A stretch of 64,000 nucleotides of DNA, from assembly GCA_000146465.1 (NCBI GenBank), contig CP001950.1; one strand, written 5' to 3'. How positions within the stretch are numbered: position 1 is the first letter of the stretch; the number at the start of each line of letters is the position of its first letter. Positions 1 through 64,000 of the stretch are shown here, one piece after another. The notes under the pieces were generated by a model. That model had not been told where the DNA came from. It saw only the letters and a program-made list of their open reading frames with translations, and searched no databases. A program made the position numbers and the translations under genes.

Positions 1-1
1 T

Positions 2-160
2 AAAAGGTCATTAGTGCAGCACAAAGACTTTATTCTTGGATTGGGAGAAGGATACACAGTATGTGATGTTTGTGGATTTCTTAGATCTGAGAATGAAGTT
101 CATAAGTTCTGCAAGGAACTTTTAGAAAGCGAAAGAGGCTTTGGAAGAAAAAAGAATTGA
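2..160 (+). CDS. 3' end of a gene that starts upstream of the window (partial, unidentified). The translation ends ...GYTVCDVCGFLRSENEVHKFCKELLESERGFGRKKN*.
   Basis: Open frame 2 runs from the window edge to TGA at 158-160. It contains CxxC and C residues suggesting a C-terminal zinc-binding element. No start codon lies inside the window. Confidence 0.3.
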   Translation, partial: KRSLVQHKDFILGLGEGYTVCDVCGFLRSENEVHKFCKELLESERGFGRKKN

Positions 161-180
161 TATCCCATTACCAGGAACCC

Positions 181-576
181 CAGATGACTGTGCTGGAAGT
201 GGAATTTCCCTTTAGAATTGGTAGGAGACATCCTAAGCTTAAGGTGGATGTTACAATGGAAAGAAAAGAAGATTTGGTGTCCTTTGACATGGAATACGAT
301 ATGGACTTGGCGATAGATAATGCAGAACCAAAATCAAAAGAAAGGGCTGGAGGAAGATTTATACACGTATATAAGTTTGTTGATTTGGATAGTGCAATGG
401 AGTTTATGGAAAGTAGGAAAGCGAAGGCCTTGCCCCCTAAAGGATTGCTGGATGTAGAGAGGGTGGAGAAGGAGATGGACTTATTTATGGAAAGATACGA
501 GGCAGGGGAAAGAAAAGTCAAGAAGAAGAAAAAGACAATTGTTGTTAGCGAAGATGGATTCATGAAATATGCATGA
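181..576 (+). CDS. Hypothetical small protein of about 131 aa, possibly RRM-like. The C-terminus is lysine-rich.
   Basis: The track ORF 157..576 begins at TTG. The first ATG is at 181 (MTVLEVEF...). An RNP1-like 'GGRFIHVYKF' stretch is present. No confident family assignment. Confidence 0.4.
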   Translation, partial: QMTVLEVEFPFRIGRRHPKLKVDVTMERKEDLVSFDMEYDMDLAIDNAEPKSKERAGGRFIHVYKFVDLDSAMEFMESRKAKALPPKGLLDVERVEKEMDLFMERYEAGERKVKKKKKTIVVSEDGFMKYA

Positions 577-624
577 GCAGCCAAAGCCGATCCAAGAGGT
601 CTCCAAAGAAAGAAACCTTTATTA

Positions 625-1269
625 TCAAGACAACAGAAACATAATAAACTCTTGGATGACAACTATTCCAAAGAGATAATATGCTCTTCTCATCCTTTCT
701 GCTCCCTTGTCCATCACGCGTCTCTTCAAACTTCTGCTAAGAAATACAAAGAAACTTACATACAGATACATTCCTCCAATCACCCGCACATACTGGATTT
801 TGTTCAGGCGGAGGAGCACGGCAATGACATACTTGTATCCACTGTATGCTATTACATCAAGGGTGCAGAGAGTTACATCAACAAAGTAACCAGAGACTCT
901 CATAAACAACACACACATGGCTTCGAGGAAAAACAGCCTAGTAAACACAATTCCTAGCTTCTCGGGGCTAAACACTCCTTCAAGCCCGAGGTGTAATGCT
1001 CTCACCAAGACATAGGAGATAAAGCTCATAACTGGAATATAAAGCTCAGGCCTTGCCATTCCTTCATCGTCACTTGCCCATTCTTTGTTATTGAATGGAA
1101 ACAGGATGAGCACAAGCTTCTTTAGGACAAATGTATTGTCTATATCGAAATATGTACGGAAGGGTTTTAAAGACACCCCGCTAAGGCCTTTGTTAGCATA
1201 TTCAGTACTCCTCTTAATCGCTTCTTTTCCTATTTCTATTTCCATGGGTGTTTTGATCCAAAGCTTCAT
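625..1269 (-). CDS. Yip1-domain (YIF1/YIP-like) multipass Golgi/ER membrane protein.
   Basis: The track ORF starts at TTG, and ATG is the second codon. The translation shows four or five hydrophobic helices and an 'ELYIPVMSFISYVL' motif typical of the Yif1/Yip1 family. Confidence 0.5.
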   Translation of the reverse strand: MKLWIKTPMEIEIGKEAIKRSTEYANKGLSGVSLKPFRTYFDIDNTFVLKKLVLILFPFNNKEWASDDEGMARPELYIPVMSFISYVLVRALHLGLEGVFSPEKLGIVFTRLFFLEAMCVLFMRVSGYFVDVTLCTLDVIAYSGYKYVIAVLLRLNKIQYVRVIGGMYLYVSFFVFLSRSLKRRVMDKGAERMRRAYYLFGIVVIQEFIMFLLS

Positions 1270-1320
1270 CAAAGCAAAAATATCCTACCACGGTCCCAGA
1301 GATATAATTTATTAATCAAC

Positions 1321-2796
1321 TCATATTTTTCTTTTAAACTTCTTTGGCATCTTCTCCGTTTCTTTGATGTCATTTCTTGTTAAGTCAAAGCTTACTCGCT
1401 TATCATTTCTTTTAGACCCTTCGTCACCTCCTTTTCTTCTTTCTCCAAATCGAAACACCTCCTCCTTATGCTCTTGCCTCTCCGACTTCTTCTTCTGCTT
1501 TTTGAGTTTTGAGTTTTTCTTGGAATCTTCGGGTTGCAAGTCATCCTTTGTCTTCTTGTCCTTTGATATTCCATTTATCCTATCAAACACTCTCTGGATT
1601 ACGGTGCTTGTTCTCTCCACTTCCTCATTAGTGCGAAGAGACTGGATCTTCTTATCAATAAGTGATTTGAGTTCCAGTCCGTAATCCGGAGTCCTATCCT
1701 TCCCAAAATAATCGATCTTTGCGGCAATAGAGCATTTTGTTGCAATGTACCTACAGATCCTTCCTTTGTCTTTGTCTCGGACCCTCGATAAGTAACTGGT
1801 AGTATAGATAAGCCCATACTTTGGTGTCTTCGTCTTTGTCTTCAGAGACTTGAACAGAGACTTCTCCGCTCCAAGAAGTTGAAATGTAGATGCCGGAGCC
1901 TTTGCAAGATTTAACAATCCTCCCCCTTGCGAAATGAGCCTTGCTGCAAGCACATCCCCAAGTATGGCTGCAAGATTAGGCGCAATAGATTCCATTTTGT
2001 CCTTAAGATATTTAGACAGGCCTTTTCTGATTTCAATCTTATTGTTCACTATTTCTATTAACTTCTTCAAGTTAATCATGTCCACAGGAGAAAGTTTCAT
2101 ACCCATGGAATTTCTTTTCAGTTCCTTGATCTTCTCAAGCTTTTCAACATCCACTTCTATATCTTTCCATTCTCCTTTGTTTCCCTCGGTCTCTTCGTCT
2201 ACAAAATGCTTTACAGCCTTAATGTATTCATGGTTGTCCTTCAGTGCAACACTCAACTCGGGAAATACCCATCCATAGATTTCTCTTATCCTCATGGAAT
2301 ACGAATTGATGTCCTTGCCCACTTGTTCTAATAGCATCACTGTGTGGATTACAATAAAGTCTTCTCTCTTTACGTTATATTCAACCTTCTCCCTCGAATA
2401 TTCATATGCTAGACCAAGCACCATCTGCTTGCTATCATATTCATCAAGCCTCATAAGCTTTCTATAGTCCTTTCGGACGCCTCTCATTATATTCTCGCTC
2501 TCCTTCTGTTTGATTCCAAGTACATCAAGGCCCTTTCTTAGAGTGCTGTCGCAATGCAAGACCTTAACATTGTTAAGCTCAAGAAACTTCTTTAAGTCCT
2601 CATGGATCTCTCCTTGCGAAAGACATTTCAGATGGTCTGACGCCTCGTTAAGACTGGCAAATCTCATTCCAGATCTCAAGTTCAGAACTTGAGTTAGTTT
2701 GGTATAGTCTTCGTACGTAGACTTCGACATGTCTTCATATTCCTTGAGTTCAAACAGTCCGTATCCCCCTGCATACTCAAAAAGCAAGTGTTCCAT
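1321..2796 (-). CDS. NOP56: Box C/D snoRNP protein Nop56 (Nop5/Nop56/Nop58 family).
   Basis: N-terminus 'MEHLLFEYAGGYGLF'. Nop domain 'GGGLLNLAKAPASTFQLLGAEKSLFKSLKTKTKTPKYGLIY...KGRICRYIATKCSIAAKIDYF'. C-terminal K/E-rich tail. ATG start verified. Confidence 0.85.
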   Translation of the reverse strand: MEHLLFEYAGGYGLFELKEYEDMSKSTYEDYTKLTQVLNLRSGMRFASLNEASDHLKCLSQGEIHEDLKKFLELNNVKVLHCDSTLRKGLDVLGIKQKESENIMRGVRKDYRKLMRLDEYDSKQMVLGLAYEYSREKVEYNVKREDFIVIHTVMLLEQVGKDINSYSMRIREIYGWVFPELSVALKDNHEYIKAVKHFVDEETEGNKGEWKDIEVDVEKLEKIKELKRNSMGMKLSPVDMINLKKLIEIVNNKIEIRKGLSKYLKDKMESIAPNLAAILGDVLAARLISQGGGLLNLAKAPASTFQLLGAEKSLFKSLKTKTKTPKYGLIYTTSYLSRVRDKDKGRICRYIATKCSIAAKIDYFGKDRTPDYGLELKSLIDKKIQSLRTNEEVERTSTVIQRVFDRINGISKDKKTKDDLQPEDSKKNSKLKKQKKKSERQEHKEEVFRFGERRKGGDEGSKRNDKRVSFDLTRNDIKETEKMPKKFKRKI

Positions 2797-2869
2797 GGGG
2801 TCTTATCCTTCCGTTTTTCTAAGCTCAGAACATGATAAACTTGAGGAATAATAATATCAGCTTTAATCT

Positions 2870-3868
2870 TTATAGTTCGATGACACGGTCTGCCGCCTTC
2901 TCTAACCTATCCATGATTGCATGGCCTTGTTCGTCGCAATCCATTCCAGCAACTAAGATTATATCGTTGACCTTGTCGAGCTTTCGAATTCCTCGGAAAA
3001 AGTTCTTGCATATATTTTTCTTATCATCTCCCATGTCGAAGATGTCAACCTTCACATCCGAAAAGATCTTAAGATCCATTCCTGAATGTAAAGCAACACC
3101 TACTCTAGCAATATTGGAGCTCTCAGAAATATATTTGAGAATTCCATCTTTAATATCTTCTTGTCTTCCTTTGAATAAAACTAACGGTGATTTTGGCGAA
3201 TAATGCTTATGTCTTTTCTCCTTTCCTCCCCATTCATTCTTCTTTACTATCACTTCGCAATCAACAACATCTTTTATTCTTTCCACAGTTATTCCCCCTG
3301 GCCTAAGAACCTGGAGCCTTCCATCCACATACTGCACAATTGTAGACTCTACTCCAATCGAAGACGGACCTCCATCTATCATTAGCTTTACTTCGTCGCC
3401 AAAGTCCTCAATCACATGCTCAATCGTTGTAGGGCTTGGCCTTCCGCTTATGTTGGCTGAGGGGATTACAAGAGGTGCTCCAAGCCTCTCTATTATCTTT
3501 AATAGAAGCTTACTTCCGGGCATTCTAACGGCAATAGTATTAAGTCCTCCTCTGACTATAGGGCTCACATTGTCTTTCGACTTGAAGAGAAGAGTTAGAG
3601 GCCCAGGCCAGAAGTTCTCTATTAACTTTTTATATTGCAAAGGAATCGGGCCCTCAACGATTTCTTCAAGCATTTGAACTGAAGAAATTCCTGCAATTAG
3701 TGGGTTATTTGCAGGCCTTCCCTTGAGTGCAAATATCCTTTCCACAGCACGGAGGTTCCAAATATTTGCAGCTAGCCCATAGACTGTCTCTGTGGGAACA
3801 ACCACCACATCTTCAAAAAAGTCTAGAACCGACTCGACATCGAGCCCTTCCGCAGAAACCACCCTCAT
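2870..3868 (-). CDS. SUA5: Threonylcarbamoyl-AMP synthase Sua5 (YrdC domain plus Sua5 C-terminal domain), for tRNA t6A synthesis.
   Basis: Motifs 'PTETVYGLAANIWNLRAVERIFALKGRPANNPLI', 'WPGPLTLL', 'RMPGS' and 'SANISGRPSPTT', followed by a Sua5-type C-domain. The track start 3913 is TTG. The first ATG is at 3868 (MRVVSAEG...). Confidence 0.85.
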   Translation of the reverse strand: MRVVSAEGLDVESVLDFFEDVVVVPTETVYGLAANIWNLRAVERIFALKGRPANNPLIAGISSVQMLEEIVEGPIPLQYKKLIENFWPGPLTLLFKSKDNVSPIVRGGLNTIAVRMPGSKLLLKIIERLGAPLVIPSANISGRPSPTTIEHVIEDFGDEVKLMIDGGPSSIGVESTIVQYVDGRLQVLRPGGITVERIKDVVDCEVIVKKNEWGGKEKRHKHYSPKSPLVLFKGRQEDIKDGILKYISESSNIARVGVALHSGMDLKIFSDVKVDIFDMGDDKKNICKNFFRGIRKLDKVNDIILVAGMDCDEQGHAIMDRLEKAADRVIEL

Positions 3869-3928
3869 TTGTACTGGGGCATATGCTATGGTAAAATTAC
3901 TGTTAAACTCCAAACATTGGCCCTTGAG

Positions 3929-4126
3929 ATGGTAAAGGCAACAAAGGGATATTTCCTAAGGACAGAACCTAGTGTAAAGGAAGTGATATTGAAGCTTGGG
4001 GAGACAGAGAACTTCATAATAGAAGATATAAATGATACATGTATTTTTATCACTCCGGAAGCAGCCTCAGATATCAAGGAACGGGTGGAGCTTATAATGA
4101 ACAATGCAAAAAACCCAGGAAAGTAA
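3929..4126 (+). CDS. TFB5: TFIIH subunit Tfb5/p8 (TTDA), 65 aa.
   Basis: MVKATKGYFLRTEPSVKEVILKLGETENFIIEDINDTCIFITPEAASDIKERVELIM aligns along its whole length with yeast Tfb5 (MARARKGALVQCDPSIKALILQID...LEELDDTHLLVNPSKVEFVKHELNRLL). The track ORF from 3869 starts at TTG. The ATG is at 3929. Confidence 0.7.
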   Translation: MVKATKGYFLRTEPSVKEVILKLGETENFIIEDINDTCIFITPEAASDIKERVELIMNNAKNPGK

Positions 4127-4176
4127 AGAACATCTTCTCTAGAAGAAAGCATATTAGATGATTCTGAAGAGCCCCT

Positions 4177-5853
4177 ATGGGTGTTCGGTCGTTGTGGAAG
4201 ATTCTCAAGCCCTCGATGGAGAAGACTACGCCGTCTGGGATAAAACTTGCTGTGGACACAAGCATCTGGATATGCCAGTATGGACACTTAGGAAGTGATG
4301 ATATAATTTACTTTTTTTCAAAAAGGATTATCAAACTTCTGTACCATGGGATCCAACCAGTTTTTGTTTTTGATGGAAAGCCTCCGGAGATCAAAAAGCA
4401 TGCCATTTTGGAAAGAAGAAAAAGGAGCAATAGGAGCGGGATAGAAACTGTAGATAAAATGCTCAAATGGGATGAGAATTTAGATCTTCCAAGTAGCAAG
4501 GCTAAGGCTGTCGAGTTTGGAAAGGATAGATATAATTGGGGGGACATCTTCGATTCGGAATTGGATTCACATCTACTTGAATATTCAACAAGTTCGGATG
4601 AAGAAGTCTCTTCTAACGAGCGAGAAGAAAACAGCTTGGAACTAGATATAAGCTTTGATTTTGTTGAATCCAAAGATTTGTCTAGAACACAAAAGCTTAG
4701 AAGGCTGGTTGACCTAAGAGGGCGCAGAAAGGAAATAAGAACAAGATGTAACTTTGACGATCCAGACACTTTCTCAATGCTACAGATTAAGAACTTGAAG
4801 ATTCGAAATCTGATCTCCCATAATATAAAAGCTCTGGAAAAAAAAGGTTATAGAAGAGTCCATGGGGATTGTAAGGCCATATATAAGCTTACAAAGAAGC
4901 CAGATTATGTACGTAACGAGGGAGAAACAACCAACGAATTAAAAAAACCTACAAAGAGGGTTCTTCCTGCAACTGGGCCCGATTTGGAAAATGATATTTC
5001 TGAATTGGTTGATGAAACGTGTGTAAAGAACAATTTGTCTGTTCAGGATTTGGCATCCTATCCTGTCCTTAAAAGTCTGGTAGATAAGTACAAGGATTCG
5101 GATAGAAGTCTGAAAAAGGACACAGAGTGTATCCAAGGAGTAGAGAACTACAAAGAAGAGAAAGTGGCTTTGGTAAGTGGTGCGAAAGAAAGGATGATGG
5201 GAGGTTTTTTTGGCCTAGATGGTAGTTTGGACTCTTGGGACACAGTCCAAGAGGAATATGGTAGCTTTTATAAAGGCAGAGAAATCCCCGATGAAACTAA
5301 TCAGGGAATCCGTGATATTTGCAGAGTGATGAGGCTTATAAAGGATATCCTGGAGGTGTTCAATATTTCATACGTAGAAGCACCTTCGGAAGCTGATGCC
5401 CAATGCGGGTTTATGTGCCGCAATAATACTGTTGATGGTGTGATAACTGAAGACAACGATGTTCTACTCTATGGAGGAACAGTTTATAGAAACTTTTTTA
5501 GAAGGGACCGAGGAATAGAGAAATACAGTCTAGAGAGAATCAAAAAGGAGCTCAACCTTGATAGGAAGAATCTTATAGAACTTTCATATCTTCTGGGAAG
5601 TGACTACACACTAGGAGTCAAGGGAATAGGGCCAGTGAAAGCTCTTGAGGCGGTTAGAAAGGGATCTGTAAGGGAGGAAGATATAGGTATGCTGGTGGGA
5701 TTATACTTGAATCCTGTTGCTATTGATATGAAGGATATTCTAATCCCTGTAGTAGACAAAGACAAAATAAGAATGTTCTATGAAAAAAAAGGACTGAGTA
5801 AGGAAAGAATAGATGGAGTTATGTTTTTCCTTGAAAGAATCAAATTTGGATGA
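4177..5853 (+). CDS. RAD2: XPG/Rad2-family structure-specific nuclease (nucleotide excision repair), reduced to 558 aa.
   Basis: N-domain 'MGVRSLWKILKP...GIQPVFVFDGKPPEIKK'. An acidic spacer of about 280 aa. I-domain 'ISYVEAPSEADAQCGFM...VITEDNDVLLYGG' plus a helix-hairpin-helix 'LLGSDYTLGVKGIGPVKALE'. The long spacer between the N- and I-domains indicates XPG rather than FEN1, EXO1 or GEN1. Confidence 0.8.
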   Translation: MGVRSLWKILKPSMEKTTPSGIKLAVDTSIWICQYGHLGSDDIIYFFSKRIIKLLYHGIQPVFVFDGKPPEIKKHAILERRKRSNRSGIETVDKMLKWDENLDLPSSKAKAVEFGKDRYNWGDIFDSELDSHLLEYSTSSDEEVSSNEREENSLELDISFDFVESKDLSRTQKLRRLVDLRGRRKEIRTRCNFDDPDTFSMLQIKNLKIRNLISHNIKALEKKGYRRVHGDCKAIYKLTKKPDYVRNEGETTNELKKPTKRVLPATGPDLENDISELVDETCVKNNLSVQDLASYPVLKSLVDKYKDSDRSLKKDTECIQGVENYKEEKVALVSGAKERMMGGFFGLDGSLDSWDTVQEEYGSFYKGREIPDETNQGIRDICRVMRLIKDILEVFNISYVEAPSEADAQCGFMCRNNTVDGVITEDNDVLLYGGTVYRNFFRRDRGIEKYSLERIKKELNLDRKNLIELSYLLGSDYTLGVKGIGPVKALEAVRKGSVREEDIGMLVGLYLNPVAIDMKDILIPVVDKDKIRMFYEKKGLSKERIDGVMFFLERIKFG

Positions 5854-5926
5854 TTCTACTGTTCTTTGAGACTTCTGGAAAATATTATACTAATGTAGGG
5901 AAAAAAAAGGATAAAATTATATCCAT

Positions 5927-6889
5927 ATGAAGCTGAGACCAAGAAGAATAAAGAAGAGATGTTTAGTTTTACTGATTATTTTGTTTAATCTCCTACTGGT
6001 TCTTCTTGTGAAGCATAAAAACAAAATGAACATAGGAAACAAGGTGGATCTTGGTCGTTTGAAATGGTTTGGAACTGGTACAATAGTGGTGTCGGCGATG
6101 GAAATGTTCCAAGACGTGGGGTTTTCCGATGCCATCTCGAAATCTGAGTTGATTTCCACAGACGTTCAAGGACAAGGAGACGTTGTGGATTCCATACTGA
6201 GCCGTGTAAACGTCGAGGTTAGGGAGATTCTACTCATAGATACAAGGAGACTTAGAGGCATGAACCGTACTGTTTTCCCAAGGTTTGAGAAAGAGAGGGC
6301 AAACTACAGTCTTGGAATAGACTATATTGAAGAATTGGCCAAGGAATTTATCAGGAGAATAGACAATGGAAGAGTTAAGTACCCATTTGGTAGTAACACA
6401 GCAAGAGAATATGTAATGAGGATAAAGTCGTTTACCAAGAGGCATACCAAGGGAGAAGACGATAGCGAGATTATAAAGCTAGTAAACAAGGTGTTTCCAA
6501 CCATTGAGATATCATTCTACACATACATAATGATGGTTCTACTCAACATTCGAGAGATGATTGTTGAAGATTTTGATTCAATTAAGGAAATATTGAAGAC
6601 AAGAAAGATATATAGCATCAGTAACGACAAGATAAATCAGCTTGGAGGAATGATCATGAGAGCCCGGGCTTTCAACGACGGAATACCCGAGTGGAATTTA
6701 TGCAATGCATGCGATCAAGTCTTTTTTGAAGAAGATCGCGCCGATTTACAAAAGCTTACGTGTGATGATGTTATATGTAGGAGATGTTTAAAGCAATCCT
6801 TCCTGTATTCTGATGATGAGTTCTGCATAAAGTGCGGGACTGAATACGACATTTTACCTGGAAATCGCTTTAAAGATTTACTTGATTAG
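5927..6889 (+). CDS. Hypothetical type-II/signal-anchored membrane protein with a C-terminal RING-like cysteine cluster.
   Basis: N-terminus 'MKLRPRRIKKRCLVLLIILFNLLLVLLV' (signal anchor). C-terminus 'CNACDQVF...(16)...CDDVICRRCL...CIKCG'. The TAG stop at 6887-6889 directly abuts the next gene's ATG. Confidence 0.45.
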   Translation: MKLRPRRIKKRCLVLLIILFNLLLVLLVKHKNKMNIGNKVDLGRLKWFGTGTIVVSAMEMFQDVGFSDAISKSELISTDVQGQGDVVDSILSRVNVEVREILLIDTRRLRGMNRTVFPRFEKERANYSLGIDYIEELAKEFIRRIDNGRVKYPFGSNTAREYVMRIKSFTKRHTKGEDDSEIIKLVNKVFPTIEISFYTYIMMVLLNIREMIVEDFDSIKEILKTRKIYSISNDKINQLGGMIMRARAFNDGIPEWNLCNACDQVFFEEDRADLQKLTCDDVICRRCLKQSFLYSDDEFCIKCGTEYDILPGNRFKDLLD

Positions 6890-8422
6890 ATGGTTAGATC
6901 ATGTGGATCTGGAAATCAATATGACCCGCCCAAGGCTACAAAATTTAGTCGAGGCTCAAACAAATATGTGATGGAAATGCCCATGAAAAGCATGACGGAG
7001 GATATAAAGAAAGAAGGAAAGAAAGGTGGAAGAAATAGAGAAAAAGAATCTTGGAAGAAAGGAGAATTCTTAGGGAAGAAGTATGTGGAAAGAAGCTCTG
7101 CCGGATTGAGTAATATTCGAAGATCCGAGGAGGAATTCCAAGGAAATGGCAAAGATGAAGAAAGAAACAATTTGGAAGGAAAGACAAATAGGAAAGAAAC
7201 GAGAGACACAAAGACTAATTCTTTGGAGCTTTCCCTATTGAATAGAACAGCAGAAAGTGATGGAGGTGTGTTCTTGTCTAAAGACGTAAGAGAAACAGAG
7301 AACGTGAAATGGGAGATATTTGGACTTAAACCCAAACTATTGAAAAGAATACAGGATATTGGGTATAACTTTCCTTCCCCTGTTCAAGTAGCGTCCATCC
7401 CACATGCTTTGAAAGGAAGGGACATGCTTGTTAGATCGAAAAACGGGACTGGAAAAACAGCATCCTACACAATTCCTATTCTTAATGCAATAAATCCTGA
7501 GGAGCTGAATATTCAAGGGATTATATTGGTTCCCATAAGAGAGCTTGCATTGCAGATATCGAGAAATGTCAAAAGGTTATCCGAAGGGATGGGAGTGATA
7601 TCAGCACCTATTGTTGGAGGAACAAACATGCAGGATGACATCATAAGGGTGTCCAATGGTGTCCATGTGATGGTAGGAACACCTGGGAGAATAGTGGATC
7701 TTATAGAAAAGAAAATTGGAGTACTTTCAAAGAAGATCATCTTAGTGTTTGATGAGGCTGATAAACTACTTGATGTGACATTTGGAGAGACGGTCACAAG
7801 GCTCCTGGATATCCTGCCAAGAGAAAGACATATATTATTGTACTCGGCGACATTTCCATATTTTGTTACAGGGTTCATCAAGCGGTACATGAGAGATCCA
7901 CTGTGTCTCAATCTGATGAAGGAGCTTGTCCCTGTAGGAGTTAAACAGTTTTATACAATTGTAAAGCCTTCAGAAAAGCTTCTTTGTTTAAGATCGCTTC
8001 TTCTGAAACTAAAAATCAATCAGTGTGTGATATTTTGCAACAATATCAAGACTGTGGAGCTTCTGGCTATGAAGGTTACTGAGATTGGGATTCCTTCCTA
8101 CTTTATCCATTCGAAAATGACACAAGAAGATAGGAACATAGTATTCCATAACTTTCTGAAGGGAAAGTGCAAGATTCTAGTTGCAACAGACCTCATAACA
8201 CGTGGTGTTGATGTTCCCAACACAAACTATGTGATTAACTTTGATATTCCTAAGTCTCCTGAATCCTACCTTCATAGAATTGGAAGGGCAGGTAGGTTTG
8301 GAACGCCAGGTGTTGCCATAAGTCTGGTTACGACAGAAGAAAAAGAAATGCTAGCAGACATAGAAGTAAAGCTGGGGAAAGAAGTATCTCCTCTCTCAGA
8401 CGGAGGTCTAGATCGCTTATGA
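6890..8422 (+). CDS. DHH1: DEAD-box RNA helicase Dhh1/DDX6 (mRNA decapping activator), with a K/E-rich N-terminal extension.
   Basis: 'GYNFPSPVQVASIPHALKGRDMLVRSKNGTGKTASYTIP', 'LVFDEADKLL', 'YSATFP', 'HRIGRAGRFG'. The core is near-collinear with Dhh1. The start may instead be the ATG at 6971 (MEMPMKSM) because 6890 abuts the upstream stop. Confidence 0.85.
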   Translation: MVRSCGSGNQYDPPKATKFSRGSNKYVMEMPMKSMTEDIKKEGKKGGRNREKESWKKGEFLGKKYVERSSAGLSNIRRSEEEFQGNGKDEERNNLEGKTNRKETRDTKTNSLELSLLNRTAESDGGVFLSKDVRETENVKWEIFGLKPKLLKRIQDIGYNFPSPVQVASIPHALKGRDMLVRSKNGTGKTASYTIPILNAINPEELNIQGIILVPIRELALQISRNVKRLSEGMGVISAPIVGGTNMQDDIIRVSNGVHVMVGTPGRIVDLIEKKIGVLSKKIILVFDEADKLLDVTFGETVTRLLDILPRERHILLYSATFPYFVTGFIKRYMRDPLCLNLMKELVPVGVKQFYTIVKPSEKLLCLRSLLLKLKINQCVIFCNNIKTVELLAMKVTEIGIPSYFIHSKMTQEDRNIVFHNFLKGKCKILVATDLITRGVDVPNTNYVINFDIPKSPESYLHRIGRAGRFGTPGVAISLVTTEEKEMLADIEVKLGKEVSPLSDGGLDRL

Positions 8423-8529
8423 AAGTAACATAGATAAGAATCAAGAATAAGAATAAATATTTTTGAGTTTCATCAATATCTTAAGCATCCATTAGCTTTA
8501 ATACGATCGATTGTGATGTCTAAATCCTT

Positions 8530-9792
8530 CTATTTTTCTTCATCTCCATCTTCTTCTTTTGGAGGCACAAAGTATGGAATCTTCCCTCGGACCCAGTCAT
8601 GAAGGATCATTTTAGAAACGGTATTGGTATTGGGTTCTCCCCCCTTCTGTAGTTTACCAAACTTAATTGCGAGTCTTTCAAGTAGGTCTGTAGAATCAAG
8701 AAATTGAATTCTATATGTCTTTGATATAGAATCCCTAGCCTTTTCAACTATCATATCAATATAGTCTTCTGGATCCTCGATGTTTTCAATTCTTACAGCA
8801 CCTCTAAGGACCGCCTGATCATAGTCAGGAATAGGGACAATTCCCGGGCAGTCTATAAGGTAAATCCCTCTTGTAAGTGCTATATACTGCCATACCTTGG
8901 TTTCCCCCGGAATAGGAGCAACTTTGCACACTTCCTTGTTTCTTAAGGTGTTTATTATACTGCTTTTTCCTGTGTTTGGATATCCAACAAATCCAACGCT
9001 TAGATGTCTCTTCTTGTATAGTTTGCTAAGCTGCTTCAACAGATTTATAAGACTGGCCTTTCCATAGTTGTTTGTTACTGAATTTGAGTGATATGCTATA
9101 GTAGGATGAGACTTTGAGAGACGTTTTAGCCACTTGGCAGTTACCCCAGTAGGAACAAGATCCACTTTGTTCAGTACATACATAAGATGTTTATGAGGCG
9201 CTTCCTCCTTAATGTAACTGGCTATTTTATCACACATGGTTCCCAAAGGATCTCTTGCATCGAGAACATGAACAATCACATCGCTGCTGTCTAGAACCTT
9301 GTACAACTCAAGCCATATTCGATGGCTCTGGCCCTTCACATGGTCTTTCTTGACTTCTTTCTTTTCCTCTTTGGCTTCCTTGGCTTTCTGAGACAATTCC
9401 TCAAGACTGCTGTACTGAAGATTTGGTTTCTTCCTTACAGATCTTTTTCCAAAAACCTCCTCAAAGTCTCCGCGCTTTTTCTTCTTTGTTCCATCTTCAA
9501 GAAGAGAGTATGGTACCTTTCCAGTGCTAAGCAATACATTATATGGGCTTTCTATCTTTGTCTCTAGTCTAAATGCATCTAGTTCGGTGGATGATATCGT
9601 TTTTGACCCGGTAAACCACTTCCTACTTGGCTCAATTCTTCCAACATCAGCCTTCGAGTTTTGGAAAGGTGCATCTTTGATTATGTCTCCTCTTGAATTC
9701 TTCTTTGCTTTCCCAGACCTCAGCATTTCAAGATATTTCAGTTTCTTCTTGTTGTAGTAGTTTTCACGCATTCTCGGGGATAATTTTTTCAT
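8530..9792 (-). CDS. NOG2: Nucleolar GTPase Nog2/Nug2 (GNL2), a circularly permuted GTPase for 60S ribosome biogenesis.
   Basis: Permuted order G4 'LNKVDLVP', then G1 'GYPNTGKSSIIN', then G3 'DCPG'. C-terminus 'ILHDWVRGKIPYFVPP' as in Nog2. ATG start verified. Confidence 0.85.
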   Translation of the reverse strand: MKKLSPRMRENYYNKKKLKYLEMLRSGKAKKNSRGDIIKDAPFQNSKADVGRIEPSRKWFTGSKTISSTELDAFRLETKIESPYNVLLSTGKVPYSLLEDGTKKKKRGDFEEVFGKRSVRKKPNLQYSSLEELSQKAKEAKEEKKEVKKDHVKGQSHRIWLELYKVLDSSDVIVHVLDARDPLGTMCDKIASYIKEEAPHKHLMYVLNKVDLVPTGVTAKWLKRLSKSHPTIAYHSNSVTNNYGKASLINLLKQLSKLYKKRHLSVGFVGYPNTGKSSIINTLRNKEVCKVAPIPGETKVWQYIALTRGIYLIDCPGIVPIPDYDQAVLRGAVRIENIEDPEDYIDMIVEKARDSISKTYRIQFLDSTDLLERLAIKFGKLQKGGEPNTNTVSKMILHDWVRGKIPYFVPPKEEDGDEEK

Positions 9793-9868
9793 GCCTTAAC
9801 ATTCCAATCCAAAGCTGAAGATGTCTCTGCTTCCGAAAAAAGATTCCAAGGAAGACTCCAAGAAGTCT

Positions 9869-10828
9869 TCATATCCCTCCAAACATACGTCTAGCCTTTG
9901 AATTAATATTTATCTCGAATATTTGATCCTCTGAGCTGGAGAATATCTTGTCATTCATCTCGGAAAAGACTGCTCCAGTTATCTGTTTATCAGGAAATAT
10001 CTTGAGTCTTTGGCATCTTCTGAAGTCTCTCATATCACAAATAGTCAGAAACGAGAAATGCTCTGTGAAAAACAGCAGGTCAAGGGAATTCTTCAGAGAA
10101 AACTTCACGTTCCGTACTGCTCCCTTATGACTATCCTTCTGCTTACTCTCAAACTTGTGAAGCATGCGGTCACTTCTTATGTCCCATATGCATACATATC
10201 CGTCCTGGGTTCCCACTGCAAATGAAGAGGACACACTGTTCCACGACACACTGAATCCCCCATCCTCGGTACTCTTCAGTTTTTTAACAAGCTTGTAGTT
10301 GTCGTTGTCTATAGAGTACAAAAATACGTCGTTAGAGTCTCCCACAATAACCAAAAACTTGTTGTCCGGGCTGATTCCGCAGCTGTTGACTTGTGCAATA
10401 TGGTTTATACAACCGCTGCTCTGAAGATCCATTGTAAATACCTTTAAAGTTCTATCATTGTTGCATATGAAGATTCTGTTGTTGTTTATACATATATTAT
10501 TGTTGATCGATGAACTTACAACCTGAGAAAGGACTTCGTTTGTGGAAAGATTCTTAACTTTGAGATGTCCCCTGGATCCTCCTACTGCCAGAATGTCATC
10601 TTTCAAGCAGATGGATGTAGGGAAGAAGTCCGTTCCTTCATACACCATTTTGGTTGCATTTTTATAGGGATCGAAAGACATTACATTGCATGCCTTGGGA
10701 AAGACCAAGGATTCTCCTTTGATCTTAAGCATATCCTTGAGCTGCCAGTGCTGTGAAGTTACTCCAAAGTCACATATCTTATGCATATCATTCACCAGGT
10801 TGGAAACTTCCCGCGCTTCCTGTGACAT
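9869..10828 (-). CDS. WD40-like beta-propeller protein, function unknown.
   Basis: Strand-like repeats with a single canonical 'DGYVCIWDIRSD' WD motif. No confident family assignment. ATG start verified (MSQEAREV). Confidence 0.55.
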   Translation of the reverse strand: MSQEAREVSNLVNDMHKICDFGVTSQHWQLKDMLKIKGESLVFPKACNVMSFDPYKNATKMVYEGTDFFPTSICLKDDILAVGGSRGHLKVKNLSTNEVLSQVVSSSINNNICINNNRIFICNNDRTLKVFTMDLQSSGCINHIAQVNSCGISPDNKFLVIVGDSNDVFLYSIDNDNYKLVKKLKSTEDGGFSVSWNSVSSSFAVGTQDGYVCIWDIRSDRMLHKFESKQKDSHKGAVRNVKFSLKNSLDLLFFTEHFSFLTICDMRDFRRCQRLKIFPDKQITGAVFSEMNDKIFSSSEDQIFEININSKARRMFGGI

Positions 10829-10959
10829 TTGTTTGTTTAGTTTATGGATAAGACTTTCAATGATACTCGTTTTAGCAAAATAACCTTTAGAAGGCTGAGC
10901 AATTCCTTAAAGTCGATGCAGAGTTGTACTTTCTGATGCAAGACTTTTATACAAACGCC

Positions 10960-11109
10960 TTATACATGGTTTAAGAACTCCTCCAGTTGAAGGATTTGGA
11001 TCCCTTCTAGACTGTCATTGCTCATCATAAATTCTCTTATTATTTCTTTAGCATCTTCCGGATTCATAGAAACTTCTCTAGCAATCTCCAACTTACTGTT
11101 ATAATCCAT
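10960..11109 (-). CDS. Possible small ORF (49 aa) upstream of, and on the same strand as, the WD40 gene. It is below the ORF-track size cutoff.
   Basis: ATG...TAA frame translating to MDYNSKLEIAREVSMNPEDAKEIIREFMMSNDSLEGIQILQLEEFLNHV. It lies in a 330-bp spacer that is otherwise empty. Short-helical, UBA/CUE-like composition. Weak call. Confidence 0.2.
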   Translation of the reverse strand: MDYNSKLEIAREVSMNPEDAKEIIREFMMSNDSLEGIQILQLEEFLNHV

Positions 11110-11157
11110 CAAGGGGATTGGATTCGCTTCTTATGAAGTGGGAAATGGAGATCCCCA

Positions 11158-13758
11158 ATGGATTCAAACTGGAACACAAAGGACCTTTACCTACTGGCTT
11201 TGGAAGTTTCTCATCTTCACAAAATTGGCTATGGAGAGATAATGTCCATGAGACTCAGAAATGGAATTCAAATATCCTGTACTCTAGATAACGGAGAAGA
11301 GATCGGGTTTGGGCATTTGTGGAGGTACGAAGGAGAAGAGGCAGAGACCAGATTCAAACTATGTTTGGTAGAAACACAGCTGAAAAATTCGACTGAGGGC
11401 GCTGTGGATCATTTACTGATGATTCTTCCCAACACCTCGAAAGCGAACCAGCTTACAATATTCATGATCTTCTATAAGCTTACCACAAAATATAAAGTAT
11501 ATGATAAAAGAATCCTTCGCGAGTGTAAAGCACATTTGCATGCCATTCACTTAAGGTATCCCATTCTAAAGACATTGGTAGCATATACTCTCTTTAAAGA
11601 AGATCTTGTTTCTGAGGAATTTACTGATGAAGAAATCATAGAAATGAATCTGGTAGATCCTAGAAACTTGAATCCAGAAAATCCAGACGCAGTAAGACTT
11701 GTGAAAAGATTGTTTTCTACTATCACCAAGACCTCCTTTAGATACTCAAGAAGAATATTTAAGCATATGGACGAGAAGTTCTTTTTTCATTTTCCCTTAG
11801 AGCTTAATGGAGTAGGATACTCACATCTTCGGGAACTGATTGGAGAGCTCTCGCCTAGAAAGGCTTTGTCTATTGGAGAAATAATTTGCAGCAGATCAGC
11901 AGTTCGGCTGTTCTTTCCCTTGAAGATAGACGACGTGGAGAGATTTTTCATTCACAAAGATGTAGAGGTTAGAATAGAATCGGTTAGACATATAGATACC
12001 GTAGGATTGATGAAGAGATTTCTTGAAGTTAACCAATTTATCTATAATCGAAATATGGTGAAGTTGTTGTCTAGGTATTTTCGTATATGGCTTGGAAAGA
12101 GAGTTAACGAAGAGCATGAGTTTAAGGTGATGTATACTGAGATTGTATCACCGATGCTTCGAAGCAGAAACACATATAGAAGACTTCTGGGGGTTCACTT
12201 GATGGACTCACTTATAGATATAGGAGTTGTAGAACCATCAGGGCATTCCTGGTTATTATTTGATCCGGACTATGAGATAAGAAGTATCGTATGCAAATAC
12301 AGTGGGTGGATTCCCTTAAACATAGAAGAGGCCAGAATAAGAATAGAAAGTTATCAATCCTATGATGTGAATGGATGTGTAGAATACATCAAGAGTTGCA
12401 GGCCAGAATGGCTTATTAGCGATCTGAAGGATATTTTGGATACCTATGCAAAGGACTTTATGAGTGGAAAAAAAGGCATAGAAGAGGTTCCAATATATGG
12501 ATTTCTCAGACTGTTTTCAGAGGTAAAGAGTTACAACATAAAGATCTATGTAGACAGGGTTTACGAATACTGTTTTGGAAAACTCTCCAATGTTATTCAT
12601 GAACAAGATGACGATGGCCTAGTGGTCTATTGGAAAAATATGAAAGAATGTTGTAACTATTACTGCTCATTAGCACTAGAAGGGGACAAGAGTTCGGCAG
12701 CCAAACTTGTAAGAACTCTTCTCTATATCAATCATCTAGGTGTTGTATTACAGGTGTCTCAATACCTAAATAAGGTGCTTAGAAGTGTGGTTTTTCCCCA
12801 GGACGAACTACTAGAGATAGTAGATCTATCGTTCAAAAGAATTCAAAATTGCAAGATCTTTTTCAGAAAAAGCGGAGGAATACCTTTGTTACTTGTACAG
12901 ATTCTTAGGAACTATCCATCCATCATTAATTATGTTTTAGAAAGATTACTCGAAATGATTGACAAAGATGAAAACAATATCAAAGTTCATTGTTTGAACA
13001 TTCTTAGCAGGATTATCGGGGATGGAAGTCTCAGCCCAAAAATACCTCTTCAGACGATCGAATTGTTCAAAATTTCCTTCAGATGTAGTAGATCCAGCCT
13101 TTGGGCCGTAAGAAATATAGGAATAGAAATATTTTCTCATTTAGTTCGGAAGGTGTTTGAAAGAGGACCTGAATTTATTGTTTCCATAGCCCACAAAGAA
13201 TTTCGAAATCTGTTATATGAGGAGCTTAGTTCCTGTAGCCACAATAAGGATGACATTCTAGTGTTTCTTATACTCCATTTATATGGAAGAGTAAAGAAGC
13301 TAGACGAGAGAGAAATGGAGTTGGTTAGAAGATTTTCGAGTAGAAGTGACCTGATAGGATTAGAGTCTAAGAGTATTTGCGAAGGAAAGGAATGCAGGAG
13401 ACCTCAGTATCGGGAGACGAGAATAAAATTTGATGACAAAATGAACGAAGGAGAAATACTTCTAAGATTGCTAATCCTCTTGGACTCGGAGCAACCTGAG
13501 GAAAGAAGAATGGCCGAGTCTTATATGAAAGATGTTTACAAATTATCTCTGTATTCCGAAGAGTATTTCAGACATTACATAGCAAAAAGGATATGCAGAA
13601 TTGGATACAAAGATGTTGCAGTTAAGAAGCTTCAGGAATATGGGCTAGGTGTTGAAAAATCTCAGAGCTGTTTCTTTAAAGATTCTCCATCCAATGAACG
13701 CTTTGATCTGGAATATAACATATCTCTCATAGAGAAGTATAAAAGTCAAAAATGGTAA
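11158..13758 (+). CDS. Large conserved-looking hypothetical protein (866 aa), probably alpha-helical repeat (HEAT/ARM-like).
   Basis: Long uninterrupted ORF with an ATG start. No diagnostic catalytic motifs recognised. Confidence 0.5.
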   Translation: MDSNWNTKDLYLLALEVSHLHKIGYGEIMSMRLRNGIQISCTLDNGEEIGFGHLWRYEGEEAETRFKLCLVETQLKNSTEGAVDHLLMILPNTSKANQLTIFMIFYKLTTKYKVYDKRILRECKAHLHAIHLRYPILKTLVAYTLFKEDLVSEEFTDEEIIEMNLVDPRNLNPENPDAVRLVKRLFSTITKTSFRYSRRIFKHMDEKFFFHFPLELNGVGYSHLRELIGELSPRKALSIGEIICSRSAVRLFFPLKIDDVERFFIHKDVEVRIESVRHIDTVGLMKRFLEVNQFIYNRNMVKLLSRYFRIWLGKRVNEEHEFKVMYTEIVSPMLRSRNTYRRLLGVHLMDSLIDIGVVEPSGHSWLLFDPDYEIRSIVCKYSGWIPLNIEEARIRIESYQSYDVNGCVEYIKSCRPEWLISDLKDILDTYAKDFMSGKKGIEEVPIYGFLRLFSEVKSYNIKIYVDRVYEYCFGKLSNVIHEQDDDGLVVYWKNMKECCNYYCSLALEGDKSSAAKLVRTLLYINHLGVVLQVSQYLNKVLRSVVFPQDELLEIVDLSFKRIQNCKIFFRKSGGIPLLLVQILRNYPSIINYVLERLLEMIDKDENNIKVHCLNILSRIIGDGSLSPKIPLQTIELFKISFRCSRSSLWAVRNIGIEIFSHLVRKVFERGPEFIVSIAHKEFRNLLYEELSSCSHNKDDILVFLILHLYGRVKKLDEREMELVRRFSSRSDLIGLESKSICEGKECRRPQYRETRIKFDDKMNEGEILLRLLILLDSEQPEERRMAESYMKDVYKLSLYSEEYFRHYIAKRICRIGYKDVAVKKLQEYGLGVEKSQSCFFKDSPSNERFDLEYNISLIEKYKSQKW

Positions 13759-13813
13759 ATAATTTCCAAGAATTTTTTAATTGGATCAGATATTATAGAA
13801 TATTAACTTTAAA

Positions 13814-15157
13814 TTAGGGCTGGCACCTTGAAACTTTTCTTGGATAGAGTGTGGCTTCGTCAACATTCTCATACCTCATAAGACCCATCAAGAACCTTTC
13901 AAACCCAAGACCGTAGCCTCCATGTTTACATGGGCCAAACCTTGCCATGTCAAGGTACCAATAGTATGGATCAATGTTAATGTCCTCTCTCTTAAATCCC
14001 TCGATTAGATCTTCATAAATGTCTTGCCTCATAGAGCCCCCGAGAATTTCCCCAATTCCTGGGAACAAGAGATCAACACTTTCTGTCCAATCCTTGTTTC
14101 CTTTGTCCTTTCTCATATAGAAAGGCTTCTGTTCCACAAGGAAATTTGTTAGAAACACAGGACACCCATCTCCTATGGCCTCAACAATATACCTCTCTGC
14201 TGCATCGGGAATATCATCTCCAATTTCAAAGTCCGTTCCATCTTCTTTTTTATAGCCTTTACTATTTAGAAAGTCTATAGCCTCAGAATACTTGATCTTC
14301 TTAAACGGAGTTTTTGGAATCTTGTGAAATTCGAATTTTGGATATAAACTCAAAATATCGTCTTTCATTCCTTCATAGAACTTCTCCATCGAATACGAAA
14401 TAAGAGACTCGATGGATGACATAAGTTCACTGAAATCGATATCTGCAAGTTCTGCCTCGACATGAGTATACTCACTTAAATGCCTTCTTGTTCTGCTCTT
14501 CTCTGCTCGGTAAGACGGCATGATACAATATGCACGGTGTGAAACCGGCACTACAGTTTCAAGATAAAGTTGCGAAGATTGAGTCAGGTAAGCATCTTCA
14601 CCATAGTAGTCCAGCTTAAAAAGAGTGCTTCCTCCTTCTACTTGTGTTTGGACCATTGTGGGAGGTGTAATCTCCGTATACTCCTTGGCAAAATAGAAAT
14701 CCCGTATGATCTTCAGAAGATATCCTCGAGCCTTAAGGAACAGTTGGCGCTTCTTTGTTCGGAGGGCCAGGTGGGCGTTTGTGAGTATAGCGTTTACCGA
14801 AGATTCCTCATTCAGTGGGAAAGATGGTGCTATAGCATCGTTGTATATTTCAACCTTCTCAACCTGTATTTCAAACTCGTAAGCATCCTTTTTCCCAAAG
14901 TTCTCCGCCACAGTACCATAAATAGTCATGGAAGTGCACATGGTCAAATGCATCTTTTTCGGGTAAACACACTTTACTGTCTTATAGTGGGCATACAAAT
15001 CAATGAACGTTATTGAGGATTGTGATCTTACATTTGTAACCCATCCAAAGGTTCGGATCTTCTGCCCAATATTTTCCTTTGTCAGCTTGGATAGCTCAAT
15101 TCTTTTGTATTCAGAAAAATCCAATTTGGAAATTTCTTCTTCGATTTTTCCAGACAT
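13814..15157 (-). CDS. NARS1: Asparaginyl-tRNA synthetase (class IIb aaRS), reduced to 447 aa.
   Basis: N-terminal OB-fold 'RTFGWVTNVRSQSSITFIDL'. Class II motifs 'FRAE' in the translation, 'GGSMRQ', and 'HGGYGLGFERFLMGLMRYENVDEATLYPR' (AsnRS-type motif 3). Confidence 0.85.
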   Translation of the reverse strand: MSGKIEEEISKLDFSEYKRIELSKLTKENIGQKIRTFGWVTNVRSQSSITFIDLYAHYKTVKCVYPKKMHLTMCTSMTIYGTVAENFGKKDAYEFEIQVEKVEIYNDAIAPSFPLNEESSVNAILTNAHLALRTKKRQLFLKARGYLLKIIRDFYFAKEYTEITPPTMVQTQVEGGSTLFKLDYYGEDAYLTQSSQLYLETVVPVSHRAYCIMPSYRAEKSRTRRHLSEYTHVEAELADIDFSELMSSIESLISYSMEKFYEGMKDDILSLYPKFEFHKIPKTPFKKIKYSEAIDFLNSKGYKKEDGTDFEIGDDIPDAAERYIVEAIGDGCPVFLTNFLVEQKPFYMRKDKGNKDWTESVDLLFPGIGEILGGSMRQDIYEDLIEGFKREDINIDPYYWYLDMARFGPCKHGGYGLGFERFLMGLMRYENVDEATLYPRKVSRCQP

Positions 15158-15300
15158 TAGTAGGGGCTCTTTAATTTTTTAAAAAGACTATGGGCAATGG
15201 AAATAGATCAAATAATACCAAAGGACATTGATTAACTTCAAAATGGCAACATACAAGATAAAAAATTTAAGGTCTAAAGTTCTTGAAACCTTCCCCATAG

Positions 15301-16611
15301 ATGCAGAAGAGGAATGTTTATGCAGTTCCGGATCTCCCGGTAAAGGAAATAATGCAATACTTCAACGAGATGGAAATAAACATAAAGGCAAGCGACATTC
15401 TTAAGCCAACGCCTCAGTCAACTCAAAGGATCTATGAGATATTACTAGAGGTATATTGTGGAATCAAGACATCCGACCTAGTATCCAGAACAGAGAGCAC
15501 AGAAGGGTTTGAAGAATCCTTGTCATACCTTCTTCTCCAGAAGCGAATGGAAGGCTTTCTCAGGAAAATAGGCATGGACAACTTTGGGCTTCGAGACCTT
15601 TCTCCAGATTCAAAAAGGCTTATTGGAATTCTGAGTGTTATTGTAAACTTCTCGATGTTTAGAGATAACAAAAGACATGTTTACGAGAGAGTATGCCAAG
15701 CTAACGACGAGAAGCTACTTTTGAAGAACGAGATAGATGAAAGAGTTTATAATGCCCGAAAAGAGCTTGAGAAGTGCGAGAAAGATGCAAAAAAGAGTGT
15801 TGAGGACGCAAAGGAAGTTGAAAAAGAGATTTCTCTACTGGAATCTGAGCTTAAAGACTTCTACAAGCATCAAAGAGCCCTAGTACAGGAAACAGAAAGA
15901 ATTAAAGCAGAGAGGAATGAGTATAGTGACAAGCTGAGTTCTTTAAGGCTAATGCTGCTTAACTTCAGTCAGGAAATAACCTGTTTGAAGACACAGGTTG
16001 TAAGTGATCCCACAAAGCTCATGGAGCTTCTTGAAGAGATGAGGAGCCTAATTTCCAAGGAGAACGAGATAATAAGGGGACTGGAGACAAAGAGAATAGG
16101 TCTCAAGGAGAAAACCGAATTTATGGAATTGATGAAGGAAGACACAATGAAGGCCATTACACTGGCGATTTCCAACAGAGAGGCTGGGAAGACTGTTGAT
16201 AGAATAAACAGGGAGATATCTGAGCTAGAGGTTCAGATAAAAAACCTTGACTCTGGCATTAATGCCTTAAAGATCCGCCTGAATCACGTGAATAGGCAGA
16301 TTTCCCACATCGAATCAAAAATATTTAACCTTCAGGATAACGACAAAAGATGCTCTGAAGAAATATCTGCAAAGCTTGAAAAGCTTAAAAACAACTACGG
16401 AGTTGTTTCGGGGGAAAGAAACACCATAAGAAAGAAGATCGAGGAGAATGTAAGGCAGACTAAGAACATAGAATATGAATTAGTAAAGAAGAGAAACGAA
16501 CATATTAACGACATAACCGCCATACAATCAGCATTATGCAGGCTCAAGGACGACATCTTCAACTACTTTGCCGAGGCCAAAGGAGTGATTGATAAGACCA
16601 TGTCCAGCTGA
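15301..16611 (+). CDS. NUF2: Kinetochore protein Nuf2 (NDC80 complex): N-terminal CH domain plus coiled coil.
   Basis: 'VPDLPVKEIMQYFNEMEINIKASDILKPTPQSTQRIYEILLE' and 'DLSPDSKRLIGILSVIVNFSMFRD' parallel the yeast Nuf2 CH domain. The rest is a heptad-rich coiled coil. Confidence 0.7.
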   Translation: MQKRNVYAVPDLPVKEIMQYFNEMEINIKASDILKPTPQSTQRIYEILLEVYCGIKTSDLVSRTESTEGFEESLSYLLLQKRMEGFLRKIGMDNFGLRDLSPDSKRLIGILSVIVNFSMFRDNKRHVYERVCQANDEKLLLKNEIDERVYNARKELEKCEKDAKKSVEDAKEVEKEISLLESELKDFYKHQRALVQETERIKAERNEYSDKLSSLRLMLLNFSQEITCLKTQVVSDPTKLMELLEEMRSLISKENEIIRGLETKRIGLKEKTEFMELMKEDTMKAITLAISNREAGKTVDRINREISELEVQIKNLDSGINALKIRLNHVNRQISHIESKIFNLQDNDKRCSEEISAKLEKLKNNYGVVSGERNTIRKKIEENVRQTKNIEYELVKKRNEHINDITAIQSALCRLKDDIFNYFAEAKGVIDKTMSS

Positions 16612-16654
16612 GAGTTTTAGAAGTTTTATCTGAGGAGAATTTTAATCCCTCAAG

Positions 16655-16909
16655 ATGGTTCCGGAATCTGTCAATAACCTTTACAAAGATCTTGAGTCTG
16701 TGATTCTTCAGTTCAAATCTCCAGCATTTGGAAACTATTTCCTCAAGAAAGCTAAGGAAGAGTTTGATAACATCAGCATCCAAACCTCAAAGCAGAAAGA
16801 TGAAGGGGCGATTGAGAGATATTTGAAAGATCAAGGAGAACTCCTGGATGTTCTTCGAAGACAAACAACCATTTACAACATGTTCTATGACGAGTCAAGT
16901 GGAATATGA
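16655..16909 (+). CDS. ISD11: ISD11/LYRM4 (LYR-motif partner of cysteine desulfurase Nfs1; mitochondrial/mitosomal Fe-S cluster assembly), 84 aa.
   Basis: 'NLYKDLESVILQFKSPAFGNYFLKKAKEEF...LLDVLRRQTTIYNMFY' aligns with yeast Isd11 ('NLYRNCLRLSKSFSDYNFRNYFLRSSRDKF...ELQVLKRQSMISQMY'). LYK/F motif present. Confidence 0.7.
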   Translation: MVPESVNNLYKDLESVILQFKSPAFGNYFLKKAKEEFDNISIQTSKQKDEGAIERYLKDQGELLDVLRRQTTIYNMFYDESSGI

Positions 16910-17115
16910 CAGTTTGGGCGACTTGATTGTTGTTGAATACATGCTATAGGTTTGAAATCCCGTCAAAGTCCTAGGAATATCCATTGATATACCCGAGGGG
17001 AAAATGAAGAGAATTGAAGGAAGGCCATTTCCGAGACTCTGTAGCTTCTTAGCAATAAAGATCTTATCAAGCGATTTTTTGAGAAGGATATTTATAGAGG
17101 GAATTTCTATAGCCC

Positions 17116-18843
17116 ATGGTTCTTGGTAGAATAAAGAAGATGTTCTCAAATACTAAGAAGAATTTATTTGGAGATTTGCATTGCGGAAGAACTATTCTTA
17201 TGAATGGATGCGAAGCATTAGCGTCCCAGGAAGATCTTTTATTCTCATCAAAAAAAAGCAAGATGTCATTCAAGCTGTGTGAGATTGTGTCAATTGAACA
17301 CGATAATAAGACCCTTAGCTTCATTCATAACCAGAAAAAGTATCTCTTTACGAGCGGGGAATCTCTAGATCTTTTCTGTAAGGCTATAGTACCCTTTATA
17401 AAGAAGACCAAGATCCTATACAAAAAAAGTGCGGTGTACTCAAGATACAATACAACTACGGGGAGATTTGAAGAAGCTTCGGGAAACGTAGATGTATTTA
17501 TTGTTGAAGATGGGATGTTTTTGATCAGGATAGAAACAAGAGACGACATTATACATTTTGAAGAGATAAGAACGGAGACACAATACTATATGGATCAGAA
17601 AAACATAACGTTTGTATGGTCTGTGATGGAAGGGGGAGTTTTCCACACGTTTTCGTTGAAGTTTTTGGACAATCTTGATTTTCTTGAGTTTCTCGGCAAG
17701 TACATTGGATGTCTCTATAAGAATGTTAATCACGAAAACAAGGAGGACAAGGAAGCGGAGCAGTATTTTGAAAAAATGGAGATGGAGAACTATCACCCTG
17801 ATGAATCCTCGGAGTCGGAAGAGGAAGAGGAGTATGAAAGTTGTGATGATGATGAGCTTGAAAACCATTTTGGAGAAGCAGACGAAAAGAATAAGCATCT
17901 TGTCGTGGGAGATGAAATGGCTTTTATAACAAGAGGAAAGTCAATAGGGGTGTTTGAAAACACAGATGACGGACTTGAGTTTAGGGCAAATATCAAGAAC
18001 GTTCTGAATGAAGATGTAAAAAAGATAATCACACATGATAATTGTGCTTCGCTCATATACTTAGACAAGAGTGAAAGAGACAAGCTCCATAAGCTGGATG
18101 TAGAAAGAGGAGAGGTTATTGAGACTTGGGATGTGCAAAGGGACGTTAATGATTACTTTGATGCGCAGAAGCTAATTGATACTGGTTCGCTTGTTGGGCT
18201 CTCGGATTATTCGGTGTTCAGGATTGATCCAAGAACAAAGAATAAGGTTGTTGAGTCGAAGGACTACAAGACAAGAAATAATTTCAACTGTGGGATGGCT
18301 ACAAGCCTGGGGCATGTTGTTGCAGCAGGTAAGGGAGGAGACTTGAGACTTTACGATAAGATTGACAAACGGGCAAAGTCTCTTCTTCCAGGATTTGGGG
18401 ATGAAATTAAGTATATAGACGTTACAAGCAATGGAAAACATATTATTTGCACATGCAAGAACTACTTGATGCTCACAACTGTTCCCGGAGACTATAAGCA
18501 ACCTATTGGGAAGGATAAGCCTGTTCCAAAAAGACTTCAGCTAAAGCCAGAGCATTTGGCATACATTAATGAAGAGATAGACTTTACTCCTGCAAAGTTC
18601 AGCACAGACACTTCGGAAAGCAGCATAATAACAAGTACAGGAAGTTATGTTGTTAAGTGGAACTTGGATGATGTGCTTAATGGAAAGCTGTACTCGTACC
18701 AGCTAGCCAAATGCAATGATTTGGTTGTTGCCGACAACTTCGAATTTGGGGAAAACAACAGTGTAATTGTGACAATGCCAGACGACATAAGAAAAGTCAA
18801 CGTCCGAAACCTCAAGAGACCTGGGCGAAAGATATGGGGATGA
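17116..18843 (+). CDS. VID27: Vid27-family protein (vacuolar import and degradation).
   Basis: Central acidic stretch (SESEEEEEYESCDDDE). 'HLVVGDEMAFITRGKSIGVFEN' matches the VID27 signature '...vvGyk.drsfVvRG.kIGVF'. C-terminal beta-propeller-like region. Confidence 0.55.
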   Translation: MVLGRIKKMFSNTKKNLFGDLHCGRTILMNGCEALASQEDLLFSSKKSKMSFKLCEIVSIEHDNKTLSFIHNQKKYLFTSGESLDLFCKAIVPFIKKTKILYKKSAVYSRYNTTTGRFEEASGNVDVFIVEDGMFLIRIETRDDIIHFEEIRTETQYYMDQKNITFVWSVMEGGVFHTFSLKFLDNLDFLEFLGKYIGCLYKNVNHENKEDKEAEQYFEKMEMENYHPDESSESEEEEEYESCDDDELENHFGEADEKNKHLVVGDEMAFITRGKSIGVFENTDDGLEFRANIKNVLNEDVKKIITHDNCASLIYLDKSERDKLHKLDVERGEVIETWDVQRDVNDYFDAQKLIDTGSLVGLSDYSVFRIDPRTKNKVVESKDYKTRNNFNCGMATSLGHVVAAGKGGDLRLYDKIDKRAKSLLPGFGDEIKYIDVTSNGKHIICTCKNYLMLTTVPGDYKQPIGKDKPVPKRLQLKPEHLAYINEEIDFTPAKFSTDTSESSIITSTGSYVVKWNLDDVLNGKLYSYQLAKCNDLVVADNFEFGENNSVIVTMPDDIRKVNVRNLKRPGRKIWG

Positions 18844-18903
18844 TTGTGTATTTATGCTATTAAATAAATGTGTTTTTGAACATTTCTATTTCAAAAGAAT
18901 GAT

Positions 18904-20082
18904 ATGCAGCCCCGAGCTATGGACTTTAATCCTGTTCGATTTGAATACAATAAGAATTACACAAAGAGTATAGCAAGCATATTTAGTAGGGTTGAAATAA
19001 TTTCTACAGATACAGACAGCTCTAGCCGAAAGTTTGTTTTTCCTTCCATTGGAAGCATTAAGTATTGCAAAGCCAGAATAGTAGAGACAGAAAGACTCGA
19101 GACCTCCTGGAGAGAGGTTTATCGTATAAAATTCGATAAGAAGTTTGATTTTAAGCCTGGAGATTCCATTGGAATATTGTGTCCAAACAATGATGCTTTG
19201 GTCGACGAAATAATGAAGATTCTCTGTCTCAAAGATTTTAGCTGCCAAATGAGTAGAACGGGCAAGAACTCCTTCAATTACACTGGAAGAATTAGAGACT
19301 TCTTTAAGTACTACTTCGACTTCGGGGGTCTTCCAAGAAAATCCTTATTAATCAATCTAGCTAGAAGTTGCACGGAAGAAAATCAAAAATATATTGAATA
19401 TCTCTGTTCAAGAGAAGGTATTGCAGACTATCTTGGAATAGGGAAAAGATGGAATAACATTCTTGATATTATAAGGACCTTTAAATGCAAGCCCACCCTG
19501 GAGGAAATTATAGGAGAATGTGAGATTGTAAAGCCTAGGTACTTTTCTCTTATAAATGAAATTGGGAAGGAATCCGAAATTCTTATTGGAATAACAAACA
19601 AGATCTTTAATGAGTTTGTAAGATATGGTCATGTCTCAGACTTTATAATTCAATCGGAGGCCGAAGAGATTGAAGCATGTTTAAGAACAAATCTTCTCTT
19701 CAGAATGGATTACAATAGAAGGCGGATCCTGGCAATATGCACAGGGACAGGAATAGCTCCTTTTCTATCTTTTGTGGCAAATCTTCAATCACACCAAAGT
19801 ATTTGGATCATATATGGGTTTAGGAACGATGAAGATGATATTTCTAAATTGATGAAGTCTGGGGAAAAGATAAAAATATCCAGAGTTAAGTCTAGCGACG
19901 GACACTATGTCACCGATTACTTAGTGGAGAAGATTGATGAGATAAAGGAATATATTGATGAGGAATGTGCAGTCTATGCATGCGGGAAGATGGAAATGCA
20001 GAGGAAAGTGTTTGAAATATTCAAAAATGAGCATCCCGAGATTGTAGAGTCCAAGCGATTGATCTTCGACCAATGGGGCTAA
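18904..20082 (+). CDS. FAD/NAD(P)H-binding oxidoreductase of the CPR/Tah18 (diflavin reductase) type, without the N-terminal FMN/flavodoxin domain.
   Basis: FAD-binding 'PRYFSLINE' (R-x-Y-S type) and 'GDSIGILCPN'. NAD(P)-binding 'ILAICTGTGIAPFLSF'. The protein starts directly in the FAD domain. Confidence 0.6.
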   Translation: MQPRAMDFNPVRFEYNKNYTKSIASIFSRVEIISTDTDSSSRKFVFPSIGSIKYCKARIVETERLETSWREVYRIKFDKKFDFKPGDSIGILCPNNDALVDEIMKILCLKDFSCQMSRTGKNSFNYTGRIRDFFKYYFDFGGLPRKSLLINLARSCTEENQKYIEYLCSREGIADYLGIGKRWNNILDIIRTFKCKPTLEEIIGECEIVKPRYFSLINEIGKESEILIGITNKIFNEFVRYGHVSDFIIQSEAEEIEACLRTNLLFRMDYNRRRILAICTGTGIAPFLSFVANLQSHQSIWIIYGFRNDEDDISKLMKSGEKIKISRVKSSDGHYVTDYLVEKIDEIKEYIDEECAVYACGKMEMQRKVFEIFKNEHPEIVESKRLIFDQWG

Positions 20083-20127
20083 GGCTTTGTGCTTATTATC
20101 TGGCGCTTGAAAGTTCGATTATGGAGT

Positions 20128-21363
20128 TTATTTACTTGTGAATGGGAATTCGACAGGTTTTAGAATCAGGCCTATGAGTATTGCAAAAATGAAGATAGCA
20201 ATAGGAAGCGTCATATGAAGGATATTGTATCTTCCGGACATTCTATGTACTCCAACAAAACCATCAAAAGAGGAGAAATAAACCGATTCGTTCATAAACC
20301 CTACTCCCGTTATTGGAACATTGTAAACTTTTTTTCTCCCACTTAGAACACATTTGTTGAATAGGTAGATGTAACCATCTGCGGTTCCAACAACCGTCCA
20401 CTGGCCTTCACACGACATTGTTGTGATTTTTGGGATGCTGTAGATCTTTTCGTGCACCTCCTGAAAGTACAGCTTGGAATCCTTTCCCTTTAAGTAATAA
20501 ACAAGCATTTCATTGTTGTGAGCTATTCTCCCAATCTCCTTTTCATAGGAATACTTTTTGGAATTGTATACAAAAGTGTATCCTCCATCTTCGTAAACAA
20601 TCTTATGGACTAATCCTCTAGTTATGAAAAATCCTTCCCAGTTGTTAGCTATGTCAGACTTTCCTTCCTCTCTCTTGAAAATAATCCTTCTATCCTTCCT
20701 GAAAGGTCTGTATGTATACTCTTCATGAGACTCATCATTGAGCAAGGATCCATTTACTTTTTTTCTTTTCCTTTCAGGTTTCAGCACCTCATCTAATGAA
20801 TCTGGAGAACTTACCACATCATGGAATCCATACAGCTTTTTATCACTAATGATATATAAATCCTTGGCAAATACTTGGGAAGATATCTTTTTCTTTACTC
20901 TTTTGATAAGCGTGAGATTGCTGCCATCAAATATTAACAAGTAGAAGAATTCTTCCCCTAGGGCAGTAATATAAAGTTTCGAACAATCATCTTCTGTTTT
21001 GTTTTTTGTGTCTTTGTTATCTGGAACCAAGTCTTTACAACCTGAATTATCTTCCGAAGAGTCCTTATTGCTGGCACCTTCTATATCCTCTGAACTCCGA
21101 GCAGAGGAAGAAAGGCTTGCCTCATCATATTCATCCCATGACATATCATCCTCTCCTACCTGAAGAAATTCATCTTTGGTGTTGCAGACCGCTATATCCA
21201 CAATAATTTCGTCTGTTGAATAATAGGCCAGCTCTTTGAAGCGAAAACTCTCCAGAACCTTAACTCCATTGGACTTTCCAAATTCCTTTTCTCCCCCTCC
21301 TCCTCCTACAATAACAAATTCTCCCTTTACTTGCAATGTGAATACAGGAAAAGAAACCTTCAT
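20128..21363 (-). CDS. SEC12: Sec12/PREB-type Sar1 guanine-nucleotide exchange factor (type II ER membrane protein).
   Basis: N-terminus 'PVFTLQVKGEFVIVGGGGGEKEFGKSNGVKVLESF' compared with human PREB '[33 protein letters not shown]'. WD-like body. C-terminal TM anchor 'LPIAIFIFAILIGLIL'. Confidence 0.7.
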   Translation of the reverse strand: MKVSFPVFTLQVKGEFVIVGGGGGEKEFGKSNGVKVLESFRFKELAYYSTDEIIVDIAVCNTKDEFLQVGEDDMSWDEYDEASLSSSARSSEDIEGASNKDSSEDNSGCKDLVPDNKDTKNKTEDDCSKLYITALGEEFFYLLIFDGSNLTLIKRVKKKISSQVFAKDLYIISDKKLYGFHDVVSSPDSLDEVLKPERKRKKVNGSLLNDESHEEYTYRPFRKDRRIIFKREEGKSDIANNWEGFFITRGLVHKIVYEDGGYTFVYNSKKYSYEKEIGRIAHNNEMLVYYLKGKDSKLYFQEVHEKIYSIPKITTMSCEGQWTVVGTADGYIYLFNKCVLSGRKKVYNVPITGVGFMNESVYFSSFDGFVGVHRMSGRYNILHMTLPIAIFIFAILIGLILKPVEFPFTSK

Positions 21364-21420
21364 TTAATGGGTTACGAAAAGGTAAATAAAAACCTTCGAA
21401 ATATCTTTAATTTCCTACCA

Positions 21421-22236
21421 TCAGATCCCTAGAATACAGCTTCTGATCCTCTCTTTTATTGAGCTAAGGATGGGCCCATCTACCTTCCCATTCTGAATAG
21501 GAATTTCAATAGCATTCCAGTTCCTCATATAAATACTGCTTGTCATCCCTCTTTTTACAAAGCAAAACGTCGGTATAGAGTTAAATATCTCTCCCACATC
21601 CTTTATATTCCATCTGCTTACTTGCCACTTGGTTCCATCAAGAAATATACATACAACCTTTTTCCAATCCTCAGACGTAAATCTTCCTACATCGTCCACT
21701 GCAACAACTCCAAATCCTTCAATCTTCAGTTCTACCTTCTCGGCTTCACTGATGCTAATCTCATCGGAACATATTCCCTTCTCAAAGAACTCCTTAACGT
21801 TGCTTAGATTTACGGGAGAAGAAACCGATTGCGGAACTATGGCATAGTAGGTCACTGGTCTCCCTTCTTCCTCTTTCTTGCAAATGTTATTTAAATAGCT
21901 ATAATCCCGGAATCCAATGTATCGGAAGTCCGGTCCATCAATCTTGGCTTCAATAGATGCTTCCTTAAAGTTTTCAATCTCCTCTACAATAATCTTTTGG
22001 TCCGTATAATATATCTTTCCTATTCCACTTTCCTTGCACAACGTCATATACGCCGTGTACTTCTTGTCTTTGTTCAGTAGATAGAACAAAACCTGCTCAA
22101 ATGTATACTCCTTGGTTTCTGTTCCTTTAAATTTGATGGTCTGTTTAGGGGAAATCTTTCTTCCCCCGATAGTTATTTCTTCGGGATTCATTTGGCATAT
22201 GCTGGGATCCCTGAGTGCCCTCTTCAGTAGATCCAT
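21421..22236 (-). CDS. CDC73: Paf1-complex subunit Cdc73/parafibromin (reduced, 271 aa).
   Basis: N-terminus 'LLKRALRD...KEYTFEQVLFYLLNKD' compared with human 'LSVLRQYN...REYYTLDSILFLLNN'. C-terminal Ras-like domain 'WKKVVCIFLDGTKWQVSRWN...IFNSIPTFCFVKRG' compared with '[21 protein letters not shown]...IFAKIKAFHLKY'. Confidence 0.75.
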   Translation of the reverse strand: MDLLKRALRDPSICQMNPEEITIGGRKISPKQTIKFKGTETKEYTFEQVLFYLLNKDKKYTAYMTLCKESGIGKIYYTDQKIIVEEIENFKEASIEAKIDGPDFRYIGFRDYSYLNNICKKEEEGRPVTYYAIVPQSVSSPVNLSNVKEFFEKGICSDEISISEAEKVELKIEGFGVVAVDDVGRFTSEDWKKVVCIFLDGTKWQVSRWNIKDVGEIFNSIPTFCFVKRGMTSSIYMRNWNAIEIPIQNGKVDGPILSSIKERIRSCILGI

Positions 22237-22357
22237 TCAAAAGGGCACTTTCTCAAAGCTTTTTATTTAAGACCTATCCTTGAACATTCCAAGCTGAAGT
22301 ATCTCCAAGTTAAAGTATTTTATTGCTAGGAGTCCGGAACAAAAGGCCTGGAAAGCA

Positions 22358-24013
22358 TCATGCCCTGTTTCTTAAACTTCTGTTTACAAAATAATCGTCC
22401 AGAACTTCCCCATCAACAACCCCACGATCCTTTAGTTCTAAAACACGGCTGTGGAACATCTCTAGATTAAAGGGAGGATCTATAAACAGATTGCTGAGAA
22501 GCCTTACAAATGTAATGGCTTCCTTTTTATCCTGGGGAGTAAATGTAGGTAGAAAAGAGAGGTCAAAGCTGTATTTATGGACCATAAAGTATCTTATAAG
22601 GTCCAATGCCATAAACATTAGGCCGTTCTCAATCAGCTTTTCTATCTCTTCCTCAACCTTGCCATTGTCGGCTATCTTCGGCCTTTCAAGGTTATCAAGA
22701 ATATATGGATACAGATACCCATGATCGTCTTTGACTCTGTTCAACATATTCTTGATACCTTCTACATTAATTCTTGAATACGTTTTAAACTCTCTGGCCG
22801 AAGTAAAATTCTTCTTGATGAAATCGACGATATCATCTCGGAACTCATCCCGAAGCTTATTTTTACTTAGGAACTTCTCGGCAACTTCATAAACATTTTC
22901 ATCATTGTTGAATGAAAGGGTATAATACTTGTTTTCTAGCTCAACCTGGAATGTGTTGTCGTGAGGTTTGATTCCTTCTCCCTTACCGAGAAAAACCCAT
23001 TCTCCATTAATCTCTTGATATACAGATCCATCAGTCACCCGGAACTTCTGTCCATCTGATATAAACTCTCCATCTTTTAATGGCGCTTCTTTGCTATTTC
23101 TAATCTCTTCTAGAATCCTAGAGGCCTCGTCAGAGATATCTGAAGAGTACACATACAGCCTTCCATCACTTCCCCCAACATATACTCTACCTTTCCATCC
23201 AAGGACAGCCCAGCATGATGTTGTAGGCACTAGTATCTCCTGAACTAGCTTAAGATCTTCATTAAGTATTACAACTTTTCCATTCTCTCCTGCACATATA
23301 ATCAGGTCACTATCTCCGTTTGTACAGGAAGATATAGTATACATAAAGTCTTTTGCAGAGTAATGCTTTAAAATCCTTCCGTCCAATGATATCTTGAGAA
23401 TCATCCCTTCATTGTCGACAGAAATAATGCTTTTATGTAAAAGAGCAACTCCTCGGACATATGAAAGGTTATAGTTAAACGTACAAGCCAGAGTCCCATT
23501 CTTAAAAACTCTTACCAACTTGTCGCTACAACCTGTTACAACTGTGTTTTCATTGACAAACTTAGCACTCCAGACAACTGCAGGATGTGGTATCTTCTGT
23601 ACTATAGTTACGTTCCCGTTAAGTATATGCTTTGTAGTCCAGATAATGGCTGAGCAATCCCATGAACTAGAAACAACAAGATCCCCTACTGTATCTAAAC
23701 AGCACACGTTGGAGGAATGCTCCTTTATCAATCTCATAGGCTCAACCTTCTGTTCTTCTTTCTGGGCCCCCAGTTCATCCATAGAATACATAACTATACA
23801 CCCGTTCTGGCATCCGACAAATAAAAATCCGTTTCCAGTCGTGATACAATTGATATATCCCTGCCCAGGCTTAATTTCTGCCCAACAACCAAGTTCATAG
23901 CCATAGATTCTTATCACTCCCTCCCGTCCTCCTGTTATAATCATCTCATCGTTTACAAAGAGCGCCTTAACATCGGAGTTGCTAATCTTTTCGATTTTCT
24001 CTATTCCTATCAT
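22358..24013 (-). CDS. DOA1: Doa1/Ufd3/PLAA (WD40 + PFU + PUL domains; Cdc48 cofactor).
   Basis: N-terminal WD repeats. Central PFU-like 'KPHDNTFQVELENKYYTLSFNNDENVYEVAEKFL'. C-terminal armadillo-like PUL region. The track start is TTG. The ATG is at 24013. Confidence 0.75.
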   Translation of the reverse strand: MIGIEKIEKISNSDVKALFVNDEMIITGGREGVIRIYGYELGCWAEIKPGQGYINCITTGNGFLFVGCQNGCIVMYSMDELGAQKEEQKVEPMRLIKEHSSNVCCLDTVGDLVVSSSWDCSAIIWTTKHILNGNVTIVQKIPHPAVVWSAKFVNENTVVTGCSDKLVRVFKNGTLACTFNYNLSYVRGVALLHKSIISVDNEGMILKISLDGRILKHYSAKDFMYTISSCTNGDSDLIICAGENGKVVILNEDLKLVQEILVPTTSCWAVLGWKGRVYVGGSDGRLYVYSSDISDEASRILEEIRNSKEAPLKDGEFISDGQKFRVTDGSVYQEINGEWVFLGKGEGIKPHDNTFQVELENKYYTLSFNNDENVYEVAEKFLSKNKLRDEFRDDIVDFIKKNFTSAREFKTYSRINVEGIKNMLNRVKDDHGYLYPYILDNLERPKIADNGKVEEEIEKLIENGLMFMALDLIRYFMVHKYSFDLSFLPTFTPQDKKEAITFVRLLSNLFIDPPFNLEMFHSRVLELKDRGVVDGEVLDDYFVNRSLRNRA

Positions 24014-24085
24014 CAACCAGGGTATAAAAAGGTATGTTTAACTAAAGATCATGCCTATTCCGTAAATGGAATCAGATTTTTAATC

Positions 24086-25477
24086 CTAGTCTTTTATCCC
24101 ATGCTTCTTTTTATGCTTTTCACTATATTTGTAATCAAAAAATAACTCTTCATTCTTATCTATATCTCTACTGGCATAGAATCCGATTCGCCTGATCCCA
24201 TTCACAAGCAGAACAAGTGCATTTAGGTTAGAATTTTTCTTCGAATGATTTATAAATCTAGACTCGTTTCCTATGAACCTGGAGTCGATGACATAGAGAG
24301 GAACTCCTTCCCTACTGTACAGATCAAACAAGTATGAACATCCTTTCAAATCATAGAAAGTCCCTCTTCTTTCTGCTTCCTCGTTACTTATTATCTCTCC
24401 CACATACTCAATGATAAACTTTCCCTTGGATATCTTTTCCTTGGCAAACAGGCCATATCCTTCTATTTTGCTAGACGACACATATATTGGCGACTTCTTA
24501 CCCAACTGTATATCTCTGTTTCCGCACTGGTTGCATGAACACGTCTGAATACATTCTCTCATTGCTTGTCTACATCTACATTTATTGTCGCATGCCGAAG
24601 AGCATCTACATCCTATGAAGAAGTTTTTGCATCCCGCACAAAGACAAGACATTTCACAGTTGGTCTTGTTAGAGATGCATACACATCCATTCTCTTTAGT
24701 ACAGTTTCCAGAATGGTCGCAAGGTGTAAAAAAGACATTGAAATCAACATTGTTCTTGCTCTTGCTTTCTATCAAATACTTGTGACGTCCTGGCGGAATA
24801 GCACAAGAATCTTTTATTTTTGTACAAGGAATGTATTTCTTATACCTAAAGTAGAAAAGCAGGGAAGCTATACATTCATACCCTTGAGACTCCATACAGG
24901 CCTCATAAAGGGCGTTATAAGCATTAAAGTCAAGCTCTTCCTTAGTGGATTCCTTGCATGTGATTTTCATTTTCTTGCATATATCTCCACAGATGTCTCT
25001 AGCCTCTACAAATGCATTTGTTGGATTCTTCTCAAAACCTACAGGCTTTATGCAAATTCCTTCTGTCTTGGAGTGCCATCTACATCCAAAAATAAAGCAT
25101 ACATTACAAAAGATTCTTCTCATTATTCGAAGTCCATCATCTTTAACACATTCCTCACGGAAACTTGATCTGTCCCAAACATCCAACTTCTTAGGAAGTG
25201 TCCCTTTAACAACTTCCTTATCATATGAATAGCATTTCTCTATAAATCCCGTGTTCTTGAATTCTGTGAGATTTATAAATCCTGAGGCACCCGGGATATA
25301 TGGAATGAATCTTAAAATAGGATCATCCTCTGTTTTTATGCTTGTATTAGTAAAGGTAAAGAAAGTACTTCGAGTTTTTGGTTCTATTCTAGGAATCACT
25401 ATCTTCTTAACGGAGGGATGGAAGCCGTTGGGTCTTAGATGGTTTTCGGTTGTTGGATTAGTGTTATTGCTTATCAT
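24086..25477 (-). CDS. EZH: E(z)/EZH-type histone H3K27 methyltransferase (CXC pre-SET + SET), the PRC2 catalytic subunit.
   Basis: Cys-rich CXC 'CDHSGNCTKENGCVCISNKTNCEMSCLCAGCKNFFIGCRCSSACDNKCRCRQ...CSCNQCGNR'. SET domain 'GLFAKEKISKGKFIIEYVGEIISNEEAERRGTFYD...NHSKKNSNLNALVLLVNGIRRIGFYASRDIDKNEELFFDYKYS' is closely parallel to EZH2. The track start 25489 is TTG. The ATG is at 25477. Confidence 0.85.
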   Translation of the reverse strand: MISNNTNPTTENHLRPNGFHPSVKKIVIPRIEPKTRSTFFTFTNTSIKTEDDPILRFIPYIPGASGFINLTEFKNTGFIEKCYSYDKEVVKGTLPKKLDVWDRSSFREECVKDDGLRIMRRIFCNVCFIFGCRWHSKTEGICIKPVGFEKNPTNAFVEARDICGDICKKMKITCKESTKEELDFNAYNALYEACMESQGYECIASLLFYFRYKKYIPCTKIKDSCAIPPGRHKYLIESKSKNNVDFNVFFTPCDHSGNCTKENGCVCISNKTNCEMSCLCAGCKNFFIGCRCSSACDNKCRCRQAMRECIQTCSCNQCGNRDIQLGKKSPIYVSSSKIEGYGLFAKEKISKGKFIIEYVGEIISNEEAERRGTFYDLKGCSYLFDLYSREGVPLYVIDSRFIGNESRFINHSKKNSNLNALVLLVNGIRRIGFYASRDIDKNEELFFDYKYSEKHKKKHGIKD

Positions 25478-25745
25478 CTTGGCCTCCAAAGCCCTTTTTT
25501 TCTTTTCAATCCTATATTTTTAAATCTTGGTACCTGGCTTGATGATGTCCTGCAAGGTAATTTGTTTGTGTTATCTCCAAGACCCATGGGAAACAAGAGA
25601 CGGCCAAGCTTTGAACAGGAGTTTATTGACTCATTTGTAAGTGATGAAGTTATCAACTGGAAATTTGACCCAATTCTTCTCGATGGAGAGCTTAAGGCTC
25701 GTTTAAGCCAGGAATAGATATTAACTGCAAATTTTCCTCCCCAGA

Positions 25746-26141
25746 ATGCAAGTATCTACTTGGCCACTTCCTCCAAGATTCAAGAAGAAGGAACCGCCAA
25801 AAATACCGTCCTCATACACAATCTTTGGTGTAGGATATAAGGTAGAAAACGGAGAGCCCACAAGCACTTCATTTTCTTCCGTAGAATTCGATAAAAGCAG
25901 ACTCAAAGATCTTCTTAACCTTTCCTTTTCCACATTTGTTGAGCTGCTAACATTTCCTCTCGACCATCAAGAGCTTATAGAAACAATAGGTAGCATACAT
26001 CTTGAAATTAACCAGATTCTCAACGGAGCTAAAAAGATGGAGGCTGTTTCTGAGATTAGAAGAATTAAGAATGATCATACAAGAAATAAAAACCGAATTG
26101 CCGAGGAGGTTAGAAGGGGAATATCCGACTTCAAGATATGA
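25746..26141 (+). CDS. Hypothetical 131-aa protein lying between the E(z) and EED genes.
   Basis: ATG-initiated ORF (MQVSTWPLPPRFKKKEPPK...). No recognisable domain. A second small ORF (25586..25717, 43 aa) lies just upstream in another frame. Confidence 0.3.
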   Translation: MQVSTWPLPPRFKKKEPPKIPSSYTIFGVGYKVENGEPTSTSFSSVEFDKSRLKDLLNLSFSTFVELLTFPLDHQELIETIGSIHLEINQILNGAKKMEAVSEIRRIKNDHTRNKNRIAEEVRRGISDFKI

Positions 26142-26167
26142 GTTATGGAATCTCAATTCTTAGGATA

Positions 26168-27103
26168 TCAGGCAAGACTTAACACTCTAAAGAAAGAATC
26201 TTCAAAAAGAATAAACATTCTGTTTCTAATTACGCGGAAGTCCCGTATCTTTCCCTTCTTGGTTGATCTTAATATTGTTGATTGGGAAGTGAATCCAATA
26301 TCATTCATCTTGAACAGAATTATGTCCTGTGATTCTGTCACTGCCACTAGCATCCCATCGTCTATCTCGAATCCCCGCAATAGTTGGCCTTCAAACTTAA
26401 CGCCTCCCACAAACTCGGTCCTTGATGTGGGTTCTACTTCCCCATATCTTGGAGAAATGATGTCGATTCTGCTTTCTCCAGAATAGAAAACCAGAAACTC
26501 TCTATAGAACCGAACACATTGAATGGGAAATTTATGGATCCTTGGCGATAAATAAATGGGTGCTACACATTGAAACTTGTTCAAGGAGGAAGGAATCCTC
26601 CAAACTCTTATTGAGCAGTCTGTTCCACCAGACGCCAGATACCTCAAGTCATCACTTACATCGATAGACAAGACATGGTCTCTATGGCCTGTGTAGCCTC
26701 CAAAGACACAGACACACTTTAGTTCCGAGACGTCCCACATCTTTATTGTTGTATCTTCACTACAGCTCAACAGATACTCATCCTTATATCTTTTTATCGA
26801 GAAAATTATCCCTCCATGGGCCTGAATATATCCAACAAATGTCCCTTTCGATAGATTCAGGACTTTTATGATTCCAAGACTTCCGCCGAGTGCTAATAAG
26901 ACATCATTCTGTCTTATAAGAAACTCACTGCATTGAAAGTTCTCGTCTGGATGCTCATCGAGAACTCTTTGGACCATCCTGAGATCGTCGGCATATGATA
27001 TAATCACAGAGGTTCTTTTTCCAACCAGCGATACTATCTCATATTCATCGCAGATACTCATAAATTCAAGATATGCATTGGGTATTTCTATTGACAAAGC
27101 CAT
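26168..27103 (-). CDS. EED: ESC/EED WD40 subunit of PRC2 (reduced, 311 aa).
   Basis: 'DENFQCSEF...LLALGGSLGIIKVLN', 'LLSCSEDTTIKMWDVSELKCVCVFGGYTGHRDHVLSIDVS' and 'GGTDCSIRVWRI' align with human EED 'DENFYTCAW...LLAVAGSRGIIRIIN', '[40 protein letters not shown]' and 'CGMDHSLKLWRI'. Confidence 0.85.
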   Translation of the reverse strand: MALSIEIPNAYLEFMSICDEYEIVSLVGKRTSVIISYADDLRMVQRVLDEHPDENFQCSEFLIRQNDVLLALGGSLGIIKVLNLSKGTFVGYIQAHGGIIFSIKRYKDEYLLSCSEDTTIKMWDVSELKCVCVFGGYTGHRDHVLSIDVSDDLRYLASGGTDCSIRVWRIPSSLNKFQCVAPIYLSPRIHKFPIQCVRFYREFLVFYSGESRIDIISPRYGEVEPTSRTEFVGGVKFEGQLLRGFEIDDGMLVAVTESQDIILFKMNDIGFTSQSTILRSTKKGKIRDFRVIRNRMFILFEDSFFRVLSLA

Positions 27104-27127
27104 AGGGTATTTAGAAAAATGTAACCA

Positions 27128-27958
27128 TCAGCATTCTGTATCAAAAATATAAAATCCTTGGAGATCAATCGATACCGGTGTCCACCCGGGAATCTCCAGA
27201 TCTTTGTTCACCACTGTTACAAGATGACCTCCGCATCCTGCTCCTGTTATCTTTACTTCAACTCCTATATCCCTCATCCTTCTCACCACCTCCCTCATCT
27301 CTCTAGGACAAACTCCCAGCTCATCTAAGAGGTCCTGGCTTTTCCTTATGAGCTTATACAATTCTTCCAAAGTAAATTCTCTTTGAAGTAGCCAATATGC
27401 TTCTTCAGAAATCTTCCCTATTTCATCATACAATTCCTTCTTAAGTTCCCCCACCTGGATGGCAGACTGGGTATTCTTAGGTATTCTGCTATTGAAGATA
27501 AGTATCTTGAATCGGGAAAGATGGCGAGTCGAGAGCTTCTGCACATTACCCTGTTTAAAAGAGATCAAACCTCCTGTATAACAAGCCAAGACATCAACGC
27601 CAGACGCCTTTCCATGAAACATATTTTCTATTGCAAGGGCCTCTCTTGTCATCTTCGAATCTTGGACTCTCCCATATGACAGTAGGAGAGACACTGCAGC
27701 ACTTGTTCCTAGCCCACATCCCAGAGAAGCTTCCAAGAAGAGAATTGCATCTGATCCAGGAATGCTACATTTGTACTTTTCGATTAGGTCAATATAATTT
27801 CCCTCGCCATCAATAACAACAGCCTTATCCCTTGGAGAGGGTTTCATAGCCAGATATCCATATATCTTTATGGAAATAGCCAGGCATCTTGCTCCCGACA
27901 AAACACCATGCTCACCAAATAGTATTACTTTCAAAGGAGATCTAGCCAAGTAAGCCAT
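27128..27958 (-). CDS. ERG12: Mevalonate kinase (GHMP kinase family), reduced to 276 aa.
   Basis: 'SPLKVILFGEHGVLSG' (mevalonate kinase motif 1), 'GCGLGTSAA' (GHMP ATP motif) and 'TGAGCGGHLVT'. ATG verified. Confidence 0.7.
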   Translation of the reverse strand: MAYLARSPLKVILFGEHGVLSGARCLAISIKIYGYLAMKPSPRDKAVVIDGEGNYIDLIEKYKCSIPGSDAILFLEASLGCGLGTSAAVSLLLSYGRVQDSKMTREALAIENMFHGKASGVDVLACYTGGLISFKQGNVQKLSTRHLSRFKILIFNSRIPKNTQSAIQVGELKKELYDEIGKISEEAYWLLQREFTLEELYKLIRKSQDLLDELGVCPREMREVVRRMRDIGVEVKITGAGCGGHLVTVVNKDLEIPGWTPVSIDLQGFYIFDTEC

Positions 27959-28023
27959 CCCAGGTAGGGGCCCTAGAGGTTTGAATAATTAGGGTTAGAG
28001 TCATTCCTTGCTTGGAAAGGAGA

Positions 28024-28095
28024 TTCCTACTGGTCTAGCGGTTAGGATGTCTGCCTTTCAAGCAGGAGGTGGGGGTTCGATTCCCCCGTAGGGAA
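28024..28095 (+). tRNA. tRNA-Glu (anticodon TTC), 72 nt, no encoded CCA.
   Basis: Manually folded cloverleaf. Acceptor ttcctac/gtaggga (one G-U pair). D-stem gtct/ggat with loop agcggtta. Anticodon stem tctgc/gcagg with loop c-t-TTC-a-a. T-arm ggggg-ttcgatt-ccccc. Discriminator A. Confidence 0.9.
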
Positions 28096-28105
28096 TTCTT
28101 TTTTG
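28096..28105 (+). terminator. Pol III terminator T-run (ttcttttttg) immediately 3' of tRNA-Glu.
   Basis: A run of T6 on the coding strand directly after the discriminator base. Confidence 0.5.
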
Positions 28106-28215
28106 TTTAAGAAAAAAAGATCAAGCATATCAAAAAACATATATAAATCCAATTTATTTCGATAGAGAGCTTTTTCATTCCTAGAAGTAAAAGAGTAACT
28201 GATTCAAACACATAT

Positions 28216-30318
28216 TCACTCGTCATCTAAAGATATGTTGAATCCAAGTGGCTCAAACAAATACCCCTTTCCCCTGAAGAACTTCGAGTGGAATTCAACC
28301 CAATTAAGCCTTAGGGCATGAAGACACGATCCAAGACCTTCCATTCCAATGAGAAGGACAATAGTCCCAAGAATGTAAACACCAGAAAGTGCAATAGGTG
28401 CAATAAAGCCTTCTTTTCCTATTGTGAACTCATGAAGGACCCTAGTAAGTTGGGCATGGGCAAGAGAGACAGCCCATAGCCTAAGATAGGAAGAGGTATT
28501 TGAGATGAGTCCAAGACCGAACTCAACGACATGGATAAACTGATTAATCCACAAACTGGAAATCTCTTCTTTCTTCACCTTGTTTTTGGCTATCATGTAT
28601 ACAGGTTTACCTAGAAGCATCCAAGGAATACAGAGAAGCATGAGAAAGAGTAGACATAGTTGGACTCTATGCTGATATGGATATATTTCCTCTGCAACAA
28701 CGAATGGATTCGTAAACATGTTCACAAGAACCCCAATTATTGACGGATAGTTCGATGTAACTAGCCACTTGTATATTATTAAAAATACCATGTATCCAAC
28801 AAAGGAACAGAAGACAATTGTTTGGGGGATAAGAACCCCATATATCTCCACCGGCTCGTTAAAGTACATAGCATTCAAAAAAGAAATAACTATTCCCAAG
28901 CTCATGTGAAAGAATCCTATTATTATCGACATTTTCATCTTCATCGAATTGAGAAAGATCATTTCGTTTTTCGAATGGTGCCACATGTGGTCAACACCAA
29001 ACGGATAGGGCCGTCCTGTGTCTTTGCTCGAGGAAAACAGAGGAATCGTAAGAGAGCCAAAGTCAGAATACAAAAATCCAAAGAACATGGCTGCAAGTGA
29101 AAACACAAATATTATATACTTCCCATTGACAATCATCCTTAGAGTCTCCGAGCAGTTCTTGAATTTCTTTGAGTTCTTTATCATGTATACTGATAAGCAA
29201 AGAAGTAGCAATCCATGAAACACATCGCCAAACATGCATCCAAAAAGCATAGGAAATGTAAATAGAGAAAACACCGCAGGATTTATCTCTCCATACGACG
29301 GAATTGCATAGGTGTTGGTAAGAATCTGAAAGGATTCTGTAAACTCATTCGTTCTGAAGTATGTAGGAGGCATCTCTTCGCTTTCTGTGATTTCAAATGC
29401 GAAAAGGCTTGTTCCATCCCCTTTTATCTCATTGATCCTCTTTAACTTTCCTATCTCTTCTCCAAGAATCCAGGCTTCGCCGACAAGGCAATCTCGATCG
29501 AAATCAAAGCTTAACTTGTTAAGAGTCTGATATATTTTCGTTTCCTTGTTTAGATAGTACTTCCAGGTATTTGCAAAATGCCGGATCTTGTCTTGTTCCT
29601 TTTCTATTGCTTCGTCATTATGATCCTCGATTTGTTGCATCTGACTTATTGTTGCACTTAACTCAAGTAATCCTCGCTTACATTCTCTGAATTTTTTGTG
29701 ATCTAGCATTCTTCCTCCTAAAGATGAAAATATATCTCTAACCTTCTCTAAAGCTTCACAACCGTGCGCAAGCACAATAAATACCGTTTTTGTTCCTTCT
29801 TCTACATCCCTTGTCCTTATGACCAGGTTTCTTCTTAGTGCCTGATGAAGTACCTTTCTTATCAAAAGTTTTTTTCCCCTCTCAACTATCCCAGTCATGA
29901 AATCAAACTGAACAAGATGTACTTCTTCTGCAACAGTTCCAAGAAAATTCTCTGTCTCCTCCTGCATATATAGGTCCTCCTTTAACCTTCCCTGGTTTGC
30001 ATTGGTCTCTTTCTTTATCGACTTCAGCTGGGTCAATCTAGAGAAAAATTTGTTAACCTGCTCCTCCACCTGATCTATATCGCTATGCTTGATTCCCTCG
30101 TCAATTTCTCCGACGTCCCCTGTCAAGTATTGCAATCTCGAAATGAGCTTTTCCATATGTGCTATCTCCCTGGTGTACAGTAGATTCTCCGCTTTAATGC
30201 TCTTATTAAGATCTTTGAAGTGAAGAAGTCCATTCTTCCCAATCTCGGTTATCGTCTGCTTTGCAGTATCCTTGCTAAAATACATCGATACCAAACACAT
30301 CTTTTCACTCCTCAACAT
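28216..30318 (-). CDS. VPH1: V-type H+-ATPase V0 subunit a (Vph1/Stv1 family), 700 aa.
   Basis: N-terminus 'MLRSEKMCLVSMYFSKDTAKQTITEIGKNGLLHFKDLN' compared with subunit a 'FRSEEMALVQ...LGELGLVQFRDLN'. Multiple C-terminal TM helices with the conserved 'LRLWALSLAHAQL' proton-path motif. Confidence 0.9.
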   Translation of the reverse strand: MLRSEKMCLVSMYFSKDTAKQTITEIGKNGLLHFKDLNKSIKAENLLYTREIAHMEKLISRLQYLTGDVGEIDEGIKHSDIDQVEEQVNKFFSRLTQLKSIKKETNANQGRLKEDLYMQEETENFLGTVAEEVHLVQFDFMTGIVERGKKLLIRKVLHQALRRNLVIRTRDVEEGTKTVFIVLAHGCEALEKVRDIFSSLGGRMLDHKKFRECKRGLLELSATISQMQQIEDHNDEAIEKEQDKIRHFANTWKYYLNKETKIYQTLNKLSFDFDRDCLVGEAWILGEEIGKLKRINEIKGDGTSLFAFEITESEEMPPTYFRTNEFTESFQILTNTYAIPSYGEINPAVFSLFTFPMLFGCMFGDVFHGLLLLCLSVYMIKNSKKFKNCSETLRMIVNGKYIIFVFSLAAMFFGFLYSDFGSLTIPLFSSSKDTGRPYPFGVDHMWHHSKNEMIFLNSMKMKMSIIIGFFHMSLGIVISFLNAMYFNEPVEIYGVLIPQTIVFCSFVGYMVFLIIYKWLVTSNYPSIIGVLVNMFTNPFVVAEEIYPYQHRVQLCLLFLMLLCIPWMLLGKPVYMIAKNKVKKEEISSLWINQFIHVVEFGLGLISNTSSYLRLWAVSLAHAQLTRVLHEFTIGKEGFIAPIALSGVYILGTIVLLIGMEGLGSCLHALRLNWVEFHSKFFRGKGYLFEPLGFNISLDDE

Positions 30319-30544
30319 GACTATTTTGTTTGCTTGTCCTGGTGAAATCAGGGAAGAACTTTTATTTACTTTGTTTCAAATTTGAAAATCTTTGCTTCTC
30401 GGAAAAATCGAACAAATGAGGATAGTCATATTTTCCTTTCCGTTTTTGGTAGAGGGGCAGAATAGGGAGGATTTCCGTCTTAGAGATGGTATGCAAGAAT
30501 AATCTTCTTATGCAAACCCATCCATACCTACTAAAGTATATAAG

Positions 30545-33325
30545 ATGGATAGAAAACCTTCAGTAAAGTGGGAGGAGCCAGAAAGTGATCGAAAGACTGT
30601 CCCAAAAAAGATAGAAAGGCCAAGCGTCTCAACATTGGACTTTTGGAACCGGGAGCTTGAAAATCCGCTGGATTCAGATAAGGATCAAGACGAATCTACC
30701 GATATGGATGCGTTTTTCACTTCTACAGGCTGTTTGGAGAATGAAAAGGAAAGGGAATTTCTGGTGTATTCGAAATTTACTGTACGGGAAATCAAAAGAT
30801 CGACTGATTCCGTGGTGTTAGTAGGTGACAAGGTTGAATGCCATCTTTCAGGAGAATGGTGCGAGACAGAGTATAGAGTAAACGACCGGATCACTGTTCT
30901 TCACTGCATCTGTTGCAATGAGCAGGATGAAACATCTGATATTGATTACCTGGATGAGATCTTCGAGTCTGAATGTGGAGATCACTCTATGATTGAAGAA
31001 AAAGAAAATTCAGGCCAAAGTATCTTGAGAAATCGAATCTTTGTTACAAATACGGAAAACTACCTCCTCATTGAGGATGATCCCATCTCCATCACAACAC
31101 TGTGTGAGTCCTTGTCATGCAAAAATAAGCGCTATATCAACACCAAGATTGCCTCTATAAGGTTTTCTTATACCGACCTAAGAGTTCTTATTGGAGTAGT
31201 GGTTCATTCTGTGATGGAAAAGGCTCTAGTTGAAAGGAACTTCTCTTTTGACTTCTTAACAAGGCAAACGAAGGCAAAGATTTCTAAAAATGTTGCTCTG
31301 ATGCATAGATGTGGTATTGATGAAAGGACAGCTCTTAATGAATCACTGAAGTTAATAAAGAACATATACCTGTTCCGGGATCACAGGTTTGAGGTTGTTG
31401 AGACGGAAAAAAAGCTCATGTCACTCTTGTTTAACATCAAAGGGAATGCAGATGCAATTGGGGAAGACTCGGTCCTCGAGATAAAGAGCACCAAGTCTCA
31501 AAGAGCAGAACATCGTGCACAAGTAATCTTGTATGCTCTCATGCTTAGGGAAAAAACAGGAAGAGACTTTTCTCCGTGTTTGTACTATATTCCTACAAGA
31601 GAGATGGTTGAAGTTAAGCTAAAGCATCAAGAAATTCGAAGTCTGTTAAACCTTAGAAATAAGATTGCTGTTACAAGTGAACCGTGTGAATGTACATGCG
31701 ACGATTTTAGTTGCAATGCTCTGCTTAAGATAAAATCTCTCGACGAGACACATTTTCTAAGAAGTCAGCTAGACGCAATAGATTCAGAAGAAGGAAGGAC
31801 AGCAGAGTCATTTATTCCAGTTATACTTCGTTATCAAAATAATACTTTAGTTAGGCTGGATATTCAAGGAGTTTTTTCTCCCAACAACATATATCTGAGT
31901 TTGTTCAGCTCTGACTTTGTAAGAATCTCAAAGGGGATTGTTGAGGAGATTAATGGAAATAGACTATTGGTAAGACTAAACGAAGAAATACTTTTCAAAG
32001 ATAGAGAAAAGCTTTATGTGTCTTTTGGAGTCTCAGACATATTCTTCAGGTTTATGAGGTTTTCACTTGTTCATATTGCCTATCCAAGATACTGCACACC
32101 AGAGGTGATAGGAGGATTCACCCTCCCTATGGAAAAGATGGGCCTTGGTTTGGAAAACGGTTTTGATGAGCCAAACTCGGGAGACGGAGATTCTCTTTTG
32201 ACTGAAGAATTGGAGGAGTGTCTTAAAAGTGATAAAGAGGTTTTGGAAAATGACAAGGAAAAAATCAAAGCGGATGGGAATGGTGGAGATAAAACCTCTT
32301 CTAACATATCAGAAATACATACGAGTTATGAGTTGGACGATCACAAAATCACAATACCCGAAGTTTATCGGGAGGAGTTCTTAAAGCTCAACGATGATCA
32401 ACGCTCTGCATTATTTTTGTCCCTGAACTGTAAGAACTACAGAATTATACATGGAATGCCGGGGACGGGAAAAAGTACCCTAATATGCCTCTTAATTAAG
32501 ATTCTTGTTTATCTCAAAAAGAAAGTTCTTCTGATATGCTACACGAATCTTGCACTGGCAAATATTACAAAGAAGTTAAGCGGAATTAGAGTGTACACTG
32601 CCGGAAAGGAGGGCTTTTTCTTCAAAACAACCGAAGAGGCCAAGTTGTTCTTTGATAATATTGAACTGGTAGTAGGAACATGTTTTTCGTTTTCCGATCC
32701 TATCTATTTAAATAGACGGTTTGACTTCTGTGTAGTTGATGAGGGTTCTCAAATGCACCTACTTCTAACCTTGATACCTATAAGCATTTCTTCGAAGTTT
32801 GTGATAGTAGGGGATCATCTCCAACTAAAACCTCTTTCTAGATGTTCTAAGGACCTGAGTATTTCACTTTTTGAGTATTTACTTGGAAAAGATTACTCCA
32901 AACTTAGGACACAATACAGGATGGGAAATGAGATTATGAGGCTGTCAAACACCCTTTTCTACAGTAACCAACTTCTTGGGGAGAAGAGGCCATCGAAGGT
33001 TGAGTTTATAGACACCGATATCATAGATTTCATGGCATTAGTACCTTCTTTTGAAAAATGCACTATCCTCTGCTATTTCAATGCACAGGTAGATACTATA
33101 AGAGAAATGACTAGATGTATTGTAGAAACGGTGGATAGGTTTCAAGGGAGTGAAAGTGACAAGGTTGTTGTTGTCTTTGATCCTATTTCCAAGTGTGAAG
33201 TGATGGAGAGCAGCGAAAGGCTTAACGTGGCATTGACAAGGGCCAAGAAGCACCTTGTTCTTGCAGGGAGCAGGACAAAAATGATGGAAATAGACATATT
33301 GAAGAGACTTATAAGTATCTTGTAA
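30545..33325 (+). CDS. DNA2: DNA2 nuclease/helicase (N-terminally truncated relative to yeast; 926 aa).
   Basis: PD-(D/E)XK nuclease region 'DAIGEDSVLEIKSTKSQRAEHRAQVILYALML' with a Cys cluster 'CECTCDDFSC'. SF1 helicase motifs 'IIHGMPGTGKST', 'VVDEGSQM', 'QYRMGNEIMRLSN' and 'LNVALTRAKKHLVL'. Confidence 0.8.
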   Translation: MDRKPSVKWEEPESDRKTVPKKIERPSVSTLDFWNRELENPLDSDKDQDESTDMDAFFTSTGCLENEKEREFLVYSKFTVREIKRSTDSVVLVGDKVECHLSGEWCETEYRVNDRITVLHCICCNEQDETSDIDYLDEIFESECGDHSMIEEKENSGQSILRNRIFVTNTENYLLIEDDPISITTLCESLSCKNKRYINTKIASIRFSYTDLRVLIGVVVHSVMEKALVERNFSFDFLTRQTKAKISKNVALMHRCGIDERTALNESLKLIKNIYLFRDHRFEVVETEKKLMSLLFNIKGNADAIGEDSVLEIKSTKSQRAEHRAQVILYALMLREKTGRDFSPCLYYIPTREMVEVKLKHQEIRSLLNLRNKIAVTSEPCECTCDDFSCNALLKIKSLDETHFLRSQLDAIDSEEGRTAESFIPVILRYQNNTLVRLDIQGVFSPNNIYLSLFSSDFVRISKGIVEEINGNRLLVRLNEEILFKDREKLYVSFGVSDIFFRFMRFSLVHIAYPRYCTPEVIGGFTLPMEKMGLGLENGFDEPNSGDGDSLLTEELEECLKSDKEVLENDKEKIKADGNGGDKTSSNISEIHTSYELDDHKITIPEVYREEFLKLNDDQRSALFLSLNCKNYRIIHGMPGTGKSTLICLLIKILVYLKKKVLLICYTNLALANITKKLSGIRVYTAGKEGFFFKTTEEAKLFFDNIELVVGTCFSFSDPIYLNRRFDFCVVDEGSQMHLLLTLIPISISSKFVIVGDHLQLKPLSRCSKDLSISLFEYLLGKDYSKLRTQYRMGNEIMRLSNTLFYSNQLLGEKRPSKVEFIDTDIIDFMALVPSFEKCTILCYFNAQVDTIREMTRCIVETVDRFQGSESDKVVVVFDPISKCEVMESSERLNVALTRAKKHLVLAGSRTKMMEIDILKRLISIL

Positions 33326-33379
33326 GAATATCCAAGATAGTTGGTCAATCTTCATTTCATTTTTGAGTCTGAGTAGTTT

Positions 33380-33679
33380 ATGCCCCAACACCAGATGTTG
33401 TTCTATGAGTTTTTCAAATCCAACATAGGAAAACGGATTTTTGTGATGTTGAAAGCTGGAGTGTATGTGTCTGGAGTGCTAAACAGCATAGATCCATACC
33501 TCAACTTGAATCTCGAGGAAGTGGAGATCCTTAGCGACCACCCTGGATTGAGTGGGACTTCTCTGTGCTCAATACGAGGGTCGTCTATAAAATATATCCT
33601 TGCAGATAGAGATGCAGGATTACTTCAAGGAGTGAATGCTGGAAGCAGGCTTAGAATGATACTTGACAAATGTTATTGA
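33380..33679 (+). CDS. LSM2: Sm-like protein LSm2.
   Basis: 'MLFYEFFKSNIGKRIFVMLKAGVYVSGVLNSIDPYLNLNLEEVEI...CSIRGSSIKYI' compared with LSm2 'MLFYSFFKSLVGKDVVVELKNDLSICGTLHSVDQYLNIKLTDISV...CFIRGSVVRYV'. Confidence 0.8.
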   Translation: MPQHQMLFYEFFKSNIGKRIFVMLKAGVYVSGVLNSIDPYLNLNLEEVEILSDHPGLSGTSLCSIRGSSIKYILADRDAGLLQGVNAGSRLRMILDKCY

Positions 33680-33772
33680 CGTCTGTTAATTGAATAGGAA
33701 ATAAACTACTGGCTTAAGGATTATTACTATTACTATTTGTTACTCTCTTTCAACCCCATTTATTTGAGCTTA

Positions 33773-35917
33773 ATGAAAGGTTATAAGCGACAATCGAGGG
33801 AATCGACTATTGTGAAGAAATTTCTGAAAGAACATCTGAACGAAGGAACTACAAAGTCTACATGCGAAAAGATATATCAGCTTTCACAGCGTGTGGCTAA
33901 AGCTAGAATGAGCAAAAGACTCCTTTCGGAGATCATAAAGGTATCTAAAGTTTTTGTAGATGATTATGCAGAAAAAACCCGGGGAATGAGCTCAAAAGAT
34001 ACAGGAAGATGTCTTTACTCGTTTGATTGTCTTTGGAGTAGAAGCATGAATCTCTTTGGGAAAGTGTTCTGTCCAATTATACGAACTAGAAGGAAGTTTA
34101 TAGACCGTTTATCTTCAAAGTTATTTATGCAATTTGTGAAGAACATCGAGGATAAGATAGTAAAATTTATAATAGACAATATAAGAGAGGAAATACAGAA
34201 AGTAGAAACTAATAGGAGAACAAGTAAACCTGAATCCAGTAGTTTGGAATCCTCTTCTAACAAAAAGCAGAAGCTAAGCCAAGACGAGCCTGGAAAATTG
34301 GGGGAGCTTAAGGAAAGGGACTTTGGTGTATTTGAATCGCTTTCCAGAAAGGAGAAAATTTCAACTTTAATCGGCATACTTCAAGGTAGGGGATGCTTCG
34401 ATCTGTTTCTAGAAAGAGTTGTTGGGAGCTTAACTTCGGTCCTTGATGAAAAGATAGATAGGGAAGGTCTTGGGATTTTAGCAATAAAGAGACTTATTGA
34501 CGAGCAGAGAAAAGCCGGGTATATGAAGGACTACTTCTATGCAGTTGAATCGAATCTGATGAGAAAAATAGTTATAAAATATACTAATGAGGAGATTTTC
34601 AAAATGCTGGACAAAGAGGATGAAATGAGATTATGTATGGGATTTTTTTGTGCCTCCAACGAGGAGAAAAGGCTTATGGAGGCTTTGGATGTGTATTTCA
34701 GGAAAATAATGGGAAATCCTTCTATTGATGACTTTATTGGAAAATACTACTGGATCTACCTCAAGTTTAGAGAACTAGAAAATAGCAAGGATGGAGGATA
34801 CGAAAGGATTATAGAAGGAATTAGAAACTGTAAGAAAGACATTCTAAAGTTAGATGCAGAGTGTGTTGTTGAGTGCGTATGCAGATGGACGGATTCGTTT
34901 CTAAGAGGAAAAATAATCATCCAGGAGAACACCATTGAAGGGATGGAAAGTCCAATTTTTATTCCAGGGAGCGAAAGGAAGGAAGTGATAAATGTAGAAA
35001 GAGTTTTAAAGAAAATAGGGATAGACTCTCTTCTTGAAGGTAATGGATGGAGAGAGTATCTTGTATTGAATATTTTCGATATGATTGGAGAAATGTTTCG
35101 TTTCTGCGATTACAAGGAGATGTTTGAAACGACATTACAAGGCAGATTGGGAAGTAGACTTGTCTCTGGATCGTCTATATCAATGGACTGGGAGATTCGA
35201 CTAATTGATAAGATTGATTCCGGTAGAAGCACCATAGACAAGATGAGATGCATGATAAAAGACTTTATGGAAACAGAACAATTCATGGGCCATGATATTC
35301 TGCTTCTTCGGGGATGTAAGTGGCCTAGATATGAAGAGACTATCCTTAGGATCCCAGATGTTGAGGAAGTCAAGAAAAGGTACAATCACGTGGTAAAAAA
35401 CAAAAGAAAGATAATCAGATGGAACGATCTGTTATCATCCTGTGAAATTGAGTTTTTGGGACGTATGGTGAGAGTTACATTGCCTCAATACCTAATGATG
35501 AAGCTTTTGGTTGAAAAGGATAGGACGGCTGAGGATTTGAAGATTTGCAAATCCTGGGACAAGAATCTTGAAGTATTGGTTAAGAAAGGGTTGGTGAAGG
35601 TGGAAGGAAAAAGACATTTTTTGAACATGGATTATTGGAAAGGGGACTTTCCCATGGACTCGATGATTCCTGATATGTTCCCGTTGCTAGGACCGCAGAA
35701 AATCATAAAGATGTTTGATGAATCTGAGTCTTATAAGGATCTTTTAGATTGTAAAATAATAAAGGAAATGAAAGCTAATAAGACACTGAGCAAAAGTGGT
35801 CTCAAAGAACTGCTAAATAAGACGTATCCACAGGAAATTCTCGATGAAAGAATAGACAGCTTGGCAAACCGAGAGTTTTTGAGTGTTGAGGGAGAGAATA
35901 TAAAGTATGTTCCATGA
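33773..35917 (+). CDS. Cullin family protein (E3 ubiquitin ligase scaffold).
   Basis: Helical repeat body. C-terminal cullin-homology/neddylation region ('MRCMIKDFMETEQF', 'RLGSRLVSGSSISMDWEIRLIDKI', C-terminus '...ILDERIDSLANREFLSVEGENIKYVP' compared with the cullin tail 'IKKRIESLIDREYMERD...YVA'). The track start 33737 is TTG. The first ATG is at 33773. Confidence 0.65.
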   Translation: MKGYKRQSRESTIVKKFLKEHLNEGTTKSTCEKIYQLSQRVAKARMSKRLLSEIIKVSKVFVDDYAEKTRGMSSKDTGRCLYSFDCLWSRSMNLFGKVFCPIIRTRRKFIDRLSSKLFMQFVKNIEDKIVKFIIDNIREEIQKVETNRRTSKPESSSLESSSNKKQKLSQDEPGKLGELKERDFGVFESLSRKEKISTLIGILQGRGCFDLFLERVVGSLTSVLDEKIDREGLGILAIKRLIDEQRKAGYMKDYFYAVESNLMRKIVIKYTNEEIFKMLDKEDEMRLCMGFFCASNEEKRLMEALDVYFRKIMGNPSIDDFIGKYYWIYLKFRELENSKDGGYERIIEGIRNCKKDILKLDAECVVECVCRWTDSFLRGKIIIQENTIEGMESPIFIPGSERKEVINVERVLKKIGIDSLLEGNGWREYLVLNIFDMIGEMFRFCDYKEMFETTLQGRLGSRLVSGSSISMDWEIRLIDKIDSGRSTIDKMRCMIKDFMETEQFMGHDILLLRGCKWPRYEETILRIPDVEEVKKRYNHVVKNKRKIIRWNDLLSSCEIEFLGRMVRVTLPQYLMMKLLVEKDRTAEDLKICKSWDKNLEVLVKKGLVKVEGKRHFLNMDYWKGDFPMDSMIPDMFPLLGPQKIIKMFDESESYKDLLDCKIIKEMKANKTLSKSGLKELLNKTYPQEILDERIDSLANREFLSVEGENIKYVP

Positions 35918-36034
35918 TTCCCAAGTGTTCTCCATTTCCATTCTGCAAAGCGTTTATTGGATCCCTATTTTTTTGTAAAATCCAATTAAGGTCTTTGAAA
36001 TTCCGAAAATCCCCCTGGAAACTATTTCATAAAA

Positions 36035-36754
36035 ATGTTTCTCCCTTGGAGTGCAATGAATTCAGAAGCTCGGATTAAAAAGATAATGGAGGAGACAGGA
36101 TGTTCACTAGAGGTTGCAAAAAAAGCGGAGCAAGAATCCCAAGGTAACTTGAATGCGGCTATAGAAATGGCTAAGAAAAAAGGAAATGTTTTGTATTCAG
36201 GGGGAAACAGTGGGCTATATGTTGAGGAAAACCCATCGCGAAAGTCAATAACTCAATACAAAAATGGAATCCTGGTGGAGGATAAGTTCTATGATTTTTC
36301 CGTAGATAATAATATCAGACTCAAGGACATGCTGGAAAAAGGAACTTTTGATGCATCACTTCTTGTTTTGGAGGGAGATACAGCCGAAGTCATCTACAGT
36401 GAAAGGTTGGATGAGGAATACAAAGAAAAAAAGCCCCAGGAACCTTCTAAGGTAACAGCCTCGTTTGTAGGGGAAGGAAGGCAGATTGGGAACTCCAGCA
36501 GAGATATTCCTTGTAATAATATTGAAGACACGTTAGAAATAGTCCATGATGGTGATACAGTATTCAAAGTTATGATAGGGAGCAAAAGAGTCACGGTGAA
36601 AATGCACAAGTTTCAAACAGTTGGCGATTTCTTCGATTATATGGAGAGATATTATGACTTCGGGCTTGTTTTGTCTACCAATGGAAAAGAGATTCCCCCT
36701 AGCCATAGTGTTGAAGAAATATCAAACAAACTTGTTCTCCTTAGCAGAAGATAG
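36035..36754 (+). CDS. SHP1: UBX-domain Cdc48/p97 cofactor of the Shp1/p47 type (UBA-like + SEP + UBX).
   Basis: N-terminal UBA-like 'ARIKKIMEETGCSLEVAKKAEQESQGNLNAAIEM'. SEP domain 'ITQYKNGILVEDKFYDFSVDNNIRLKDMLEKGTFDASLLV'. C-terminal UBX beta-grasp region. Confidence 0.75.
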   Translation: MFLPWSAMNSEARIKKIMEETGCSLEVAKKAEQESQGNLNAAIEMAKKKGNVLYSGGNSGLYVEENPSRKSITQYKNGILVEDKFYDFSVDNNIRLKDMLEKGTFDASLLVLEGDTAEVIYSERLDEEYKEKKPQEPSKVTASFVGEGRQIGNSSRDIPCNNIEDTLEIVHDGDTVFKVMIGSKRVTVKMHKFQTVGDFFDYMERYYDFGLVLSTNGKEIPPSHSVEEISNKLVLLSRR

Positions 36755-36849
36755 GTTTAATAAAAATGATTAAATTTATTAAGTGGTGGCCAATTTTATT
36801 TTTTCTGGTGTTTATCACTTCTATATGTTCACAATGCTATGCAGGTTTA

Positions 36850-37515
36850 TTATTTTGTTTCGGGAGGCCGAAAACTCTCACAGGCATTTCTAAGTCTGAT
36901 AACATTGTCTTTACTGAAAGAAAAGCTGAGAAAACCAAACATTTCGCAGGGAAAATACAAACTTGCATACACTAACTCTATTTCTTTATACGGTTCTCTA
37001 CCTAGAATAAGTATCTTGTCCATCCTCTCCACAGAAAGTTTCCATAGCTTATTAATACATGGGACAATACAGTCTTCCCCACTGTAAACGAAAATCTCTT
37101 CTCCCTTATCTCCTTCAGTAGCTTCTGGAGTATCTCTCGCAACTTTAATGAGTCCTTTTTCTTGGAGTAGAGCAAGTACCCCGTACATCCTAAGGTACAG
37201 ACTTGGGAAATGGAAGTTGTAGTCTAGAACTTCAAACAACTCTGACTCATAATTAAAAATGTTTTTCTTATTGGATCCCGGGAGCCTTTTTATAAGAGTA
37301 TCTATATTGCCATGGAGATCCTCACACTTAGAAGCAACTATTACTATCGCATATATGACATCCCTCATTTCTTTTTTGCCTCTAAGCATTTTACCAATGG
37401 CCCTATCGAATATTTGTATAGATGTACTCCTTACCGTAACAGGTAAGTCTAATTTTATGCATGCCTCTATAATCTCCCATCTGTATCCTATGATCCTCTC
37501 TACAGAGTTTTCCAT
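36850..37515 (-). CDS. Cyclin-box protein of the cyclin C/H family (minimal, 221 aa).
   Basis: Cyclin box 'IIEACIKLDLPVTVRSTSIQIFDRAIGK...DVIYAIVIVASKCEDLH' followed by 'YESELFEVLDYNFHFPSLY', typical of transcription-type cyclins. ATG verified. Confidence 0.5.
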   Translation of the reverse strand: MENSVERIIGYRWEIIEACIKLDLPVTVRSTSIQIFDRAIGKMLRGKKEMRDVIYAIVIVASKCEDLHGNIDTLIKRLPGSNKKNIFNYESELFEVLDYNFHFPSLYLRMYGVLALLQEKGLIKVARDTPEATEGDKGEEIFVYSGEDCIVPCINKLWKLSVERMDKILILGREPYKEIELVYASLYFPCEMFGFLSFSFSKDNVIRLRNACESFRPPETK

Positions 37516-37704
37516 TCAAGGGTGCGGACAAGTCTTTATATTAGTGTGTTCCTGCATGAAATTCGTTTGTATCATACATCTCCAATCTTAAATTACAGAG
37601 AAGAATTTACAAATCGATTCTGGAAACGTTGCAAGCTTGGACTGTGTAAACAAATAAGATTGCCTATGAAAAGTAGATTCTATTCTGATGAATAAGGCCC
37701 TTTA

Positions 37705-38883
37705 TTATTTCAGAAGCTTTCGGAGATCGGAATTCAGATCTCCAGCTTTCTTCAGTACCTTATGGACTGCCATTTCAAAGTCCTCTTGTGTTACATGGAC
37801 TCTTCTTTCTCTCAGAGCATACATTCCAGCTTCTGTGCATACAGCCTTAACCTCTGCTCCAGAGCATCCGACCATCTTGCTTGCTATTGTCTCAAGATCG
37901 ATACCTTTGGTAAGATTCATCTTTCTTGAGTGAATCTTCAGGATCTCAAGCCTTGCGGATTCTTTCGGCTGGGGAAACTCAATCTTCCTATCAATCCTTC
38001 CAGTCCTCAGTAGAGCAGGATCAAGAATATCAATTCTGTTAGTTGCCATTATAACTTTGATGTTATTATGGGACTCGAATCCATCGAGCTGGTTGAGCAA
38101 TTCAAGCATGGTCCTCTGAACTTCACTATCACTTCCCTTGTTTGAATCTCCTCTTGTAGATCCAATAGAGTCGATCTCATCCATAAATATTATGGACGGG
38201 GCATGCTCTCTAGCCATAACAAAAAGTTCCCTCACCAATCTAGATCCTTCTCCAATGTATTTCTGAACAAGCTCCGACCCAGAAACTCTTATGAACTTGC
38301 ATTGGGTGTGATGAGCTACAGCTCTTGCCAACAGGGTTTTGCCTGTTCCGGGAGGACCGTACAGAAGAACTCCTTTTGGCTGGGCAATCCCAAGATTCTC
38401 AAATAGCTCAGGATGTTTTATTGGAAGCTCAATGACTTCCCGAATTTCCTTAATTTGTTCATCAAGGCCTCCTATCATTTGATATGTAGAATCAGGAACT
38501 TTTTCAACCATCATAAGAGATACAAGCGGATCTACTTTTGTAGGAAGTATTCTATGAACATCATATGAGTCACTGCGGAGAGCAACTCTTACCCCGGGCT
38601 TGAGATCATCATAATTTACTCCAGGCTCTACTTTTGCTAAGTACTTTCCATCTGGATTTGTTTTAACTAAGACTTGCATTTTTCCCATTTTTTCTACAAT
38701 CACTCCAACATTAGAGCTGGGTTCCTGCACAATAGATATTTCCTCCCTAAGAAATCTGACCCTTCTGTTCAACTCTGCCCTCTTCTGTTCCAAAACCCGA
38801 AGGACTTTACTCTTCTTGGCTATAAGCACCTCAAGATGGTCCAGTTTGTTGCTATAGAAGTTTTTGCAAAATCCCTCCACCAT
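37705..38883 (-). CDS. RPT6: 26S proteasome regulatory ATPase Rpt6 (PSMC5).
   Basis: Near-identical to Rpt6 across the AAA domain: '[80 protein letters not shown]...[16 protein letters not shown]...[29 protein letters not shown]'. The track start is TTG. The ATG at 38883 ([10 protein letters not shown]...) matches the Rpt6 N-terminus. Confidence 0.9.
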
Positions 38884-39066
38884 CTCAAGGGATTGTATTA
38901 GGATTAGATTTTCATTCAACAAACAAACAACTTTTCGGGCACAGGAAGACTTAGTAAATTCAAGGCATATTCATTATGGAAGAGATCAAGAAGTCCTCTT
39001 TGGCATAGATGTCTCGTCCAGTAAAGTTGGAAGTGTGGCTGAAGTTTACATCCTGGACATATATCG

Positions 39067-39137
39067 GCTGGATTAGCTTAGTGGTAGAGCATGGCGTTGT
39101 GGCCGCCAAGATGCGGGTTCGATTCCCGCATTCAGCA
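39067..39137 (+). tRNA. tRNA-His (anticodon GTG), with a genomically encoded G at -1 (39066).
   Basis: Acceptor gctggat/attcagc. D-arm gctt-agtggta-gagc. Anticodon stem tggcg/cgcca with loop t-t-GTG-g-c. T-arm gcggg-ttcgatt-cccgc. Discriminator A. Followed by cttttg...ctttttcttt T-runs. Confidence 0.9.
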
Positions 39138-39138
39138 C

Positions 39139-39157
39139 TTTTGCTTGGGACACTTTT
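39139..39157 (+). terminator. Pol III terminator region (T4 then T5 runs) 3' of tRNA-His.
   Basis: 'cttttgcttgggacactttttct' directly after the tRNA. Confidence 0.45.
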
Positions 39158-39162
39158 TCTTT

Positions 39163-40353
39163 CTAGTTTTCCTCCTTCCTTCCAATTTTAATTTCAGGAA
39201 GAACAAGTAAAGGACCTCCAACTCCTCTTCTTTTCAATTCCCAATATTCCAATACTTTCAAAAGATCTGGGAAGTTTCCTTCCTTTTGGGTATATGCTTT
39301 AATCTTTGAAAGAATGGATGGTGTGGCAACCGGCTGTAGATTGCAGAGCTTTCTGAATAGCGTAACCTGAGGGCATGCCATTGGAGCCTTTTTTCGGATT
39401 ATTGGAGGATTTCGTAACTTTTCATATCCAAAATACCTTATTTTGGTCACTTTTCTGTAGCCTAATTCATATGGACTTCTTTTCAAAGGACTATGGTCGA
39501 TACAATAAGATATTCTATTTTCCAAATCAAAGTAACATTTGTCTAGAGCACATGACACATGGTATTTCCTAGAACACATAAAATACGAGCAGCATATCAC
39601 AGTTCCAACAGTTTTTTCACAGAAAGAACATCCGGATTCTTTGGTATAGGAGCTAACATCAATGGGGTCTTTTGATAATGGATGGCCAAACGAGAGAGAT
39701 CTGTTGAACATAGCACACAAAACATGGCCCCATCTGTTGTCGGATGTCTGCTTGAAGATGCCGTCTGAAGAAGGGCAGAAAGAACACTCTTTTAGGTCCT
39801 TTCCATATATACATCCCTTGCACAACCAAAAATCACTCAGATCTTGTATTCCATAGCAGTTTTCATGCACACATATTCCACATCCTTGGCATACAAAAAG
39901 AGTTCCGGTGCGTTCCGATGCATGCCTTGTACAGATATCACAGAAGGAAGTGGGTTCTATAGGTTTTACGTGCCTGGATACTAAATCCTGCACGAATAGG
40001 AACCATTCCTTTTCTAATCTGTCGATAACTAACTCAAAAACATCTTTGGAGATATCAATTCCCGATCTCTCCAAATAAAGTTGATCATAGCTGTCTAGTT
40101 TATACACGATAGACTCAAAGAAGTTTCCTTTTTGATTCCTTCTAGTTGTTTTCTTGCTATCCGATTCACTTTCTGATGCATAGGTGCTTTTTGAAATAAT
40201 CTGATGCATTTTCTCGATCTCCAGATTATGATATATCGATCTGTAATCACGTTCCTCCCTCGGAACGCCTCCAAGGCATTTGGAAGTAGACATTTTTGGG
40301 TAGTAAGATTCCCCATAAGGAATGGAAAATTTTTTTTCTCGGCACATAACCAT
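39163..40353 (-). CDS. PHD-zinc knuckle-PHD (PZP) finger protein of the BRPF/JADE/Nto1 HAT-scaffold family.
   Basis: PHD1 'CDICTRHASERTGTLFVCQGCGICVHENCYG'. Zn knuckle 'WLCKGC...CSFCPSSDGIFKQTSDNRWGHVLCAMF'. Extended PHD 'CSFCEKTVGTVICCSYFMCSRKYHVSCA'. The track start 40374 is GTG. The first ATG is at 40353. Confidence 0.6.
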   Translation of the reverse strand: MVMCREKKFSIPYGESYYPKMSTSKCLGGVPREERDYRSIYHNLEIEKMHQIISKSTYASESESDSKKTTRRNQKGNFFESIVYKLDSYDQLYLERSGIDISKDVFELVIDRLEKEWFLFVQDLVSRHVKPIEPTSFCDICTRHASERTGTLFVCQGCGICVHENCYGIQDLSDFWLCKGCIYGKDLKECSFCPSSDGIFKQTSDNRWGHVLCAMFNRSLSFGHPLSKDPIDVSSYTKESGCSFCEKTVGTVICCSYFMCSRKYHVSCALDKCYFDLENRISYCIDHSPLKRSPYELGYRKVTKIRYFGYEKLRNPPIIRKKAPMACPQVTLFRKLCNLQPVATPSILSKIKAYTQKEGNFPDLLKVLEYWELKRRGVGGPLLVLPEIKIGRKEEN

Positions 40354-43300
40354 AGCCGAGACAGGAGGAGACACTTGGATTTACAGTAAAGGATACACGG
40401 CTAGAAAAAATATCATCTACAATGAGTCTGGCGAAAGTATATATGAGATTCCATTTGTCCCAAAACACTTCCATGTTTTAGCATTTGAATACTTCTTAGT
40501 CGATGAACTAAACGCTATATATCTGGTTAACAAAAATACATTGGAAATATTGGAGATTGGAAGAGTGAAAGATGAAGTGGTTGCTCTCAGTGTATCAAGA
40601 GATGAAAAATGGTGTGTTATTGCCTCTACTACGGAGATTCTTCTCTTTGATTCATATATTGACTTCAAGAAGTCGATCAAATTCGAATTTAATGAAGTAA
40701 TTCAGATTGAATGGACGGACTACGAGGTTTTTGGTGTACTAACTAGTAACATGATATTCTTTTATGATATCGAACTTAATTTGGTAGGAAAAAGCAAAGA
40801 AAGGGAATATTCAAGTATTTCTTGGAGAAGCAAATATAACGTATTTGGATGCTCAACGGGCAAGGAAATCTGCTTCGTTGAACCAAATGGACTTGAACAT
40901 GGAGATCCATTAGAGGTACGATGTAACAAATTGACTTTTCTTGAAAATGAAGATTTGCTGGCTACTATTGAAAATAATGACGAAGGTTCTCTGCTCAAAG
41001 TGTTTTACACAAAGAATTTTCATTGGTATTTGAAACTTTTGAAGCAAGTACCTGGAGGATTCCTATGTAGTGAAAAAAATGCCGTGCTGTTCAAAGATAA
41101 AGAGAGGATAGCAAAGGTTTTTTTGTTTGAGGAGAAGACGCATAGCGGCCCAGAATATTACGTGATTGATGGAAATTGCATACTTTACACAGACTTTTCG
41201 AAGAAAATCGTTCCACCACCTTTCTTCTCTGTAAAAATTGAGTTTGATAGTAATGTTATAGATATCTTTCCATCAGCAAAGAAGGGAGCAGTTCTCCTGA
41301 GAGACAAAGTGATTATTTTCAAATGGAACGGAGATAATTTTATTAGCGAAGAAGCTTTTTTTTTGGGAAGGGAATTTGACTCTGTCGTTCAGTTTAAAAG
41401 TTTTCTCCTTCTAAAGAGTAAAGATGAATTTCTTATAAAGAAAATGAATGGCGGTGAGGAAATACGTATCAACAGAAGTGTAAGAATTCAAGAAGCAACA
41501 AGAAGAAACATTATGAATGAAGAAAACATTAATGTCGTTACTAGCCAGCTCTGTGAAATATTGAACAGTTCGGTTGATGTTGTTAGATGTTACAACTTTG
41601 AAGAAAAGCTCTACTTACTGTTAGAAGATGGTTCTGTTATTCATAATGGTAGAATAGTGCATTCAGGAATTGACCTAGAGAAAAGATTTGAAATAGTCAT
41701 AGGAGAAGATATCTTTGTTCATAATGGAACGAAGCTTTTTAAAAATGGTAACGTTACAGAGAATATAACTTCATTTCTGATTGGAGAGCATGGAATAATT
41801 ACTGTATCTGAAGGAACAGGTAGATTTTTCTTAGGCCTTAAAGAAAGCACTTGCCAGGTTGATCATAGGTTGGAGCTTCTGTGTGCTCTGGACTTTAGGG
41901 TTGTTGGATTGACTAGGCATGGAACACTCGAGACATACACGCCTAAGATTTACACGCTAACTTTTATAAGGAAGCTTTTACTTGATGGGAAGTATAAAGA
42001 TGCCATAGAAGGATGCCAAAGATATATAATTCCTTTTGGAGTATTTTTGGATTATAACATTGAACTTTGCAAGTTCATAGAAGCATGCAAAGATACTCAT
42101 CTTATATCCTTCTTCAACGAAGCCCTACAGACGTTTGGAGATTTCGATTTTATTCTTGAAAGTGAAAAGGTAAAAAGATTCAGAAGGGTTTTTAATTTTC
42201 CTATGGTCTTGGAGCCTGGAAAGGGAAAAGAATATTTTGAAGTGTTAATAGCTAACGACGAATCAATAAGTGATGGCTCTCTTGAACATCTAATGGAATA
42301 TAGAAATGGAAAGAGCCAAGAAGACTCAAAATTGGGTAACTCCAGATACTCAAGAGACCTTCCTAGAGACGGGAAGAAACTATGTGGGAGAAACACAAAA
42401 GATTTCTTTAACGAGCTTTTCCAGTCATTGGATCTGGAAAGAAATTTCAAGTTTGCCATTTTCGCACTAGTGAAAGTAAAAAGAATGGATCTCGCGCTCC
42501 AAGTAGCTAAGCATGATATGAAGGGGGGAATTGGATATATGCTTTCTATAACTAATATGAGTAACATTATCAATTCTGCATTGGAAACTTGTGAAGAAGA
42601 TTTGGTGCATGAGGTGATGAAAATTTGCCAGAAGGACTCATCTGACTTTCTTTTTCTGATACGTAACTGTGAGAAAGACCTACGAGGGTTTAAGATTAAT
42701 GACTTCCTTAAGAACAGAATAGATGCACTTTATCACATAAGCAGAACCGGAATGGTGGATTTGGAAAGAGAATATATCCAGAAGCACGATCTTGTTGAAG
42801 AGGCATTGATGTATGAGGCTTGTGGTTTGAGTATTAGAAAGGAAGGATATTATTTCAACCTATGTGCAGAGCTTCTTCCGCCAGAAAAGGCATTGATTCT
42901 TTTCAAGAGAGCCCAAAACATAGAAAAGGCATTAGAAACAGCTATAGAAAATCTCTATTGGAGAGAAGCATTAGGCATGTGTGTCAAAGAAAGACAAGAA
43001 GAACTCGGTAAGTCACTGGCTAGTAGGCTTATTGATTCAGGGAAGAATTATGAAGCAGGACAGTTATTTGAGGAGTTCTTGGGAGATACAGAAAAGGCCT
43101 TCATTGAATATGTAAAGGCAAAAAGTATGGGAAATGCTCTTAGACTGTGTTCTGATGGAGAACTTCTCATGAAGGAAGCACGTGAAATTCTCAAGGAAAA
43201 GCTTCTGGTACTTGATGATATAAAGAAATCGTTTATAAAATACAGAGACAGACTGAAAACTCTTGAGGAAAGAGAAGATGATTGTATGAGTGAGACATCG

Positions 43301-43627
43301 TTTAGTTACACCGAAAACAGAAGAGGTAGTAAGAGTACAAAAGTAAAGAATAGGCCAGGAGGAGGATATGAAAAAGAGTTTGTACTCGGAAAGATTAGAG
43401 ATATTGGCTTGAATTTGATGAGGTGGAGGGATGAAACCGAGGATCTTTTGAAGGTATTTGAGAAATTTGAGATGAAAGAGTGCATCGATGCACATAATAC
43501 CTCATTTAGCGCAGTAGGTGAAGTTTTAAAGATGGAAATAGACAATGTATTCGGAACAGAAAAAAGACATCTTTATGAATCAAATAGGCCGATTGTTGAG
43601 AAGCCAGATCTCAGCAAATGGCTTTAA
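40322..43627 (+). CDS. Large WD40/TPR-type protein, tentatively Elongator subunit Elp1/Iki3.
   Basis: 1101-aa ORF. N-terminal beta-propeller-like repeats. C-terminal helical region with 'YEAGQLFEEFLGDTEKAFIEYVKAKSMGNALRLC', reminiscent of the Elp1 C-terminal TPR/dimerisation region. Tentative. Confidence 0.45.
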   Translation: MENFFSRHITIAETGGDTWIYSKGYTARKNIIYNESGESIYEIPFVPKHFHVLAFEYFLVDELNAIYLVNKNTLEILEIGRVKDEVVALSVSRDEKWCVIASTTEILLFDSYIDFKKSIKFEFNEVIQIEWTDYEVFGVLTSNMIFFYDIELNLVGKSKEREYSSISWRSKYNVFGCSTGKEICFVEPNGLEHGDPLEVRCNKLTFLENEDLLATIENNDEGSLLKVFYTKNFHWYLKLLKQVPGGFLCSEKNAVLFKDKERIAKVFLFEEKTHSGPEYYVIDGNCILYTDFSKKIVPPPFFSVKIEFDSNVIDIFPSAKKGAVLLRDKVIIFKWNGDNFISEEAFFLGREFDSVVQFKSFLLLKSKDEFLIKKMNGGEEIRINRSVRIQEATRRNIMNEENINVVTSQLCEILNSSVDVVRCYNFEEKLYLLLEDGSVIHNGRIVHSGIDLEKRFEIVIGEDIFVHNGTKLFKNGNVTENITSFLIGEHGIITVSEGTGRFFLGLKESTCQVDHRLELLCALDFRVVGLTRHGTLETYTPKIYTLTFIRKLLLDGKYKDAIEGCQRYIIPFGVFLDYNIELCKFIEACKDTHLISFFNEALQTFGDFDFILESEKVKRFRRVFNFPMVLEPGKGKEYFEVLIANDESISDGSLEHLMEYRNGKSQEDSKLGNSRYSRDLPRDGKKLCGRNTKDFFNELFQSLDLERNFKFAIFALVKVKRMDLALQVAKHDMKGGIGYMLSITNMSNIINSALETCEEDLVHEVMKICQKDSSDFLFLIRNCEKDLRGFKINDFLKNRIDALYHISRTGMVDLEREYIQKHDLVEEALMYEACGLSIRKEGYYFNLCAELLPPEKALILFKRAQNIEKALETAIENLYWREALGMCVKERQEELGKSLASRLIDSGKNYEAGQLFEEFLGDTEKAFIEYVKAKSMGNALRLCSDGELLMKEAREILKEKLLVLDDIKKSFIKYRDRLKTLEEREDDCMSETSFSYTENRRGSKSTKVKNRPGGGYEKEFVLGKIRDIGLNLMRWRDETEDLLKVFEKFEMKECIDAHNTSFSAVGEVLKMEIDNVFGTEKRHLYESNRPIVEKPDLSKWL

Positions 43628-43663
43628 GTTCGTATGTTGAATAGTCTTGAGACTGGAAGAGAA

Positions 43664-44482
43664 TTAATTCAATAAATATTTATTCTCTAGCTGGTGCTTC
43701 AGGAGTATCAGAAAGAGGTGTACAATGGTTAATTCGGGCCACAGTACTTTTGCAAAAAATACAGATGTTCCCGTTGCAACTTGGCGTACCATGAAATTAC
43801 TCAGTCTCTTTGCGTCTCCTGTTCTTATAAGTATATCGACTTTACTGTCGAATTTTATTCCTCTATTGATTTCATCTTCCGAGGAATACGCAAAGAAAAT
43901 ATTCACAACTATATCTGTATTGTTCTCAGTTTCCTTTTCTACTTCTATAAGCTTGTTTCTGACATCCGAATCAAGGAGATCCAATCTTCCATAAACTAAA
44001 AACTTTGGCTTGATACTTGTCTTTTTAGGATTTTTTATCTTCTTTCGGATAATATTCATTATCCCGTTCACTTCTTCAGGAGTTCTTCTAAGGTTGCTTA
44101 AGGCGAAACAGAAAAAAGAAACTTCCTTAAGACCATAAAAGTACCCGAAATTAATGAATTCGTATATTTTCTGGAGGCCTGGATCTCTTGTAAACTTGTC
44201 TTTCTGCCCAATCTTCTTCATATATCTTCTATTTCCATCGCAGATGAATGCAACCCTCATGCCTTGGAATATCTTAATCCTGCTTCTTCGAAAGGCGCCA
44301 TCCGAATGATTGGAGTATGGTATTCCATTCCACACATCCAAGCCCATCGATGTCAAGGAAGAGGCCTTTCGAAAAATCCCTACTATGAAAAGAATCAACT
44401 CCATAATATACTTATTATTAACTCCATTTTCAACCGCTTCCACCACACATACCAGAACCTTCCTTGCTAGATTTTCCAGCAT
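43664..44482 (-). CDS. RER2: cis-Prenyltransferase / dehydrodolichyl diphosphate synthase (UPPS family).
   Basis: 'MRVAFICDGNRRYMKK' (HxxxDGNRR motif), 'SFFCFALSNLRRTPEEV' and 'IRTGDAKRLSNFMVRQVATGTSVFFAKVLWPELT'. ATG verified. Confidence 0.85.
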   Translation of the reverse strand: MLENLARKVLVCVVEAVENGVNNKYIMELILFIVGIFRKASSLTSMGLDVWNGIPYSNHSDGAFRRSRIKIFQGMRVAFICDGNRRYMKKIGQKDKFTRDPGLQKIYEFINFGYFYGLKEVSFFCFALSNLRRTPEEVNGIMNIIRKKIKNPKKTSIKPKFLVYGRLDLLDSDVRNKLIEVEKETENNTDIVVNIFFAYSSEDEINRGIKFDSKVDILIRTGDAKRLSNFMVRQVATGTSVFFAKVLWPELTIVHLFLILLKHQLENKYLLN

Positions 44483-44587
44483 TCAACAATCAATGGATTC
44501 CATAAAAACTTTTTAATAGCTTAAGCTTAGAATCCTAATAATTAATTATTAAAACACAGAAATGCTGTAAATCGTTTTCATTCACCT

Positions 44588-45826
44588 CTAAATAAAGTCT
44601 ATGGTGTTTCTGTCAAGTCTCTCTGTCTCCAACTCTAATCTATTTCGGAGAGCGCTCTCCTTATTCCTTTCATTCAATAATTCATTGTTCCTGATTTTCA
44701 GAATATTATACATCCTCTCTAACTCTTCTATATTCTTTTTGATTTCTTGAGTCCTCGTCTCGTCTAGCTGGAGTTCTCTGTTGCCTATATCATACTCCTC
44801 ATCATATTTCTTGATTCTGTCCGAGAATATTTTCTCTTCATCCTCTAGAAGCGCCAGCTTAGACCTCTGGTCATCCATCATCTTCGAAAGTTTTAAAAGC
44901 TCATTTCTAGATAGTCTTATAAGGGCCAATGTCCTTCCTCTTTGGATCTCAACTTCCTTTATGTTAGTTTGTAAGTTTCTTAGATGGTTCTTCTTTGTAT
45001 GAATCCTCGACATCATATTATCCTTCATTTTCTGCGTATCCTGTATCTTCTCAGTAAGCTGGTCTATGTCCTGAAGAAGCTTGTCAATGCTATTTTGCAG
45101 CATGTTTTCTTTTTGCTTGCTCTGTGCCATCTTTAGAACAATAAATGACTTCTTTGCTCCCAGTTCGTCTGATTGATTAGTGTTTTCGCCCATTCCAAAC
45201 CCCATCCCATCTCCCAAGGGAGATCTAGTATATCTAGGGACCTCCATGAAGGAATCCCCACTCTCTCTAAACGACAATGGTATGTATTTGCTCTGCTCAG
45301 GCCTATATCCCGACAAAATATCTTTTGGGAGATAACCCTGTGTTCCAGACCCACTTCCATTAAACATCTGTTGATTACCTCGGTTAAATAGGCTTCTAAT
45401 GTGCAATGGGTTGAGTAATGAACTTTCTTGGTAACTCATTCCCAACTCTGGGGTCGTATCTTCATCCATCGAGCTTGGTGTTGACCTTCCCATGTACTCA
45501 GGCTTGGAGGAGTTCAATTGTAGGCGATTTTCCTCGTCGTCTTTCTTACTTAAGCTATCCTTTCCCTTTCCAAATAGTTTATCTTCGCCTCGGTTTCCTT
45601 CATCATATTTAGAAGGTATGTTCTCATTGTCTCCAACAACTCTTTTTATCCCCTTGGTGTTAGAAAGCAGCACACCATCTCTGCTGTTTTTTATAGTTCC
45701 TCCAAGAGCATTTATCACTTTTCTGGCCATGTCTGGGTCTTTGTTCGGTCTGTCAGTGACTCCAAGATCGTCTACAACAACTATTTTGGATAGACATACC
45801 TGAATCAAAACTATTATTGCTATCAT
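44588..45826 (-). CDS. Hypothetical protein with an N-terminal signal peptide, a low-complexity S/G/N-rich middle and a C-terminal coiled coil (candidate secreted/structural protein).
   Basis: N-terminus 'MIAIIVLIQVCLSKIVVV'. No other TM segment. C-terminal 150 aa is heptad-rich (LQDIDQLTEKIQDTQKMKDNMM...). Confidence 0.5.
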   Translation of the reverse strand: MIAIIVLIQVCLSKIVVVDDLGVTDRPNKDPDMARKVINALGGTIKNSRDGVLLSNTKGIKRVVGDNENIPSKYDEGNRGEDKLFGKGKDSLSKKDDEENRLQLNSSKPEYMGRSTPSSMDEDTTPELGMSYQESSLLNPLHIRSLFNRGNQQMFNGSGSGTQGYLPKDILSGYRPEQSKYIPLSFRESGDSFMEVPRYTRSPLGDGMGFGMGENTNQSDELGAKKSFIVLKMAQSKQKENMLQNSIDKLLQDIDQLTEKIQDTQKMKDNMMSRIHTKKNHLRNLQTNIKEVEIQRGRTLALIRLSRNELLKLSKMMDDQRSKLALLEDEEKIFSDRIKKYDEEYDIGNRELQLDETRTQEIKKNIEELERMYNILKIRNNELLNERNKESALRNRLELETERLDRNTIDFI

Positions 45827-45966
45827 CTTTGTTTATTCCCTGTAGCGTCTTGTTGTTTTTAATTGCTGTGTTTCACACCAAGATCCAAGTTTCCAGGACT
45901 CGGATGGGTAAAAGAGTCTAGACTTATGTGCGTGAGTAAATGGAGATGTACTGAAAAGCCCTCAAA

Positions 45967-48606
45967 ATGAGAAAGACAGACCTAGAAGATATTCGAAGAG
46001 TTTATGAAAAGTATGGGGAGGTTCTTGACGTAGATAAAATAAAGAACGGAGCAAAACATATTTTCAAATATGTTATGGATATTCCTGGATCTTTGCTTGA
46101 CTATCCAAAAGTAAGGCATCTTCGTTTCTTGGCAAAAGAAAAGATCAGCCAGATTGTAAGCGAGATAAGAAGTCAGCATAATGAAGGAGACATAGATTCA
46201 AAAAGAACATTGGAGTGGATTTCAGCCATTAAAAATATTAGAAAGGTCCACTCTGCAATTGTAGGATATGAGTCTGCTCGTATAGCATACTGGAGAAAGA
46301 TCAGCGTGATATGTGCTAGAGAATTGAAAAGAGGGCTTTCCAAGACATCCAGAACCAATCCTATACTTAAGTCAAAGAAAATATACAAAGAACTATTTGG
46401 ACACATAAAGAAAACCGAAAGAAGCATGAAGGACAAGTCGAAGAGAGCAGAGAAGGAGGAAATGGAAAGGAAGAAGAAGGAGATGGAAGAAAAAGAGGAA
46501 CTTCGGCAGAAAAGAAAGTTTGAGTATCTCCTGAGCCAGACAGAACTTTTTTCTCATTTCATATTGAAGAAGAGTAAATGCGATGTTTCAAATACAGAAG
46601 GAGAAGGGACTGAAGAATATAATAGCATGAAGGGATACAAGGCAGCCATGCTTCAAAAGGAAAAGGTAAAAGAGTTTGAAATGGGCAAGCAAGGAAAGAA
46701 ATTCAAGAGCGGAGAAGAAGTTGGAGAAGTAGCATCTCGATATGTATCTCAGCCAAGTATCTTAAAGTGTGTTCTGAAGGAGTATCAATTGAAAGGATTA
46801 AACTGGCTTGTTAGTCTGTACGATAAAGGAATCAATGGAATCCTTGCAGATGATATGGGCCTTGGAAAAACAGTCCAATCGATTTCGCTGTTAGCTTATC
46901 TTTATGAGACAGAGGAGATCCCGGGGCCATTCCTTGTTGTAACCATTTCTTCAACACTCGACAACTGGGCTCAGGAATTTTCAAGATTCCTTCCTAGCTT
47001 TAAGGTATGCCGTTTTTCAGGATCTCCAAGTGAAAGAAAGGAGCTGAAGAAGCAATTCAAGAATTCGGACGTTGTTATTACTACATACCAAACAGCAGTT
47101 AGCGATGAGAAGATGTTGAAAAAGATCAAATGGCAGTATATGATTCTTGACGAAGCACAAGCCATCAAAAGTAGTATGTCGAGGAGGTGGAAAACTCTTC
47201 TGAGTTTCAAGGCAAGGAATAGGCTTCTTTTGACAGGAACACCGATACAAAACTCTATGCAAGAGTTATGGGCTCTTCTCCATTTTATAATGCCTACTTT
47301 GTTTGACTCTCTTAGTGAGTTCAGTGACTGGTTTAGCAAGGAGATAGAAACTTCGGCAACTATGAAAAAGACTGTTGATGAAAAGTCTTTACAAAGACTT
47401 CATACTATTCTAAAGCCATTTATGCTCCGAAGACACAAATCCGATGTTATTCATGAACTAGGGCAAAAGACGCAAATTGATCTATATTGCAACCTGAGCT
47501 ATAGGCAAAGAGTACTATATAAGGAAATAACTAAATCTTGCTCAAGTATGGAGATGGAGAATCTGCTTATGCAATTGAAGAAGGTTTGCAACCATCCAGA
47601 TCTGTTCAAGAAATTGGAGCCGACTTGTGGATTGAGCCTTGAAATTAGTGATGGAGTAGGCGATACTATTTCGTTTGGTAGAAGTAAGCTAGACATAAAA
47701 ATTCCCAGTCTTATCGCAAAGGATGCACTTGAGGTGTTCCATAGAAGGGAACAGGAATTAATTGAAAGAATCAATGCACTGGAGAAGATTGCTTATGGAA
47801 GGGGATTCTGGGGATGGTATTTAGAGAACAGCTTAGACTTCAAATATAAGGGCCGTATTTTTAGAAGTGTTAAAGAGGTTGGTAAATCTATATTGAGGAA
47901 TTTCGAGAATTTAGATTCCAACAAGTTATTAGAGAGCCTGAAAAGATTAATGAATGAGGAAATGTACTGCTTAAAAAGATATGCTTGCTGCATAAGTCCG
48001 GTTGTTGCTACAGTACCTAGGTTGATTTCTAATGAAGTGGAGCTCCCGGGTATATATTTGGAAGATGTGCACATTCCACTTAACACAACCATCCACGTCC
48101 CTCCACTCAATACTTTCATTAGCGACAGCGGAAAAATGATAATTTTGGATGAATTATTACCGAGACTTAAAGCTGAGGGCCATAGATTATTGATATACTT
48201 CCAAATGACACGGATGATAGACCTTATAGAAGATTATCTTGTGAAGAAGGGATACACATACCTGAGACTGGATGGGAGTCTGAAAGCTTCGGCCCGGGCG
48301 GACGTGATCCGAGATTGGCAAACAAATGACAAATTTATTTTTCTATTAAGTACCCGTGCTGGAGGACTAGGTATTAATTTAACTGCTGCAGATACAGTTA
48401 TTTTCTACGACAGCGATTGGAATCCCACTGCTGATCAACAAGCAATGGATAGAGCACATAGACTGGGGCAAACAAGAGATGTAACGGTGTATAGGCTTAT
48501 TACAAGGGGAACGGTTGAGGAAAAGGTTCTAGAAAGTGCCAACAGAAAAGACGAGATACAGAAAATGGTTATTCATGGAAACATATTTGAAGGAGAGAAC
48601 TTTTGA
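45967..48606 (+). CDS. INO80: INO80-type Snf2-family chromatin remodelling ATPase (HSA region plus a split ATPase with a long insertion).
   Basis: HSA/post-HSA 'KRAEKEEMERKKKEMEEKEELRQKRKFEYLLSQTELFSHFILKK' (Ino80 signature 'FLLTQTELFSHF'). 'LKEYQLKGLNWLVSLYDKGINGILADDMGLGKTVQ', 'DEAQAIKSS', 'LLTGTPIQNS'. An insertion of about 270 aa precedes the C-lobe 'GKMIILDELLPRLKAEGHRLLIYFQMTRM...DWNP..DQQAMDRAHRLGQTRDVTVYRLI'. Confidence 0.85.
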   Translation: MRKTDLEDIRRVYEKYGEVLDVDKIKNGAKHIFKYVMDIPGSLLDYPKVRHLRFLAKEKISQIVSEIRSQHNEGDIDSKRTLEWISAIKNIRKVHSAIVGYESARIAYWRKISVICARELKRGLSKTSRTNPILKSKKIYKELFGHIKKTERSMKDKSKRAEKEEMERKKKEMEEKEELRQKRKFEYLLSQTELFSHFILKKSKCDVSNTEGEGTEEYNSMKGYKAAMLQKEKVKEFEMGKQGKKFKSGEEVGEVASRYVSQPSILKCVLKEYQLKGLNWLVSLYDKGINGILADDMGLGKTVQSISLLAYLYETEEIPGPFLVVTISSTLDNWAQEFSRFLPSFKVCRFSGSPSERKELKKQFKNSDVVITTYQTAVSDEKMLKKIKWQYMILDEAQAIKSSMSRRWKTLLSFKARNRLLLTGTPIQNSMQELWALLHFIMPTLFDSLSEFSDWFSKEIETSATMKKTVDEKSLQRLHTILKPFMLRRHKSDVIHELGQKTQIDLYCNLSYRQRVLYKEITKSCSSMEMENLLMQLKKVCNHPDLFKKLEPTCGLSLEISDGVGDTISFGRSKLDIKIPSLIAKDALEVFHRREQELIERINALEKIAYGRGFWGWYLENSLDFKYKGRIFRSVKEVGKSILRNFENLDSNKLLESLKRLMNEEMYCLKRYACCISPVVATVPRLISNEVELPGIYLEDVHIPLNTTIHVPPLNTFISDSGKMIILDELLPRLKAEGHRLLIYFQMTRMIDLIEDYLVKKGYTYLRLDGSLKASARADVIRDWQTNDKFIFLLSTRAGGLGINLTAADTVIFYDSDWNPTADQQAMDRAHRLGQTRDVTVYRLITRGTVEEKVLESANRKDEIQKMVIHGNIFEGENF

Positions 48607-48782
48607 AATAAATAGTATATTGTGAATGCAGTATCGATTCTATTCATTTGTTCTTTTTGAGCCAATTGCATTTATGACTCTATTTGAATAGGTGGCATCC
48701 AATGGAAGTAACTCTTTTGTAAGCAGGCTCCTTTTTATAGAAACAAAATAATATATCAGTGAATATGAAAAAGACAACCTGA

Positions 48783-49988
48783 ATGGAATTCTTGGACAGG
48801 TTAATTCTTGGATCCAGAACTCCAAGATATGCAGACGAAGCTCTTTTTCCTTCAAGGACTTACAAAAAACCTATGTGTAATAGAAAACATTGCAATACCT
48901 CATGTACTTCTAGAGTGCTCGAAGAATTTGAATTCTGGGCTTATTTTCTTTCTGAAAAGGAGCCTAACAGAAGAGAGGTAAGAAAGAAAATTCATACGAT
49001 GAGCAAAGACTTGAGATTTTCAATTTGGATCAAATGTGTTGGATCTCGGGAAAAGTTTATAAGGATGAAGGAGATAGGACTTTCTAATACGAAGGAAGCC
49101 CGAGATGTTGAAAGCAAAGAAGATGGGAATAGGAAGTTGGACGATAAGGGTTTGGTAAAGTTCATATTGGACATGTGTAGAGATGCGGAAGGAAATAACC
49201 AAGAAGCTATATTCAATATTCTAAAGAATTTAGAAAGAGACTTTTCTTCAATATCTAATAAAAAGCTCCTTGCATTGACCATAATGCACATTCTGGAGCT
49301 TCCATATGCCTCCCCACAAACTACATATCGCTTTATTCATTCCTTAATGGAATCTCACAACTTCTGTAGTGTATTCTCAGGATTCAATGAGTCTGAACTA
49401 GATAATGGAATGGATCAAGATGATGAGAATAGCGTCCATTCGGCATTTTGGAAGTTCATCATTTCTGAGAATGCTTTGGTGTTTGACAGAATAATAGATC
49501 TCTTAGTTTGTTATGAGGGTGCGAATATAGCGTCTGTTCCCACATTTCTTAAGAAGCAGACCGGAGATAATGATGTTCAGAAGTGGGTTGAATTCATTTC
49601 TGTGAGATCCAATCTCGACAAGCTAGGAAGTGTTTTCGACAGTGAGAGGTTAGAAGGTCCTACTGAGGTGGAAGACAGAGAAGAGACATACTTTGACTTT
49701 TTAGTCATCCAGAACGAGACGATAAAGGCCCAAGAAATGATGAAAATAGAAACCAATGAAAAGTTGAATTCTCTTAAAGAAGAGAGAGATGAGCTTTATG
49801 CACAAAAGGTCAATCTTATGGAAGCATGTTCTTCCTTGGAGTCGGATCTCAAGGAATATCAAAAAGAATACGTTAAGAAAGTAGAAGAGATGCTCCATAG
49901 TGTTGAAGATAAGTGCGAGAAGTATGAAAAAGAAAATATGGAGCTTAAGGCAAAAGTGGATGAAAAAGAACAAGTGAAAGATTTGTAA
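48783..49988 (+). CDS. Hypothetical protein with a C-terminal coiled coil (possible TBC/RabGAP-like N-terminal region, very tentative).
   Basis: ATG-initiated 401-aa ORF. The C-terminal 100 aa is heptad-rich (KEERDELYAQKVNLMEA...KENMELKAKVDEKEQ). Confidence 0.4.
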   Translation: MEFLDRLILGSRTPRYADEALFPSRTYKKPMCNRKHCNTSCTSRVLEEFEFWAYFLSEKEPNRREVRKKIHTMSKDLRFSIWIKCVGSREKFIRMKEIGLSNTKEARDVESKEDGNRKLDDKGLVKFILDMCRDAEGNNQEAIFNILKNLERDFSSISNKKLLALTIMHILELPYASPQTTYRFIHSLMESHNFCSVFSGFNESELDNGMDQDDENSVHSAFWKFIISENALVFDRIIDLLVCYEGANIASVPTFLKKQTGDNDVQKWVEFISVRSNLDKLGSVFDSERLEGPTEVEDREETYFDFLVIQNETIKAQEMMKIETNEKLNSLKEERDELYAQKVNLMEACSSLESDLKEYQKEYVKKVEEMLHSVEDKCEKYEKENMELKAKVDEKEQVKDL

Positions 49989-50038
49989 CAATTAAATAGA
50001 TATTTTATTTTGGTCCGTAACTGTTTAGACTGTTAGAA

Positions 50039-53000
50039 ATGATCCCCTTGAGTCTTATGCATATCAAGCAAATAAGGTTGAAAAACTTCAAAAGCTTCAA
50101 GGATGAGACTCTGGTAGAATTTACAGAGAATGTCAATATAATTGTGGGGCGGAATGGAAGTGGAAAGAGTAGCATTGTCTCAGCTATCCGTTTTGTTCTG
50201 TGTGGAGAGAAATACAACTGTGAATCTAGGATGGAGCTTATTCACGAAGGAAGTAGGGCTAGCGAAGAAGAGGCAAGCGTTGAGATTGTATTTGATAGTG
50301 GATCTCCGGAGTCCCTGGGGAAGGGATTTAGTATTAAGAGGGTTGTAGATGCCAAGAAAGATGAATATATGCTGGATAACAAGACTATATCTCGAGATGA
50401 GTTGGGAGGTCTGCTTCAAGGTCATGGGTTTGCCACAAGTAGTCCATATTTTATTGTTTTACAGGAAGAAATATCGGAGCTTGCAGTTCTTAGCGACAGA
50501 AGAAGGTATGAATTGATAAAAGATGTTGCGGGAGTGTCTGAATACGAAAAGGATAGGGAAAATAGCATGCAGACGCTTGAAGAAACTAAACAGAGTGAAA
50601 ACAAAATTGAGCTGTTATTAGAAAGGATCGAAGAAAAGTTAAGAGGATTTGAAAACGATAAAAAAGAGGCAGAGTTGTGCTTGGAGCTAGAAAAAGAGAA
50701 AAGAAGGCTTGAATATGGATATATTGAGAGAGAAGTTGGAGAGATCAATGAAGAGATATGTAAAATTGAAAATCTTGGATCTAATAATCTTGAAGAGAGC
50801 TCCGAAGAAAATGAAGATTATGGATGCGAGATCAGAGAAGTAGAGAGCAAACTAGAAAGGCTTGGTAGACGAAGGAAAGAGCTCCATGTAGACGAAAAGT
50901 ACAAAGATAAGGAATCTGAGATTGAAAATGAGATCAAAAATATTGAGAAGAAAAGGAATGATCTTTTAGGATCCCTTGAGATTGAAAAAAAGACTCTAAA
51001 GAGTCTTAAAAGGAATGAAATGGAAACCTTTGTAAGGTCGGGTTATATAAAATATCTAATAGTGTTTTTAGAAACTCTGGGAAATAGAGAAGTGAGTTCT
51101 GAAGAAATAGAGATATCCAAGAGAGCTTTGAAGGAAAAGATCGAGAAGTTAAAGGATTTTAATAATCTGGATCATTCGGGGAAGTTTGAAGAAAAAAGAA
51201 ATATTGAGGAGTTAATTGAAAGGAGAAAGCATCTATGGAGAGAAGAAAGAAGGTTGAAGCTTTCCGAAGAATCAATAGGGGGAATTGTTAAGTCCCAGGA
51301 AGGAAGATTAATTGCGATGGGAAACATCGGTTTGGATGTATACAAGCAGATTAAGAATGAAAAGGGGGTATTGGGATATGTGTACGATTTGATAAGCATA
51401 CCTAATGAGTTAGCCAATGCGTTTGAAGCCGTTGTGGGAAATGCTCTCTTCAATATAGTTGTGGAGAGTGAAGATGTGGCATCTAATGTGTTGAAAAAGA
51501 TGAAGGACTTAAGGTTTAGAGTAACATTTATGCCGCTTAATAGAATTGAATATAAGGAGGAAAATGAGATAGAAGATTCGAATGTTATTTCGTTGACATC
51601 ACAATTGAAATGCAACCAGCAATATAAGCCTCTCCTCAGATATATCACTAAAAATTTCTATCTTTGTCCAGACTTGAAACAAGCACTTCATCTGTCCAAG
51701 AAGTATGGAATCAATGTTGTTACTCTCTCAGGGGAAGTGGTGGCCAGGGAAGGAACTATTACAGGAGGATATGAGAGAAGAAACATGGTTTTCCAGGAAT
51801 ATAAGAGGATATGCAAAGAATCAAGAAAGATAAAAGGTGAAATGATTAAAGTGCAGCATGAACTTGGGAAAATTAATAAGGAGATTGAAGAGGTAAAAAT
51901 GCACAAGGAGTGTGGAAGCGATGAATCCAGATACTACGAAAGTTTGAAATCCTCCGTTCTATTTCTTCAAGAGAAAATAAAGATACTAGAAGAAGTTGTT
52001 AAAGAGAAGCTTGATGGAAACGGTATCAACGGAAAGCTTCGAAAATTAAGAGAAGAGGAAAAAGACCTAAAGCTTAAAGGGATTTGGATTGGAGGAGAAA
52101 TTAAAAAAGTTGGAATGAGAATAGAAGAAGCTGAGATAGGAGTTAGGAATTTAAATGAAGGTGTAGGACGTCTTCGAGAAGAATTAAGTAAATCTAGCAT
52201 GTATAGAGAGGCAAAAGAGATTGAAAAAGAGATCTTGGAGTTGAAGGATAAGAAAAGAGCTGTAAAGGAGATGATGTTTAATGAGGAAAACATGGGACTG
52301 TTTGCAAAACCTAAAAAGATAAATGTTGAAGTGGAAAATCTAGTGAGGAGAAAGCACATGCTGATAAACAAAAGAAATGAACTCTGCGAAAGGATAGGGA
52401 TTTCCGACTTCAGAAACCTAGAAAGGCTATTTCCCGACAAAAAGAAAGAGGATATAATGAATGAAATAGTTAGAATAAATGAGAGAATTCGGGGGCTTTC
52501 GGTGGTTAACCGGGTAGCAGTGTCCCAATGGGAAAGTTATATAGAGCAGAAGAATTCTATAAGAAAAAGACTTGAGGAATTGAAGGATGATAAACGGCAC
52601 ATAAGTGAATTTATAGCCGAGCTGGATTCTCGAAAAGAAGGCGCAATGGGAAAGGCCATGTCTGTAGTAGAAGAAGGATTTTCCGAATTCTATTCAAGAC
52701 TCACGGAAGGAGGTAAAGCTGAGCTTTACTCATATGAATCAAGTATAGGAATTAAAGTTGGAAAGGATGTTGGAACAAGCCTACTTAGTGGAGGGCAAAA
52801 GGCTGTAGTAGCACTGTCTCTTATATTTAGTATGCAAAGAGTAAATCCCTCCCCTTTGTATGTATTTGACGAGATTGATGCCAATCTGGATGCCCAGAGT
52901 AGACAAAAGGTTTCAATGTTGATAAAAGAAATGAGCGAAAGAAATGGAAGCCAGTTTATAATAACGACTTTTAGAAAGGAGTTACTCAACTGCGGAGATA

Positions 53001-53101
53001 AGTATCTTAATGTTGAGTTCCGGGAAAAAAGAAGCAATATTAAGGATATCGATGCAGGAGTAGCCCATAAGTTCCTCGATGAAGACCTAGGGGAAAGATA
53101 A
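50039..53101 (+). CDS. SMC3: SMC3 cohesin ATPase (reduced, 1020 aa).
   Basis: Walker A 'IIVGRNGSGKSSIVSAIRFVL'. 'KRVVDAKKDEYMLDNKTISRDELGGLLQGHGFATSSPYFIVLQEEISELA' compared with SMC3 '[50 protein letters not shown]'. Hinge 'GYVYDLISIPNELANAFEAVVGNALFNIVVES'. Signature 'LSGGQKAVVALSLIFSMQ'. Walker B 'LYVFDEIDANLD'. Confidence 0.8.
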   Translation: MIPLSLMHIKQIRLKNFKSFKDETLVEFTENVNIIVGRNGSGKSSIVSAIRFVLCGEKYNCESRMELIHEGSRASEEEASVEIVFDSGSPESLGKGFSIKRVVDAKKDEYMLDNKTISRDELGGLLQGHGFATSSPYFIVLQEEISELAVLSDRRRYELIKDVAGVSEYEKDRENSMQTLEETKQSENKIELLLERIEEKLRGFENDKKEAELCLELEKEKRRLEYGYIEREVGEINEEICKIENLGSNNLEESSEENEDYGCEIREVESKLERLGRRRKELHVDEKYKDKESEIENEIKNIEKKRNDLLGSLEIEKKTLKSLKRNEMETFVRSGYIKYLIVFLETLGNREVSSEEIEISKRALKEKIEKLKDFNNLDHSGKFEEKRNIEELIERRKHLWREERRLKLSEESIGGIVKSQEGRLIAMGNIGLDVYKQIKNEKGVLGYVYDLISIPNELANAFEAVVGNALFNIVVESEDVASNVLKKMKDLRFRVTFMPLNRIEYKEENEIEDSNVISLTSQLKCNQQYKPLLRYITKNFYLCPDLKQALHLSKKYGINVVTLSGEVVAREGTITGGYERRNMVFQEYKRICKESRKIKGEMIKVQHELGKINKEIEEVKMHKECGSDESRYYESLKSSVLFLQEKIKILEEVVKEKLDGNGINGKLRKLREEEKDLKLKGIWIGGEIKKVGMRIEEAEIGVRNLNEGVGRLREELSKSSMYREAKEIEKEILELKDKKRAVKEMMFNEENMGLFAKPKKINVEVENLVRRKHMLINKRNELCERIGISDFRNLERLFPDKKKEDIMNEIVRINERIRGLSVVNRVAVSQWESYIEQKNSIRKRLEELKDDKRHISEFIAELDSRKEGAMGKAMSVVEEGFSEFYSRLTEGGKAELYSYESSIGIKVGKDVGTSLLSGGQKAVVALSLIFSMQRVNPSPLYVFDEIDANLDAQSRQKVSMLIKEMSERNGSQFIITTFRKELLNCGDKYLNVEFREKRSNIKDIDAGVAHKFLDEDLGER

Positions 53102-53158
53102 AGGTCTTGCACCTACAGGGCTTGTACTTTTCTAAAGCGAGTCGATTCCCCTAATTAA

Positions 53159-53464
53159 ATGGGTGAAAATAAGGACTTTATTTCTCCGCTTGATTTAGCA
53201 AAAAGATTGAGATCTAACGTATATGATCCAGTTAAAACACTTTTATCGATTCAATGCTTAAGTCGTCCACTTTCCGTGGACAGAAGCCAAGTAAGAGCAA
53301 TAAGAAGGCTTTCAAAGTTTCTTTTTAGTCTTTCCCTAGATAAAGAGGTGCTTGTTTCCTTGGCGTTCAATCCCGAAGCAGTTGATACATTTATGGATTT
53401 TGGTAAGATAGTTATGCATCGGGAGTATAACAAAATTTATTACTGCATTGATATTAAGCCATGA
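53159..53464 (+). CDS. Hypothetical small protein (101 aa).
   Basis: ATG-initiated ORF in a spacer that would otherwise be 430 bp. No recognisable motif. Confidence 0.3.
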   Translation: MGENKDFISPLDLAKRLRSNVYDPVKTLLSIQCLSRPLSVDRSQVRAIRRLSKFLFSLSLDKEVLVSLAFNPEAVDTFMDFGKIVMHREYNKIYYCIDIKP

Positions 53465-53535
53465 ACAATTGTAGTAAATATCTCCAAGTTTCTTTTTTTG
53501 TGTAAAGGTTTTTTCATAAAATCAACCAAACCCTA

Positions 53536-54855
53536 ATGCTGAAAGAGCTTATTGATGAAGATGACTTCTGCAGAAAGCTGAGGACATCTAAGGAGGAAGA
53601 CTCAAAAACTGGTTTCTATAGGCTTTTTTATGTTTTATTGGACGATCCGTCTCTGCAAGTGTTGGAAAGCCTTCTTTCTAATTACACATTGCAGGATGTT
53701 GTAAACGGCCTCAAACACCTCATTAAGTTCAAATTCGATAGACTAACTAAGGAGGTCTATGCGAACATACTTCTTGTGGTCCGAATGATGCTGGACTATG
53801 AAGAAAACATAGACACGCTTATCATAAATCTTTTGCGGCACCATCTAGTGGAGGAAGTGTATTCGATGTACAAAGACAAGCCAAAGTATTTCAACAACCA
53901 TCCAAACTGTCTATCATTCTTGGCGTTCTTTTGTGCTCAGAGTAGCACTAGAAGAGATGCTTTCGAAGCCAATCTTAGCACACGGGACTTCTTGTTTATG
54001 ACCATAAAGGAGATGATGTCAGGCTCCCACTTTGAAGATCAGAAAAAAAAAAAGATAAAGAAAGAATCCATCCATGGAAGTTCTGAGTATCCAATCTTTC
54101 CATTTACGTCTTATTTTTCTTCAAAGAAACTCTTGCCGGCTCTGTTTATGCCAACATCTTTAAATATCCTATCTTCCCAGCTTTCTGTGGACTTGGAGAT
54201 GAATATTATGTTTATCTTGGAGCATGACCAAAACTTTGACTTTCATTTAGAGCTCCTCTTCAAGAATCATATAAGAAACTTGGATGACGCATGCAGGGTC
54301 CTAAGATTTGTAGTTAACATTCCATATCCGCAGAATATTGGAAGGCTAGTTAACTCACTTCTAGACAAGTATCCGTCATCGTATATTGCAGTAATATATG
54401 ATATGCTGTTCTGGAATCAAAAGGAAAGGTTAAATGGGAACCTGGTGGAGTATCTCAAAGGAAATAGTAACAAGATTGCAGAAAAAATAACTTCTCTTCA
54501 GGAAGAATGGAAACCATTGAAGCTAGCAATGGAAAGTATTAAAAAAAGGCAAGAATGCACAGTAGAAAGCATAACTAAGATGATTCATGGTCTCAACTTT
54601 CAAAAGTATTTTGGGCTTGTCAAGGAAATGGAAAAATGGGGTACTCCTATAGTTCCAAAAGAAATGTATGATAGAATTATATTAGAATCGTCTGAATGGG
54701 ATGGGTATGCTCAGGTTTATCTATGGAAAATAATAGGGTTTCAGAAAATTTATTTAGGACTGGATGTTGACACACCAAAGAGAATAGAAAGTCTTGAGGG
54801 AATAGAGGGTTTTGAAATTATTAAGAGTCTCTCAAATATTAAAAAGAGAACTTGA
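53536..54855 (+). CDS. Hypothetical alpha-helical protein (439 aa).
   Basis: Long ATG-initiated ORF. Contains an in-CDS A11 homopolymer at 54044-54054 (QKKKKIKKE). Confidence 0.45.
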   Translation: MLKELIDEDDFCRKLRTSKEEDSKTGFYRLFYVLLDDPSLQVLESLLSNYTLQDVVNGLKHLIKFKFDRLTKEVYANILLVVRMMLDYEENIDTLIINLLRHHLVEEVYSMYKDKPKYFNNHPNCLSFLAFFCAQSSTRRDAFEANLSTRDFLFMTIKEMMSGSHFEDQKKKKIKKESIHGSSEYPIFPFTSYFSSKKLLPALFMPTSLNILSSQLSVDLEMNIMFILEHDQNFDFHLELLFKNHIRNLDDACRVLRFVVNIPYPQNIGRLVNSLLDKYPSSYIAVIYDMLFWNQKERLNGNLVEYLKGNSNKIAEKITSLQEEWKPLKLAMESIKKRQECTVESITKMIHGLNFQKYFGLVKEMEKWGTPIVPKEMYDRIILESSEWDGYAQVYLWKIIGFQKIYLGLDVDTPKRIESLEGIEGFEIIKSLSNIKKRT

Positions 54856-54869
54856 AACATGTTTTTTAT

Positions 54870-55511
54870 CTATAAAATTGATTTCCTTTTTAGAATTGTA
54901 TCCAGATCATCCTTATGTTTTTTTATCTCAATTATGTGCTTTTTCAAAGAAAGTGCGTCATCAATCCTCAAATGTCTTAAACAAATCAGATATCTCAAGT
55001 TTATAGCATTCAACTGTTCATCAATAAGATCCATCATTGACTTTATTCGTACTACAGTCCATTCGTTTACTGTGCTTGCTCGAATCTTCAACTTTATGCT
55101 GTTAAGTATAAGTATCTCCTCATGGCTTAGTCCCGTGGGCTCCAAAGTAAGAATTTTTCCAATTAGGTCTTGCAGAGGACACCTTGAAGAGATGCCTAGG
55201 AGCTTAAGGCACTCATCTTCGTTTTTAGAGAGAAGTTTTGATTTCCCAAGGCTTTTTGCTCTTATAATTTGAAATATCTTGGCATATTCAACAGCAATAG
55301 AAATTTTGAAGTCTGCTGGAAAAGGATGTAGTCTACAAAAACATGCCCTACACACAATGTCCTTAATAGGCATCCTCCTGCTGCACAGAGAGCAGCTCGT
55401 AGATTTTGGCTGCTTACTAAGATATTCGAAAATTAGTTTTTTCTGGAATAGACGTTCTTCCATCTTTATATTCCTCAGAACCTTAAATGCATCCGTCCAG
55501 CTGATTATCAT
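54870..55511 (-). CDS. Hypothetical protein with an N-terminal Cys4/5 zinc-ribbon-like motif.
   Basis: 'CSLCSRRMPIKDIVCRACFCRLH' near the N-terminus. The remainder is helical. ATG verified. Confidence 0.4.
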   Translation of the reverse strand: MIISWTDAFKVLRNIKMEERLFQKKLIFEYLSKQPKSTSCSLCSRRMPIKDIVCRACFCRLHPFPADFKISIAVEYAKIFQIIRAKSLGKSKLLSKNEDECLKLLGISSRCPLQDLIGKILTLEPTGLSHEEILILNSIKLKIRASTVNEWTVVRIKSMMDLIDEQLNAINLRYLICLRHLRIDDALSLKKHIIEIKKHKDDLDTILKRKSIL

Positions 55512-55617
55512 GATTCTTTTAAATGGCTGTTTGAGCGTTTGATTTATTATTTAGATAGAAACCTGTTTCAGGGGAGAAACTGCCATTCCAGGATTGGAAG
55601 AATTTTATTGAAATGCT

Positions 55618-56157
55618 TTAATCGGTTTTCTTATTGCTTTCAATTACATCTTTTTTGCTCAATTCACTTTCGGCAACAGTTTTGACGGCGTCGGTTGCTT
55701 TTCTCACCGCATTTTCAATTCCACACTCTTCTCTGTACCAGCTCTCTGGAATGCGTGCTAGTATGTTATCATAAATGATTATTCCCCCATGGAATCTAAG
55801 AGGACCTGCCCATAGAAGGAAAAAGAACTTTATAGTGTACCATAAGGGAATAAGACTGATAACTGTGGTGGAGTAAGCATCTAAGGATGTTAGGATTCCA
55901 AAGACCATCCAAAACACTAGCATATGCTTTCCCTCTTCCTTTTTTGGGTTGACCTGCCTCAATATAACAAGGGTTTCTTGAAGAGGAACAATTATCCCGA
56001 TGGTGGATGTTACTAATGGACCAAGAGATGTTGTCATGATAATTACCAAACAGAGAAAGCTTATTCCAAGCAGAGCATACTCCTTCCTGATGTTCATACG
56101 CTTCTCAAAGGCATCCAGAATAGGAATCTTCTCAGCTTGTTTTCGCAAACAATCCAT
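55618..56157 (-). CDS. YOP1: Yop1/REEP/DP1 (TB2/HVA22) family ER-shaping membrane protein.
   Basis: Two hairpin TM regions with 'MLVFWMVFGILTSLDAYSTTVISLIPLWYTIKFFFLLWAGPLRFHGGIIIYD', matching the TB2/DP1 signature (W..Y...F..E.......iPfY...K..fllWl..P...Ga..iY). Confidence 0.75.
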   Translation of the reverse strand: MDCLRKQAEKIPILDAFEKRMNIRKEYALLGISFLCLVIIMTTSLGPLVTSTIGIIVPLQETLVILRQVNPKKEEGKHMLVFWMVFGILTSLDAYSTTVISLIPLWYTIKFFFLLWAGPLRFHGGIIIYDNILARIPESWYREECGIENAVRKATDAVKTVAESELSKKDVIESNKKTD

Positions 56158-56245
56158 TTTCAGGGCCTATTTTTAAACAAACATATAGGAAATTTTGGAT
56201 TTTATTGACCCTTGGATTTAGAATTTCTTATTTTCATAGCCTGAA

Positions 56246-56695
56246 ATGGCGCTTTCTTCTTCGAGACATAGTTTCTTTATGGACATGGCCTTAGATCAAG
56301 CCGAAAAAGCATTTGATCAGCTGGAAGTTCCAGTGGGTTGTGTTGTTGTTAGAGATGGAATTGTAGTATCAAAATCCCATAATATGACAAATGCTAACAA
56401 ATCTCCACTTGATCATGCCGAAGTTATCTCTATTAGAAGTACAGACTGTTCCAATAGTACATTTTATGTAACTTGTGAGCCATGTATCATGTGTATGGGC
56501 ATACTAGGGAGGTTGAAGGGAGTTAGGGTGTACTATGGATGTAAGAATGAAATCTTTGGAAGTGAAACCATATGCGGGGTTGGGATAGAAAGTACGTATC
56601 TTCCGGATGATCGATGCTTTAAGATACTGCAGAAATTCTATTCTAGAGAAAATGCATTTGCTCCTGATGAAAAGAGAAAGTTGAAGAACCGCTAA
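56246..56695 (+). CDS. TAD2: tRNA-specific adenosine deaminase Tad2/ADAT2 (CDA-fold deaminase).
   Basis: Zinc-binding 'DHAEVISI' (H-A-E) and 'VTCEPCIMCMGIL' (PCxxC). N-terminal 'PVGCVVVRDGIVVSKSHN' is typical of TadA/Tad2. Confidence 0.75.
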   Translation: MALSSSRHSFFMDMALDQAEKAFDQLEVPVGCVVVRDGIVVSKSHNMTNANKSPLDHAEVISIRSTDCSNSTFYVTCEPCIMCMGILGRLKGVRVYYGCKNEIFGSETICGVGIESTYLPDDRCFKILQKFYSRENAFAPDEKRKLKNR

Positions 56696-56719
56696 TGAGA
56701 AGAGGATCGTTGATATCGC

Positions 56720-59700
56720 CTATCTTATTGATTTCAGAATAGACAGTAAGCTTTCTGATGGCAAGTATCTGGGGCATATGAAAGCGTGAGAAGAGACCCC
56801 CGTGTACGAGGGAAGAGTTACAGTTGGATCAGAGATAAATTTGTCATTCCTGTTGTCATTTCCAAAAAAGTATGAAGCCTCTGCATCGAGTTTAGATACA
56901 ATTTCATTTATCTGGAGACAATTCAAAATAGAGCATTCGTCCAAAATCAGGTCTGCCGTCGCTCGAGACTCAACAAGATTGATAAGCCTTATTATAGCTG
57001 TAGTATGAGATAGGTTAAACATCCCCTCCAGATAGTTTATGCTCCTGCAGAACTTATCTATTTCGTTTATGTTGTAGTTTATCTGGACGCCTCTATTGAA
57101 AGACAGGAAATTCTTTTTAACAAGGATCTCGTTGAAAACAGAAATATTGATGGTCTTCAAAAGATAATTGATGGACTCCATGATATATGGGTCTGGAATG
57201 TAATAGTAGGACATCTGGTGGTAGAAATATTCCAAGAGATGTATGAGTTTGGAGATGTGAGGAGGTTTGAATAGTTTTTTGAAATATCCCTCGCTACACT
57301 TGAATTTGGACAGCTGCTGGTGTTCTAGGACAGCATGTGGCAGGACTTCAAGAAGAAAGCTTCTTTGAAGCTCGCAAAGATGTTTGAACAGAATGGATAT
57401 AAGGCTCTTAACTTCTTCCACATTGTTAACACCGTATCCACGAAGTATGTTTTCATATTCAATGAGATTTGATAGTATAAAAGAAACCTTATGTATGTTT
57501 CTTTCAAACATATGTAGTTGAAGATTGATCTCATTCATCATACAAGCAGTACTTTCCACTATATTCTTCCCAAGCTTGTTTACGGCATAGAATGCAGAAT
57601 GAGCAAGCCCTAGAATTTCAGGTTTTGGCACTTCCTCATTAGAAAATGTAGGGACAAATTCCAGATAAAGCTGTACCAAGCAATTGAACACATTGTAGGC
57701 ATTGGTAAATGATACACTCATGTGGGAGTCGTCATCCTCCTCTTTTTCGGAAAGGCGTTTTTCCAGGTCCTCAACCTTTGCCTTGTATTTCTCAAGTTCC
57801 AGTTCAATCATATTTTTTTTCTTTAAAGCTTCACTTTGAAATCTATACTTCAGTTCAAGAGATTTACAATTCCTACAAGGAGCTTCGCAGAACTTTTTAT
57901 ACTTTTCTATCTTTAACTCCAAATCCCGTATGATTTCTTTGTAGCTTCTCTGTTTTCTATTATCTTCCTGTGCATTGCAGGGATCTGTAGTATTATATCC
58001 TTTATCTATCATAAGCTCTACAGAATTGCTTTCAATCGAAACAGAGCTTTCTGCGACCACAGGCTCATTTACAAACATGATTCTTTGCTTTTTATCACAG
58101 TTATGGTTATTCAAATAGCTCCTCAATGCATTCTTTATATTTCTAAAACATTCTTCATAAAATAGAGATCTACGAATCTCTAAAATCCTTAGGCTCTCAT
58201 TACTCATGAAGTATCTGCTCTTCCCTTTTTTCACCGTCACCATTTCAAATGTGGTGGATCCAAGGACTTCGTAACGGGTTTCAAACTCGTTCTTTTGTAT
58301 CTCCTGAGGGAAACATTGCTTACTTATTCTTATTGTTTCTAGGACACCACACTCGGCAAGTTGCTTTGCTATCAATGGCCTGTCAAATAGCTTTGGTTTC
58401 TTCTGTGCATTCGGCCTTATACATTTAATATACTTTGTCTGTGTTTCGTTTATAGAATGAAGCAGATTGTTCATGGAATCTTTAAAGTACTTAACCAAAT
58501 CTTCCTTATTTTCTTCATGAATAATAAGGGGATTTTCGAAAATTTTCAGGTTTCCTCTTTCTCTGTTCTTGTCTAGAAAAGATCTTAAGTCGTATTCTAC
58601 ATCTCCAGCATAGTGAGACACAACTATCTTGTCGTCGGCCTTGGTTCTAATATTTCCTTTTAGATAATTTTTTATCTTCATACTTAGGTTCTGAACATTT
58701 CCCCAGGCATTAAAACTCTCCTCACTTATTAAATCCATAAGTCCACAAGGCTTCTCAAAGTCTAGGATACATTGATTGTTGTCAAAGAACTCAACATCTC
58801 TCCATTCAATTCCCTCTTTCTTGTACATTTCTTGTTTTCCTCGGAAAACCTTCCTAATAAAATCATTCTGTATCTTTTCGTTCGTCCAGTTTATGCAAAG
58901 CTGATCAAGCCCGTTCTTTTCAAAAATCTCAAATCCGAATATATCTAGGACAGATATAAAAAGCTCTCCATTCCCGCTCAGGCAGTTATTTATAGACGAT
59001 GTAATATAATTGAATATATTGGAATACAACAACCGAGCCATCGAGTTTCTTATTGTAACTGCTTGTTTCAAAGTGTTGAAGACTTCAATGGTTTCTCCCT
59101 TAACTTGAATAGAAAACTTGACAAGAGATTCTTCAAATGCATCCTCTTGAATATCATGAAGCTTACAGAATTCTTTAAAACATTCGTTCCTCACAACCTT
59201 CAAAATCCCATCTCCTCCAAATTGAATGGATCCTAAATATAAAATTCCTAAAAGACAATCTTCAATCTTGTTTATGCAAGCCACCCCCACACTTTCCATT
59301 GCCGAACGTGTTGCCGCGTATTCTTTTGACAAACGCATAGAATATTCCTTATTTCCTACAAGACTTGAAGTGTCAATAAAGTCGTTCTTAAGATTTAAAC
59401 CTTTAGATGCACAGAATTGGTAGAATATATGAAAGTTTTTTTCTCCAATTTCATGGTGCGTTACTCTACTTTTTTCGAGGAGATATGTTTCAAATTTGGC
59501 TCCTGTTATTTTTCCATTGAACATTACCTTAATTCTCTTTCCAAACCTCGAACTATTGTCATTAAGAATTGTCTGGGCATTTCCAAATGCCTCTAAAATA
59601 GCATTTGCTGCTGCTATGTTCCTTTCGATCGAGGCACTACTTGCAGTTCTCTCTATCAAGTACTTTATAATCAGCTTTGCGTTTTCGGTTTTTCCCGAAC

Positions 59701-59980
59701 CTGATTCCCCACTAATCACAATAGTTTGGTTTCCATGGATAAACAAATCCTGATATGCAGACTCTGCCACTCCATAAATATGTGGATAGCTATAAGCATA
59801 ATCAGCAGGCGACTGCATGATTTCTTTTATAGAAGGATTGAGGTTTTCGTACGGATTAAGAGCTAGAAATACCAGCCCTGATCTTGTATAGATCTTCCCA
59901 GATGCATATCTCTTCTCAAGTATGTCGGAAATAACATTTCCATCCAGATCTCCTAGTTCGCATAGGTCGTCGTTTTCCAT
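56720..59980 (-). CDS. Class V myosin heavy chain (motor + short coiled coil + DIL cargo-binding domain).
   Basis: P-loop 'GESGSGKTENAKLIIKYL'. Switch II 'LDIFGFE'. 'LEKRYASGKIYTRSGLVFLALNPY'. C-terminal dilute domain 'SFNRGVQINYNINEIDKFCR' compared with Myo2 'SWSNGVQIRSNVSRLEEWCK'. The track ORF extends to an upstream ATG at 60136, adding 52 hydrophobic residues. The conserved start MENDD... is at 59980. Confidence 0.8.
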   Translation of the reverse strand: MENDDLCELGDLDGNVISDILEKRYASGKIYTRSGLVFLALNPYENLNPSIKEIMQSPADYAYSYPHIYGVAESAYQDLFIHGNQTIVISGESGSGKTENAKLIIKYLIERTASSASIERNIAAANAILEAFGNAQTILNDNSSRFGKRIKVMFNGKITGAKFETYLLEKSRVTHHEIGEKNFHIFYQFCASKGLNLKNDFIDTSSLVGNKEYSMRLSKEYAATRSAMESVGVACINKIEDCLLGILYLGSIQFGGDGILKVVRNECFKEFCKLHDIQEDAFEESLVKFSIQVKGETIEVFNTLKQAVTIRNSMARLLYSNIFNYITSSINNCLSGNGELFISVLDIFGFEIFEKNGLDQLCINWTNEKIQNDFIRKVFRGKQEMYKKEGIEWRDVEFFDNNQCILDFEKPCGLMDLISEESFNAWGNVQNLSMKIKNYLKGNIRTKADDKIVVSHYAGDVEYDLRSFLDKNRERGNLKIFENPLIIHEENKEDLVKYFKDSMNNLLHSINETQTKYIKCIRPNAQKKPKLFDRPLIAKQLAECGVLETIRISKQCFPQEIQKNEFETRYEVLGSTTFEMVTVKKGKSRYFMSNESLRILEIRRSLFYEECFRNIKNALRSYLNNHNCDKKQRIMFVNEPVVAESSVSIESNSVELMIDKGYNTTDPCNAQEDNRKQRSYKEIIRDLELKIEKYKKFCEAPCRNCKSLELKYRFQSEALKKKNMIELELEKYKAKVEDLEKRLSEKEEDDDSHMSVSFTNAYNVFNCLVQLYLEFVPTFSNEEVPKPEILGLAHSAFYAVNKLGKNIVESTACMMNEINLQLHMFERNIHKVSFILSNLIEYENILRGYGVNNVEEVKSLISILFKHLCELQRSFLLEVLPHAVLEHQQLSKFKCSEGYFKKLFKPPHISKLIHLLEYFYHQMSYYYIPDPYIMESINYLLKTINISVFNEILVKKNFLSFNRGVQINYNINEIDKFCRSINYLEGMFNLSHTTAIIRLINLVESRATADLILDECSILNCLQINEIVSKLDAEASYFFGNDNRNDKFISDPTVTLPSYTGVSSHAFICPRYLPSESLLSILKSIR

Positions 59981-60154
59981 CTTAGGACATAAGGACCTCT
60001 TCTTTTGTTTTCTAAAGGACCAATAACCTCTAAAAGCGCTGATTGAAAGAGATTTAAACAGTTCCAGAACCAATGAAATAAAATCTAACGGTGAACCATT
60101 TAATAGAACTGATAGCAGCAACGCCAAACAAATCATCTGATGCTCTATTTGTCT

Positions 60155-60748
60155 TTAAGACGTTCTAGGTACATGTTTAACTACTACATCTAATTTCTTT
60201 TCAAAGTATAAAAGGCTGCACAAGAGATCGTCATCATTTTCAAATATTACAAGCGAATCCTTGTCCTTAATAAAGAGGGAAAATTCATTGTAATGGTCTA
60301 AACTCACAAAATCAAGACTCTGAGATGGGAGAAAATGGCTTCCAATCTTCTTGATTACGCTTTTCTTAAAGTCTGAGAAACACATACTTGCAAGAGGAAC
60401 TAGAAATTTCAAATCAGCAAATTCCACAAGTGCCAAGCCCATTATGTCATTCTGACTCATAATTCCCCCAAGCTTTTTGGCCTTGAATATACGAAAGATT
60501 TTTCTTTTATCATCCGATGCACATGGTATCTTTATCCACACTCCGTTTCTCAGGCCGAACTTCAAACCTTCTCTATTTTTTTCAACTCTCAAAATGTTTT
60601 CATAAGAAACTTCCCCCACTTTTCGATCTTTATAGAGAATCGTAAATCTATCGGGGTAAAAGGATGTGGAATAATCAAGGGTCTTGGATCTAAATTTATA
60701 TCTGCCCTGTATGGTTGCTAATATGCTGCTATTATTTTCGGAGTTCAT
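60155..60748 (-). CDS. Hypothetical protein (197 aa), possibly PH/GLUE-like.
   Basis: The track start 60775 is TTG. The first ATG is at 60748 (MNSENNSS...). No confident family. Confidence 0.35.
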   Translation of the reverse strand: MNSENNSSILATIQGRYKFRSKTLDYSTSFYPDRFTILYKDRKVGEVSYENILRVEKNREGLKFGLRNGVWIKIPCASDDKRKIFRIFKAKKLGGIMSQNDIMGLALVEFADLKFLVPLASMCFSDFKKSVIKKIGSHFLPSQSLDFVSLDHYNEFSLFIKDKDSLVIFENDDDLLCSLLYFEKKLDVVVKHVPRTS

Positions 60749-60912
60749 AGTTTTCCCGGTTTCTGTTGTTTTCAATAGTAATTACAAAACCATTAGTTTC
60801 AACTTAATCAGAAATAAAACAAAATAAGACCGAAGATCCTTATGGAATATACCGCCAAATATCGGAAATTCCCTCCAAGGATAGATATAATTCACGGAAC
60901 TCAAAGGGGATA

Positions 60913-61668
60913 ATGATAGATAAAATAAGATCATTTCTTCCATCTCCTAGGTCGCTGGAGCCATTAGAGCCCTTGAAAAAGAGAGTTAAAAGGAAGGAAC
61001 GACCTTCAAAATGCATTCTCTCAAGATCAATCTACGAGGAAACAGACCTTTCAAGACTCACACCCAGGCAGAGATTGCTTCATCAAAAGTATCAGGAAAA
61101 CAAAAATAATGTATCAAGCTTTTTTCTTCTTTCAAACAATATCCCAATAGAAAGACATATTGATATCAAACCAAAAAAATTGAATGAAGAAGCTCCTAGT
61201 AAATCTACGGATAAATCCATAGAACTTGATTGCGAAGCCAATTGGAAGGTTAGAGATGGCAATAGCCTACAGGAAGAAAAGAACTTTTTAATTTTAACTA
61301 GTGACCTGTATAATAGCTCGTACAAAGATATTGAAGAGGAGCAAAGCTCATCAGAAAGTAACGATGAGGTGATAGAGGCAGCAGAAATAGAATCTCCCTT
61401 TCGTAGTAGGATACCCGAAAATGCTAGTGATAAAGATCATCATATCTGCAAAGATTGTTTCAAAGATGCCGTGGAAATATATTACATCCTTGAGAGGATA
61501 AGTGATGTACATAAGTGTAGGCTCAAAAACTTTATATTACTTCATAAGTACAAAATACGGCAAAACTTCAAAAAAAAGCTATGTTTCAGTACAATCAGAA
61601 GAGAGGAAACCGCATTTATAAAAACATTGGAGAAGGTTGAATGTTGTATGGAGAAACCTAGGTTTTAA
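60913..61668 (+). CDS. Hypothetical protein (251 aa) with a basic N-terminus and an acidic/Ser-rich middle.
   Basis: ATG-initiated ORF. Basic 'KKRVKRKERPSK' (NLS-like). No recognised domain. Confidence 0.4.
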   Translation: MIDKIRSFLPSPRSLEPLEPLKKRVKRKERPSKCILSRSIYEETDLSRLTPRQRLLHQKYQENKNNVSSFFLLSNNIPIERHIDIKPKKLNEEAPSKSTDKSIELDCEANWKVRDGNSLQEEKNFLILTSDLYNSSYKDIEEEQSSSESNDEVIEAAEIESPFRSRIPENASDKDHHICKDCFKDAVEIYYILERISDVHKCRLKNFILLHKYKIRQNFKKKLCFSTIRREETAFIKTLEKVECCMEKPRF

Positions 61669-61706
61669 GAGCTACTGAAATTTTGATATTAAGTAAAACC
61701 GTTTAT

Positions 61707-62732
61707 TTATTTGCCTATTTCCTTTTCTTCAAACTCAATAACACTTTCAATTTCTTGAACTATAGGTCCTTCATCTTCTAGTCGCGTGATTCTTGTTATC
61801 TCAAAATTCTTTTCATATCTGTCCGAGGAATTATCAAATAATTGATCCCTTATGGGACAGAACATAGATATCAGAAGCATATCAAGTATTAATCTGGCTC
61901 CCAAGCTTAAACTTTGCTGGATTTGATGGTGTAAGTCTGTCATTTCAAATGGGATTGCCACTGTGTTAATAGTATAAGTAAGAAACCCGTGGAACATGAG
62001 GCAGAAGCTTAATAGATTCGTACTGTCAAGAGACTTGTACTCAGATAGAAAACTGTGTTTTGTTCGGAGAATCAGAAGCAATGCCACAGAAAGATATACC
62101 TCATTCCCAAGGAGAAATGATTCTATAAAAACTGCAGTCTTCTCCCCCATCAGTCTTGATCTGCTATAGTAATAATACAAAAGAGCCGGGGCTCTTAAGA
62201 TTGCATATATCTTAGAAAATGTAACAACAGACGTGTTAAACATGGACTTGGCCACAAAGGTTCTAGTCCCAGTCGAGCTGGACTTAAATATATCAAAAGG
62301 CCTATCTCCTCCATTGAATACCGAGTATGCACAAGGCCCCCAAAGCCCAATCAAAAGAAATACCGAAGACATCCTCAAGATTCTGGACCCGATAAGGGAA
62401 ATATTCAAAAGATACACAAGATCGGCTTTGAAATCCTTGTATCTTACTGGATAGTTTGCATCAAGCCATCCAACAAGCTCTATGTTTGCTTTGTCTATTT
62501 CAAGTTTAGTGCTGAGATACGTAACAATGCATATGTAAATTCCAGATAAAAATATAGAGGACAGCGCAAAAATGGAGCCAAGACTTCGTAATTTTCCTCT
62601 AAATATATTGTAACTGGGCATAGTACTCCTTGTAGATCTCCAAACCGCAAAGACAAGAAGTAGTAGGGAAAACACTGCTTCATTTGTGTACGAAAGAATC
62701 TTCGTGTTGTCTAAAAAACCATCGTCCTCCAT
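61707..62732 (-). CDS. Hypothetical polytopic membrane protein (341 aa).
   Basis: At least 7 hydrophobic segments. ATG verified (MEDDGFLDN...). Confidence 0.45.
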   Translation of the reverse strand: MEDDGFLDNTKILSYTNEAVFSLLLLVFAVWRSTRSTMPSYNIFRGKLRSLGSIFALSSIFLSGIYICIVTYLSTKLEIDKANIELVGWLDANYPVRYKDFKADLVYLLNISLIGSRILRMSSVFLLIGLWGPCAYSVFNGGDRPFDIFKSSSTGTRTFVAKSMFNTSVVTFSKIYAILRAPALLYYYYSRSRLMGEKTAVFIESFLLGNEVYLSVALLLILRTKHSFLSEYKSLDSTNLLSFCLMFHGFLTYTINTVAIPFEMTDLHHQIQQSLSLGARLILDMLLISMFCPIRDQLFDNSSDRYEKNFEITRITRLEDEGPIVQEIESVIEFEEKEIGK

Positions 62733-63229
62733 TTATTTACATTAAGAGCTCTGCTTTATAACTCCCGTGTTTCAAGTTAAAACATGTATTAAATGTCGAA
62801 ATATATATGCATTTCTGAAAGGGATTTTTCCATATCTTTGTTTCCTGTATATTAGTCTTGTACGGCAGTTCATTCCAGCAATTAATCAAAGAATAGAGAG
62901 TATGCAAATCTCTTCTTTCTCTGAATGCTATGGAAGGAAAATTCATATCAACTTGTACTTTGTAGAGTCATCTTATTATTTCTTTATTGAGTCCTTCTTA
63001 TAGCCCACTTCAAGAGGTTCTTAATGCATTTCTTTAAGGCGCATAATATCGAAGATTTCTTATATTTATTAAAGATTGTTTCCTATAATATTAAATTTAT
63101 AAAGTTTTCGAGAAGGAACTAGTTAAAGATATTAGAGGTTCCCTTCAGATAGGGTAATGACCTGAAATAAAAGATAAAATGTAAAAGATTGTATTTTATC
63201 AAGACTCTTGTTTATTCAAGTAGGAAAAT

Positions 63230-63997
63230 TCAAAGAATTTTTTTAACAGCAAGAGAGAAGAGATTTTTGGTAATGAAGAGGAAGAAAAGAAGTGATATGA
63301 ATAGATAAACTACGGTAAGAACGGTGAAAATAAGAACAAAGAGGATTTGTCTCCAGGGAGTAGTCTCAATATTCTTTGGAGGGGAATATTTGAACCTGAG
63401 AAACTTGAATAGGGTAAAGAGAAAGAGGAAAAGGTGGAAGAGAAGGAGATGGTTTCTTTTAAGGAAAAAAATTAAAAGAAGCGAAAAACCAGCTAGGGCA
63501 TCGATAGCAGAGCCAGAGAATTGAATGGTGCTGGGAATAGGAGATAAAGAGGTAAAGAAGAAGTAGGTAATTGACAGAAGGAACAATGAAGAGGAAGAAA
63601 GAACTTTGATGTTCTCTGGTTTGAGAAGAGGAAACATAAAAATTAAAAGAAAGGGGAGGATGGAGAATAGAATGAGGAGAAACTTGAGAACTGAATGGAG
63701 GATTGAATGGAATATAGACATCGTGTTGGAGTTATTGATGGTAGAAAATAAGCAGAAGTTTAGAAAAGTTAACTGAAGCAGTGGAATAGCAAAAAATAGG
63801 AATCTGATAAAGGAATTGTCCTTAAGGGTATTCTCCCCAAAGATTAGAAACATGAGTAGAGGAATTAAGATGGATATAGAGGTACCGAGGTGGCTGTATA
63901 GATCTGGAGACCAATAGGATTCCCGTTTAGAGTTCTCATGATAGGTGTACATAGGTGTAGAAGCCAACTCAGTAATGAAAATTGAACTCATATTCAT
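63230..63997 (-). CDS. Hypothetical Phe/Leu-rich polytopic membrane protein (255 aa or more; the 5' end may run past the window edge).
   Basis: A stop-free minus-strand frame of about 770 nt opposite a strongly purine-rich plus strand. Multiple hydrophobic helices. The ATG at 63997 is 3 nt from the window end. Confidence 0.35.
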   Translation of the reverse strand: MNMSSIFITELASTPMYTYHENSKRESYWSPDLYSHLGTSISILIPLLMFLIFGENTLKDNSFIRFLFFAIPLLQLTFLNFCLFSTINNSNTMSIFHSILHSVLKFLLILFSILPFLLIFMFPLLKPENIKVLSSSSLFLLSITYFFFTSLSPIPSTIQFSGSAIDALAGFSLLLIFFLKRNHLLLFHLFLFLFTLFKFLRFKYSPPKNIETTPWRQILFVLIFTVLTVVYLFISLLFFLFITKNLFSLAVKKIL

Positions 63998-64000
63998 ATG

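Follow-up and report, generated by a model that had tools for sequence, protein, structure and literature searches.

The locus of Eint_091930 and its family

The window analysed, a stretch of 64,000 nucleotides of contig CP001950.1 (assembly GCA_000146465.1) of Encephalitozoon intestinalis, includes an open reading frame (ORF) whose 412-amino acid product matches the annotated protein Eint_091930 with 100 % identity and coverage. The start codon is the first ATG past an in-frame stop, and the gene lies between two genes with recognisable products, a cis-prenyltransferase and an INO80-type ATPase (Table 1). The 140-bp intergenic region shared with the divergent INO80-type gene is presumed to hold the promoter and 5' leader of Eint_091930. 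A preliminary description of this DNA had outlined the architecture of the ORF without stating its strand, which is the minus strand; that outline holds with the corrections given below.

Table 1. Coordinates of Eint_091930, its predicted parts and its neighbours in the window
Feature	Position	Strand	Basis
Eint_091930, complete coding sequence (412 codons; stop codon 44588-44590)	44588..45826	-	ORF list, annotated-protein match
Residues 1-13, MIAIIVLIQVCLS, probable cleavable signal peptide (C at -3, S at -1)	45788..45826	-	Hydrophobicity, pattern in 32 relatives, SignalP 4-positive E. aedis ortholog; cleavage inferred
Residues 14-23, KIVVVDDLGV, motif that follows the signal segment and defines the family, [K/Q/R/E/D]-four aliphatic-DD-[LIV]-[G/N]-[LVIM]	45758..45787	-	32-sequence alignment, motif table
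Residues 14-63, small N-terminal head, predicted beta-alpha-beta-beta	45638..45787	-	AlphaFold2
Residues 64-219, acidic (pI 4.7), S/G-enriched disordered linker	45170..45637	-	pLDDT, composition, low identity
Residues 220-412, predicted coiled-coil rod (about 28 nm if straight), then short conserved hydrophobic tail IDFI	44591..45169	-	AlphaFold2, heptad statistics, alignment
Intergenic region (140 bp) common to Eint_091930 and the divergent INO80-type gene	45827..45966		Sequence, neighbour identification
cis-Prenyltransferase (RER2-type), downstream neighbour, synteny marker	43664..44482	-	Pfam Prenyltransf, E 2e-37
INO80-type SNF2 ATPase, divergent upstream neighbour, synteny marker	45967..48606	+	Pfam DBINO and SNF2-rel_dom

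A profile search of 1.84 billion representative sequences retrieved 27 matches at E<=1e-3, all of them unnamed or 'hypothetical'. Relatives with the same architecture are found in Ordospora, Vairimorpha, Edhazardia, Hamiltosporidium, Astathelohania and Conglomerata, and the architecture is identical in every relative sequence inspected. Orthologs are adjoined by the cis-prenyltransferase gene in V. ceranae and E. aedis and by the INO80-type gene in V. ceranae and on a metagenomic microsporidian contig, so that those relatives whose position could be checked occupy the same locus. A single gene of this type occurs per locus in E. intestinalis, V. ceranae and E. aedis, with conserved neighbours. 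The family is thus single-copy where checked and its position between the INO80 and cis-prenyltransferase genes is conserved. Eint_091930 is a real gene, encoding an uncharacterised protein.

As judged from these matches, Eint_091930 belongs to an unnamed family so far found only in Microsporidia. No named genome of Nematocida, Trachipleistophora or Enterocytozoon occurs among the profile matches, and a 'pan-microsporidian' distribution is therefore not proven. Two additional word-indexed homolog searches, using the family alignment and an alignment of the Nosema clade, were dominated by low-complexity candidates and contributed one unnamed sequence (P0075). The family alignment, the motif table and the rod counts given below are based on 32 sequences. 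As read from this alignment, members start with a hydrophobic N-terminus and four aliphatic residues followed by DD, continue with a disordered linker that varies between them, and end in a helical rod of constant length.

The earlier statement that the protein has no recognisable homolog must thus be amended, as orthologs exist across Microsporidia, including distant genera, although all are unnamed. Homology to a known intracellular coiled-coil family was likewise sought, and none reached threshold among Pfam or PDB profiles. Pfam comparison of Eint_091930 and all 32 members gave scattered sub-threshold coiled-coil matches, none of which was recurrent. These include Snapin/Pallidin (PF14712; 17.4 bits, E 0.006), in which membership was rejected since the score falls under the curated cut-off of 29.6 and the profile is matched by only 1/32 members, and TACC_C (E 0.017, sub-threshold). 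The sequence profile search against the PDB returned generic coiled-coil matches only (best E 0.004), and comparison of the full Eint_091930 model against the PDB with Foldseek gave no match at E<=0.001. The locus tags and accessions of five orthologs are not mentioned in the literature text searched, and the family is not listed in the supplements of Han 2017, Heinz 2012 and Campbell 2013. Because a cis-prenyltransferase gene is adjacent, its partner subunit Nus1/NgBR was also considered. This protein is expected to carry an RXG end at its C-terminus, and it was ruled out as the C-terminus of Eint_091930 is a single helix lacking such an end.

Signal segment, head, linker and rod

The most hydrophobic stretch of Eint_091930 comprises residues 2-12 (IAIIVLIQVCL; Kyte-Doolittle 3.16 over 11 amino acids). 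A hydrophobicity scan of the whole protein located no further transmembrane-like segment, in keeping with the preliminary description. The segment preceding the conserved motif varies in sequence and is 11-20 amino acids long in 30/32 members (11-13 in most), with the two longer segments looking like over-extended gene calls. Basic residues occur in this segment in 13/32 members, at its start, and acidic residues in four only, three of which have the longest pre-motif segments (19-49 amino acids) and are probably over-extended gene calls. The -1 position, directly before the motif, is occupied by a small residue (S/A/C/T) in 25/32 members and the -3 position by C/I/S/V/L/T in 31/32, while in 31/32 the putative cleavage site is followed by one of K/Q/R/E/D, thus by a polar residue or one with a positive or negative charge. 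Eint_091930 itself combines the hydrophobic core and the small -1 and -3 residues of a cleavable signal peptide. It lacks the uninterrupted span of about 18 or more residues of a type II anchor, the run being broken by K14. Furthermore, the E. aedis ortholog EDEG_00371 is listed as secreted by SignalP 4 (Desjardins 2015), and E. intestinalis signal peptides in general score poorly with standard tools (PMC11972355). Residues 1-13 are thus inferred, with good support from these sequence features, to be a short cleavable signal peptide. If they are cleaved, the protein would enter the ER, its C-terminus coming to lie on the luminal side, and the mature chain would begin K14-IVVV-DD.

This modifies the signal peptide of 18 amino acids quoted previously. 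Its residues 1-13 are signal-like, whereas KIVVVDDLGV is a conserved motif lying past the likely cleavage site. The claim that no other protein in the window has a clean signal peptide is roughly right: the ORF at 56720-60136 has a hydrophobic start but encodes a class V myosin, and that at 5927-6889 has a signal-anchor-like N-terminus.

Within the motif, D19 and D20 are the sole invariant columns of the 32-sequence alignment. The motif opens a small head in which AlphaFold2 predicts a strand at residues 15-18, a helix at 31-47 and further strands at 52-56 and 59-63 (pLDDT 80-86). The likeness of the 'hhhhDD' pattern to the strand ends of Walker B, receiver-domain, HAD and vWA proteins was dismissed, because the folded head comprises only some 50 residues and the spacing of the motif appears unfit for these folds.

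The middle of the protein had been described as disordered and rich in S, G and N, which agrees with its composition (S 13 %, G 12 % and N 7 % over residues 61-222) and with pLDDT values below 50 in the AlphaFold2 model (residues 63-218). Among close relatives the linker is 13-54 % identical, versus 55-91 % for the rod. The part preceding the rod spans 193-522 amino acids across the family, with linker length differing by >300 amino acids. No cysteine occurs past the signal segment in Eint_091930.

The heptad-bearing C-terminal helix reported earlier is real, but its length is about 190 rather than 150 amino acids. AlphaFold2 models residues 220-411 as a single helix (pLDDT mostly above 90), and residues 223-412 contain no Pro and three Gly. 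The heptad score of the rod is 0.44, compared to 0.27 +/- 0.04 in 200 shuffled sequences (maximum 0.38), or ~4 SD above chance, so that heptad periodicity exceeds expectation over a Pro-free helix, as in a coiled coil. Ile is frequent at position a and Leu at position d, which fits a two-stranded coil. The heptad register is constant family-wide from residue 219 to about 383, and in the family-wide profile the core degenerates over the final four heptads, for which reason a description as an 'unbroken 27-heptad' rod was withdrawn. The anchor columns K232 and E400 are separated by exactly 168 residues in 32/32 members, without indels, and the rods of four Encephalitozoon species are 87-91 % identical.

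All seven heptad positions are conserved at 0.78-0.90, the surface being as conserved as the core. Together with the lack of indels, this points to lateral packing of the rod, or to a partner contacting its whole length at fixed spacing. A parallel in-register homodimer is not supported, because 2 of the 26 g-e' charge pairs would be attractive and 5 repulsive.

Candidate roles in the secretory pathway

Eint_091930 is tentatively read here as a rod-shaped scaffold or tether of the secretory pathway that would act in the intracellular, spore-forming stages. The rod could pair with itself or with a partner to form a coiled coil of fixed length, and the conserved 50-residue head, at the tip of the flexible acidic linker, might bind something else. 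The whole would then serve as a rod-plus-tether scaffold or spacer within structures derived from the secretory pathway and assembled during spore formation. Candidate sites are the polar tube precursors, the polaroplast, the anchoring disc and the spore wall; a soluble host-directed effector is not envisaged. A bolder version, which is rather unlikely, would make the protein a near-universal core part of the microsporidian invasion or spore apparatus. The fixed-length secreted rod would then be a molecular ruler or lattice element, setting for example the spacing of layers in the polar tube, polaroplast or wall, with the four-aliphatic-DD strand at the new N-terminus as a docking or assembly motif.

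The published expression data for the E. aedis ortholog bear both on the scaffold or tether reading and on a lumen resident. Its transcript is low and fairly even in four intracellular samples (8-23 FPKM), near absent in free spores (about 1 FPKM) and highest in larvae packed with forming spores (77/30 FPKM), a four- to five-fold rise, and the profile has the same shape as that of chitin synthase. Trafficking genes of the same table, GDI1 and GEA1 among them, are expressed alike. As expression is modest (tens of FPKM) and occurs in all intracellular samples, a housekeeping factor of the secretory pathway is at least as good a fit as a bulk structural protein. The protein might instead reside in the lumen of the ER or Golgi-like network, where it would serve constitutively in the sorting, tethering or assembly of exported cargo, without being built into the spore. 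This is somewhat unlikely, though its single-copy, deeply conserved gene would suit such a role, as would the absence of cysteines after the signal, unlike the disulfide-linked polar tube proteins PTP1 and PTP2. The rise in the spore-forming sample counts against a lumen resident, as do the C-terminal IDFI in place of an H/KDEL ER-retention signal and the absence of a match to any eukaryote-wide luminal coiled-coil family. In E. intestinalis, predicted secreted proteins concentrate in late spore-forming clusters (PMC11972355).

The brevity of the candidate signal raises the possibility of a type II membrane protein, in which an uncleaved signal anchor would include KIVVV. The rod, facing the lumen, would then keep membranes apart (e.g. 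those of a stacked polaroplast or ER), as CLIMP-63 does in animal ER sheets. The four further aliphatic residues directly after the segment would extend the hydrophobic run to 15-18 residues, the invariant DD may lie where the chain leaves the membrane, and a rod of fixed length suits a spacer. However, a continuous transmembrane helix is disfavoured by the K/R/E/D/Q residue which sits in the middle of the run in 31/32 members, some of which have two or three such residues (e.g. 'RSK'), and the -1 position obeys the small-residue rule of signal peptidase in 25/32. In addition, the E. aedis ortholog is classed as secreted by SignalP 4, the training of which covers the distinction between signal peptides and anchors, and residues 15-18 form a strand of the head domain in the AlphaFold2 model. 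A membrane anchor is accordingly given a low probability.

The preliminary description had proposed the protein as a lineage-specific secreted coiled-coil protein and a candidate spore-wall, polar-tube or host-exposed factor. Entry into the secretory pathway is supported by the features shared by the 32 members, by the SignalP 4 call on EDEG_00371 and by the lack of an above-threshold match to an intracellular coiled-coil family. Lineage specificity and host exposure are not supported, as the gene is single-copy and has orthologs at the same position in distant genera, with an invariant motif and a fixed rod length. Host-exposed microsporidian proteins typically form fast-evolving, expanded and species-specific families. 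The same point has been made for those of E. aedis (Desjardins 2015). The family of Eint_091930 is not species-specific, expanded or fast-diverging, and with the motif invariant and the rod length fixed the pattern of a rapidly evolving effector is not seen. An effector or adhesin, whether secreted to the parasitophorous vacuole or host cell or exposed at the surface of spore or tube as a binder of host molecules, would share the signal-peptide-like N-terminus, the disordered region and the absence of known domains. One heparin-binding-type XBBXBX pattern is also present (TKKNHL, residue 277), but a heparin-binding motif was rejected as the pattern is as frequent in shuffled sequences (1 observed, 1.06 expected). 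With gene order retained across distant genera, an indel-free rod and the high rod identity within Encephalitozoon also against it, such a role is very unlikely.

Least probable of the readings considered is a cytosolic or nuclear coiled-coil protein (e.g. cytoskeletal, spindle-plaque or BLOC-1-like) with a non-targeting hydrophobic N-terminus. Long coiled coils of eukaryotes are mostly intracellular and the sub-threshold Snapin/Pallidin and TACC_C matches point the same way, but no Pfam family recurs among the members, both matches lie far under their curated cut-offs, the signal-peptide features are kept across the family and the E. aedis ortholog is SignalP 4-positive.

Comparison with known systems and significance

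The spore wall and harpoon-like polar tube of Microsporidia are built of secreted proteins, a handful of which have been named, and most of which are poorly conserved between genera. Eint_091930 resembles the polar tube and spore wall proteins PTP1-7, SWP1 and EnP1/EnP2 in its restriction to Microsporidia, its short probable N-terminal signal peptide and its lack of domains known elsewhere, as well as in the peak of mRNA of its distant ortholog (E. aedis) in the spore-forming sample. Mature Eint_091930 is without cysteine, as, to our knowledge, is mature PTP3. Its locus is distinct from those listed for E. intestinalis PTP1-4, PTP6, EnP1/2 and SWP1 (PMC11972355), and no named PTP or SWP occurs among the 27 profile matches; neither comparison points to a relationship with the named families. 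PTP7 of A. algerae, which is Thr-rich, has 6 Cys and is restricted to two genera, was rejected as unrelated. None of the described PTP and SWP families, as far as checked, has the plan of motif and fixed-length rod.

In design only, Eint_091930 resembles the animal proteins CLIMP-63/CKAP4 and, in the Golgi, GOLM1/GOLIM4, whose long luminal coiled coil likewise comes after a targeting segment at the N-terminus, and a spacing role would be compatible with the fixed length of its rod. The segment is an uncleaved anchor in these animal proteins, whereas cleavage is the better-supported reading for Eint_091930, and there is no sequence or profile similarity; neither is known to have microsporidian relatives. 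Vimentin was the top Foldseek match, with an E-value of 3.4 that carries no statistical weight. Intermediate-filament rods, like other coiled coils constrained in length, share the long heptad rod, a length kept over deep divergence and a surface as conserved as the core. However, Eint_091930 has neither the intermediate-filament consensus motif nor linker-interrupted rod subdomains, and intermediate-filament proteins are cytoplasmic or nuclear, without signal peptides.

As a probable secretory-pathway protein that is recognisable, syntenic and length-constrained across distant genera, Eint_091930 may provide a cross-species marker or antibody target, and the invariant motif past the probable signal peptide offers a defined site for mutation. 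Should the protein turn out to be a routine component of the reduced secretory pathway, one of the many 'hypothetical' entries of these minimal genomes would still be accounted for. The family also offers a candidate scaffold for the assembly of the tube or of membrane stacks.

Locus, neighbourhood and orthologs

The window comes from Encephalitozoon intestinalis ATCC 50506. The Eint_091930 ORF starts at the first start codon past an in-frame stop, and its product is the annotated 'uncharacterized protein Eint_091930' (100 % identity over the full length). At 40322-40353, two long ORFs that run in opposite directions overlap at their 5' ends by 32 bases, so that the first ATG of one or the other is probably not where translation starts.

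Coordinates of Eint_091930, its neighbours and other ORFs discussed
Feature	Position	Strand	Remark
Signal-anchor-like ORF	5927-6889	+	320 aa
Long ORF	39163-40353	-	divergent from ELP1-like ORF
ELP1 (ELP1-like ORF)	40322-43627	+	neighbour
cis-prenyltransferase	43664-44482	-	neighbour
Eint_091930	44588-45826	-	412 aa
INO80-type ATPase	45967-48606	+	neighbour, divergently transcribed
Class V myosin	56720-60136	-	1138 aa

Although the preliminary description recognised no homolog, orthologs occur in other microsporidian genera, all of them unnamed. Close orthologs are found in E. cuniculi (ECU09_1880; Q8STL0), E. hellem (EHEL_091930), E. romaleae (EROM_091920) and Ordospora colligata (M896_110340); public read assemblies yielded several further, unnamed matches. 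A profile built from the close orthologs and run against 1.84 billion representative proteins gave 27 matches at E<=1e-3, 18 of them at E<=1e-10. The named matches, including Vairimorpha ceranae NCER_100482, Edhazardia aedis EDEG_00371, Astathelohania contejeani TCON_2576, and proteins of Hamiltosporidium species and Conglomerata obtusa, all carry the annotation 'hypothetical'. The metagenomic member P0020 is named 'DNA repair exonuclease SbcCD ATPase subunit' by one source; it has the signal, motif, linker and rod of the family and no ATPase head, and the name is thus a misannotation driven by the coiled coil. Five members (P0023, P0028, P0031, P0036 and P0037) form a subgroup with a less obvious helix-strand pattern in the head and with Q before the motif (...SAQ or ...SLQ, followed by K); their richness in R, A and G points to GC-rich genomes. 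P0028 was found again on many metagenome contigs.

The arrangement in the window recurs unchanged in V. ceranae, where NCER_100482 lies between a divergently transcribed INO80-type gene and, downstream, a Prenyltransf gene. The gene next to EDEG_00371 in E. aedis (EDEG_00372) encodes the RER2 cis-prenyltransferase, and in a metagenomic relative INO80 lies ~2 kb from the family gene. E. intestinalis and V. ceranae share the order INO80-type ATPase/Eint_091930/cis-prenyltransferase, which is found in part in E. aedis and a metagenomic microsporidian, despite ~20 % identity of the middle gene (window 43664-48606; 2275-8152 and 70-6379 on the relatives' contigs L001 and L003). These shared neighbours mark family proteins with only ~20-23 % rod identity as true orthologs. 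INO80 and RER2 of E. intestinalis are 48 % and 42 % identical to their V. ceranae counterparts, against 23 % for Eint_091930 over the rod only; judged from these sequence identities, the family evolves faster than its two neighbours.

No Pfam family was found in Eint_091930, nor consistently across the thirty-two family members, and neither sequence-profile nor fold searches returned a PDB relative. When E. cuniculi proteins were re-annotated by structure in 2024, Q8STL0 was given as 'N/A', and the family's locus tags were not mentioned in the paper texts searched. Eint_091930 was rejected as a named polar tube or spore wall gene, as its locus differs from those of PTP1 (Eint_060150), PTP2 (Eint_060140), PTP3 (Eint_111330), PTP4 (Eint_071050), the PTP6 ortholog (Eint_081680), EnP1 (Eint_010720), EnP2 (Eint_011200), SWP1 (Eint_101630) and the tube-associated Eint_070340 (PMC11972355). 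A. algerae PTP7 is likewise unrelated in composition and distribution. Eint_091930 is a member of a well-defined, uncharacterised orphan family, and such genes are common in this genome.

N-terminal segment and probable secretory targeting

Hydrophobicity is strongest at residues 2-12 and no later stretch looks transmembrane, and the secretory targeting proposed in the preliminary description was correctly deduced. The segment before the motif KIVVVDDLGV (residues 14-23) keeps its character while its sequence varies, and comprises 11-20 aa in 30/32 members; the two with longer segments look like over-extended gene calls. Where charges occur near its start they are basic, and its final residue is S, A, C or T in twenty-five members. 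The motif consensus consists of [K/Q/R/E/D], four aliphatic residues, DD, [L/I/V], [G/N] and [L/V/I/M], and the two aspartates (D19/D20) are the sole columns without variation in the entire 32-sequence alignment. Whether the segment is cleaved or anchored, the C-terminus would lie in the lumen, given that the hydrophobic core is preceded by basic charges and followed by the acidic pair.

A type II membrane-anchored form is among the closest rivals of the scaffold or spacer reading given below. However, the residue following -1 is charged or polar, of either sign, in 31/32 members, which is tolerated at mature +1 but not midway along a membrane helix, and the -3/-1 pattern before K14 is kept across the family. 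The motif starts exactly at K14 and is modelled by AlphaFold2 as a strand of the head. EDEG_00371 is furthermore listed as 'Secreted? Y' by SignalP 4, which is designed to tell signal peptides from anchors (Desjardins et al. 2015). The residue pattern, the predicted head strand and the ortholog's SignalP 4 call favour cleavage before K14 over an uncleaved anchor. Standard tools score E. intestinalis signal peptides poorly (PMC11972355), and a low score for Eint_091930 would thus not be decisive.

The claim that the window contains no other protein of this kind holds roughly. The class V myosin, with Myosin_head at E 8e-141 and a DIL domain, has a signal-peptide-like start, MICLALLLSVLLNGS, which, given the protein's identity, either belongs to its N-terminal region or reflects an over-extended start and is not a secretion signal. 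The 320-aa ORF starts with MKLRPRRIKKRCLVLLIILFNLLLVLLVKHK, where a basic stretch precedes ~16 hydrophobic residues as in a type II signal anchor. It lacks TM-like segments further on, matches no Pfam family at E<=0.001 and is a further secretory-pathway candidate which that claim overlooked.

Linker and rod

The proposed S/G/N-rich disordered middle was borne out, residues 61-222 being moderately enriched (S 13 %, G 12 %, N 7 %) and acidic (pI 4.7), with AlphaFold2 pLDDT <50 over residues 63-218. Linker length and composition vary widely, the portion ahead of the rod spanning 193-522 aa in the thirty-two members, and among Encephalitozoon species linker identity is 52-54 % versus 87-91 % for the rod. 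The suggested C-terminal coiled coil has a heptad signal beyond chance (0.44 versus 0.27 +/- 0.04 for shuffles, with 0/200 reaching 0.44), but the helix is ~190 aa long and not 150. Residues 220-411 are predicted by AlphaFold2 as a single continuous helix (pLDDT mostly >90), with no proline and three glycines. The feature set of Eint_091930 is thus real and beyond chance.

The spacing from K232 to E400 is exactly 168 residues in 32/32 sequences, as are the sub-spacings of 52, 25, 4, 77 and 10, and hence no insertion or deletion at all has occurred between them; the tail after E400 comprises 9-17 residues with a hydrophobic end. The family-wide hydrophobicity profile stays in a single register, with a where position mod 7 = 2, between ~219 and ~383. 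Over the last four heptads, Leu/Phe recurs every seven residues at one core position and the other is polar (R387, R394, T401, T408), so that this end of the rod may be loosely packed. The Ile-rich a and Leu-rich d positions of the E. intestinalis rod would fit a two-stranded coil; in an in-register parallel homodimer, two g-e' charge pairs would be attractive versus five repulsive, out of 26. Among the twelve closest relatives, conservation is about equal across the seven heptad positions (0.78-0.90). This conserved surface and the strictly kept length suggest constraints along the whole rod, implying that it would pack side by side with its own copies or that a partner would bind at fixed spacing. 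CLIMP-63, a luminal coiled-coil spacer, and the length-constrained rods of intermediate filaments resemble Eint_091930 in design, with nothing indicating membership of either group.

Expression and predicted role

Expression of EDEG_00371 was compared with that of the chitin synthase EDEG_01376 (Desjardins 2015, Supplementary Data 3).

Expression of the E. aedis ortholog and chitin synthase (FPKM, two replicates per sample)
Sample	EDEG_00371	EDEG_01376
1	12.6 / 8.3	44.2 / 19.3
2	18.3 / 15.0	9.0 / 7.9
3	18.4 / 23.5	130.3 / 75.4
4	18.1 / 15.1	95.9 / 60.8
5 (fourth-instar larvae, fat body with spore masses)	77.5 / 30.1	456.3 / 135.1
6 (environmental spores)	1.1 / 1.4	2.3 / 2.0

Both genes are maximal in sample 5 and minimal in free spores, with a spore-versus-intracellular logFC of -4.2 (q = 0.0065) for EDEG_00371 (Desjardins 2015). 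This ortholog expression fits production during spore formation. The level of EDEG_00371 is modest and it is expressed in every intracellular sample, which also fits the other of the closest rivals, a constitutive luminal resident of the secretory pathway. The lineage-specific host-exposed factor originally proposed is the least likely option, given the gene conservation, synteny and fixed geometry. Eint_091930 is predicted to be a signal-peptide-bearing, rod-plus-tether scaffold or spacer, which would work in secretory-pathway-derived structures of the intracellular, spore-forming stages. The three-gene block is a useful synteny anchor when highly divergent orthologs are sought. The finding would gain interest if the fixed-length rod served the invasion apparatus as a structural ruler.
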